Shown: positions 1 through 64,000 of the stretch, in pieces | How positions within the stretch are numbered: the stretch's first letter is position 1 | Layout: each line of letters starts with the position of its first letter | Source of the DNA: Raja brachyura | Taxonomy: Eukaryota | Direction of reading: 5' to 3' | Assembly: GCA_963514005.1 (NCBI GenBank) | Contig: OY740805.1 | Location: forward strand, 42,222,001 to 42,286,000 | DNA length: 64,000 bases | The notes under the pieces: generated by a model | Database searches by the model: none | Told to the model about the DNA's origin: nothing | What the model saw: the letters and a program-made list of their open reading frames with translations, nothing else | Translations under genes and position numbers: made by a program

Positions 1-278
1 ACAAAGAGAGGGGGGCACAGTGACGCAGCTCTTCACAGCTACAGGGACCTGGGTTCAATCCTGAATTTGAACAGCTAGATACCAAATTGTACAGCAGAAC
101 CAAGAAGGTAATAATCTCTGGATTGCTGCTTGAGCCGAGAGCAAATTAGCACAGAGTTGAGAGGATTAGAGAGTTGAACGCGTGGATCAAAGACTGAAGT
201 GGAAGGTGTGGATTTGAATCTGTGGGACATTGGCCCCAGTATTGGGGAAGGAGGGAAGTGTTCCGACGGGATGGACTT

Positions 279-386
279 CACTTGAACCCGGCTGGGACCA
301 GACTCCACTTGAACCCGGCTGGGACCAGACTCTACTTGAACCCGGCTGGGACCAGACTCCACTTGAACCCGGCCGCGACCAGACTG
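279..386 (+). repeat. 27-bp tandem repeat x4 (CACTTGAACCCGGCTGGGACCAGACTC) inside CR1 ORF1 remnant
   Basis: Directly visible; translates to (LHLNPAGTR)n. Confidence 0.9.
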
Positions 387-1099
387 CTGGTAAACCGTAT
401 AACTAGGGCAGACACAAAATGCTGGAGTTACTCAGCGATACAGGCAGCATCGCTGAAGATAAAGAATGGGTCTCAGGTCGATATAACTAGGGCAGCAGAT
501 AAAGTAAACGTACGTGTACGTGTGTGTGTGTGTGTGTACGTGTGTGTACGTGTACGTGTGTGTGTGTGTGTGTGTGTGCCTTCTTCACAGTAGAAGACAC
601 ATGTCTTAAATGCAAGAGATCAGGGGATGGAAGTTAGTGGAGTGGCTATTACGAAGGAGAAGGTGCTTGGGAAGCTGAAATGGCTGAAGGTGGATACGTC
701 ACCTGGATTGGATAGACTGTACCCCAGGGTTCTGAAAGAGGTGGCTTTAGAGATTGTGGACGCATTAATGCATAGATAGCATCTGTGATATTTCAAGCAT
801 CACTAGAGTCAGGAGTGGTTCCAGATGATTGGAAATTTGCCAATATTACCCCGCTGTACAAGAAGGGAGCAAAGCAGAATATTGGGAACTAGAGGCCGGT
901 TAGTCTGACTTTGGTAGTTGGTAAGATTTCAGAATCCATTATAAAGGCTGAGATTACGGAGAACTTGGTTCATGATAAAATAGGTCAAAGTCAGCACTGT
1001 TTTGTGAAGGGGAGATCTTGCCTGACGAATCTGCAGGAATACTTTGCAGAAGTAAACAGCAGGACAGACAAAGGAGAGTTTGTAGATGTTGTTTATCTA

Positions 1100-2512
1100 T
1101 TTATCATATTTAACACCTCGCTGAACCAGGCGGTCGTCCCATTATGTTTCAAGACTGCCACCATCATACCTGTGCCAAAAAATCCAACATACAATGTCTC
1201 AATGACTACCGCCCTGTAGCACTCACCCCCATAATGATGAAGTGCTTCGAGAGGCTGGTCAGGGACCACATCACCTCCAGACTCCCCTCCACACTCGACC
1301 CATACCAGTTTGCTTACAGGCCAAACCGCTCCACAGAGGACGCTATATCCTCCGTGCTCCATCTGAGCCTGGAACATTTAGAGGAGAAAAACACCTATGT
1401 GCGAATGCTGTTCGTGGATTCCAGTTCAGCATTCAACACCATTATCCCCCAGCACCTGATAAGCAAACTGGTTCCATTGGGCCTCGGCACCCCCATGTGT
1501 AACTGGCTACTGGACTTCCTCACTGACAGACCTCAGTCTGTGAGGGTTGGAAATAACACCTCCAATACCATCTCTCTAAGCACCGGCTCCCCTCAGGGCT
1601 GCGTCCTGAGTCCACTGCTGTTCACCCTGATGACTCACGACTGTTGTGCCAGGTTTAGTACAAACCACATCATGAAGTACGCAGATGACACAACAGTGGT
1701 GGGCCTCATCAGGGACGACAATGAGCTGGCTTACAGGGAGGAGGTGAAACAACTGGTGGACTGGTGCAATACGAACAACCTGATCCTGAATGTCGAGAAA
1801 ACAAAGGAGATTATCGTCGACTTCAGGAAAACCCGGCACAGTCCCACACCACTTCACATCAATGACAGCGATGTGGAGGTGGTCAGTAGCACAAAGTTCC
1901 TGGGGGTGCAGGTCACTAACAGTCTGACCTGGTCGACTAACATCTCATCAACTGTTAAGAGAGCGCAGCAGCGGTTGCACTTTCTGCGCAGGATGAGAAG
2001 AGCTCATCTCCCCCATCCCATCCTCACTACTTTCTACAGGGGCACCATAGAGAGTATTCTGACCAGCTGTATCTCTGTCTGGTTTGGGGACTGTAGAGCC
2101 TCCGACTGGAAGTCTGTGCAGAGAGTGGTGAGGACAGCGGAAAAAATCATCGGGACCTCTCTCCCCTCAATCGGGGATATTGCGACCAAACGCTGTTTGT
2201 CTAAGGCCAGCAGTATCATAAAGGACCCCACACATCTCCATCACGGACTGTTCACTCTGCTGCCCTCGGGAAAAAGATACCGCAGCATGAGGAGCAGAAC
2301 ATCAAGGTTCCGCAACAGCTTCTTCCCACGAGCCATCAGACTCCTGAATGCCATGTAAATGGGCTGCCACTATTGTCTATTTACCCTTTTCATACATACC
2401 TATCCTTCGGTTAATTTATTGTGTTGCACAGGGAGCCAAATGCAACGTAATTTCGTTTGGACCTGCATATATCAATGTATTTCTAAATGACAATAAAGTT
2501 TGTTTGACTTGA
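1100..2512 (+). mobile_element. 5'-truncated Rex1/Babar LINE with uninterrupted RT-C-terminal ORF (1144-2358)
   Basis: [36 protein letters not shown] motifs; AATAAA plus (TTGAC)n tail; CTA on both flanks. Confidence 0.92.
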
Positions 2513-3059
2513 CTAGATTTTCAGAAAGCCTTTGATAAGGTGCCACACGTGAGGCTGCTCAGGAAGATGAGAGCCCATGGTATCAAAGGGCAGATACTAG
2601 CATGGATAGCAGGTTGGCTGGATGGCAGAAGGCAAAGTGTGGCAATAAAGGGGGTTATTCTGGTTGGCTGCCAGTGACTAGCGGAGTTCTGTGGGGGTTG
2701 GTGCTGGGGCCGCTACTCTTCACGTTGTGTATTACTGATTTGGACGACGGGATAGAAGGCTTTGTGGCCAAGTTTGCGGATGATATGAAAATAGGTGGAG
2801 GGGCAGGTAGTGTGGAGAAAGTAGTGACTCTGCAGAAGGACTTGGACAGGTTGGGAGAGTGGGCAGAGAAGTGGCAGATGCAATATAGTGTAGCAAAGTG
2901 TGGAGTCATGCATTTTGGTAGTAGGAATAAAGATGCAGACTATTTTCTACATGGGGAGGGAATCCAGAAATCGGAGGTGCAAAGCGACTTGGGAGTGCTG
3001 GTGCAGGATTCCCCAAATGTTAATCTGGAAGTCAAATCAGTAGTAAAGAAACCAAATGC

Positions 3060-3928
3060 TTTCTGCCTCTGGCTGCTACAAATGTGAGAAGTGCATCCAG
3101 GTCCAGCTCCTGAAGGACCGTGTTGGGGAACTGGAGAAGCAAGTGGATGACCTCAGGTTCGTCCAAGAAACTGGGTCGTTCCTCGACAAGTCCTACAGTA
3201 AGATTGTTACACCTAAGGTACTGGAAGAGAGAAGGTGGGTGACGGTGAGAAAGGGAGGGAAACATGGAATGCAAAGGTCCCCGGGTGTTGTACCTCTTGT
3301 GAACAGGTTCACCCACTTAGAAGCTGTCGGGACAGAAGGCATTATCATACTGAGCGGCGGACTGGCTTACGAAGCAAAAAGTGCTGTTGAGCCAAAACCA
3401 AAGAGGCCAACGTCAGGCAACGCCATTGTAGTTGGAGACTCCATTGTGAGAGGTGCGGACAGGGGTTTCTGCAGGAACACACGGGATTCGAGGATGGTGT
3501 GCTGCCTTCCTGGTGCCAGGATCCAGGATGTCACGGACAGAGTGCAGAAAATCCTCAAGGGCGAAGGTGAACAGCCGGAAGTGGTAGTGCATGTCTGCAC
3601 AAACGATGTTGGAAAGAAGGGGATGAATATTCTGCAGCGTGACTTTAGAGAGCTCGGAAAAATGTTGAAAAGCAGGACCTCCAGGGTTGTTATCTCTGGT
3701 TTGCTTCCAGTTCGTCGTGCTGGCGAGAGCAGGAACAGGGAGATACAGGACCTGAATGTGTGGCTGAGGAACTGGTGCAGGGGGCAGGGATTTAGATTCT
3801 TAGATCACTGGGATCTGTTTTGGAGTAAGGGGAAACTGTACAAAAGGGACGGATTGCATCTTAACAGGTGGGGGACCAGCATTCTGGCAGGCAGGTTTGC
3901 CACTGCTACATGGGTGGTTTTAAACTGA
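3060..3928 (+). CDS. CR1 ORF1 (5'-truncated): CxxC, leucine zipper, SGNH/GDSL esterase
   Basis: CEKC, LKDRVGELEKQVDDL, GDSIVRG, CLPGA, VHVCTND (G>C), DGLHLN. Confidence 0.85.
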
Positions 3929-6168
3929 ATAAGGGGGATGGGGTGTCAAATGGGATAGTCGAGGATGGAGTTAAAGGGAAAGAGAGTAAAGGGAAAGCTA
4001 ATGATCCCAGAATTAATGGGAAAGGCTCACAAAGGGATAGGAGAGTACGGCCAAGTGTAATAGGGATCGATGTAAAAGGTGAGATGCGTAAGGAATTAAA
4101 AGTATTGTATATGAATGCGCAAAGTATAAGAAGTAAAATAGATGAGCTCGAGGCTCAGTTAGAGGTTGGTAGATATGACATTGTGGGGATTACTGAGACG
4201 TGGCTGCAGGAGGATCGGGCCTGAGAACTTAATATTCAGGGTTATACATCCTATAGAAAGGACAGGCAGGTGGGCAGAGGAGGGAGGGGGGTAGCTCTGC
4301 TGGTGAGGGATGGAATTCAGTCCCTTGCGAGGGAAGACATAGGGACTGACGAGGTAGAGTCACTGTGGATTGAGTTGAGGAATTGTAAAGGCAAGAAGAC
4401 ACTAATTGGTGTTATATACAGATCCCCAAATAGTAGCCGTGATGTAGGTTGTAAGTTGCAGCAGGAGTTAAAACTGGCATGTAACAAAGGTAATGTCACT
4501 GTGGTGATGGGGATTTCAATATGCAGGTAGACTGGGAAAATCAGGTTGGTTCAGGACCCCAAGAAAGAGAGTTTGTAGAATGCCTCCGAGATGGATTCTT
4601 AGAGCAGCTTGTAATGGAGCCGACCAGAGAAAAGGCAATTCTGGATTTAGTGTTGTCCAATGAACCAGATATGATAAGAGAACTCGAGGTAAAGGAACCG
4701 CTTGGAGGCAGTGATCATAATATGACTAGGTTTAATCTGCAAATGGAGAAGGAGAAGAGTAAATCGGAAGTGTCAGTGATACAGTTGAACAAAGGGGACT
4801 ATGAAGGCATGAGAGGGGAGCGGGCCAAGGTAGACTGGAATGGGATCCTAGCAGGAATGACGGTGGAACAGCAATTGAAGGAATTTCTGGGCATTATCCA
4901 AAAAACGCAGGATAATTTCATTCCAAAAAGGAAGAAAGATTCTAAGGGGAGTAGGAGGCAACCGTGGCTGAAAAGAGAAGTTAGGGATAGAATCAAACTA
5001 AAAGAAAAGATGTGAGCAGTAAGTAGCCGGAAGCCAGAGGATTGGGAAACATTCATAGGATAACAGAAAGAAACAAAACGGGCAATACGGACAGAAAAGA
5101 TGAAGTACGAAGGGAAGCTTGCCAGGAATATAAAGAAGGCGAGTAAAAGCTTCTTTAGATATGTTAAGAGAAAAAGAGTAGCAAAGTCAAATGTGGGTCC
5201 CTTGAAGGCAGACACGGGTGAAATGATTATGGGCAACAAGGAAATGGCAGAAGGGTTCAACGGGTAACCCTTCACTAAGGAAGACACAAACAATTTCCCA
5301 GATGTACTGGTGGACAGAGGATCTAAGCGGGTAGAGGAACTGAAATAAATTTTCATTAGGCGAGAAATAGTATTGGCTAGGCTAATGGGAGTGAAGGACG
5401 ATAAAACCCCAGGGCCTGATGGTCTGCATCCCAGGGTCCTCAGGGGGATGGCTCTAGACATAGTAGACGCATTGGTGATTATTTTCCAATGTTCAATAGA
5501 TTCAGGATCAGTTCCTGTGGATTGGGGGATAGCTAATGTTATCCCATTTTTCAAGAAAGGAGCAAGAGAGCAAACGGGGAATTACAGACCAGTTAGTGTG
5601 ACTTCGGTGGTGGGAAAGATGCTTGAGTCAATTATTAAAGAGGTAATAATGGGGCATTTGGATAGCAGTAAAAGGATTAGTCCAGGTCAACATGGATTTA
5701 TGAAAGGGAAATCATGCTTGACTAATCTTAGAAACATAGAACATAGAAAAATAGGTGCAGGAGGTAGGCCATTCAGCCCTTCGAGCCTGCATCGCCATTC
5801 AGTGTGATCATGGCTGATCATCCAACTCAGTATCCCGTACCTGCCCGCTCTCCATACCCCCTGATCCCTTTAGCCACAAGTGCCACTTCTAACGCCCTCT
5901 TAAATATAGCCAATGAACTGGCCTCAACTACCTTCTGTGGCAGAGAATAGTGAGATTGAACAAGAACTTACCAGTTCGAAGGTTGATCTTTATTTCATGA
6001 GGAGTTGCGGTGAGGGATTTCGTGAAGAGCCCGCCGGCACGCATGCGCGACATTCTTCAAGGTAGCGGTGTGGAATCACAGAAAACAACAACAGAAATGA
6101 CTTGGCATAGTAAGATTGAAGAGACTCTAATTACCAGTTGAGTATGATCGAGGGTTGGGAGCGGAGGG

Positions 6169-6280
6169 CACGAAATCCCTCACCGCAACTCCTCATGAAA
6201 TAAAGATCAACCTTCGAACTGGTAAGTTCTCGTTCAATCTCACTATTTCATTTCAGAGTCACGTGAGTGACTTCGTGAAG
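6169..6280. other. DIRS internal complementary region (ICR)
   Basis: 6169-6244 is the reverse complement of 5949-6024; 6245-6280 is the reverse complement of 11242-11277. Confidence 0.92.
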
Positions 6281-6439
6281 ACTTCAAAGCTCTGTGATTC
6301 CACGCCCTGGACCACGTCCATGCTGTCACACACCACTTATGAGGATGGATAGGAGTAATCAACTTTCCAGACTGCTTGTACTGAAAGACAAGAGCAACAT
6401 TGGTTAACAACAAAAGAAAACCCCTTATTCGGGGACATC

Positions 6440-7390
6440 TCCACGTTCTTGACCTGCATTCAGCACGGCCTCCGCGAACTGTAGAGGAGCGGCAACAGAT
6501 GTATTGTAGAACCACTGGAAGGTGGCTTCATTCGCCATCCTACTGTGGCAAGAATATGGTCCATGGGCACCTCCATGACCCTTGCCGCCGACGTTGATGC
6601 ATGCCCTGGTGGAATGGGATTTGAAGATATTAGTGTCAACACGTGACTTACCCAAGACGATCCTGAGCCACCTGGATATCGTCTGGACCGTCACTCTATG
6701 GTGAGGGTTCTCCATTCCTTTAGTTTTCTCGTCCCTTTCACAAAGTGACGGATATGGGCGGCTAAACATAGCCGTGCATCAGCGGGGTATGCCAGGAACT
6801 TCAGCTGCAGCCCTGTGTACCCAGGTCTATGCTGCTTGAGTAGCTCGTCTATGACGAAGACTACTTCCGCAGGGGTAGAGATCATCCTGTCGATCTGGAT
6901 TTTGCGGAGTGTCTGTACCCTCTGCGCTGAAGTCAGTGCCAGTAACATCACCAGCTTCAGGGTGAGTTTGTCCAGTTCCAGGCCCTCCATGGGCGACCAC
7001 GTCCTGAGCAGGGTGAGTATTTCCCCGATATCCCAGGTGATATTATAGCGTGGTCTGGGCGGATTCGAATTGAATATTTCCCGCATGAGTCTGGACACCA
7101 GCCTGTTGGATCCTACCTTAATATTGAGGTAGAATGACAGCGCACTTGAGGCGCTGTTGATGGCACTGTAGCTCAGGTGTTCATTATGATGCAACCCCGT
7201 CAGAATTCCAATACGTCGGTTATGGTTACAGCGTCGTAGGTAATATGGGAGCGGCCGCAGTAGGTTTCCCATTTCCGGATGTGAGAGAGGTATTGCCGCC
7301 TGGTGAACTCCCAGCATGACGCTCCGATGGTATCCATGGTTCTAGATGATATGCCATACCGCAGTAATGGCCTGTGCAGAACCTCCAAGC
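6440..7390 (-). pseudogene. DIRS tyrosine recombinase (frameshifted)
   Basis: AINSASSALS, LKLVMLLALTSAQRVQTL, FKSHSTRA, HILATVGW. Confidence 0.85.
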
Positions 7391-7449
7391 CAACATGTTT
7401 AGATGACTGTGGCAGGGATGTGGTCCCCCTGAGACAGGGTTTGTACCAA

Positions 7450-8180
7450 TTATGGGCAACCCTCTAAGAGGACCCAAGGTTGACTGATCATATCAAGGAC
7501 CACCGGATACCATGGCTGCGTAGGCCAGTCGGGTATGATAAGAATACCCTTAGCAGCATTTGTCTGGATTACCCGCAACACCCGACTGATGAGGCAAAAT
7601 GGAGGAAAGACATAGAAACCCATTTCCCTCAGTCCAGCGAGACGCATCCATCGCCATTGCCCCAGGATCGGGTCCCACAAACGTATGTTGGTACCTGATG
7701 GTTCAACCGTGACGCAAAGAGGTCGATATCCGGTTCACCAAATTTGGCAGTAATTTTAGCGGATATTTGGAGATTCATCATCCACTTGATGTGGTCATAG
7801 AATTTGCGTGACCTGATGTCCGCCACTGTGTAGAGCTCACCTGGGAAACAGGTAGCTGAAATCCAAATAGTCCGTCGAACACACCAGAGCCAAATTGTAT
7901 TTGTCAATTCATCACATGAAAGTCACCTGGTACCGCCCATATGGTTTAGATATGCCACCGCAGTGGTATTATTCATTTGGAGACGGACATGAGCATCAGT
8001 AAGGCTAGAACAATAAGCTCGAAGTCCGTGAAATGCTCCCAGCATCTCCAAATAGTTTATTTCTTGTGACAACAAGAAGGTAAATTCAAGGGTGTCCCAT
8101 CTGCCCTCACAACTGGAGCAGTTGTCCATAGCACCCCGGACATGGGAGCTTGCGTCTGTTTGTAAGTATACCATCGGATT
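7450..8180 (-). pseudogene. DIRS RNase H and N6-adenine methyltransferase-like domains (broken)
   Basis: QTDASS, INYLEML, NNTTAVAYLNHMGGTR; DIDLFASRLNHQ, YVFPPF, IPDWPTQPWYP. Confidence 0.85.
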
Positions 8181-11100
8181 GGCCAAAATGATGGATTTAA
8201 GTGAGACATAAATATTGTCAATCCTCCATTGTAACGCAATCTGTGCCTTGAAAGGCAGCTGCATTGGTCTATGGAAATGTCTAGCGTTCAGTTTTATCGC
8301 CGAGACCTTGGCGTTCTGCAAATTTGATAATGCAAAGGCCCGTATTGGGCAGCTGGAAAAACACTACAATCTTGCCAATCACCTTAGTAGTTTGTTGAAT
8401 TGATGGTATATTGGCCCAGACGAGACCCTACCATAGTTGGGTGACATCGCCAACCTAGTTAGTTGGTATGGTGGCCCTCACGTGATTGGAATCCACCGTA
8501 ACCCCAGATACCCTTAACCTGTGAAGGGCAGGACGTTGATTTATCTGGATGGGTAATGAACCCCATTTGCTGAAAAAATTTCCATGGGCTGAAACTGCCA
8601 GTTCGGCTGATTCCCAATAATTAGGATATCACCTAGACAGGCCAACACTATGTGATTTTGTCTCCTGGTGTAGCCAGTATTGATTGGAGCAATTTAGAAA
8701 TAATCTAGGGGTGTGTAAGCCCATTTGGTAAAGCTCTGTATAGCCAGAGCTGATCCATCCAGATAAATGGCAAGAACGTCCTGTGGCATTTCTGAATGGA
8801 TACTGAATGGCATGCATCTTTTAATCAATGCATGCCACAAAGCAGCCCCCAGAACCCAAGAACTTAGATGTCTGGAACGTTTCCAGTTTGAAATGGGTAT
8901 ATTCTACAAAAGTATTCAAATGGTTCAAATCAAAAAATAACCCGACATCCTCCATCCCTCCTTGTGACTGTAAATTTTTCAGCATAGCCTACTGCCGCTC
9001 TTTGCTGGACAGTGTAAATTTCCGATCTGCATATGCTGGGATGGAGGGATGTCACCATTGATGAATTCAATCGCATGGCCTTGAATACTTTGTAAGATAA
9101 ACTCATCAGACGTGATGGGACCGCATGCCCCCGGAAAGAGCCGTAGTCTCCCACCAACATGTGAAGTTCAACATGCAGGTGCATGAAATCCAGACCACCT
9201 TACCGTCATGGTTATCGGCGGCCCTTGAGATGCATGGCCGGATGTGGAGGTGCTGGATTCTGAAAATTGAGGCGGAGCTGGAGCGGAGGCCCTTGCTGGC
9301 CTAATGGCAGGGCCTTGCCTGGTCGAGATATGTGACCACATGAGTCCCACCATCGTAGCGTGGTCATCCCGCTCCTGGACCCTCTTGGGGAGGTCTTCCC
9401 CGAAAATTTTGATTCTGTTGCAGGAGGAGCTCCAACATCCGCTCCATCCTGGCCAATACGCCCCTCGGCCTTAGAACTCGGGCGGACGGAGTCCTTATGT
9501 TCTGCTGAACTGCTGGGGCTTCGTCCATCGGTCCGCACCTCGTCGAGGTGAACCCGGTGCCGGAAGTTGTCGCCGGCAGCCGCTGCAGCGAAGCTGAGCG
9601 ATTCCCGCGCGGGAGGTACGCTCAAACGCCTCCTCGGCGGAGCTTGATCCCGCTGCCCCGGAGGGCAAATGCGGCGGGGAGTCGGCACCTGACTTAGCAT
9701 GGAGACCCGACGCCCGCGCGGGCTTGCCGGCTGCCCACATCATGGACCTTGCCGACGCATGGTCTCGTCCTCCCATCCATGCGGGACTCGGCGACCGTGG
9801 CGTATTGACTATGGGCTCGTTGAAGGGAGTAGCAGTTCGCTGGGCTTTGTGACTGGTTTTAAGGCCTCCGATAGGACCTCCTCCTGGAGCTGATGTTTGG
9901 TCAGGAAGTCCACGGTGGCTGCCAGTTTGGGGTTGCGGGGGTAGTCCCGATGTCTCTGACAATCCTCTGGCTGCCTCAGGCTCCTGCTGACGATGGTGAA
10001 ACCTCCCTGTGCCCACTGGAGCTGGATGCTTCCTCCCGATGAATCTGTTGCAGGAGGAGCTCCAGTAGCCGCTTCATGCGGCCAATACGCCCTTCACCCT
10101 GAACACTCGGGCGGTCGGAGTCCTCAGGCTCTGAAGCACTGCCGAGGCTCCTATCATCGGCCCGCACCTCGTCGAGGTGAACCCGGTGCCGGTATTTGTC
10201 GCTGCCAGCCGCCGCAGCGAACTGAGCGATTCCCGCGCGGGAGGTGTGTTCAACCGCCTCCGTTTGGCGGGAGCTGAAGCCGCTGCTACTGAGGGCAAAT
10301 GCGGCGGGGAGTCGGCACCAGCCTCAGCATGGAGACCCGACGCCCGCGCGGGCTTGCCGGCTGCCCACGTCGTGGACCTTGCCGACGCATGGTCTCGTCC
10401 CCCCATTCATTGGGGACTCGGCGACCGTGGCGGGACCCTACCCAAATGACCCGTCCCGGCGTCGGAGGTTGGGGGGTCGACACTGCCTCACAGTGGACCT
10501 GGGTCCCGCCTTTGAACCAGTCCGCAACTCGGCGGCAGGTAATGCCTTAGCCCCAGAAGGGTTAGGCTTGCGAGCTCCTTCCCTCCCCCTACTCGGAGGG
10601 CTGAGGGAGAAGGGCCGTGCAGCCGCACGCGAGCCCTTGCCCGAGGCCGCCAACGGGCCCGTTGGCGACCTGAATACTGAAGCAGGGTCCATCTGCCCCT
10701 TGCGCACTGGAGCTTCTGCTCCTCGAATCAGCACTGGAGCCCCTGCACAGCGGCGGGTCGGGCCCTGTAACAACAGGGCTCCCCGACTTCCACGCCCATT
10801 TCCCGGCCACGTACCTGTGAGGAGAGAACACACTTCATACTCGCCACAACAGGACACCAACTCCCACTGGAGCTCCGGTGTATCGGCGGGTCCAGCCCTG
10901 TACCAACAGGGCTCCCCGACTACCACGCCTATTTCCCGGCCCGACTCGCAGGTGAGCCGTTGAGGAGGACTCCGGGATAAGTGGCCGGCGACTCCAAATC
11001 CGCACCTTGTCGAGGTGAACCCGGTGCCGGTATTTGTCGCTGCCAGCCGCCGCAGCGAACTGAGCGATTCCCGCGCAGGAGGTGTGTTCAACCGCCTCCG

Positions 11101-13244
11101 TTTGGCGGGAGCTGAAGCCGCTGCCACTGAGGGCAAATGCGGCGGGGAGTCGGCACCAGCCTCAGCATGGAGCCGCGCTCCCCACCAGCCGTCGGCAGCA
11201 ATGCGTTGCGAAGATATGTCGCGCATGCGTGCCGGCGGGCTCTTCGCGAAGTCACTCACGTGACTCCGAAATGAAATTCCAGAGACTCACCACTCTCTGT
11301 GTAAAGAATGTTTTCCTCATCTCGGTCCTAAAGGAATTTCCCCCTTATCCTTAGACTGTGACCCCTTGTTCTGGACTCCCCCAACATCGGGAACAATCTT
11401 CCAGCATCTAGCTTGTCCAACCCCTTAAGAATTTTGTAAGTTTCTATAAGATCCCCCCTCAATCTTCTGGAATTTTTTGAGGATGTGACAAGTAAAATGG
11501 ATGAAGGGGTGCCAGCGGATGTAGTATATGTAGACTTTCAGAAAGCCTTTGATACGGTCCCGCACGGGAGACTGGTGACTAAAATTAGAGAACATGGTAT
11601 TGGAGGTAGGGTGTTGACATGGATAGAAAATTGGTTGGCAGACCGGAAGCAAAGAGTAGGAGTGAACGGGTCCTTTTCAGAATGGCAGGCAGTGACGAGT
11701 GAAGTGCCACAAAGCTCTGTGTTGGGGCCGCAACTGTTTACCATTTATATTAATGATTTGGAAGAGGGAATTATGAGCAACACTAGCAAGTTTGTGGATG
11801 ACACAAAGCTGGGTGGCAGTGTGAACTGTGAAGAGGATGTTGGGAGGTTGCAGGGAGACCTGCACAGGTTGAGTGAGTGGGCAGATGCGTGGCAGATGCA
11901 GAATATAGATAAATGTGAGGTTATCCACGTTGGTGGCAAAACAAGGCGGCAGATTATTATCTCAATGGGGTTAGGTTAGGTAAGGGGGAGGTGCAGCGAG
12001 ACCTGGGCCTATCACCTACCACTGAAAGTTGGCTGACAGGTACAGCAGGCAGTGGAGAAAGCTAATGGAATGTTGCCCTTCATAACAAGAGGATTTCAGT
12101 ATAGGAGTAAAGAGGCTCTTCTGCAGTTGTGTAGGGCTCTGGTGAGACCACATCTGGACTATTGTGTACAGTTTTGGTCTCCTAATTTGAGGAAGGACAT
12201 CCTTGCGATTGAGGAAGTGCACTATCGGTTCACGAGATTGATCCCTGGGATAGCGGGACTGTCATATGAGGAAAGATTGAAAAGAATAGGCTTGTATTCA
12301 CTAGAGTTTAGGATGAGGGGGGATCGTATAGAAACATGTAACATTATAAAAGGACTGGACAAGCTGGATGCAGGAAAAATGTTCCCAATGTTGGGCGAGT
12401 CCAGAACCAAGGGCCACAGTCCTAGAATAAAGGGAAGGTCATTTAAGTCTGATGTGAGAAAAAACGTTTTCACCCAGAGAGTTGTGAATTTATGGAATTC
12501 CCTGCCACAGAGGGCAGTGGAGGCCAAGTCACTGGGTGGATTTAAGAGCGAGTTAGAGCTCTAGGGGCTTGTGGAGTCAAGGGATATGGGGAGAAGGCAG
12601 GCATGGGTTATTGATAGGGGACGATCAGCCATGATCACAATGAATGGCGGTGCTGGCTCGAAGGGCCGAATGGCCTCCTCCTGCACATATTTCCTATGTT
12701 TCTATGTTTCTTAAACGCAATGCTAGCATTTGTTTGAAGAGGGCTAGTATACAAAATTAGGGATGTAATGCTGAGGCTCCATAAGGTGTTGGTCAGCCCG
12801 CATTTGAAGCAATTTTGGGCACCTTATCTGAGGAAGCATATGCTGGCTCTGGAGCGGGTCCAGAGGAGGTGTATTCCAAGAATGATCCCAGGAATGAGTG
12901 GGTTAACATATGATGAGTGTTTGACGGCACTGGGCCTGTACTCACTGGAGTTTAGAACAACGAGGGGGGACCTCATTGAAGCTTACAGAATAGTGAAAGG
13001 CTTGGATAGAGTGGATGTGGAGAGGATGTTTCCACTGTCGGAAGAGTCTTGGATAGACACAAAAAGCTGGAGTAACTCAGCGGGACAGGTAGCATCTCTG
13101 GAGAAAAGGAATGGGTTCATTCTCTCCAGAGATGCTGCCTGTCCCGCTGAGTTACTCCAGCTTTCTGTGTCTATATGTGGTCTGAAGGATCTTTTCCTGT
13201 ACTGTTCTATGTTCTATGTTTTGTTCTGAGCGTAGTCACTGTAT

Positions 13245-14252
13245 ATAACCATATAACAATTACAGCACCTCGGCCCTTCTAGTCCGTGCCGAACACTTAC
13301 TCTCACCTAGTCCCATCTACCTGCAGTCAGACCATAACCCTCCATTCCTTTCCCGTCCATATACCTACCCAATTTATTTTTAAATGTTAAAATCGAACCT
13401 GCCTCCAGCACTTCCACTGGAAGCTCATTCCACACAGCTACCACTCTCTGAATAAAGAAGTTCCCCCTCATGTTACCCCTAAGCTTTTGTCCCTTATTTC
13501 TCAAATCATGTCCTCGTGTTTGAATCTTCCCTACTCTCAATGGAAAATGCTTATCCACGTCAACTCTGTCTGTCCCTCTCATAATTTTAAAGACCTCTAT
13601 CAAGTCCCCCCTTAGTGGAAGATTGCAACCTTCACATGGTATGCCCCGTTTCGATTAATGCAATCGACTCGACGTGCACAAACGGAAGATCAAATAGAAC
13701 AAGTTGCCCAACAACTTTAGGTTGTGCACGTCACACGAAAGAAGACGAAGTCCCCCCTTAACCTTCTGCGCTCCAAAGAACTATCTTGTTCAACCTTTCT
13801 CTGTAATTTAGGTGCTGAAACCCAGGCAACATTCTAGTAAATCTCCTCTGTACTCTCTCTATTTTTTGACCTTTCCCATAATTTGGCGACTAGAATTGTA
13901 CACCATATTCCAGAATTGGCCTCACCAATGCCATGTACACTTTTAACATTACATCCCAACTTCTGTACTCAATGCTCTGATTTATAAAGGCCAGCACACC
14001 AAAAGCTTTCTTTACCACCCTATCTACATGGGATTCCACCTTCAGGGAACTATGCACAGTTATTCCTACATCCCTCTGTTCAACTGCATTCCTCAATTCG
14101 CTATAATTTATCATGTACGTCCTATTTTGATCTGTCCTGCCAAGATGTAGCACCTCACACTTATCAGCATTAAAGTCCATCTGCCATCTTTCAGCCCACT
14201 CTTCCAAATGGCCTAAATCTCTCTGTAGACTTTGAAAATCTACTTCATTATA
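13245..14252 (-). mobile_element. CR1 3' portion (same subfamily as 23232-24661 and 55520-57000)
   Basis: WQMDFNADKCEV, VRPILEY, TRGHDL; (TTATATGG) tail. Confidence 0.9.
13615..13747 (+). mobile_element. 133-bp retroposed insert with GAA-rich tail (RTE-like 3' end)
   Basis: 13-bp TSD AAGTCCCCCCTTA at 13602-13614 and 13748-13760. Confidence 0.7.
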
Positions 14253-14457
14253 TTCAGTATCTGGATTCGCCACATTCTCTGATAGCATGATTCAGATATC
14301 AAAACCATTCCCTGTGTTAAAACATCACTCCTCAGATCCCTGCACACATCGTCCTCTCACCTCATCACCTCATACCTTTGATACCTACCGCGGGAACTCA
14401 TAATCAGACAGTTTGGGCCGAATGGCCTGTTCCTCTGTTGTCTCCGAAATATCTTAC

Positions 14458-14484
14458 CTTCAAAAGAGAGAAACAGCTGCAGTT
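14458..14484 (-). pseudogene. Candidate 27-bp BTN cytoplasmic micro-exon ((E)LQLFLSFE)
   Basis: cttcttgttttcAG acceptor, GTAAGA donor, phase 1-1, in frame after the TM exon. Confidence 0.6.
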
Positions 14485-15264
14485 CTGAAAACAAGAAGCA
14501 GGAACATGTCAGTGAGTGAGGCCGGCAGCACGTTCCACGCTGTGCACAAACAGAGCACAATTCACACAGTGCCCTCTGGATTGAGATACTGCGCTAGGAG
14601 GTGGGGCACAAGGACCCCACATTCACCAGAGCCGGAGGAGACGGTGATGGAGACAAACTCCACCTGCAAATGACCGCAAGGACACTGCGCACCGAGATTT
14701 CCTCCAAGAACCTTCCCCATGTGGCAAGGCTTGCTCTTGCTCCACCCTTTAGGCCGTGAATCCCACAACCTTCACACGGGTTGTGTGAATGGGATTTTCC
14801 CACTTCCTTTCTGCACCATCTGCTGTGGCTCAGTGAGGTTTTCTCCTCTCGCCTCGGTCGCAATGTTGAGCTTCAGCAACTCGAGTCGTAACTCCAGCTG
14901 TCGCTGCGGTGCTGAGCCGAGGAAACCACCAGAGGAGCCTTCAGTTGGCCCAGTCGTAAACCTGTGGGTTTTGTCACACCAATGTGGAATATACAACAGT
15001 GCCATTAGGGCTCTCATGCTAATGTTTATACTTGATCAGACCTTTCTCAAACAACAGGGCCAGGTCGTTGCTCGGAGAGAGCTTGTGGTGATTACACCAA
15101 CTTATCTCTTCTGACTTCATGAATGGCCATTGTACTTCAAAGGACACCTCAGTGATTCAAGATAGACACAAAATGCTGGAGTAACAGCGGGCAGGTAGCA
15201 TCACTGGAGAGAAGGAATGGGTGAATTTCAGGTCTGAGAAACATAGACAAATATGCGCAGGAAT

Positions 15265-17525
15265 AGGATATTCCTTATGCAGTTGTACAGAGCCCTAGTG
15301 AGACCACACCTGGAGTATTGTGTGCAGTTTTTGTCCCCTAATTTGAGGAAGGACATTCTTGTTATTGAGGGAGTACAGCATAGGTTTACAAGGTTAATTC
15401 CCGGGATGGTGGGACTGTCATATGCTGAGAGAATGGAGCAGCTGGGCTTGTACGCTCTGGAGTTTAGAAGGATGAGAGGGGATCTCATTGAAACATATAA
15501 GATTGTTTAGGGCTTGGACAAACTAGAGGCAGGAAACATGTCCCCGATTGGGGGAGTCCTGAACCAGGGGCCACAGGTTAAGAATAAGGAATAAGCCATT
15601 TAGAACGGAGACGAGGAAACACTTTTTCTCACAGAGAGTGGTGAGTCTCTGGAATTCTCTGCCTCAGTGGGCAGTGGAGGCAGGTTCTCTGGATGCTTTC
15701 AAGAAAGAGCTAGATAGGGCTCTTTAAAATAGGGGAGTCAGGGGATATGGGGAGAAGGCAGGAATGGGGTACTGATTGTGGATGATCAGCCTTGATCACA
15801 TGGATTTAAGAGAGAGTTGGATAGAGCTCTAGGGACCTGTGGGTTTTGGAGTCAAGGGATATGGAGAGAAAGCAGGCACGGGTTATTGATAGCGGCCAAT
15901 CAGCCATGATCACATTGAATGGTGGTGCTGGCTCGAAGGGCCAAATGGCCTCCTCCTGCACGTATTTTCCATGTTTGTACGAATGGCAGTGCTGGCTCGG
16001 AGGGCCTAATGGCCTGCTCCTGTACCTACTGTCTATTGTCTATTGATATTCGGCCCTTTGAGCCAGCTCCGCTATTCCATATAATCGTGGCTGATCATTT
16101 AAATCAGTACGCAATTACTGCATTTACCCCATAACCCTTGATTCCTCTAGTCCTAATTGCTAAATCGAAGTGCCTTGAAAACATCCGATGAAATGGCCTC
16201 CACTGCTTTCGGTGATAGAAAATTCCACAGATTCACAATTCTCTGGGTGAATTATTTTTCTCATTTCTGTCCTAAATGGTCTACCCCTTATTGTTAAACT
16301 GTGACACCTGGTTCTGGACTTCCCCAACATCGTGAGCATGTTGGGGGTTACACAAAAATCGTGAGCATGTTTCCTGCATCTAGCCTGTCCAATTCTTGAA
16401 GATTTTTTTTTCTTTCGATAACATCCCCTCTCATCCAACTAAATTCCAGTGAATACAAGCTCAGCCGACCCATTCTTTCATCATATGTCAGTCCCGCCAT
16501 CCCGGCAATTAACCTGGTGAACCTACGCTGCACTTCCTCAATAGCAAGAATGTCCTTCCTCAAATTAGGAGAGTAAAATTGTACACAGTACTCCACAGTA
16601 CACAGTGGTCTCTCCAGGGCCCGGTACAACAAGAGTAGGACCTCCTTGCTCCTAAACTCAAATCCTCTCGCAATGAAGGGCAGCAATCTATTTGCTTTCT
16701 TCACTGTCTGCTCTACCTGCATGCTCACTCTCAGTGACTGATGTACAAGCACACCCAGGTCTTCTTGCACCTTCCCTTTTCCTAATCGGACACAATTCAG
16801 ATAATAATCTGCCTTCCTTTTCTTGCCACCAAAGTGGATTACCTCACATTTATCCACATAATACTGCATCTGCCATGTATCTGTCCTCTCACTCAACCTA
16901 TCCAAATCACCCTGCAGCCTCATGTCATCCTCATCGCATCTCGCACTGCCACCCAGCTTTGTGTCGTCTGCAAACTTGGAGATGTCACATTTGATTCCCT
17001 CGTCTAAATCGGTTATATATATTGTAAATAACTGGGCTCCCAGCATCGACCCTTGCTGCACCCTACTAGTCACTGCCTGCAATTCTGGAAAGGACCCATT
17101 AATTCCTACTCCCTACTTCCGGTCCTCTATCCATATCAATACCCTACCCCCAATACCATGTGCTCCAATTTTGCAAGCTAATCTTTTGTATGGGACCTTG
17201 TCAAAGGCTTTATCAAAGTCCAAATACACCACATCCACTGGCTCTCCTTTATCCATTCTACTTGTTACATCCTCAAAAACTCCAGAAGATTAGTCAAGCA
17301 TGATTTCCCGTTCATAAATCTATGCTGACATTGACCGATCCTGTCACTGCTTTCCAAATGCGCAGCTGTAACATCTTTAATAATCGACTCAAAACATCTT
17401 CCCCACTACCGATGTAAGTCCACAGTAACTGGTCTATAATTCCCCGTTTTCTCTCTCCCTCCTTTCTTAAAAAGTGGCTACCCTCCAGTCCATATGAACT
17501 GATCCAGATTCGAGAGAACATTGGA
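15265..17525. mobile_element. Tail-to-tail CR1 fragments (+ 15265-16035; - 16045-17525)
   Basis: [19 protein letters not shown] motifs in opposite orientations. Confidence 0.88.
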
Positions 17526-17850
17526 GACCCTTCTTCAGACTGAGAGTCAGAGGAGACTGAAACGAGAGATAAAGAAGGGTGAGGTGTGAAAACGGGAGAT
17601 GAAATGGGATGCAGATCAAGGAAATGTAGAATAGATCATTGTTAGCCAGGAGAATGTGACAACGAAACATACAGAGATAAGATTTAATCTGGGGGACAGT
17701 CAGACTGGTCGGAGAACTCGGAAGAGGGAGGGAAGGAGAGAGAGAGGGAAAGCAAGGTTACTTGAAGTTACAGAAGTCAATATTGTAAGCTGCCCAAATG
17801 AAAGATGAGATGCTGTTCCTCCAACTTACGTTGAGCTTCACTCTGAAGAT
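17525..17850 (-). mobile_element. Penelope-like element 3' remnant
   Basis: Reverse strand encodes QSEAQRKLEEQHLIFHLGSL (GIY-YIG C-terminus) followed by pLTR-type sequence CTGAAGAAGGGTCTC. Confidence 0.75.
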
Positions 17851-18299
17851 GGAGGACGCCCAGAACAGAAACATCAATGTGGGAACGGGAGGGGGAGTTA
17901 AAGTTTTTAGCAACGGGAGATCAGGTATGTCTAGGCGGACTGACTTGCGTTTTCGGTTTCCTCCCATATTCCAAAGACGTACAGGTTTGTAGGTTAATTG
18001 GCTTGGTAAATGTAAAAAGTGTCGCTAGTGGGTATCGGATAGTGTTAAGGTGCGGAGATCGCTGGTCTTTGGGAGTGGGAGAAAACTGGAGCTCCGGAGA
18101 AAGCCCACGCGGTCACCGGGAGAACGTACAAATTCCATACAATCAGCATCAGGATTGACTCGGGTTTCTAGCGCTACAAGGCAGCAACTCTACCGCTGCT
18201 CCACAGCGCCGTCCTAGAATCTCCTTGTGCCGGCACTAATCCCATCTGCCTGTGTCTGTAACACGTTGAACCAACTTGCCCATGCCGGCTAATATGACC

Positions 18300-19435
18300 C
18301 AGCTACACTAATCGTATCTGCCTGCGTTTGGCCCATATCCCTCCAATCCTGTCGTATCCATGTACCTGTAACTGGTTCTGAAACGTTGTGATAGTCCCAG
18401 CCACAACAACCTCCTCTGACAGCTTCTACCATACACCCACCACTATTTGTGTGAAAAAGGTTTTCCCTCAGATTCCAATGAATTATTGTCCCCTTCAGCT
18501 TCACCTCTGGTCCTCGATTCATCTACTCTGGGCAAGAAACTCTGCGTAGATGAGTTAATTTGTAACACTTGGCTGCTGGTTTTCTGGGCGTTTGCCTCCA
18601 CCGGATCTATTCCTCCCATGATTTTGTACACCTCTATAAGATCAACTCTTGTCCTCCCAGCCTACGTAACCTCCCCTTATAGCTCAGACCTTCTAGTCTT
18701 GGCAACATCCTCGTTAATCTTCTCTGTACCCTTTCCAGCTTGACAACATCTTTCCTATAACATGCACCTGTACTCTTAGATCCTTCTGCTCTACGACATC
18801 TCCGGAGAGAAGAGCCCTGCCGTTCACTGTGTAGGTCCTGCCCATGTTAGACTTCCCAAAATGCAACACCTCACTTTTTGCTGTATAAAATTCCATCAAA
18901 CATTCCTCAGCCCACCTGGCCAATCGATCCAGATCCTGCAATGTTTCACAACCATCTTCACTATCTGCAAAACCACCCACTGTTGTATCTTCACCAAACT
19001 TGCTAACATTGCCATGTATAGAAAAATAAACAAAAACATAGAAATAGGTGGAGGGGTAGGCCATTCGGCCCGTCGAGCCTGCACCGCCATTCAATATGAT
19101 CATGGCTGATCATCCAACTCGGTATCCCGTACCTGCCTTCTCTCCATACCCCCTGATCCCTTTAGCCACAAGGGCCACATCTAACTCCCTCTTAAATATA
19201 GCCAATGAACTGGCCTCTCATCCGTATATTCTCATCCAAACCAATTATGTAGATAACAGTAACGGGCCCAGCACCGAACCCTGAGGCACTCCAGTAGTCA
19301 CAAGCCTCCAGTGCCAGAAGCAATCTTCCACCATTACCCTCTGCTTCCTTCCATGAAGCCAATTTGCTATCCATTCAGCTATCGCTTCTTGGATCCCATG
19401 TGATCTAACGCTCCAGAACAGCCGACCATGCGGGA
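18300..19435 (-). mobile_element. Fragmented CR1 pieces
   Basis: GVPQGSVLGPLL, LQDLDRLARWAE, CR1 3' UTR. Confidence 0.8.
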
Positions 19436-19557
19436 TGTGACAAACTACGGAGCTGTGATCAAATCTAACGTTTGTGTGGATGCTAAATTGTGTACAAAAT
19501 ATAAACGTTTTATAAACTTTCTGAATGCAATAACGCGGCACCATATCTTGCTCTCAC

Positions 19558-19677
19558 CTTTAATCATTTTATCTTCTTTTCTGTGCAACATTATATCGAA
19601 AGCAGCAGCCATAACCACGAGGGCCGCAAACGCCCAGAAAACCAGCAGCCAAGGGTTGGTTTTAGGAAATAACTCAT
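19558..19677 (-). pseudogene. BTN-like transmembrane exon (DELFPKTNPWLLVFWAFAALVVMAAAFDIMLHRKEDKMIK)
   Basis: 120 bp, tgtAG acceptor, GTGAGA donor, phase 1-1, hydrophobic stretch then basic residues; not in ORF track. Confidence 0.8.
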
Positions 19678-20493
19678 CTACATTGGTGAATGAAAATAGA
19701 TCAGTAACAGCAACAGGAAGGAACTACAGATGCTGGTTTATACCGGATAGACACAAAATACTGGAGTGACTCAGCAGGTCAGGCAGCATCTCCGCAGGGA
19801 AGAAAGTCAGATTCAGATTCCACTACTACAGCACCGCAGACCCGGGGCTCTAATTCGACACATAGAATCCTCGTTTATACGCAGTAAACTCAATGTCGAT
19901 CCAATGGAGATTACAGTGGTGAATTAAATCATTGTCTATGAGCGTTTATATTGATGTCGTGCCTTGAAAAAGAAGTCATGCACTTTCCAAGGTGGTCAAT
20001 GTATCAGGTAATGTTAATGTGTTTGGTGTATGGCCAGTCAGATATCAGTGGCAGCGCAAAATGGAGAAGTGGCCAAAGACCTGGACACAGATGTGATGGA
20101 CGAGGGTGGAGAGTAGACAGTGGACAGGTGTGGCCGCAGATAAATTGTGTAGGAAACAACTGCAGATGCTGGTTTATTCACAAAATGCTGGAGTATCTCA
20201 GCGGGTCAAGCAGCATCACTGAAGAAGGCTTCCGACCTGAAACGTCACCCATCCTTTTTCACCAGAGATGCTCCCTGACCCACAGCATAATTCCAGCACT
20301 TTGTGTCTATTTGTGGTATCCGATAGTTCTTCTGCCGGGAAACCCTCTGGGCTCAAACAAGAAAAGCTGCGCCTTGGGAATGAGACCAGAGCAGCAGAGT
20401 GCTGGTGGGTCCACTCGAACGTTAATGCCTTTTGCGCAGTGAAAGTTAGTTCAGAACTCGCTTTTGTAAAATGTTTCCCAGGTTCCCACGTAC

Positions 20494-20771
20494 CTGATAT
20501 CTGGAGATGGGCCTCTCGTGTTTTCCCCGTTGATCTACTTCATATGAAACAGGAATACCTGTTCACAGAATCACTTGTGATATCGATGTGACTGTGGACA
20601 GTGATCAGCCCGCTGGAGTCCTCAGTGTGGCAGACCGCGCTGTTACATCTTGTCCACTCCCATCCAGCCACCGTATCTCCGGCTTGGGAAACCATCCATT
20701 CAACTTACACACCACACGCACTCCTTGCGTGGTGCTTTCCTCCAAGCGGATCCAGGGCCGGAAGCCAAATC
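20494..20771 (-). pseudogene. BTN-like IgC exon with frameshift and premature stop
   Basis: GVRVVCKLNGWFPKPEIRW...NRYSCFI*SRSTGKTREAHLQIS; 278 bp (not 3n); AG/GT borders. Confidence 0.88.
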
Positions 20772-20778
20772 CTGCAAT

Positions 20779-22014
20779 GAATGAATGGATGAATATGTTT
20801 ATTGTCCAAGTATTCACATACAAGGAATTTGCCTTGGTGCTCCGCCCACAAATGACAACATGCCATACAGTGACAGTTAGGAATGACACATAAAACATTA
20901 AACATTAATAATAACACATTATCATAAACATGTGCATTAAATAAAATACCAGAGCAAAAGGAGGCTACAGATTTTTGGTTATTGAGTAGAGCTACTACTC
21001 ATGGAAAAAAGCTGTTTTTATGTCTGGCTGTTGCAGCTTTGGCAGTCTGCAGTCGCCTTCCAGAGGGAAGTGAATCAATGAGTTTGTTGCCAGGGTGAGA
21101 GGCATCAGAGATGATCTTACCCGCTCGTTTCCTGGCCCTTGCAGTGTACTGTTCATCAATGGAGGGAAGGTTGCAGCCAACTACCTTCTCAGCTGATCGG
21201 ACGATTCGCTGCGGCCTCCGGATGTCGGGCTTAGTGGCTGAGCCAAACCAGAACATGGTGGAGAAGGTGAGGACCATCATAGAATTGGACCATCATTGCC
21301 TGTTGCAGATTGTGCTTCCACAGCTGCCGCATGAAGTACATCCTCTTTTGGGCCTTTTTGGACTGTCGAGTCGATGATGCCCCCCCCATTTAGGGCCCTT
21401 GGAGATGATGGTTCCCAGGAATTTAAAGGACTCCACAGATGTGACTGTGGTGTTGTTGATGGTGACTGGGGTGAGGGGAGGCGTGGCTCTCCTAAAGTCT
21501 ACAATTAATTCCACTGTCTTAAGAGCATTGAGCTCCAAGTTGTTACGAAGGCACCAGGGCACCAGCTGTGCCACTTCCTGTCTGTAGGCAGATTCCTCCC
21601 CATCCTGGATCAGTCCAATCAGGGTTGTGTCGTCCGCAAACTTGAGAAGCTTGACAGAGGAGTCTGTGGAGGTGCAGTCATTGGTGTAGACAGAATCGAG
21701 GAGAGACGATAGTACGCAGCCTTGAGGTGCTCCTATGCTGAGGGTCTGCGGGGCTGAAATGTGCTTTTCCAGCCTCACATGCTGCTTCCTGTCTGTCAGG
21801 AAGCTGGTGATCCACTGACGGAGGGGTTCAGGCACAGTCAATTTGGAGAATTTGTAGCTCTGACACAATGGTGTTGAATGCAGAGCTAAAATCCACTAAC
21901 AAAATCCTCGCAAATGTCCTCTGGCAGTCTAGGTGCTGGAGGATGAAATGCAGGACTAGGTTGACTGCGTCATCCACAGATCTCATCCACAGATCTATTG
22001 GCCCGATGTTCAAA
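20779..22014 (-). mobile_element. Rex1/Babar LINE fragment inserted at the IgC acceptor
   Basis: QGCVLS, KFADDTT, LPSGRR; (ATTC)n tail; TSD CTGCAAT 20772-20778 / 22015-22021. Confidence 0.9.
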
Positions 22015-22635
22015 CTGCAATCGGGATGTAATCGGTAAACACAATAGTTACACATGTATCTCGGCATGGAAAGGGCTTTCCGTGTGCTGGGTCAGTGAGC
22101 AGCAGATGACGCCGGGGCTTGAAGAGCCACAGAAAGAGCAGCGGTGGGAACTCCAACGATCATTGGTTGGGTGACCGGGTACCGCTGTGTTACCACCCCA
22201 TCGCCTCGTTGTCACCTTCCCCTTCAGCTAACAATGATCTGTTCTACATTTTACTTGAACCGCGTCCCCTTTGGGTCTTCTTTTTCACAGCTTACCCTTC
22301 CATATCTCTAGACTCCCTCTCCCATGTTTCTCAGTCTTCAGATGGGTCTCGACCCGAAACGTCACCCATTCCTGCTCTTCACACATGCTGCCTGTCCCGC
22401 GGAGTTACTCCTGCATTTTATGTCTACATTCGGTGTAATTCGCAGTTCCTTCCTATACACAACCTCGCCGCTGCCATTCCATTCCAGGCCGTGTCACTCC
22501 CAGCCTGTGCCGAGGCAGCGGTCAACATTGTCAGTAACCCTTGACCTTCCCAGTAAAATCCCAGTCTGGGGGGCAGCTTACTGACATTCCCGGTGTAAAC
22601 CCTGGTGTGAACTCTATGCCTCCATAGGGACTCAC

Positions 22636-22983
22636 CTTCAACCTGCAGCCGCAGCGCCGCCTGGTGACTGGACGTGGGGGTGCTGATGGAACACGTGTAG
22701 ATTCCAGCATCTGATACTTTGACCATCTTCAGTTTAAACGATGCGTTTCCACGGGGAAACTCTTCCCGAATAAGCTCCGTCCTCCCTCGGTAAGCCCCGT
22801 CCTGCACCTCAGCTCGGTCCTGGCCGCCAGTGTATAAATGTACCGGTGACCTCGGGCTCGTTGTAAACCATCGGACCTCCAGAGCGTCCAGTGATGTATC
22901 CGGTACCTTCTGACATTCTAACACGGCATCTTCACCCACCATGGCCACCACCGGATAGTCCGGCACAATCACAGAGAACTCCT
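22636..22983 (-). pseudogene. BTN-like IgV exon, open reading frame (part of a gene disabled elsewhere)
   Basis: 348 bp, phase 1-1; FSVIVPDYPVVAMVGEDAVLEC, EVRWF, VHLY, YRGRTEL, GNAS, VKVSDAGIYTC. Confidence 0.92.
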
Positions 22984-23125
22984 CTAGAAAATACAATGGT
23001 TAAGCTTCAGAATATTTGTAGAATCTTTCCTGCTGGCGATTTAAAGAAAGCAAATGTGATTATTTTGTTATAGTTTGGAACTCTTCCAAATGTCATTGGT
23101 CTGGATACTTTGCTCTTAGTCTTTC

Positions 23126-24671
23126 AATCCACCCCCAACGTATCTCCGGCTTGGAAACCATCCATCGGACTTACACACCACACGTACTCCTTGCGTGGTG
23201 CTTTCCTCCAAGCGGATCCAGGGACAGAGTCAGGGCCAGGTTTATATTCTTCAAAGAATAAACCTAGCAATTATAGACCTGTTAGTTTGGCATCAGTGGT
23301 GGGCAAATTAATGGAAAGGATACTTAGAGATAATATATATAAGCATCTGGATAAACAGGGTCTGATCAAGAACAGTCAACATGGATTTGTGCCTGGAAGG
23401 TCAAGTTTGACAAACCTTCTTGAATTTTTTGAAGAGGTTACTAGGAAAATTGATGAGGGTAAAGCATGGGATGTTGTCTATATGGATTTCAGTAAGGCCT
23501 TTGACAAGGTTCCCCATGGAAGGTTGGTTAAGAAGGTTCAATCTTTGGGTGTTAATGGCGGAGTAGCAAGATGGATTCAACAGTGGCTGAATGGAAGATG
23601 CCAGAGAGTAATGGTGGATGGCTGTTTGTCAGGTTGGAAGCCGGTGACCAGTGGGGTGCCTCAGGGATCTGTGTTGGGACCACTGTTGTTTGTCATGTGC
23701 ATCAATGATCTAGATGATGGGGTGGAAAATTGGATAAGTAAGTATGCAGATGATACTAAGATAGGTGGTGCTGTGGATAATGAAGTAGATTTTCAAAGTC
23801 TACTAAGAGATTTGGGCCATTTGGAAGAGTGGACTGAAAGATGGCAGATGGAGCTTAATGCTGATAAGTGTGAGGTGCTACATCTTGGCATGACAAATCA
23901 AAATAGGACATACATGGTAAATGGTAGGGAATTGAGGAATGCTGTGGAACAGAGGGATCTAGGAATAACTGTGCATAGTTCCCTGAAGGTGGAATCGCAT
24001 GTAGATAGGGTGGTAAAGAAAGCTTTTCGTGTGCTGGCCTTTATAAATCAGAGCATTGAATATAGGAGTAGGGAAGTGATGTTAAAATTGTACAAGGCAT
24101 TGGTAAGACCAATTCTGGAGTATGGTGTACAATTTTGGTCACCTAATTATAGGAAGGATGTCAACAAAATAGAGAAAGTACAGAGGAGATTTACTATATT
24201 GTTGCCTGGGTTCAAGCAACTAAGTTACAGAGAAAGGTTGAACAAGTTAGGTCTTTATTCTTTGGAGCGCAGAAATTTAAGGGGGGGACTTGATTGAAGT
24301 CTTTAAAATGATGAAAGGGATAGACAGAGTTGACGTGGATAAGCTTTTCCCATTGAGGGTAGGGAAGATTCAAACAAGAGGGCATGACATGAGAATTAAG
24401 GGACAAAAGTTTAGGGGCAACATCAGGAGGAACTTCTTTACTCAGAGTGTGGTGGCTGTGTGGAATGATCTTCCTGCAGAAGTGGTGGAGGCAGGATCGA
24501 TTTTAACATTTAAAAGTAAAGTGGATAGGTATATGGATGGGAAGGGAATGGAGGGGTATGGTCTGAGTGCAGGTAGATGGGACTAGGGGAAAATAAATGG
24601 TCGGCACGGACTGGAAGGGCAGAGAAGGCCTGTTTCCGTGCTGTAATTGTTATATGGTTATAGTCCAAATC
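23126..24671 (-). pseudogene. Second IgC exon copy, 5' part only (24662-24671 + 23126-23231), split by CR1
   Basis: High similarity to 20665-20771; upstream intron 24672-24776 matches 22015-22118. Confidence 0.85.
23232..24661 (+). mobile_element. Young 5'-truncated CR1 (long RT ORF)
   Basis: NYRPVSL, QGSVLGPLLF, YADD; AGTC on both flanks (23228-23231, 24662-24665). Confidence 0.92.
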
Positions 24672-25474
24672 CTGCAATCTGGATGTAATCGGCGAAAACA
24701 ATTGCTACATGTGTATCTTGACATGGAAAGGGCTTTCCGTGTGCCAGGTGCGTGAGCAGCAGAGGACGCCGGGGCCCAGGGCCGGATTTAGATGAAGAGA
24801 GGCTCTAGGCTGTTCCACTTGTGAGGCCCCTCCCAATCCCCCACCCCCACGACTAGAGGAAGATGGTCCACCAGATTGACACCGATTTGCAGCCGAGCAT
24901 TTGCAATGAGATGAGGGGCAGGAAAGCTGTGCTTTATTTATTTATTTATTGCCAGTGCTAGTGTCGAGTTATCGGCTTAAAACAATATTATTCTGAAATG
25001 GAGGGCAAGGAAAATTACTGAAGCGTTGTTTAGAGACTACAGTGCATTGTGACAGCATATGTAAGAAAGGCCTTTGACAGTGTCAAAAATATTATACACC
25101 TTGCAGGGCTCTCACTTTTTTTCCCTGTTGTCAGTTGTGCAACCTTGGCAGCTTTTTAAGTTGCCAAATGACAGTTTAGGTGGTCATTTCAGACGGCTTG
25201 CATGCCGCATGCAATAATGCGCTCGGACAAAGTGCGTAGTTACTAGTCGGAATTATGCTCAATGAAGCATTCACATATTATTTCTGCTTCAAATAAAGTC
25301 ACAAACTAAACATATTCAGCAATCAAGACATGATATATACCACAATGGCATGCAGCAAAATTATAATACAGTATCTCAACTCTTTTTACACTTTGCAATT
25401 AATGCAATTTCTATTATTTCTTTCCATTTCCAAACAAAATTGTGGTTGGATTATTCAGTGGATGATCAACCTCA

Positions 25475-26180
25475 GTGAGACGAAGCGTAGGCTTGGCGAT
25501 CGCTTCACACAACACCTCCACTCAGTTCGCAATAACCAACCTGATCTCCCGGTGGCTCAGCACTACAACTACCCCTCCCATTCAGAATCCGACTTTTCTG
25601 TCCTGGGCCTCTTCCATGGCCAGAGTGAGGCCCAGCGTAAATTGAGGAGCAGCACCTGATATTTCACTTGGGCAGTTTACACCCCAGCGGTATGAACATT
25701 GACTTCTTCAATTTCAGGTAATCCCTGCTTTCACCTCTGTAAATGATGTTACTCACACAGTGTTTCTTTATTAAGACTTTATTGATTACATATGCACTAG
25801 TGCCCTAGCTGTACATGGTCTGTACGTTCAAACTACTAGAGGAGGTACCAGTGGATGGAGAGACATTAATATACTGGTTAAACGGGGAGTGGTCAGGGAA
25901 GCTACACAATCTATAATTAAAGGGACATGCACTATCATCTACAACCTCCCCTTCCCAGCTCTCCCACAGCCCACTGTTTCCGCCTCTTCCTTTCTTCTTC
26001 CCGTCCCCCCCACCCTCGCATCAGTCTGAAGAAGGGTCTCGACCCAAAACGTCGCCTATTTTCTTCGCTCCATAGATGCTGAAATAAAATGAAATGCTAC
26101 CTTTATTGTCGTTCGGACCGAAAGGTCTGAACAAAATTTCGTGCTGCCTCACCTGCTGAGTTTCTCCTGCATTTTTTTCT
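25475..26180 (+). mobile_element. Penelope-like element 3' remnant (GIY-YIG endonuclease + pLTR)
   Basis: ETKRRLGDRF...PVAQHYN...MNIDF; CTGAAGAAGGGTCTCGACCC motif at ~26026. Confidence 0.85.
25738..25943 (-). mobile_element. 206-bp solo LTR
   Basis: TG...CA ends with 9/10 inverted match, 5-bp TSD ACCTC, AATAAA and TATA-like box on the minus strand. Confidence 0.85.
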
Positions 26181-26555
26181 ACCCATTCGCACAAGTTCTA
26201 TATTCCCACTTTCCTCACCAACTCCCTACACATTAGGGGCAATTTCACACAGACAAGTTAACCTACAAAGCCAGTGCATCTTTGGGATGTGGGAGGAAAC
26301 CCACACGCTTGCAGGGAGAATGTGCAAATTCAACACAGACAGTGCCCGAGGACTGGATCAAACACAGATCTCTGGCGTGTGAGGCAGCAAGTCTACCAGC
26401 TGTGCCACTATATTTTGTTTTCCAACACACAAAAAATTATACGTTGATAACTTTGGTTACTAAAACAATTAAAATATCAATTTTCAGTCTTATATCTCCA
26501 AGTGATGCTATGTGCCCCATTACAGCTACTGTATGTTTTAATTAAGTTCAAGACT

Positions 26556-26720
26556 ATGGGGCAGTATATTGGCCATAAAGTTGCTGCCTAAAAGTGCCGG
26601 AGACCCGGAATTGATCCTGAATATGGGTGCTGTCTGTATGGAGTTTGCTCCTTTTCCCTTTGATCGCATGGGTGTTCTCCGGGTGCTCTTGTTTCCTTCC
26701 ACATTCCAAAGTTGTGCAGG
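26556..26720 (+). mobile_element. tRNA-derived V-SINE (HE1-like), degenerate
   Basis: SINE head plus GTCTGTATGGAGTTTG core shared with 54048-54222. Confidence 0.7.
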
Positions 26721-27708
26721 AATCTTTCAGACCCAACCCAATAAGTAATATTTTCCTTTTGTCCAGAGATTCTGTCTGACCCATTGAGTTACTCCAGCTT
26801 TTTGTGTCTATCTTCAGTTTTGTGTCTATGTCCAGCATCTGCAGTTCCTTCCTACACACACGATACTATACGAGAGAACTTTATTAATNNNNNNNNNNNN
26901 NNNNNNNNNNNNNNNNNNNNNNNNNNNNNNNNNNNNNNNNNNNNNNNNNNNNNNNNNNNNNNNNNNNNNNNNNNNNNNNNNNNNNNNNNNNNNNNNNNNN
27001 NNNNNNNNNNNNNNNNNTATAAATATACAGAGTTTTGTTTTCTCATTTATAACATTGTTCACAGAGTACTATGTTTACATATTCTGTTGTGCTGCTGCAA
27101 GTAAGGATTTTGTTGTTCTAACTGGGACGTGAGAGAATAAAACACTCATGACTCTCGACTTAATGTGTGGGATAGAATTAGTGTATGGGTGATCGGTGGT
27201 CAGCGTGGACTCGGTGGGCCGAAGGGCTTGTTTCCATGATGTATCATTAAATTAAACTAAAAACACTAAACCCAGAGGGAGTCCAAAGAAGGGTCTCAAC
27301 ACGAAACGTCACACAATTTCTTCTATCCAGAGTTGCTGGCTGCTCCATGGAATTCCCCCGCACAATTAAAGCATGGAGTCCCCGAGAGGACAATGAAATT
27401 CTTGCTTGTTGCAGCACAACAGAATATGTAAACATAATACAGAACAGGAGATAAACGTTCAGTGTGTTTATATACCATAGACCATATATGTACTCAATAA
27501 ATAAACAGATAAAATGCAATAGGCTGTTATTCTTCAGCCCCCCACCACCTCCAGTTTAAACTCCATTTGGAATAATTATGGAGGACCAGGAAACCAGAAG
27601 CAAGAGTTACTCCAGGGAGTTACTCCAGATCTAGGGTCAGGGAGTGATTCTGCATTGGTTTTCAGCGGTCGCGGCGAGGCGGCGACCGGACAGCAATGGC
27701 GGCCAGTT

Positions 27709-29505
27709 CATAGAAACATAGAAAATAGGTGCAGGAGCAGGCCATTCGGCCCTTCGAGCCTGCACCGCCATTCAATATGCTCATGGCTGATCATCCAACT
27801 CAGTATCCTGTACCTGCCTTCTGATACCCCCTGATCCCTTTCGAAACAAGGGCCATATCTAACTCCCTCTTAAATATAGCCAACGAACTGGCCTCAACTA
27901 CATTCTGTGGCAGAGAATTCCACAGATTCACCACTCTCTGTGTGAAAAATGATTTTCTCATCTCGGTCCTAAAAGACTTCCCTCTTATCCTTAAACTGTG
28001 ACCCCTTGTTCTGGAGTTTCCCAAGATCGGGCACAATCTTCCTGCATCTAGCCTGTCCAACCCCTTAAGAATTTTGTAATTCTCTATAAGATTCCCCGTC
28101 AATCTTCTAAATCCCAGCGAGGACAAGACGAGTCTATCCAGTCTATCTTCATATGGAAGTCCTGCCATCCCAGGAATCAGTCTGGTGAACATTCTCTGTA
28201 CACCTCTATGGCAAGAATGTATTTCCTCAGATCAGGAGACCAAAACTGTACGCAATACTCCAGGTGTGGCCTCACCAAGATCCTGTACAACTGCAGTAGA
28301 ACTACCCTTCACTTGTACTCAAATCCTTTTGCTATGAATGCCAACATACAATTCGCTTTCTTCACAGCCTGCTGCACCTGCATGCCTACTTTCAATGACT
28401 GGTGTACCATGACACCCAGGTCTCGTTTCATCTCCCCTTTTCCTAATCGATCACCATTCAGATAATAGTCTACCCTTCTGTTTTTGCCACCAAAGTGGAT
28501 AACCTCCCATTTATCCACATTAAACTGCATCTGCCATGCATTTGCCCACTCGGCCAACCTGTCCAAGTCACCTTGCAGCCTCCTAGCATCCTCCTCACAG
28601 CTAACACTGCCCCCCAGCTTCGTGTCATCTGCAAACTTGGTGATGTTGAATTCAATTCCCTCATCCAGATCATTAATATATATTGTAAATAGCTGGGGTC
28701 CCAACACTGAGCCATGCGGTACCCAACTAGTCACTGCCTGCCATTCTGAAAATAACCCGTTTACTCCTACTCTTTGCTTCCTGTCTGCCAGCCAGTTCTC
28801 TAGCCACATACTGAATCCCCAATACCGTGTGCTTTAAGTTTGTATACTAATCTCTTATGTGGGACCTTGTCGAAAGCCTTCTGAAAGTCCAGATATAACA
28901 CATCCACAGGTTCTCCCTGATCCACTCTACTAGTTACATCCTCAAAAAAATCTATAAGATTCGTCAGACATGATTTACCTTTCATAAATCCATGTTGACT
29001 TTGTCCAACGATTTCACCACTTTCCAAATGTGCTGCTATTCCATCTTTAATAACTGACTCTAGCATTTTCCCCACAACCGATGTTAGACTAACTGGTCTG
29101 TAATTCCCCCTTTTCTCTTTCCCTCCCTTTAAAAAAAAGTGGGATTACATTAGCTACCCTCCAATCCTCAGTAACTACTCCAGAATCTAAAGAGTTTTGA
29201 AAAATTATCACTAATGCATCCACTATTTCTGGGGCTACTTCCTTAAGTACTCTGGGATGCAGCCTATCTGGCCCTGGGGATTTATCGGCCTTTAATCCAT
29301 TCAATTTACCTAACACCAGTTCCCGGCTAACCTGGATTTCACTCAGTTCCTTCATCTCATTTAACCCCCGGTCCCCTGCTATTTCCAACATTATTTATGT
29401 CTTCCTTAGTGAAGACAGAATCAAAGTGGTTATTGAATTGGTCTGCCATGTCCTTGTTCCCCATGATCAATTCACCTGTTTCTGACTGCAAGGGACCTAT
29501 ATTTA
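27709..29505 (-). mobile_element. CR1 3' 1.8 kb
   Basis: RT ORF pieces 28309-29391; (CTATGTTT) tail. Confidence 0.9.
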
Positions 29506-29627
29506 TCCCACAATTCAAAGCAAGGGAGAAACTTGAACTTCCCAGTAAACTCCCAGCCTGTGGAGCTGTTTACTGACATTCCCGGTGTAAACCCTGGTGT
29601 GAACTCTATTCCTCCAGAAGGGCTCAC

Positions 29628-29813
29628 CTTCAACCTGCAGCCGCAATGCCGCCTGGTGACTGGACGTGGGGGTGCTGATGGAACACGTGTACATTCCAGC
29701 ATCTGATACTTTGACCCTCTTCAGTTTAAGCGATGCGTTTCCACGGGGAAACTCTTCCCAAATAAGCTCCGTCCTCCCTCGGTTAGCCCCGTCCTGCACC
29801 TCAGGTCGGTCCT
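29628..29813 (-). pseudogene. Second IgV exon copy, 5' half deleted
   Basis: RGRTELIWEEFPRGNASLKLKRVKVSDAGMYTC...LQVE; near-identical to 22636-22822; donor retained. Confidence 0.9.
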
Positions 29814-30070
29814 GAGGTGCAGGACCGACCTGAAAAGAAAAGCAAATGTGATTCTTTTGTTATAGTTTAGAACTCTTCCAAATATCATTGGTCTGGATAC
29901 ATTGCTCATATGAAAGATTCAATGCATAATGAAAGCTGCTGCATATATTTTCAACCGGAAACATCACCTATTCCTCTGCCTGACCCAGTGAGCTGTTCCA
30001 GCATTTTGTGTCCGCCTTCGGTATAAACTAGCCTCTGCAGTTCAATAGCCACATATTCTCGTGTACTTTC

Positions 30071-30176
30071 CTTTCCCACTAATTACACAGGTCAGGGGTA
30101 CACAGAACACTCTGCCTTCAGGGGTACACAGAACACTCTCCCGCACACCAAGGAATCCAACAAGTTGAAAAATGTC
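30071..30176 (-). pseudogene. Possible decayed BTN signal-peptide exon
   Basis: tttgtttcttcaaAG acceptor; LDSLVCGRVFCVPLTCVISGK after removing an internal tandem duplication; donor reads GAAAGT; no ATG. Confidence 0.35.
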
Positions 30177-30909
30177 CTTTGAAGAAACAAAGCTGCTGCC
30201 CTTCCCAAGTCTGTGACTCCATGTAACTCCCAGATACGCAGCAAAGTTGTACACTTTGATCCAGAATCTGAAATGCCACCCCCCCCCCCCCCCCGCCCCG
30301 CCAACTTGGTTCAGAGGCAATTGGAGATGGGCATTAAATGCTGGCATTGCCAGTAACGCCATTTCAGAGTGGAAATTGTTCAAACACAGATTCGCGTTTA
30401 AATGCAATTGTGATTCAAATGCAGCCACAACACTGTACAAGAAACTTTTCTGGATTCACTTCAAATCATTCATGACTTTGTAAACTCAATAAAAGCCTGA
30501 CTTCCCCTCCACTTGAGAGTCACTTCAGTAGCAGAGCTCATAATATGAGCTGACACTTCAGTGGAGGGCTGACCCGGTGTTGTACCGTTGCAGGTGGGGT
30601 CTGGTTCAAGATACTCTGAAGTCCAGCACTTGTGGTGGAATGGAACAGCTCAGAACATTATTTAATGAGCAAGGAGTTCTCCCAGTGTCCTGGCCAACAC
30701 TCCCCCACCAAGACACAGACTCCCTACACATGACTGTCTGTGTGACTGTAGCCGAGTACAAATGGCAGAAAGGTTTGCATGGACAGTTGGATTATCTTTC
30801 CTTGAAGTCAATTTGAATCTGTTAACTGAAGATTCATGCAGGATATTGAGAGCTGGGTAACCCAGAAAAGAAATGATCATCAGTGTGATGAGAGGTTTAA
30901 ATATTACGT

Positions 30910-30959
<50 letters not shown>

Positions 30960-30963
<4 letters not shown>

Positions 30964-31340
30964 CCCCGGGGAGGGGGACCGGTGGCTGAGGATACAGCCA
31001 CGGATGGAAGCTGGCAGAGAGCACGGTTGCAGAGTGGAGGATGCAGCTTCACCTCGCTGTTGTTCCCGGCTGGAGTTACCATCAGTGTCTGGAATCTGCC
31101 CTCGCCCTGCCTGCAGTCAACCCCAGTTAAAGCTTTTTGTTTCATCTTCAGAGTCTGAGGATCGATTTCACACCAAAGTGAAACACAGCTGTGATGGCCA
31201 TTCACTGGAACACTGACAACCGAGCGTTGAGAAGATTTACCCAACTTTGGTAATGTTTAATTTTCTTTAGTTCAGAGATACAGCATGCCCTCTGCCCCAC
31301 CGAGTCGATGCTGACCATCGATCGCCCGTTCACACATGCA
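30960..31340. repeat. Duplicated segment (copy at 40232-40627)
   Basis: Near-identical ~290-bp unique sequence plus the same SINE tail, both preceded by TG/TA microsatellite. Confidence 0.9.
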
Positions 31341-31460
31341 CAATGTTACCCCAGGAGCCGCTGGAAGGTGGAAGCCCCGCGGAGAGTGCTCTGGTTTCCC
31401 ACTGAAGTTACAGTGGGAATCTGGCAGAAACCCGCCCGGATTTCCTGACCTGCATCTTAC

Positions 31461-31589
31461 GCTGTTGTTTGATGCGTCTGTTTTGTTTCACGTTCCAATA
31501 AAACACAGCAACGTGGGCGGCATTGAGAAGACAAATGGTGAGGACCAGCGGCAGGGCCCAGTCAGGAACTCCAGCAAGGAAGATATCAT
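31461..31589 (-). pseudogene. Orphan BTN-like TM exon of a second type (DDIFLAGVPDWALPLVLTICLLNAAHVAVFYWNVKQNRRIKQQ)
   Basis: 129 bp, GTAAGA donor in phase 1; acceptor reads GG instead of AG. Confidence 0.65.
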
Positions 31590-31992
31590 CCACAGAATGA
31601 AGACAGTGAATGTCAGTGTCTGACACACACACACGCATTCACACATCACAGCTGCCCCAGCAACCTCCAGCCTTGAGTTAGTATATATATATATATATAT
31701 ATATCAGGATAAATATCCGTATAGATATCAGTATGTGTGTATATTCTATATATATGTATGTGTGTATATTATATATATATGCGTGTGAGTGTGTGTGTGT
31801 GTGTGTGCAGAATACATACATATATATATCAGCATGTCTGTGTGTGTGCAATATAGATACATATACTGGCTGTGATGTCTTGGTACGATGTGTAATATAT
31901 ATATAATGTCAATGCCAGTGACTGTGATGTCTGTAAAGTGAAGAGGGAGATGTGATGTCTTTGTAATGTTATATATATATATATATATTATA

Positions 31993-32210
31993 TATATAAC
32001 AGTATATATCAGGATGTCTCTGTGTGTACAATATAGTCTATCTACACCAATGTAAAGGTTGCTGATGAGGTAAGGCTCTGTTTTGAGTAGCACAAAGAAA
32101 GACACCAAGTAAGAGCCTTTTTATTCTGCATTGCTTTTTATTAACCTTTACATTGGTGTAGATAGACTATATTGTACACACAGAGACATCCTGATACATA
32201 CTGTTATATA
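31993..32210. repeat. 68-bp inverted repeat with ~80-bp spacer
   Basis: 31993-32060 vs 32143-32210, one mismatch. Confidence 0.9.
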
Positions 32211-32945
32211 TTTATTTGTATATACACATACGCGCACACACACACATATATATATATTTAATGAGAGAGAGGGTAGGGGGGTGAGAGACCATGGGAGAGA
32301 GAGAGAGAAAAGAGAGAGTAGCAGAGAAATGAGAGAGAAATAAGAGAGAGAGAGTGGGACAGAGTGAGAGAGAGTGAGAAATGAGAGAGAGGAATGAGAG
32401 AGAGACAGAGATAGATAGAGAGACAGATATAGAGAGATTGTACTCTATCACACACGGCATCAGACCGGTCTCTTTACACCGAAGATCCTACAGTTTGCTG
32501 CAGGAACCGTGCTTCACTCTCCACCACACGCGGCATCAGACCTCACGATCACTTCACTCTGTCTGTCCGTCCGTCCCCGGGTCCAACCGCCAACCGTTTG
32601 AATTCCAACCGCCCAACCGCCGCCCCCTGACCACGTGACCGCTCGGCGCAGATCACGCGCGGTCCACGCGACAGTTGCAGCGCGACCACCCACTGTTGGC
32701 TGGCAACACGCCTCAGCCCCACACACACTCACGCTCACACACGTACACACAGAGACACACGCACACACAGACTCACACACAACTCACGCAGGCACACAGA
32801 CACTCACACACATATGTGTATATATATATATCGGTCTATGATTACACACATACATTAACATGGGCCGCGGAAGGCTGCTTTCACCAACCACTCCCATTTG
32901 AAGGTCACTATCTTCCACCGCTTCTACCCAGTGCTTGGTACCTAC

Positions 32946-33096
32946 TTCCAGCAGCCACTGGTTGTCCTCCAGGATGTACCGAGCCGCAGCCTGGTCCATG
33001 CCGGTCACCAGAGCTAATTGGGCGCAGAGACTCTCTCTCACGGCAGCGGCGCAACGTCTCCGACGGCCCGGGACTCGTGCACTGAGGCTGCTCCAT
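32946..33096 (-). pseudogene. TDP2: TDP2-like exon 1 (UBA-like domain), frameshifted
   Basis: RESLCAQLALVTGMDQAAARYILEDNQWLLE then GTAGGT donor; resembles the TDP2 N-terminal UBA-like domain; ATG-to-donor is 151 nt. Confidence 0.55.
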
Positions 33097-33107
33097 GGAA
33101 ACCGTCA

Positions 33108-34003
33108 ACACCCGGCCCCGCGCACCAACCCTGTCACGTGACACACCCGGCCCCGCGCACCAACCCTGTCACGTGACACACGCGGCCCCGCGCACCAACC
33201 CTGTCACGTGACACCCCCGGCCCCACGCGCCAACCCTGTCACGTGACACACAACCGGCCCCACGCGCCAACCCTGTCACGTGATACACCCGGCCCCACGC
33301 ACCAAGCCTGTCACGTGACACACAACCGCCCCGCGCACCGACCCTGTCACGTGACACACAACCGGCCCCGCGCACCAACCCTGTCACGTGACACACCCGG
33401 CCCCACGCGCCAACCCTGTCACGTGACACACCGGCCCCACGCGCCAACCCTGTCACGTGACACACCCGGCCCCACGCACCAACACTGTCACGTGACACAC
33501 CCGGCCCCGAGCACCAACCCTGTCACGTGACACACCGGCCCCACGCGCCAACCCTGTCACGTGACACACCCGGCCCCACGTACCAAGCCTGTCACGTCAC
33601 ACACCGGCACCAACCCTGTCACGTGACACACCGGCACCAACCCTGTCACGTGACACACCCGGCCCCGCGCGCCAACCCTGTCACGTGACACACCCGGCCC
33701 CACGCGCCAACCCTGTCACGTGACACACACGGCCCCACGCACCAACCCTGTCACGTGACACACACCCGGCCCCACGCGCCAACCCTGTCACGTGACACAC
33801 CCGGCCCCGCGCGCCAACCCCGTCACGTGACACACCCGGCCCCGAGCGCCAACCCTGTCACGTGACACACCGGCCCGCGCACCAACACTGTCACGTGACA
33901 CACACGGCCCCGCGCACCAACCCTGTCACGTGACACACACGGCCCCATGCACCAACCCTGTCACGTGACACACCGGCCCGACGCACCAACCCTGCCACGT
34001 GAC
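33108..34003. repeat. ~35-bp GC-rich minisatellite, ~26 units, each with TGTCACGTGACA
   Basis: Counted directly. Confidence 0.95.
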
Positions 34004-34652
34004 AGGCAGTCGCGAGTGGAGTGCCGTAAGGCTCGGTGTTGGGGCCGCAACTGTTTACCATATATATTAATGATTTGGAAGAGGGAATTAGGAGCAACAC
34101 TAGCAAGTTTGCGGATGACACAAAGCAGGGTGGCAGTGTGAACTGTGAAGAGGATGTTAGGAGGTTGCAAGGTGACCTGGACAGGTTGAGTGACTGGGCA
34201 GATGTGTGGCAGATGCAGTATAATATAGATAAATGTGAGGTATCCACTTTGGTGGCAAAAACAAGGGGGCAGATTATTATCTCAATGGGGTTAGGTTGGG
34301 TAAGGGGGAGGTGCAGCGAGACCTGGGCGTCCTTGTACACCGGTCACTGAAAGTTGGCGTGCAGGTACAGCAGGCAGTGAAGAAAGCTAATGGAATGTTG
34401 GCCTTCATAACAAGATAGTTTCAGTATAGGAGTAAAGAGGTTCTTCTGTAGTTGTATAGGGCTCTGGTGAGACCACATCTGGAGTATTGTGTACAGTTTT
34501 GGTCTCCTAATTTGAGGAAGGACATCCTTGTGATTGAGGCAGTGCAGCGTAGGTTCACGTGATTGATCCCTGGGATGGTGCAACTGTCATATGAGGAAAG
34601 ATTGAAAAGACTGGGCTTGTATTCACTGAAGTTTAGAAGTATGAGTGGGGAT
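34003..34652 (+). mobile_element. CR1 RT fragment
   Basis: LGPQLFTIYINDL, KFADD; very similar to 11686-12320. Confidence 0.88.
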
Positions 34653-37600
34653 TGTGGGGCGCTACTCTGTGAACGACTCGTGGCGCGCTGCTCCCGTATG
34701 TTTCCATGTTTTATGAGTTGTTTAGTGTTTTTCTAAGAGTCATTAAGTCCGGTATTTAACGATAGCAAGTATGATTACCACTGTCAAGTATTTAGCGAGT
34801 TTGTGTGTTCTGACCACCTTTTTGCAGCCAGTATTTGCGATATGTATTACACCGGCAAATCCCATGACACGCCATGGAGGGAGGCTCACCTACTCACGGG
34901 ACACTTTGCAGGATCTGCGGCCTGCTTCCGGCCTACAAGCGACACCTTCTACCCTGAATGGGATTCCTCAGCTACAGAGGAATCATTGCATCAAGCACAT
35001 TCATAGGAAAAGGGGAGCCAGAGGAGGAATACGGAACAGAATGAGGAGACGAGGTAGGAGGCTGCCACTACCTGCAATAACTCTCTCCAATGTGCGGTCA
35101 CTACGCAACAAAATAACTGAACTTTCCGCACTCATTAAATTTGACTTAGACTACCGTCAAACAAGTCTCTTTTGTTTCACGGAGACATGGTTGTCAGAAG
35201 AAATAACCAATGTCGATATTGATGAATTTAAGATCATCCGTTTTGATAGAGGCACTAGGATGACGCGGAAGTCGATTGGGGGCGGGCTCTGCATAGCTGT
35301 CAACACAAAGTGGGCTGTCAACTTCACTATCAGAGAGACTGAATGCAGCAAACACCACAAAACCATGACGGTGTCGTTCAGGCCTCACTACCTTCCCCGT
35401 GAATTCACACAGATCACAGTTATCCTAGCGTATGTCCCTGGACCTGATAACGCATTTGCTGCGGAGCGCATTGCTGACTGTTTCAACAGAGCTGTCAATC
35501 AGAGCAGCGATCAGCCTGTCTTCCTGCTTGGGGATTTTAACAGATGCGATGTCACCACATTGCTTCCAAACTTGGAGCAGTATGTTACCACACCTACCAG
35601 ACTTGACAGAATGCTGGATATGTGTTTCGGTAACATACCGGGAGCCTATGTTTCAAAGTCCCGCCCACCACTGGGACGCTCCGACCACAATGTCATTCTG
35701 CTGCTTCCAAAATACAGACAAAAATTAAAAACAGAAGATATACAAACAAAAACTATTCAAGTCTGGAACGATGACTCTGTCGATGCATTAAGGGGCTGCA
35801 TGGAGATCACTGACTGGGAAATATTGTTCCAAAGCTGTGAGGGAGACCTAAATCTGCTGACAGACTCTATCTCCTCCTATTTGTCATTCTGTGTGGACGC
35901 TGTTATACCAACAAAACAGGTCAAGCTGTACCACAATAACAAGCCTTGGGTTACCAAGGACCTGAAGCAGTGTCTTAAAAACAAAAAAGTGGCATTCCAA
36001 CAGGGAGACAAACACAGAGTAAAACAGTATAATAGTGAGTTGAGAAGGAAGACCAGGCAGGCCAAACGCCACTACAAAAACAAAGTGGAGGAAAAATTCA
36101 CCACTGGCAATGCAAGGGAGCCATGGCAGGGACTTAGCACCATGATGGGCAGAGCCCAGAAACCGGCCCTGATCCAATGCTCTGACCCCGCCACATTTGC
36201 TGAGCAACTCAACATCTATTACAGCAGGTTTGATAGACCACACCCCCAGAATGACTGGACCCTCACCAGCAGTCCATCAATCACAGTGGATAAAAGGAAG
36301 GTTACATCTATACTGGGCCGCATCAACCCTCACAAAGCTTCTGGCCCAGACAGGCTCAGGGGCAAGGTGCTGAGGGAATGCTCAGTTCAGCTGGGTGATG
36401 TCATCACTCAGCTATTCCAACATCTCCTTGACTCCAGCTGTGTCCCACGGATGTGGAAGGAGTCTACACTTATACCGTTGCCGAAGAAATCTAACGCCAG
36501 GGAGACGAAGGACTTCAGACCGGTAGCACTCACATCCATTCTTTCCAAGTGTATGGAGAGGGTGGTAAGTGACCACCTCACTGCTATGGTGGTGGACAGG
36601 CTTGACCCACTCCAGTTCGCCTATAAGGCAAGGCGTGGTGTGGAGGATGCCTGTTTGACTCTCCTGGACACAGTTAGCAGACAGCTGGACTCCCCACACC
36701 CCCACACATGGATTTTATTTATGGATTTTTCTTCCGCTTTTAACACAGTCAACACAGTCACCCTCTGCAACCGCCTTCTGGATCTACAAGTCAACCCATC
36801 ACTTATCCTGTGGATAAAAGACTTCCTGCAGGACCGGCCACAGCATGTGGTGGTAAATGGTTTTAAATCCAAGAACATGATTTTAAACACTGGTGTCCCC
36901 CAGGGTTGTGTTTTATCACCGATCTTATTTTCCATCTACATGAACAATGTAACAAACAATAACAGTGACATTCCCCTTTTTAAGTATGCAGACGATATGG
37001 CCCTGGTGGCCCACATCAAGGATCACACTTCTCTGGCTGCCTACTATCAGCAGGTCAACATCTTGATGCTGTGGATCAAAGAGAGCTCTCTGGAGCTTAA
37101 CATCTCCAAGACCAAGGAGCTGTGTTGTGGGGGAAGGCGAACATCTTCCCCTCAACCTCTCTTTGAACCTCTGAGGCTGAATGGGCAGACAGTCGAGCAG
37201 GTAGAGGCCTTTAGATACCTGGGCACAGAGATTGACACCCGCCTGTCCTTCTCCCAGCACACAGACTCGGTGTACAAGAAGGCACAGCAACGCCTGTTCC
37301 TGCTGAGGAAACTCAGGAGCTTTGATGTCAGACAGGACATTTTAACAGCTGTATATAAATCACTTATAGAATCTGTACTCACCTTTAACATCACATCCTG
37401 GTTCACCCTTACCTCTGTCAAAGACAAATCAAAGCTTTCCCGGATCATCAATCAAGCAAGCCAAATAACTGGCAAAACTCAAATTCAATTGTCAGTACTT
37501 CACACCCAGGCAGTTAAAAGGAAAGCCAACCTCATTACACAGGATCCCACCCACCCCCTGCACAAGTCCTTCCAACTTCTGCCATCAGGCCGCCGACATA

Positions 37601-37926
37601 AAGTCCCCCTATCCAAGAAAAACATCCACAAAAACTCATTCATACCCATTGCCATAAATAGTTTAAATAATACATGATCAATGGACAAATTAACCCTGAC
37701 GCACTGTCACTTTACACGTATCCACAACTTTCAACTTTTATCTTGTCTATTTTTACAGTTTCTAATCTTTATATTTGTTTTTAAGACCTATACACACTGA
37801 GTGTGCCCGCAGAAGGCTGTGTTGTATGATGACTGTTGTATATTGTCTTGTTGTATGTTGAGCCACGTCAAAGAAGATTTTCTGTTACGACAGACAATAA
37901 AGTTTTCTGAATCTGAATCTGAATCT
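34653..37926 (+). mobile_element. Full-length Rex1/Babar LINE
   Basis: Short 5' UTR, single ORF, AATAAA and (TGAATC)3 tail; no TSD seen. Confidence 0.93.
34771..37677 (+). CDS. Rex1/Babar APE endonuclease-reverse transcriptase, 968 aa, intact
   Basis: SNVRSL, FTETWL, GDFN, SDHN; FRPVALT, QGCVLSP, YADD; LLPSGRR. Confidence 0.93.
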   Translation: MITTVKYLASLCVLTTFLQPVFAICITPANPMTRHGGRLTYSRDTLQDLRPASGLQATPSTLNGIPQLQRNHCIKHIHRKRGARGGIRNRMRRRGRRLPLPAITLSNVRSLRNKITELSALIKFDLDYRQTSLFCFTETWLSEEITNVDIDEFKIIRFDRGTRMTRKSIGGGLCIAVNTKWAVNFTIRETECSKHHKTMTVSFRPHYLPREFTQITVILAYVPGPDNAFAAERIADCFNRAVNQSSDQPVFLLGDFNRCDVTTLLPNLEQYVTTPTRLDRMLDMCFGNIPGAYVSKSRPPLGRSDHNVILLLPKYRQKLKTEDIQTKTIQVWNDDSVDALRGCMEITDWEILFQSCEGDLNLLTDSISSYLSFCVDAVIPTKQVKLYHNNKPWVTKDLKQCLKNKKVAFQQGDKHRVKQYNSELRRKTRQAKRHYKNKVEEKFTTGNAREPWQGLSTMMGRAQKPALIQCSDPATFAEQLNIYYSRFDRPHPQNDWTLTSSPSITVDKRKVTSILGRINPHKASGPDRLRGKVLRECSVQLGDVITQLFQHLLDSSCVPRMWKESTLIPLPKKSNARETKDFRPVALTSILSKCMERVVSDHLTAMVVDRLDPLQFAYKARRGVEDACLTLLDTVSRQLDSPHPHTWILFMDFSSAFNTVNTVTLCNRLLDLQVNPSLILWIKDFLQDRPQHVVVNGFKSKNMILNTGVPQGCVLSPILFSIYMNNVTNNNSDIPLFKYADDMALVAHIKDHTSLAAYYQQVNILMLWIKESSLELNISKTKELCCGGRRTSSPQPLFEPLRLNGQTVEQVEAFRYLGTEIDTRLSFSQHTDSVYKKAQQRLFLLRKLRSFDVRQDILTAVYKSLIESVLTFNITSWFTLTSVKDKSKLSRIINQASQITGKTQIQLSVLHTQAVKRKANLITQDPTHPLHKSFQLLPSGRRHKVPLSKKNIHKNSFIPIAINSLNNT

Positions 37927-51186: not shown

Positions 51187-51719
51187 TTACTCACCCGGAA
51201 CAGAACCGGAGCAGATTGTCATCCAGTCGTACGGAAGGCAAGGCCAGAAGAGAGGATAAAGTTTCTCCGTGAATTTATTCCCAGTGAAGGTGTGGAGATG
51301 GGACTTGGTGTCCGCGTCGTAAAATGCAACTGTCCCGGACTCGTAACTGAGATAAACTCCCACCCTCCCGGGGATGGGACGGGCGGGGAGAGGGGATGGA
51401 GGGGAGGTGACTGCATCAAACACGTCACCCCGCCGCTCGATGATCCAGACTCCAGTCTTCGGCCTCAGTGTGACCCGTCTCTTCCTCTCCACAGACTCTG
51501 CGGCGACTCCCAGTCTCCAGCCCCGACTCCCCGCCACCTCTACCTCCCAGTAATGTCTCCCCGATGTGAATCCCTCCGATCCCAACACACACCACCAGCC
51601 TGTAAACCTCTTCCCGGTGTCAGGGAGATTCCTCTCGGTCAGGGTCACTCTCACCCTCTTCCGATCCTCAGACACCTCGAGCCGCGCATGCGCTGTTTCC
51701 AGATCCAGGGTGACGGAGA
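51187..51719 (-). CDS. Butyrophilin-like gene terminal exon: complete B30.2 (PRY/SPRY) domain
   Basis: VTLDLETAHARLEVSEDRK, CVLGSEGFTSGRHYWEVEV, VGVYLSYESGTVAFY, LYPLF; ctgcttctccccccAG acceptor, phase 1. Confidence 0.92.
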
Positions 51720-52552
51720 CTGGGGGGAGAAGCAGAGAATCACAGAGTCCCCGGGGGTCGGGGGGAGACTCGGGCACAGGCGGGCGGACAACTGACACCT
51801 TGCCCGGGGTTTCACCACAACAACATCGGGTGGACAACAGACATCTGTCACGGAGTTTCCAAATTAGGGTGGAAGTGGAGGGGAACCGGGTGCACGGTGA
51901 GAAATAAAAACAAACTGCTGGAGGAAGTCCACGGGTCAGGCGACACATGTGTAAGGAAATGACAGAACACGTCTAGGGTCTGGACGCTTCTTCATTCTCA
52001 TGCTTCCCTCTGCTCCCTCCGTAGAAAGAGACAGGGGAAGGGGTGCAGCAAAATACTTCACATATGTGTGTGTTTGTATCCACATAGAGACCCACCCACC
52101 CACATTCACACACACACGCACATATATATTCACACACACACACACACACATATATATACACATATACTCATTCACACACACACACTCATTCACACACACA
52201 TACACCTACACTCATTCACGAACACATATACACACACACACTCATTCACACACACAGTCACAAACAGTCACACACACACTCATTCACACACACTCAGACA
52301 CACACACACGCGCAGACACACAAACACTTCCACTCATTCACACACCTGCACACACTAATTCACACATATACACTCACACACACACACACACGCATTCACA
52401 CACATATGCACACACACACTGTGATGAATATTCACTTTTCAAGTCAAAGGCTTGGTCACTTCTCTGGCCCAAATGCTTTTTGCTAAACTCAGATTTTTAG
52501 CACAGCAACTGTGCATGGTTCAAGATGTTTGTTGTTCAGTAAGTTAGGAATC

Positions 52553-53348
52553 TAAGTAAGTAAGTAAGTTTATTGGCCAAGTATTCACATACAAGGAATT
52601 TGCCTTGGTGCTCTGCCAACAAATAACAACATGACAGTGACAGTTATGAATCTCAGAAAACACTAAACATTAATAATAATAAAATATTAATGATAAAACA
52701 CCATTGATCAAGCATGTGAACCAACAAAAATACCAGATCGAAGGGAGGCTACGGATTTTTGGTTGTTGAGTAGAGCAACTACTCGTGGATAAAAACTGTC
52801 CGTAGTCGCCTTCCAGAGGGAAATGATTCAAAGAGTTTGTGGCCAGGGTGAGAGGGGTCAGAGATGATCTTGCCCGCTCGCTTCCTGGCCCTTGCAGTGT
52901 ACAGTTCATCAATGGAGGGAAGGTTACAGCCAAGAACCTTCTCTGCTGATTGGATGATTCACTGCAGCCTCCACATGTCGTACTTGGTGGCTGAGCCAAA
53001 CCAGACCATGATGGAGAAGATGAGGACAGACTACGATGGCCATCTAGAATTGGACCATCATTGCCTGTGGCAGATTGTGCTTCCTCAGCTGCCGTAGGAA
53101 GTAATCATCTGTTGTGCCTTTTTGACTGTGGAGTCGATGGCAGCTCCCCACTTAAGGTCCTTGGAGATGATGGTTCCCAAGAACTTAAAATACTCCACAG
53201 ATGTGACTGTGGTGTTGTTGATGGTGAGTGGGTGAGGGGAGGGGGAGCTCTCCTAAAGTCTACAATCAATTCCACTGTCTTAAGAGCATTGAGCTCTTGG
53301 TTGTTCCGATAGTACCAGGAAGCCAGCTGTGACACTTCTTGTCTGTGG
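52553..53348 (-). mobile_element. Rex1/Babar 3' fragment
   Basis: ELNALKTVELIVDFR; (TTAC)n tail; similar to 20779-21590. Confidence 0.85.
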
Positions 53349-54224
53349 GTAGGAAGGGTCTGTAGGCTAATCATAGAAACATAGACAATAGGCGCAGGAG
53401 TCTGCCATTCGGCCCTTCGAGCCAGCACGGCCATTCAATATGATCATGGCTGATCACCCAGAATCAGTACCCTGTTCCAGCGTTCAACTCATATCCCTTG
53501 ATTCCGTTAGCCGTAAGAGCTAAATCTAACTCTTTCATGAAAACACACAGTGAATTGGCCTTCACTACCTTCTGGGCCTGAGAATTCCACGGATTCACAA
53601 CTCCCTGGATGAAAACGTTTTTTCTCCTCTCGATCCTAAATGGCCTACCCCTTATTCTTAAACTGTGTAACTCCAGGTTCTGGACCCGTCCACCCCCAGT
53701 TTGAATTCCATTTGGAATATTTTGGAGGACCAGGAAACCAAGAACCAAGAACATCGGGAATATTTTTCCTGCATCCAGCCTGTCCAGTCCTTTAAGAATT
53801 TAAAATGTATCTATATGATCCCCTTTCATCCTTCTAAACTCAAGAGTATACAAGCCCAGCCGCTCCATTCTCTCAGCATATGACAGTCCCGCAATCCCGG
53901 GAATTAACTTGGTGAACCGAAGCTGCACTCCCTCAATAGCAAGAACGTCCTTCCTCAAAGTAGGCAACCAAAACTGCACACAATACTCCTGGTGTGGTGT
54001 CACCAGGGCCCCGTACAACTACAGTAGGACCTCTTAACGCCAGAGCAGCCACGGTGGCGCAGCGGTAAAGTTGCTGTCTTACATCGCTTGATACGCCGGA
54101 GACCCGGGTTCGACCCTGACTACTGGTTCTGTCTATATGCAGTTTGTGCGTTCTCCCCGTGACCGCGTGGGTTTTCTCCGAGATCTTCGGTGCCCTCCCA
54201 CACTCCAAAGGCGTATGTAGTTTC

Positions 54225-57168
54225 ATTCTCAATTAAAGGGGAGCACCCAGGAGGTACAGTGAACTCTGCGTAGGATCAATCCACGCAAGGCTGCAGGCCC
54301 GGATGGAGTCCAGGGTAGGGTACTAAAGGACTGTACTGTACAGCTGGCGGAGGTATTTACGAGGATCTTCAACCTGTCTCTATCTCTGGCAATGGTTCCC
54401 AAGTGCCTGCAGACAGCTACCATAGTGCCGGTGCCGAAAAAGTCTAAAGTCACCAACCTGAATGACTACCGCCCGGTTGCCCTGACTCCAATACCAATGA
54501 AGTGCTTTGAAAGGCTGGTCCTCTCCCACATCAAATCCAGCACCCCTGCATCATTGGACTCTCGTCAATTTGCATACAGGGCAAATAGATCCACAGAGGA
54601 TGCCATCTCTGTGGCTCTCCACACTGTCCTGACCCACCTGGAAAGAGAGGGCATCAACGTGAGGATGCTCTTCGTTAACTATAGCTGTGCCTTCAATACG
54701 GTCATCCCCACCAAGCTCACCACCAAACTCCACCAGCTAGGCCTCAGCTCACTGATATGCGATTGGATCCTGAATTTTCTGACGGAACGACCGCAGGCAG
54801 TGAGACTGGGGCTGCACCTGTCCTCCAGTATCACCCTGAGCACCGGCAAACCACAGGGCTGTGTACTGAGCCCCATGCTCTAGTCCCTCTAGTCCATGGA
54901 ACAACTTGTCGCTAAACAGCTCCAAGACCAAGGAGCTGATTATCGACTTCAGGAGGTCACAGAATGGGGAATACGCCCCAATCTCCATCTACGGAGACAG
55001 TGTGGAGAGAGTGCCCAGGTTCAAGTTTCTGGGCACTCAACCTCAGAGGACCACACATTGGTTCACCAACACTGCTGCGCTGGTCAAAAACTCACAGCAA
55101 CGACTGTTCTTCCTAAGAACATTGAAACGGGCTGGTCTGCCCCAACAGCTGCTGACGACCTTCTACCGCTGCACCACAGAGAGCATACTAACGAATGGCA
55201 TCTTTGTGTGGTATCTCAGCTGCACGGAGGCGGAGAGGAGAGCTCTTCAGCGCGTTGTCCACAGAGCGCAACATATTATTGGGACAGCGCTACCAGCCTT
55301 GGAGGGCATCTACCACACACGGTGCCTCAGGAAGGCCGTCAGCATACATAAAGACTCGTCTCACCCTTGTAATGGACTGTTCGAACTACACCTTTCCGGC
55401 AGACGTTACAAGGCCTTCTACGCCCGCACTACCAGACTCAGGAACAGCTTCATTCCCAGAGCTATAGCGGCTCTGAACCGGCCCTGCTGACTAACCCCCC
55501 CCCCCCTCCCCGCACCCATATAACCATATAACAATTAGAGCACGGAAACAGGCCATCTCGGCCCTTCAAGTCCGTGCCGAACAACTTTTTTTTCCCTTAG
55601 TCCCACCTGCCTGCACATAGCATAACCCTCCATACCCTTCTCATCCATATGCCTATCCAATTTATTTTTAAATGATACCAACGAACCTGCCGCCACCACT
55701 TCCACTGGAAGCTCATTCCACACCGCTACCACTCTCTGAGTAAAGAAGTTCCCCTTCATGTTACCCCTAAACCTCTGTCCCTTAATTCTAAAGTCATGTC
55801 CTCTTGTTTGAATCTTCCCTATTCTCAAAGGGAAAAGCTTGTCCACATTAACTCTGTCTATCCCTCTCATCATTTTAAAGACCTCTATCAAGTCCCCCCT
55901 TAACCTTCTGCGCTCCAGAGAATAAAGACCTAACTTATTCAACCTATCTCTTTAACTTAGCTGTTGAAACCCAGGCAACATTCTAGTAAATCTCCTCTGT
56001 ACCCTCTCTATTTTGCTGACATCCTTCCTATAATTGGGCGACCAAAATTGTACACCATACTCCAGATTTGGTCTCACCAACGCCTTGTACAATTTTAACA
56101 TTACATCCCAGCTTCTATACTCAATGCTCTGATTTATAAAGGTTAGCATACCAAAAGCTTTCTTTACCACCCTATCTATATGAGATTCCACCTTCAAGGA
56201 ACTATGCACGGTTATTCCCAGATCCCTCTGTTCAACTGTATTCTTGAATTCCCTACCGTTTACCATGTACGTCCTATTTTGATTTGTCCTGCCAAGGTGT
56301 AGCACCTCACATTTATCAGCATTAAACTCCATCTGCCATCTTTCAGCCCATTTTTCCAACTGGCCTAAATCACTGTGTAGACTTTGGAAATCCTCTTCAT
56401 TATCCACAACACCTCATATCTTGGTATCATCTGCATACTTACTAATCCAATTTACCACCCCTTCATCCAGATCATTGATGTACATGACAAACAACAAAGG
56501 ACCCATCACTGATCCCTGAGGCATCCCACTAGTCACCTGCCTCCAACCCGACAAACAGCCATCCACCATTACCCTCTGGCTTCTCCCATTCAGCCACTGT
56601 TGAATCCATCTTGCTATTCCTGCATTTATACCCAACAGTTGAGCCTTCTTAACCAACCTTCCATGAGGAACCTTGTCAAAGGCCTTACTGAAGTCCATAT
56701 AGACAACATCCACTGCTTTACCCTCGTCAATTTCCCTAGTAACCTCTTCAAAACATTCAAGAAGATTAGTCAAACATGACCTTCCAGGCATAAATCCATG
56801 TTGACTGTTCCTAATTAGACCCTCTTTATCCAGATACTTATATATATTATCTCTAAGTATCTTTTCCATTAATTTGCCCACCACTGAAGTCAAACTAACC
56901 GGTCTATAATTGCTAGGTTTACTTTTAGAACCCTTTTTAAACAATGGAACAACATGCGCAGTACGCCAATCCTCGGGGACTATTCCCGTTTCTAATGAAC
57001 CCCATGGACTGTCTCCTCCGGCCTCGCACCTTAGTCTGTGTTGATGTTACTGGCCAAATGTTCGTTTTTACAAACCTTGTTCTCGAGGTTTGCAAACCAA
57101 AATCTCGAAGTTGCAAACCAAATCTCGATGCACTTATGTGTAACGACAATAAAATATATTATTCTTAT
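54225..57168 (+). mobile_element. Rex1/Babar fragment with 3' UTR split by CR1
   Basis: [21 protein letters not shown]; AATAAA and TTA tail at ~57150-57168. Confidence 0.85.
55520..57000 (-). mobile_element. Young 5'-truncated CR1
   Basis: Three near-contiguous RT/C-terminal ORFs; CCCAT on both flanks. Confidence 0.9.
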
Positions 57169-58705
57169 TAATTGACTTGGTAAATGTGTAAAGTGTCCCT
57201 AGTGTGTGTAGGATAGTATTAATGTGCGGACTCAGTGGGCCAAAGGGCCTGTTTTAACTCTAAACTAAAGTACATTTTTAAAAATCAAATGTTCTCGGCA
57301 TGAAGGCCAACACTGTGCCTGCTGTGCCTGCACGCTTACTTTCAGTGGCTGATGTACAAGGACACCCAGATCTCATTGCACCTCTACTTTTCCTAATCTG
57401 ACAATATTTAGATAATAATCTGTCTTTCAGCCCATCCCACTAGCCCGTCTGTCTTCAGAAAAGGACCAGTTAATTCCTACTCTGTGCTTCCTGTCTGGCA
57501 ACCAGTTCTCTATCCATTCAATACCCTTCCACCAATACCATGTGCTCTAATTTTGCACACTAATCTCTTGTGTGGAAGTCCAGATATATCACATCCACTG
57601 GCTCTCCTTCATCCATTCTACTTGTCACATCCTCAAAAAATTCCAGAAGATTAGTCAAGCATGATTTCCCCTTCATAAATCCATGCTGACTTTGACCAAT
57701 CTCGTCACTGCTTTCCAAATGTGTTGCTATAACATCTTTAACAATCGACTCAAGCACCTTCCCCACTACCGATGTAAGGCTAACTGGTCTACAATTCCCC
57801 GTTTTCCCCGAGAGAGGGGGGGAGAGAGAGAAAAGTGTGGTTATATTAGCTACCCTCCAGTCCACAGGAACTGACCCAGAATCGAGAGAACATTGGAAAA
57901 TGATCACCAATGCATTCACGATTTCGATGGCCACCTCCTTGAGTACTCTGGGATGCAGACCATCAGGGATTTATCTGCCTTCAGTCCCAACAATTTACCC
58001 AACACCATTTCCTGACTAATGTGGATTCCCTTCGGTTCCTCCATCCCACTAGATCCTCGGTCCCCTAGTATTTCGGGGAGATTGTTTGTGTCTTCCTAAG
58101 TGAAGACAGAACCAAAGTACTTGTTTAACTGTTGTCCTCCTCTGTTGAATTCTAAATGTCTCCCAGTCCTCTGGTTTGCTGCTTCCTCTGGCCAATATTT
58201 ATGCCTCATTCTTGGATTTAACACTATCCTTAATTTCTCCCATTAGCCACGGTTGAGCCGCCTTCACCAATTTATTTTTTTTGTCAGACAGGGATGAACA
58301 GTGTGTGCAGTTCATCCATGCGATCCTTAAATCTTTGCCATTTCATCTCCACCGTCAACCCTTTTAGTATCATTTGCCTGTCTATCCCAGACAATTCCCG
58401 TCTCATAGCATCAAAGTCTCTTTCTTGAAGGTCAGGACCCTGGTCTCTGAATTAACCGTGTCGCTCTCCATCCTAATGCAGAATTCCACCATATTATGGT
58501 CACTGTTGCCCAAGGGGCTTTGTACAACAAGATGGCTAACTAATCCTTCCTCATTACACAATTCCCAGTCTAGGATGACCTGCCCTCTAGTTGTTTCCTC
58601 TACATGTTGGCTTAGAAAACCATCCCGTATACACTCCGTGAAATCCTCCTCCTCAGTGTTGTTACCCATTTAGTCGGCCCAAAATATATGTAGATTAAAG
58701 TCACC

Positions 58706-58782
58706 CATGATCAGTGATATACTGCTTGTTCGCCTGCTAATGAATGAGTAGCAGAGGAACAAGCAGTATATCACTGATCATG
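58706..58782. other. 77-nt hairpin (26-bp perfect stem)
   Basis: CATGATCAGTGATATACTGCTTGTTC ... GAACAAGCAGTATATCACTGATCATG. Confidence 0.9.
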
Positions 58783-59359
58783 TTATCCTCAATTGTAAGA
58801 ATTGCACTTGTCTTTTGGAAACCCTTTGTAAACTATGACCTCCATTAAAATTACTCCTCAAAATTAATCGCGCTTCATTAAAAAATATAACTGTGTTTAT
58901 TCTGCGTCGTCAGCTGGAAGTAACCGCTCCTTGGCTGGGAGGGAGGACACACGGCTGTAAATAGTGATTATTGACAACTAACCCCGTGCAGCTGTGACCA
59001 GAGTGGTGAAGTAAGTAAGTGTTTGAAATACAGGTCGAATCCCCTTATAGTGAGAGTACTTGTAGATACTTAGAGCAGGTAAGACAAAGTCTTGATTTAA
59101 GTTTAGGCTCCCGGACGAGTAATCTCAATGTCATCACCACACACACACACACTCACGCGCACACATACACACGCACACATATGCAACACACACACACACA
59201 TGCAAATGCACGCATATTCACCACACACGCACGCCCACGCACTCACGCACATGCACTCATTCCCACACACACACACGCCACACTCACACGATCGCACGCA
59301 CGCACATACATACGCACCAAACTGACACACACGCACACTCACGTAAATTTAAATCTTAC

Positions 59360-59386
59360 CTTCGTGGCCACGTATCCTTTTCCACT
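59360..59386 (-). CDS. 27-bp BTN juxta-B30.2 micro-exon (EWKRIRGHE)
   Basis: ttgttactgttttcAG / GTAAGA, phase 1-1; EWK motif typical of the BTN pre-B30.2 exon. Confidence 0.8.
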
Positions 59387-59917
59387 CTGAAAACAGTAAC
59401 AACAAACAAGACTGAATAAAATTCTCTGGGATCTAATCTGTGATTAATTTCATAGCAATGAGTATTAAATGTGTAAAGAAGCTCCTGGTGGAGCTGCTGC
59501 AGCATCAATACACGCTGTCCATGGGTGATGATGATGCTGCNNNNNNNNNNNNNNNNNNNNNNNNNNNNNNNNNNNNNNNNNNNNNNNNNNNNNNNNNNNN
59601 NNNNNNNNNNNNNNNNNNNNNNNNNNNNNNNNNNNNNNNNNNNNNNNNNNNNNNNNNNNNNNNNNNNNNNNNNNNNNNNNNNNNNNNNNNNNNNNNNNNN
59701 NNNNNNNNNNNNNNNNNNNNNNNNNNNNNNNNNNNNNNNNNNNNNNNNNNNNNNNNNNNNNNNNNNNNNNNNNNNNNNNNNNNNNNNNNNNNNNNNNNNN
59801 NNNNNNNNNNNNNNNNNNNNNNNNNNNNNNNNNNNNNNNNNNNNNNNNNNNNNNNNNNNNNNNNNNNNNNNNNNNNNNNNNNNNNNNNNNNNNNNNNNNN
59901 NNNNNNNNNNNTCGATT

Positions 59918-61836
59918 CATTCTCTCTCTCTCTCCCATTCTCTTCCTCCTCTCTCTCTTTCTCTCGCTCTCCCTCTCTCTCTCCCTCTCTCCCTCCTTCC
60001 CTCTCCCTCTCTCTCCCCCTCTCTCTCCCCCTCTCTCTGTCCCCTCCCTGTCTCTCTCCCCTCGCTCTATTCCTTCCTGTCTCTCTCCCTCTCTCCCCTC
60101 TCTCTCTCCCCCTCTCACCCCCCTCTCTCGCTCAGTCTCTCCCTCTCTCTCTCTCCCTTCGTTTCCCACCCTCTCTCTCTCCCTTTCTCTCTCTCTGCCT
60201 CCCCCTCACCCTCTATCCTTCCACTCCCACCCCTCTCTCCCTCTCTCCTCCTCTCTCTCTCCCCCACCCCATCTCTCTCTCTCCCCTCTTTCTCCCTCTC
60301 CCTCCTCTCTCTCTCTCCCTTCATCGCTCTCTCTCCCCCACTCTCTCTCACTCCCCCCTCTCCCTACCCCTCCCCACTCTCTCTCTCCCCTCTCGCCCCC
60401 TCCCCCTCGCCCTCCCCTCTCTCTATCGCCCCCCTTCCTCTATCTCCCCTCTCCCTCACACCCTCTCCTTCTCTATCTCTCTCTCTCTATCTCCCCCTCT
60501 CTATCCCTTCCCCCTCTCTCCCTCCCCCCCCCTCTCGCTCTCTCCCCTCTCTGTTTCTCTCTCTCTCTCTCACCTCCCCTCTCTCTCTCCCTCTCTCCTG
60601 TCTCGCTCTCTCACCCTCGGACCACGGGGGGAACAGTGGGGAACATTGGGAAGAGAATGACTTTGGTGCCTTCCCTCACAGTGGGAAATGTTGATCCTGC
60701 TTTGTGGGGATGTTTTATGTTGAATTCTATCTACTCCATGTTGTGTTCTTTATTTTTACTGTATGGTGATTTCATTTCACTGTGCCAATTGGCACATGTG
60801 ACAAATAAATGCATCTTATCTTATCATCTTATCTCTCTCCCTCCCACTCTCCCCCTCCCCTCTCTATCCCTCACTCTCCCTCTCTATCTCCCACTCTCCC
60901 TCGCTCCCTCTCCTCTCCTCCCCTCTCTCTCCCTTNNNNNNNNNNNNNNNNNNNNNNNNNNNNNNNNNNNNNNNNNNNNNNNNNNNNNNNNNNNNNNNNN
61001 NNNNNNNNNNNNNNNNNNNNNNNNNNNNNNNNNNNNNNNNNNNNNNNNNNNNNNNNNNNNNNNNNNNNNNNNNNNNNNNNNNNNNNNNNNNNNNNNAGGA
61101 GTAGACCACTCGGCCCTTTTAGCTAGCACCACCATTCAATGTGATCATGGCTGATCATCCACAATCAGTACCCCGTTCCTGCCTTCTCCCTGTATCCCCT
61201 GACTCCGCTATCTTTAACTCTATCTAACTCTCTCACGAAAACATCTAGCGAATTGGCCTTAACTGCATTCTGAGGCAAAGAACTCCACAGATTCACAGCT
61301 CTCTAGGTGGACTCGTTCCTCCCCCTCTCTCTCCTTCCCCCTCTCCCCCCTCTCAATCCCCCCTCCCCCTCTCCCTCACTCCCCCTCCCCCTCTCCCCTT
61401 CCCACTCTCTCGCCCCTCCCCCTCTCTCAACTCCCCCCTCTCTATCCTCCCCTCTCTCCCTCTCTTTATTGCCCCCCCTCTCCTGCCCTCTCTCTCCCTC
61501 CCTCTCATCCTCCCCTTCTCTATCTCCCCCCCCCTCTCTCCCCCTCTCTATCCTTTCCACTCCCTCCCTCTCCCTCCCCCTCTCTCTCATTCCCCCTCTC
61601 TATCTCTCTCACCTCCCTCTCTCTCTCCCTCTCTCCTCTCTCTCCCTCTCTGCCCTTCCCTGTCCCTCCTTCCCCCCCCCACCCCCTCTACCCCCTCTCC
61701 TCTCTGTCCCTCTCTATCTCCCACTCTCCCTCTCTATCTCCCACTCTCTATCGCTCTCGCCCCTCCACTTTCACCCTCCCCTCTCTCTCTCCCTCTCTCT
61801 CCCTCTCTCCCTCCCTCCATCGCTCTCTCTCTCTCT
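59918..61836. repeat. Polypyrimidine (CT-rich) tracts 59918-60612, 60830-60935, 61315-61836
   Basis: Nearly pure C/T on the + strand, adjacent to assembly gaps. Confidence 0.95.
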
Positions 61837-63076
61837 GGAGTGTGGTCTGTGTGGCACTGGGCTACATCTACAATGCTGGGGAGTGTGGTCTGTGTGATGG
61901 ACTTGGCTCCATCGACAATGGTGGGGAGTGTGGTCTGTGTGATGGACTTGGCTCCATCTACAATGGTGGGGAGTGTGGTCTGTGTGGGACTGGGCTCCAT
62001 CTACAATGGTGGGGAGTGTGGTCTGTGTGGGACTGGGCCACATCTACAATGGTGGGGAGTGTGGTCTGTGTGGGACTGGGCTACATCTACAATGGTGGGG
62101 AGTGTGGTCTGTGTGGGACTGGGTCACATCTACAATGGTGGGGAGTGTGGTCTGTGTGGGACTGGGCTACATCTACAATGGTGGGGAGTGTGGTCTGTGT
62201 GGGACTGGGCTCCATCTACAATGGTGGGGAGTGTGGTCTGTGTGGGACTGGGCTACATCTACAATTGTGGGGAGTGTGGTCTGTGTGGGACTGGGCTCCA
62301 TCTACAATGGTGGGGAGTGTGGTCTGTGTGGGACTGGGCCACATCTACAATGGTGGGGAGTGTGGTCTGTGTGGGACTGGGCTACATCTACAATGGTGGG
62401 GAGTGTGGTCTGTGTGGGACTGGGCTACATCTACAATTGTGGGGAGTGTGGTCTGTGTGGGACTGGGCTCCATCTACAATGGTGGGGAGTGTGGTCTGTG
62501 TGGGACTGGGCCACATCTACAATGGTGGGGAGTGTGGTCTGTGTGGGACTGGGCCACATCTACAGTGGTGGGGAGTGGTCTGTGTGGGACTGGGCCACAT
62601 CTACAATGGTGGGGAGTGTGGTCTGTGTGGGACTGGGCCACATCTACAATGGTGGGGAGTGTGGTCTGTGTGGGACTGGGCCACATCTACAATGGTGGGG
62701 AGTGTGGTCTGTGTGGGACTGGGCCACATCTACAATGGTGGGGAGTGTGGTCTGTGTGGGACTGGGCTACATCTTCAATGGTGGGGAGTGTGGTCTGTGT
62801 GGGACTGGGCTACATCTACAGTGGTGGGGAGTGTGGTCTGTGTGGGACTGGGCTACATCTACAATGGTGGGGAGTGTGGTCTGTGTGGGACTGGGCTACA
62901 TCTACAATGGTGGGCAGTGTGGTCTGTGTGGGACTGGGCTACATCTACAATGGTGGGGAGTGTGGTCTGTGTGGGACTGGGCTCCATCTACAATGGTGGG
63001 GAGTGTGGTCTGTGTGGGACTGGGCTACATCTACAATGGTGGGGAGTGTGGTCTGTGTGGCACTGGGCTACATCTA
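61837..63076. repeat. 43-bp minisatellite (~29 units) derived from Rex1 coding sequence
   Basis: Unit GGGGAGTGTGGTCTGTGTGGGACTGGGCTACATCTACAATGGT; Rex1 remnant adjoining at 63077-63298 (-). Confidence 0.9.
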
Positions 63077-63510
63077 TATCTTTCAGTAATTGCGATCTCG
63101 GCCAGACATGCTGAATGTCCTCAGTCCCCTAAGCAAGTAGAGACATTGGGTGACATATTAGGTGTAGCTTCTCTGTACTTGGTCCACAACAGATCACTGG
63201 GAATATTAACACCGAGATACATGAGGCTCTCACCCACTTGTACTTCGGCACCATTGATGCTGATTGGGGCGTGTACACCATCGGCATTCCTGAAATTAAC
63301 GCACAAACACGCACGTCTTCGGGATGTGGGAGAAAACCGGAGCAACCCGAGGAAACCCGTCACAAGGAGAACATACAAACTCCACACAGACAGCACCCGA
63401 GGTCAGGATCGAACCCGCGTCTCTGGGGCTGTGAGATATCAATTCTCGCAGCAGCGCCACTGTGTGGCCATTCCTTCTCATTTGTGAATATTTCTATACT
63501 AAATTCTTAC

Positions 63511-63543
63511 CAAGTTCTACGATGGATTTGCGCCGTTCCAGCT
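63511..63543 (-). CDS. 33-bp BTN cytoplasmic micro-exon ((E/Q)LERRKSIVEL)
   Basis: ggtttctccttccAG / GTAAGA, phase 1-1, in frame with 59360-59386 and B30.2. Confidence 0.75.
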
Positions 63544-64000
63544 CTGGAAGGAGAAACCAGTGTTACATTTGAACAATGAGCATCAGAGACAATGACTATC
63601 AGAGTCAGAGGTCAATCCAAACAAGGCTGGAAATAAGTGCAGACAATGAGAGAAGTTCCGCGCGGGTCAGGCAGCTGCAGAGAGGAACACAATTCCTGGT
63701 TCACGTTGACAGGGTCTCATCAGGCCTGGACAATGTCAGATGGTGACAGGTGTGAGACAAGTGTAGCGGCAAATAAAGGCGGGAAAACAAATGTTGTGTA
63801 ACATGTGAAGGGCAGGAGAGGGGAATGACGAGGAACGGATCAGGTGAATAAATACACTGTGGGTCCGGGGACGTTTCAATGATTCACCCACGACCAACAG
63901 TTGCTGTAGGAAAATGTGAACACGGTGATCATTGTGTGAAACGGTTGAGGACAATGTTGAATCAGGAAGGCTGCGAGATGCCGGATTCAAAGGCGGGCGG

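Follow-up and report, generated by a model that had tools for sequence, protein, structure and literature searches.

A CLEAR-type E-box minisatellite beside a frameshifted TDP2 exon-1 remnant in the skate Raja brachyura

A stretch of 64,000 nucleotides from Raja brachyura (contig OY740805.1, positions 42,222,001 to 42,286,000 of the forward strand), hereafter the window, contains a tandem array of CLEAR-type E-boxes beside a TDP2-like exon in a neighbourhood of butyrophilin-like (BTN-like) exons. The question raised by this locus is where the array came from and whether it controls anything. The whole is probably best read as the duplicated and dead 5' end of TDP2 with an E-box minisatellite in its CpG island, for which no selected function is needed. 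The array is real and probably without selected function; at most it would work like the E-box repeats of human TYMS and hTERT.

The array and the exon beside it

The array is located at positions 33108 to 34004 (no strand assigned) and was identified with Tandem Repeats Finder as a GC-rich minisatellite of period 35 bp, with 26.0 copies and 89% matches in one haplotype. Its head-to-tail units fall within the 10-100 bp of a minisatellite and, cut at the terminal CLEAR-type E-box that each one carries, number 26, with lengths of 27-37 bp and 22 distinct sequences. CACGTG is present in 25 of the 26 units, so the E-box occurs in most of them as in an E-box regulatory VNTR; TCACGTGA was found in 24 units (24 sites within 0.9 kb), the 12-bp palindrome TGTCACGTGACA in 22, and the CLEAR consensus 10-mer GTCACGTGAC was exact in 23. 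A first-pass annotation, made from the sequence alone, had described a minisatellite of about 26 units of about 35 bp, the palindrome in nearly all units, a CLEAR match and a beginning about 12 bp upstream of an ATG; all four points agree with these counts and with the 11 nt that separate the ATG at 33096 (minus strand) from the array edge. The shuffled whole window is expected to contain 0.05 copies of GTCACGTGAC, and a single unit of the composition of the array gave the 10-mer in 5 of 400,000 shuffles. Since the 23 copies are one event that was copied, the fair comparison is of one site with either of these two figures.

Within the window the unit is confined to this place: all 26 near-matches in the whole window fall inside the array, and the best score elsewhere in the 64 kb was 26, inside the range of 23-38 given by 30 shuffled units. 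A prokaryotic origin or host contamination was rejected with 0 matches to the unit in prokaryotic genomes and genome bins, a search that is uninformative on the fish genome. No description of the locus was found in the literature, the supplementary repeat and pseudogene tables of skate genome papers lying outside that search. Among the matches listed, none was by its title or the start of its abstract a CLEAR-site tandem array of such kind, none joined TDP2, butyrophilin and cartilaginous fish, and none contained the phrase 'TDP2 promoter'; skate-genome work mentioning TDP2 was not found either.

Unit variants are interspersed along the array, with all four haplotypes of two variable columns present, and unit divergence does not rise with distance (rho -0.02, p 0.73). 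Interspersed variants together with the absence of such a trend are the usual sign of minisatellite turnover, and the interspersion suggests that turnover has taken place here. A G-quadruplex is a weak candidate as driver of the expansion (G4Hunter-type mean 0.88, 13% of windows at 1.2 or above, 0-1 canonical motif), the hairpin within one unit is negligible (-1.0 kcal/mol), and no Rfam match to a structured RNA was obtained in the 64-kb window.

The adjoining exon is a remnant of TDP2 exon 1 of 151 nt (32946 to 33096, minus strand), extending from an inner Met codon to a GT donor. In tblastn with TDP2 of Leucoraja erinacea the match was divided between two frames (joint E=1e-14): residues 1-25 are in frame -2, beginning at 33096, residues 24-54 are in frame -3, ending at 32946, and the switch falls in a GA run at 33039-33031. 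The ATG at 33096 thus belongs to frame -2, not to the frame -3 of the UBA part, and does not encode the UBA domain. The UBA-like segment matched Pfam UBA_4 with E=3e-4 and 21.0 bits, just below the cut-off of 21.8, and shares 40 of 49 residues with exon 1 of L. erinacea TDP2; exon-1 identities to the skate TDP2 proteins XP_055510903.1, XP_032869397.1 and XP_078283247.1 were 40/49, 39/49 and 38/48 residues. A 40-residue query of the exon returned two proteins among 66 candidates, namely L. erinacea TDP2 and an unnamed protein of 112 residues. The TDP2 identity given at first pass is therefore sustained by the tblastn match and the shared residues. From the accompanying claim, an ATG heading a UBA-like exon that keeps its donor, the UBA-like segment and the donor (GAA/GTAGGT, after 32946) are retained, but the ATG is out of the UBA frame. 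Lying in a short run of a dinucleotide, the frameshift could also result from misassembly; the assembly contains three N gaps.

Beyond the donor the start of a TDP2-like intron 1 (32874 to 32945, minus strand) was recognised by its match to two unnamed exon-1 proteins that read through the splice site, with 20/24 and 17/24 identical residues. Since the start of intron 1 is retained, the fragment is a genomic duplicate and neither a retrocopy nor a processed pseudogene. TDP2 exons 2 onward gave no tblastn match in the 64 kb (next-best E=0.77), of which 32.9 kb were available downstream, so that of TDP2 the window contains the UBA-like exon 1 and none of the exons of the exonuclease-endonuclease-phosphatase domain; later exons could lie past the window if intron 1 is longer than 33 kb.

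The Met at 33096 is an inner one in 5 of the 6 relatives with an exon-1 N-terminus (TDP2 of Amblyraja and Rhinoraja, the Amblyraja TDP2-like protein and the two read-through proteins), which have at least 32 in-frame residues upstream; the Leucoraja model alone starts there. Relatives thus have 32-36 additional in-frame codons, coding or part of an open 5' UTR, in the position that the array occupies here. The skate TDP2 proteins and the TDP2-like XP_032895808.1 of A. radiata share the exon-1 identity, but the window copy consists of exon 1 only, frameshifted, with neither the upstream extension nor the phosphodiesterase domain. A linker shorter than in L. erinacea TDP2 was rejected as a sign of decay, relatives varying from 13 to 17 residues. 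XP_032895808.1 (P0008), a TDP2-like paralogue, is on a contig of the same size as that of TDP2 and is annotated without the UBA part; together with P0001, P0024 and P0026 it suggests repeated duplication of TDP2 5' ends among skates.

CpG state and possible activity of the array

The array contains 98 CpGs with an observed/expected ratio (o/e) of 1.12, compared with 0.52 in the whole window and 0.31-0.40 in three LINE stretches that were measured. The CpGs had been called undecayed, which holds for the one in the E-box, intact in 26 of 26 units, but not for two spacer columns, which read CA in 12 and 13 of the 24 full-length units (two 27-bp units left out). In both columns all changes are to CA (25) and none to TG, so that one strand alone is affected, a pattern expected of two old changes propagated by turnover and not of recurrent deamination. 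The three stable CpGs present 1 transition in about 152 cells versus 4 in 384 non-CpG cells, a comparison of non-independent units in which these CpGs were picked post hoc, after setting the two variable columns aside; counted by cells, all five CpGs give an about tenfold excess of change. Pooled over five duplicate pairs elsewhere in the window, the CpG excess is 3.3 (range 0 to 10.3). If the two columns are single events, the substitution spectrum leans towards low germ-line methylation, although the low CpG decay could instead reflect the youth of the array. The germ-line methylation state matters because USF2 has been reported unable to bind methylated E-boxes (PMC8201134).

Array and exon are covered by a CpG-island-like run (32857-34143) with GC of 0.65 and o/e of 0.97. 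These values exceed the usual thresholds of more than 500 bp, GC above 0.55 and o/e above 0.65; as the window contains 13 such runs of at least 400 bp, the island call is weak by itself. A second CpG-rich patch (32440 to 32710, no strand assigned, o/e 1.17) contains one CACGTGAC, at 32632, four CCAACCG and one TTTGAA, motifs which we take to be MYB-like and CHR-like, and it looks like another captured promoter piece. Derivation of the array unit from this patch was rejected, the score being reached by 344 of 1000 shuffles and by 707 of 1000 with the E-box kept.

It appears rather likely that the array is largely unmethylated in the germ line, which would allow USF, MYC:MAX or MiT/TFE dimers to bind it by analogy with the TYMS and hTERT repeats. 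The effect of the hTERT repeat VNTR2-1 is said to depend, in its primary study, on the E-box. This repeat is a 42-bp minisatellite of intron 2 and resembles the array in its length and in having CACGTG in many units (PMC2915984); greater length of the repeat is reported to give higher hTERT activity (Xu et al. 2021, cited in PMC9755275). It differs in being intronic in a working gene, with polymorphism and function measured. The human TYMS enhancer region (TSER), a 28-bp repeat with USF1 sites, is likewise described as a GC-rich tandem repeat just 5' of the start codon with one USF-type E-box per unit and variants in which the site is retained or lost (PMC7712088). As described there, TSER has mostly 2-3 units with the weaker CACTTG and controls an intact gene, whereas here 26 units with the full palindrome stand in front of a frameshifted orphan exon. 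The link to an intact gene that defines repeats of the TYMS and hTERT kind is missing, the TDP2 exon being frameshifted and alone and the BTN-like copy being broken in the window.

The sequence GTCACGTGAC is reported as the CLEAR consensus of lysosomal genes, bound by TFEB and TFE3 and also by MYC (PMC8105738). Because it takes MYC and USF as well, TFEB cannot be told from these factors by the sequence. In CLEAR promoters the element stands once or a few times in front of an intact gene of lysosomal function or autophagy, whereas the array has the exact 10-mer 23-fold and adjoins a TDP2 fragment, not the promoter of a TFEB-responsive gene of that class.

Should the array instead be a plain neutral minisatellite, methylated or closed, the E-box would be incidental and neither binding nor transcription would be expected. 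Conservation of the E-box does not significantly exceed that of the remaining positions (its 6 of 24 columns hold 1 of 13 variant alleles, p=0.13), for which reason selection on it was rejected; the 11-nt core TGTCACGTGAC has the fewest variant alleles per column of the three parts of the unit (0.36 vs 0.43 and 1.0). E-box palindromes are also met in other repeats of the window, with five TCACGTGA outside the array where 0.7 are expected and four GGCACGTGCC, the setting is dense in LINEs, and the island call has the weakness already stated. Against these points stand the rarity of the exact CLEAR 10-mer in such composition right beside a housekeeping-gene start, the contrast in CpG o/e with the three LINE stretches, and the absence of the unit from the rest of the window. 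On balance a plain minisatellite is unlikely.

Origin of the unit and of the fragment

An amplified promoter E-box is the likeliest, although unproven, origin of the array unit. A genomic duplication would have brought a piece of the 5' end of skate TDP2, or of a TDP2-like paralogue, into a rearranged butyrophilin-like cluster, where it would have died. A 35-bp piece of CpG-island promoter with one CLEAR-type E-box would have been placed beside the inner ATG through a deletion, and then multiplied by ordinary minisatellite turnover (slippage, unequal exchange and conversion). Chances are about even that the unit came from the TDP2 CpG-island promoter through this deletion and amplification. 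Since the position of the array corresponds to the 5' part of exon 1 in relatives, a promoter origin requires a deletion of about 100 nt or more. What is directly observed is a fragment limited to exon 1 and early intron 1, with a frameshift, the 5' part of the exon missing, a LINE at the far end of the array and neighbours most of which are broken.

That LINE is a 5'-truncated piece (34000 to 34652, plus strand) joined to the last array unit; the profile match itself is to RVT_1, and we take the piece to be CR1-like. At the array/LINE junction 4 of 5 bases agree with the LINE consensus. On neither side of the array is the native promoter context preserved. An open LINE frame of 976 codons with endonuclease and reverse transcriptase (34747-37677, plus strand) is inserted into the older LINE piece beside the array.

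The genomic context also indicates displacement. Full-length TDP2 is on contigs of 139.7, 151.6 and 116.5 Mb in three skates, and the closest BTN-like proteins of these skates are on contigs of 0.1, 33.3 and 41.5 Mb, different from those of TDP2 in the three cases; since TDP2 and its closest BTN-like genes are on different contigs, the fragment was moved here. TDP2 and BTN are syntenic in human 6p22, and this arrangement was rejected as an explanation of the neighbourhood, being mirrored in none of the three skates.

A different source for the unit would be the exon itself: it may be a rearranged piece of the exon-1 extension of relatives (the G-L-A-S-V-C-G-A-G stretch), with the E-box arising by mutation in former exon sequence. 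By eye the minus strand of the unit reads G-L-(A/V)-R-G-A-G, and when it was aligned with gaps to Rhinoraja TDP2, 27 of 29 fixed bases agreed. However, the anchored alignment was reached by 86-125 of 300 shuffles, and local protein and DNA tests were matched at best by 27 of 400 shuffles and in their sum by 56 of 400. In five relatives the score of the upstream 47 nt was reached by 52-172 of 300 shuffles, while the positive control, the first 47 nt of the exon, was reached by 0 of 300 in 5 of 5 relatives. Homology to relatives consequently stops at about the ATG. These tests exclude an intact colinear homology and not a heavily deleted derivative, and an origin in the exon extension is quite improbable.

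Butyrophilin-like neighbours and possible products

The BTN-like parts (IgV, IgC and B30.2) were identified on the minus strand with Pfam, PDB and protein searches, and the exons were mapped with 15 named relatives of 16 (one unnamed left out). Downstream of the TDP2 piece, and in order of distance from it, the minus strand contains an orphan transmembrane exon with GG replacing the AG acceptor (31432 to 31589), an IgV exon reduced to its 3' half, with 93% identity to the IgV at 22.6 kb (29626 to 29828), an IgC fragment (23119 to 23229), an intact IgV exon of 348 nt, phase 1, with both cysteines and no stop (22636 to 22983), an IgC exon of 278 nt with a frame change and a stop after 54 of 92 codons (20494 to 20771), and an intact transmembrane exon of 120 nt, phase 1, with AG and GT present (19558 to 19677). 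Two B30.2 exons lie upstream of the TDP2 piece, that at 45.6-45.9 kb interrupted by a stop and that at 51.2-51.7 kb open, and none was found downstream of it in the window. No BTN leader exon was found in the window, the best score being 18 compared with 40 among real leaders. A complete butyrophilin gene, with leader, IgV, IgC, transmembrane and B30.2 exons ordered and open, is therefore not present in the window.

Butyrophilins have been described in cartilaginous fish before (PMC12841164). The intact IgV is 86-89% identical to skate proteins and 61-70% to those of other rays and sharks. The skate butyrophilin 1A1-like genes XP_032903494.1, XP_055486409.1 and XP_078271832.1 are those with 86-89% IgV identity, and their IgV, IgC, transmembrane and B30.2 parts are all represented here; the window differs from them in that a leader exon was not found, the IgC is broken and the parts are out of order on the strand. 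The BTN cluster named at first pass is thus made of genuine BTN-like exons, most of them broken (the GG acceptor, the half IgV, the IgC stop). The further proposal was that the array could drive transcription into the BTN exons downstream; that it drives a working BTN gene is not supported, as the first exon downstream has no AG, a half IgV comes next, the IgC is frameshifted and a leader was not found.

Weak promoter activity of the array is possible but doubtful. Spliced without skipping, a transcript through IgV and IgC would run into a premature stop and would lack a signal peptide; in the spliced IgV-IgC frame this stop is placed about 110 nt before the next junction. A transcript with a premature stop at that distance from a junction is a likely target of decay.

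Splicing that skips the broken IgC would have a different outcome. In such a promoter capture the array would drive a chimeric, E-box-controlled mRNA from the TDP2 exon to IgV and then to the transmembrane exon, yielding a leaderless BTN-like protein or a regulatory RNA. From ATG to donor there are 151 nt without a stop, ending in phase 1, the IgV and transmembrane exons are open, in phase 1 and with intact splice sites, and the donor would be in phase 0 without the frameshift. Phase agreement by chance, however, is 1 in 3; the splice must jump 10 kb, past four pyrimidine-rich AG sites (including that of the half IgV), and skip IgC; the product would have no signal peptide and no B30.2 exon follows in the window; and protein searches, which are weak for chimeras, returned no such molecule. 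A capture of this sort is highly improbable. Its most specific form is extremely so: the captured housekeeping 5' end would be a new TFEB/USF-driven promoter, tunable by copy number, with its first exon, and the frameshift from phase 0 to phase 1 would enable an in-frame splice to IgV and then to the transmembrane exon of a leaderless single-Ig protein. If the chimeric transcript exists, it would represent an early stage in the birth of a gene through promoter capture within an immune cluster, made possible by the frameshift.

Titration of TFEB, USF or MITF in trans, which had been proposed for bHLH-ZIP factors in general on account of the array, has in its favour the density of TCACGTGA in 0.9 kb but is hardly credible, since the five further TCACGTGA in the other 63 kb of the window correspond to about 80 per Mb and more than 100,000 per genome (taking a genome of 2 Gb or more and presuming many of the sites to be methylated), and bHLH-ZIP factors are present in thousands of copies or more per nucleus, so that 24 sites are negligible against both numbers.

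The duplicated TDP2 5' end with its amplified E-box leaves existing knowledge of TDP2 and of butyrophilins unchanged. If it is the true explanation, the locus would be a natural example in which a dead gene fragment carries a perfect CLEAR site amplified 23-fold, a ready reporter for the effects of site number and 35-bp spacing on USF/TFEB activation, and a place to test whether an orphan CpG island is protected from methylation by bound factors.

Several other elements were identified in the window. Four GGCACGTGCC palindromes (38981, 40140, 40790 and 44281) are located beside short inverted repeats with CGCATGCG nearby, forming MITE-like elements that carry E-box palindromes. A GC-rich element (5946-11368 and 38002-38107) has internal repeats and related ends with TCACGTGA at 6259, 11256 and 38086; a recombinase-type retroelement reading of the ORFs at 6.4-8.4 kb was rejected, with no Pfam and no useful PHROGs match. 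Three related GC-rich pieces, 70-78% alike (39142-39435, 43189-43396 and 43728-44015), are possibly other duplicated 5' ends, and one of them adjoins AAGATGGCGG at 39494, presumably a YY1-like start context, with an ORF from 39491 that has no Pfam match. The two copies of a 424-bp duplicate (30938-31353 and 40211-40634) share 92% identity, and their CpG transition excess is 7.5. A GDSL/SGNH esterase-like frame of 293 codons is found at 3047-3928 (plus strand), which we take to be of the kind present in LINE ORF1. Finally, a second minisatellite (61837-63076) comprises 28.8 copies of 43 bp with 96% matches and a consensus free of CpG.

Follow-up and report, generated by a model that had tools for sequence, protein, structure and literature searches.

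The window examined here (64,000 nt of Raja brachyura DNA, positions 42,222,001 to 42,286,000 of contig OY740805.1) contains a B30.2 exon preceded, on the reverse strand, by two exons of only 33 and 27 bp. This raises the question of whether such minute exons are real and, if so, what kind of gene they belong to. A preliminary description, made from the letters of the window, had proposed that both exons carry AG/GTAAGA borders and join the B30.2 exon in phase 1; its coordinates and frame proved exact. Once spliced, the three exons read ELERRKSIVEL-EWKRIRGHE-VSVTLD... with no stop. The features concerned, in window coordinates, are:

63544..64000, minus strand: 3' part of the 916-nt intron between the transmembrane (TM) exon and e1; the rest lies beyond the window end.
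63543-63511, minus strand: micro-exon e1, 33 bp, ELERRKSIVEL, phase 1-1; acceptor ...TTCCAG, donor GTAAGA.
59387..63510, minus strand: e1-e2 intron, 4,124 nt, with a SINE-like piece, a 43-bp minisatellite (~61840-63080), CT/GA microsatellites and two N stretches.
59386-59360, minus strand: micro-exon e2, 27 bp, EWKRIRGHE, phase 1-1; acceptor ...TTTCAG, donor GTAAGA.
51719-51187, minus strand: terminal B30.2 (PRY-SPRY) exon, 533 bp to the stop; acceptor ...CCCCAG; PF13765 E 8e-20, PF00622 E 3e-22.
50830, 50462, 50394 and 50280, minus strand: candidate polyadenylation hexamers (AATAAA/ATTAAA), motif matches only.

What had been described as about 12 kb of repeat-filled intron does hold repeats but is in fact two introns, the second of which, between e2 and B30.2, measures 7,640 nt. 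When both strands of the 64-kb window were scanned for open, phase-1 exons of 9-63 nt with AG/GT borders, three candidates emerged, namely the two exons e1 and e2 and one micro-exon (14458-14484) belonging to a neighboring lineage-B gene. Slightly relaxed rules applied to 544 kb gave 35 matches; every one of the 21 that measured 27 or 33 nt was a butyrophilin linker exon, and the other 14 were not linker exons. Exons of the e1/e2 type recur in five lineage-A paralogs. A third micro-exon (27 bp, GLW.PLV.S) was found in two of five paralogs and in a divergent butyrophilin at 41.43 Mb; motif scanning and blastn detected none in the focal e1-e2 intron outside the N stretches. These stretches (59541-59911, 371 nt, and 60936-61096) could hide a further micro-exon.

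The preliminary description had pointed beyond position 64000 for the remainder of the gene, and a search there recovered leader, IgV, IgC and TM exons, all in frame, 0.5-8.5 kb past the window end. In contig coordinates, these are:

42286460-42286582, minus strand: TM and juxtamembrane exon, 123 bp, ending in phase 1, beyond the window.
42286783-42287064, minus strand: IgC2 exon, 282 bp, butyrophilin IgC PF22705 E 1.2e-22, ending in phase 1.
42292888-42293235, minus strand: IgV exon, 348 bp, V-set PF07686 E 1.3e-11, ending in phase 1.
42294457-42294514, minus strand: leader exon, 58 bp from the ATG, read from the sequence and common to skate models, ending in phase 1.

The resulting seven-exon gene (leader-IgV-IgC-TM-33-27-B30.2) has a 1,404-nt ORF without stops, encoding 467 aa. 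All six introns are GT-AG and in phase 1, the 12 splice sites and seven exons are intact, and the V-set, C2-set_3, PRY and SPRY domains all score above the Pfam cut-off. The single TM segment is a hydrophobic stretch of ~22 aa called by alignment with the TM of BTN2A1, not by a dedicated predictor; the e2 tryptophan aligns with the one preceding B30.2 in the same human protein. The gene thus combines a leader and IgV, a B7-type IgC2, one TM, short cytoplasmic exons and a one-exon B30.2, as butyrophilins do, with 348- and 282-bp Ig exons that we take to match human BTN exons in size. Compared with the PDB, a full-length skate homolog gave its top matches with BTN2A1, BTN3A1/A3 and BTNL3/8 (E 1e-79 to 1e-62). 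Both tiny exons are real and part of an intact butyrophilin gene; that this gene is an intact seven-exon butyrophilin is as good as certain. The view that it is a butyrophilin and not a TRIM was borne out by the IgV, IgC and TM exons upstream, as was its attribution to a cartilaginous fish, since the closest named proteins are skate models, with 79-87% identity for 10 of 11 lineage-A sequences.

Splicing was traced in relatives. Four of their runs, presumed to be RNA and none of them from Raja brachyura, were examined; in one, an RNA-type contig of depth 83.9 skips exactly the 916-nt TM-e1 intron with its GT..AG ends, and the joint was absent from the other three. Any lineage-A paralog could be the source of this joint. 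For the e1-e2 and e2-B30.2 junctions, the evidence comes from relatives' annotation models: of 19 matched models, 16 show TM-e1, 12 direct e1-e2 and 15 e2-B30.2, while four insert a further 9 aa between e1 and e2. The earlier qualification of the gene as functional holds as regards its intact ORF, its six intact GT-AG introns and the TM-e1 joint in a relative. The micro-exon layout, described as ancient, can be followed back to the shark-ray ancestor only, basking shark and sawfish models having the same linker; shark and ray butyrophilin models contain the same e2 peptide.

At the gene level, the focal gene does not differ from elasmobranch NCBI models named butyrophilin subfamily 1 member A1-like or 3 member A2-like (Amblyraja, Leucoraja, Rhinoraja, Pristis, Mobula, Cetorhinus and Heterodontus were compared), which have the same domain order and the same TM-e1-e2-B30.2 junction peptides. 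Butyrophilins of cartilaginous fish, with their linkage to the MHC, had already been reported, in an account that presents these genes as class-specific with lineage-specific duplications (accessible part of PMC12841164). Given these precedents, the focal gene itself is ordinary, and butyrophilins of cartilaginous fish were already known to have short cytoplasmic exons. The domain order IgV-IgC2-TM-short exons-B30.2 is also that of human BTN2A1, BTN3A1-A3 and BTNL3/BTNL8. Mammalian butyrophilins have short cytoplasmic "heptad" exons (PMC6790196, part available); the focal linker, made of 33- and 27-nt exons instead of 21-nt heptads, is shorter than the human one. What the locus adds is an evolutionary pattern: a pair of lineages, the charges of their linkers, and a B30.2 that tracks TRIM genes. 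The main text of PMC12841164, which does not extend to the tree in its Figure S2, contains neither the A/B split nor the charge contrast nor a B30.2-TRIM exchange; likewise, no description of such exchange or of A/B lineages in elasmobranchs was found in the literature searched, mostly outside subscription papers.

The focal gene belongs to a five-gene lineage-A cluster interleaved with lineage-B genes. In the IgV tree, a branch with 100/98 support splits A (12 rows) from B (12 rows), and sharks and batoids occur in each; the tree thus places the origin of the two lineages before the shark-ray split. Synonymous divergence between A and B IgV exons is near saturation (pS 0.74). The linkers differ in net charge: A averages +4.9 (n=12, all positive) and B -2.8 (n=15, 14 negative), one Pristiophorus B linker being net basic. 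In BTN3A1/A2/A3, juxtamembrane coiled coils are paired under the guidance of charge, yielding charge-driven heteromers (PMC10665462, part available). The basic A and acidic B linkers and the interleaved arrangement of the genes suggest that A and B proteins might form heteromers as well.

The B30.2 exon tells a different story from the linker. A cassette of ~675 bp, comprising the exon and ~120-140 bp of upstream intron, is 92% identical in DNA to TRIM B30.2 exons. Against three local class IV TRIM loci in which RING/B-box exons were seen, identity is 92% over the 656-677 bp up to the stop, with dS 0.038-0.045; these loci were chosen among the most similar of 150 scored B30.2 matches, so that the low dS represents the best case. 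In the B30.2 tree, whose fine branches are mostly unresolved, lineage A is not a clade (AU p=4.1e-6) and exons group by host lineage, not by butyrophilin lineage; the A and B exons of the basking shark are sisters (100/97), although a wrong B30.2 exon in NCBI models of other species would mimic exchange. We conclude that the focal B30.2 has likely been swapped with TRIM genes in recent times. Shuffling of B30.2 domains is in general an old idea. In teleosts, it is described between TRIMs and NLRs (PMC2657112, part available).

Sequence comparison further shows the B30.2 head to be changing unusually fast. In a simple Nei-Gojobori count over six non-independent pairs of four paralogs with small dS, dN/dS is 2.29 for B30.2 (codon bootstrap 1.44-4.1) versus 0.62 for IgV+IgC (0.39-1.09); the lineage-A paralog at 41.98 Mb was left out of these counts and of the trees. 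Differences between A paralogs concentrate at loop positions (23 sites with at least three states among four genes), while frames stay open. Variable loops of finTRIM and TRIM5alpha change fast in a similar manner; by contrast, non-synonymous variation is low in macaque BTN3A (PMC6790196, part available). Separately, conversion by TRIM genes could bring in variation selected in TRIMs rather than in butyrophilins.

These data can be assembled into one whole explanation that we consider reasonably probable: an intact butyrophilin with a proposed pairing linker and a TRIM-exchanged, sensing B30.2. The product would be an immune receptor at the cell surface; the basic helix encoded by its micro-exons is likely to join it to a partner butyrophilin, dimerization being probably between A and B because their linker charges are opposite. 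The cytosolic B30.2 head, likely exchanged with TRIMs lately, would sense a fast-changing intracellular ligand, not a phosphoantigen, bound at its variable loops; by analogy with mammals, the signal might be relayed inside-out to lymphocytes, gamma-delta T cells being the likeliest candidates. For this mechanism as a chain (A/B dimer, loop binding of ligand, surface display, inside-out relay), the chances appear about even.

The principal alternative is that the butyrophilin is an ordinary one, either a B7-like co-regulator or a homodimer, with a host protein as the ligand of its B30.2; the TRIM likeness and high dN/dS would then be by-products of gene conversion with no selected butyrophilin function. 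Donors are abundant, as 149 other B30.2 matches (73-88% identity) were scored, mostly on the same contig, and focal-to-TRIM values (dN 0.09, dS 0.04) resemble focal-to-paralog ones. However, the B30.2 of the nearby lineage-B gene stays with skate B genes (98/96) at a dS of 0.23 to the focal exon, indicating that conversion is not uniform, and the clustering of A-paralog changes at loops, in frames kept open, also speaks against this reading, which we regard as rather unlikely. A bolder and doubtful extension of the receptor model would have an obligate pair, basic A and acidic B, kept since the shark-ray ancestor with stable ectodomains and linkers, while B30.2 heads were repeatedly replaced from hundreds of antiviral-type TRIM exons under positive selection. 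If so, butyrophilins would have started out as TRIM-like sensors of pathogen proteins inside the cell, linked to its surface for gamma-delta T cells, and phosphoantigen sensing would be a late mammalian specialization.

The gene might instead be silent or decaying, in a cluster subject to birth and death. Broken copies are plentiful in the cluster and, within the window, include a TM relic and the following:

45593..45853, minus strand: second B30.2 exon, truncated and interrupted by a stop in frame, a relic repeated downstream of other paralogs.
14458..22978, minus strand: broken lineage-B butyrophilin, with IgV (22637-22978) open, IgC (~20500-20778) frameshifted and with a stop, TM (~19559-19657) and the 27-bp micro-exon 14458-14484; no B30.2 exon was found downstream of it within the window.

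Moreover, three paralogs share an identical 141-bp stretch around e1, intron sequence included, so that the sameness of e1 reflects recent copying and is no proof of constraint. Against decay stand the integrity of all exons, splice sites and the 467-aa frame, and a full-length identity of 79-81% to intact models of another skate; we hold this alternative to be very improbable.

Slightly less credible still is a phosphoantigen sensor like human BTN3A1, even though the B30.2 exon finds its best PDB matches in BTN3A3/BTN3A1 (E 1e-39) and the architecture and basic linker are shared. At the positions of H351, H378, K393, R412, R418 and R469, the last five of which we assume to be pocket residues, the focal gene has W, R, T, D, P and W; none of the six is identical, several vary between paralogs, and the basic pocket of BTN3A1 is thus lacking. 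H351 is given as a pocket residue in the accessible part of PMC7348870; the available part of PMC10533412 does not list the residue numbers. Since B30.2 heads track TRIMs and diversify, the evidence points away from small-metabolite sensing.

Membership of the exons in a TRIM, or in a giant micro-exon coiled-coil/B30.2 gene, is scarcely credible despite the TRIM-like B30.2 sequence: immediately upstream, and in frame, come the TM, IgC and IgV exons, with TM spliced to e1 in the RNA-type contig; tblastn with local TRIM exons detected no RING, B-box or TRIM coiled-coil exon in 41.972-42.516 Mb (544 kb), and two local TRIM genes have a 23-nt exon before B30.2 with no convincing 27-nt one. The TRIM gene was rejected on the absence of those exons, and the giant gene because there are just two micro-exons with Ig and TM exons upstream. 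Unlike a class IV TRIM, the predicted protein is membrane-anchored with an Ig ectodomain.

The locus offers concrete constructs, namely an A/B pair of opposite linker charges that both sharks and rays have conserved, and bears on the ligands of non-mammalian butyrophilins and on the heteromer question. The contig also carries TRIM genes and MHC class I exons, the latter at 18.1-24.1 Mb (7 of 12 matches), ~18 Mb from the focal gene; location on the MHC chromosome is typical of butyrophilins, if not obligatory. Chicken BG genes form an MHC-linked cluster that expands and contracts; they fall into two lineages and have tiny cytoplasmic exons (PMC4046983, part available). The focal cluster resembles it in linkage, in the two lineages and in the tiny exons, and differs from it in that BG genes have a single IgV and many 21-nt exons and lack B30.2.

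The butyrophilin gene has seven exons, all on the minus strand. Its three 3'-terminal exons lie exactly where the preliminary description had placed them, and the sequence confirms the 33-bp and 27-bp exons as predicted phase-1 splice partners of the B30.2 exon. The IgV, IgC and transmembrane (TM) exons that it had proposed to look for past position 64000 were all found, together with a leader exon. The window corresponds to positions 42222001-42286000 of contig C25. The exons are as follows (window positions):

Just past the window end, minus strand: leader exon, 58 bp
Just past the window end, minus strand: IgV exon, 348 bp; Pfam V-set, E 1.3e-11
Just past the window end, minus strand: IgC exon, 282 bp; butyrophilin Ig-C family PF22705 (Pfam), E 1.2e-22
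Just past the window end, minus strand: TM exon, 123 bp
63543-63511, minus strand: micro-exon e1, 33 bp, phase 1; pyrimidine-rich AG acceptor, GTAAGA donor
59386-59360, minus strand: micro-exon e2, 27 bp, phase 1; pyrimidine-rich AG acceptor, GTAAGA donor
51719-51187, minus strand: terminal B30.2 exon, 533 bp, encoding PRY and SPRY; predicted to splice to e2 in phase 1

Each of the six introns has GT-AG ends and lies in phase 1; joined, the exons encode 467 aa without an internal stop. Contigs from one of four runs (a relative's, by guess RNA) lack precisely the 916-nt TM-e1 intron. The IgV exon retrieved 19 longer proteins, 18 named butyrophilin-like and one uncharacterised, exclusively from skates, rays and sharks; identity to the 11 skate models among them is 79-87% for ten and 72% for one. 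As annotated, these 19 models contain the TM-e1 junction in 16 cases, a direct e1-e2 junction in 12 and the e2-B30.2 junction in 15, and four have nine additional residues between e1 and e2. The best PDB matches of a full-length skate homolog were human BTN2A1, BTN3A and BTNL3/8, the e2 Trp aligning with the Trp that precedes B30.2 in BTN2A1. With Ig and TM exons upstream, and no TRIM exon between 41.972 and 42.516 Mb of the contig (C25), the initial reading as a cartilaginous-fish butyrophilin, not a TRIM, is correct. The feature is real.

When both strands of the window were searched by rule for open phase-1 exons 9-63 nt long, three candidates emerged: e1, e2 and one micro-exon belonging to another butyrophilin. 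Over 544 kb, a slightly looser version of this search yielded 35 matches; 21 of them measured 27 or 33 nt, and every one of these was a butyrophilin linker exon. The micro-exon signal is not due to chance. Within the e1-e2 intron, a 43-bp minisatellite (~29 copies, window ~61840-63080) begins where similarity to paralog introns stops.

According to the available parts of the sources, butyrophilins occur in every jawed vertebrate tested, including four cartilaginous fish, in three of which they lie on the MHC chromosome (PMC12841164); the Ig+SPRY fusion is dated to gnathostomes (PMC11788884), short cytoplasmic exons are described in BTN3A (PMC6790196), and BTN and TRIM C-termini are noted as alike (PMC10445537). 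The gene is thus of a known kind; one trait departs from the norm and is worth testing. A literature search, mostly short of full text, found no description, for elasmobranchs, of the two lineages presented below or of B30.2 exchange between BTNs and TRIMs.

Five genes of the same lineage (A) with intact splice sites lie at 41.98-42.50 Mb. Two of the five paralogs (C25:42054205 and 42354603, plus strand), and four of the 19 database models, carry a third 27-bp micro-exon (GLW.PLV.S) between e1 and e2, whose presence or absence shifts linker length by nine residues. Since a divergent butyrophilin (41.43 Mb) has a related exon, this micro-exon was probably present ancestrally and then lost by the focal gene, unless an N stretch conceals it. 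In paralog A4, a single e2 is followed by two B30.2 exons (C25:42363489 and 42376497, plus strand), both open and both preceded by an AG acceptor; they are possibly alternative terminal exons providing two sensor heads. In paralog A5 (C25:42444934-42495803, plus strand), e1 and e2 are 51 kb apart. A truncated second B30.2 copy accompanies the focal gene, two paralogs and one orphan B30.2, each time 5-6 kb downstream (the others at C25:42073592, 42113573 and 42508002), and marks the duplicated unit.

Interspersed with the lineage-A genes are members of a second lineage (B), both genes and relics, whose IgV is ~40% identical to that of A. One B gene, at 42.31-42.32 Mb, lies upstream of the focal gene, head-to-tail; all its exon types were found, its splice bounds being only partly fixed. 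In another skate's annotation, one B and one A gene are fused in that order. Lineage B is also present in sharks and rays. Because sharks and batoids occur on each side of the 100/98 branch that separates A from B in the IgV tree, the sequences indicate that both lineages are older than the shark-ray split. The window contains the following remnants:

45593-45853, minus strand: truncated second B30.2 exon, 5-6 kb 3' of the real B30.2 exon
14458-22978, minus strand: broken butyrophilin of lineage B; its IgV is open, its IgC has a frameshift and a stop, and a TM exon and a 27-bp micro-exon are present; no B30.2 found 3' of it within the window
29629-29814, 31468-31587 and 23152-23229, minus strand: scattered relics, respectively a partial lineage-B IgV, a lineage-A TM exon with dead acceptor and a partial IgC

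The linker that separates TM from B30.2 is usually 31 residues long in A and B alike. After one row with an unrecognisable linker was dropped, mean net charge was +4.9 in A (positive in 12/12) and -2.8 in B (negative in 14/15). As these charges are opposed, and as a basic versus an acidic motif next to the membrane favours heteromers and disfavours homodimers in human BTN3A (available text of PMC10665462), an A/B heteromer is a fair inference by analogy.

All 150 B30.2 candidates scored genome-wide match the focal exon, the other 149 at 73-88% identity; most are on C25, which carries a very large TRIM-B30.2 cluster (18-42.5 Mb) and MHC class I exons (18-24 Mb). RING and B-box exons were found upstream of three of the closest matches. 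A segment comprising the focal exon and the 120-140 bp of intron before it shares 92% identity with each of these three TRIMs, which were picked from the top of the similarity list; the match stops at the stop codon. Their dS from the focal B30.2 (0.038-0.045) is no higher than that of its own paralogs (0.035-0.091); synonymous divergence between A and B IgV is near saturation. In a B30.2 tree of 37 rows, lineage A requires nine changes and an A clade is rejected (AU p=4.1e-6). The A domains of skates fall among TRIM-type domains of skates, and in the basking shark the A domain is sister to the B domain (100/97), although gene models of other species may be mis-joined. The simplest reading of these sequences is repeated exon-level exchange between BTN and TRIM genes, in either direction.

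Among four A paralogs, B30.2 dN/dS is 2.29 (bootstrap 1.44-4.1) and that of IgV+IgC 0.62, from pairs that are few and not independent. The B30.2 variation lies in loop regions, as in finTRIMs and TRIM5alpha (available text of PMC2657112). Conversion may bring in variation selected elsewhere, and the main alternative is that a TRIM-like, fast-changing B30.2 is its passive by-product, which we consider rather unlikely. H378, K393, R412, R418 and R469 are phosphoantigen-pocket positions of BTN3A1. H351 is a further one (available text of PMC7348870). At the six, H351 first, the focal gene has W, R, T, D, P and W, none identical.

The product is most likely a type I membrane butyrophilin. It would form dimers, probably with a protein of lineage B, via IgC, TM and the helix encoded by the micro-exons; its TRIM-like B30.2 would bind a variable cytosolic ligand, and binding would be relayed to lymphocytes through a putative T-cell partner.

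Four further divergent butyrophilin-like genes with candidate 21-/27-nt micro-exons lie near 40.19, 41.34, 41.42 and 41.66 Mb of C25. That at 41.42 Mb has a stop within IgC; that at 41.66 Mb has a 27-21-21-27 series, nearer to the mammalian heptad layout. The window also holds an open 976-aa LINE-type retrotransposon frame (34747-37677, plus strand; endonuclease and reverse-transcriptase-like by eye) and abundant shorter LINE fragments.
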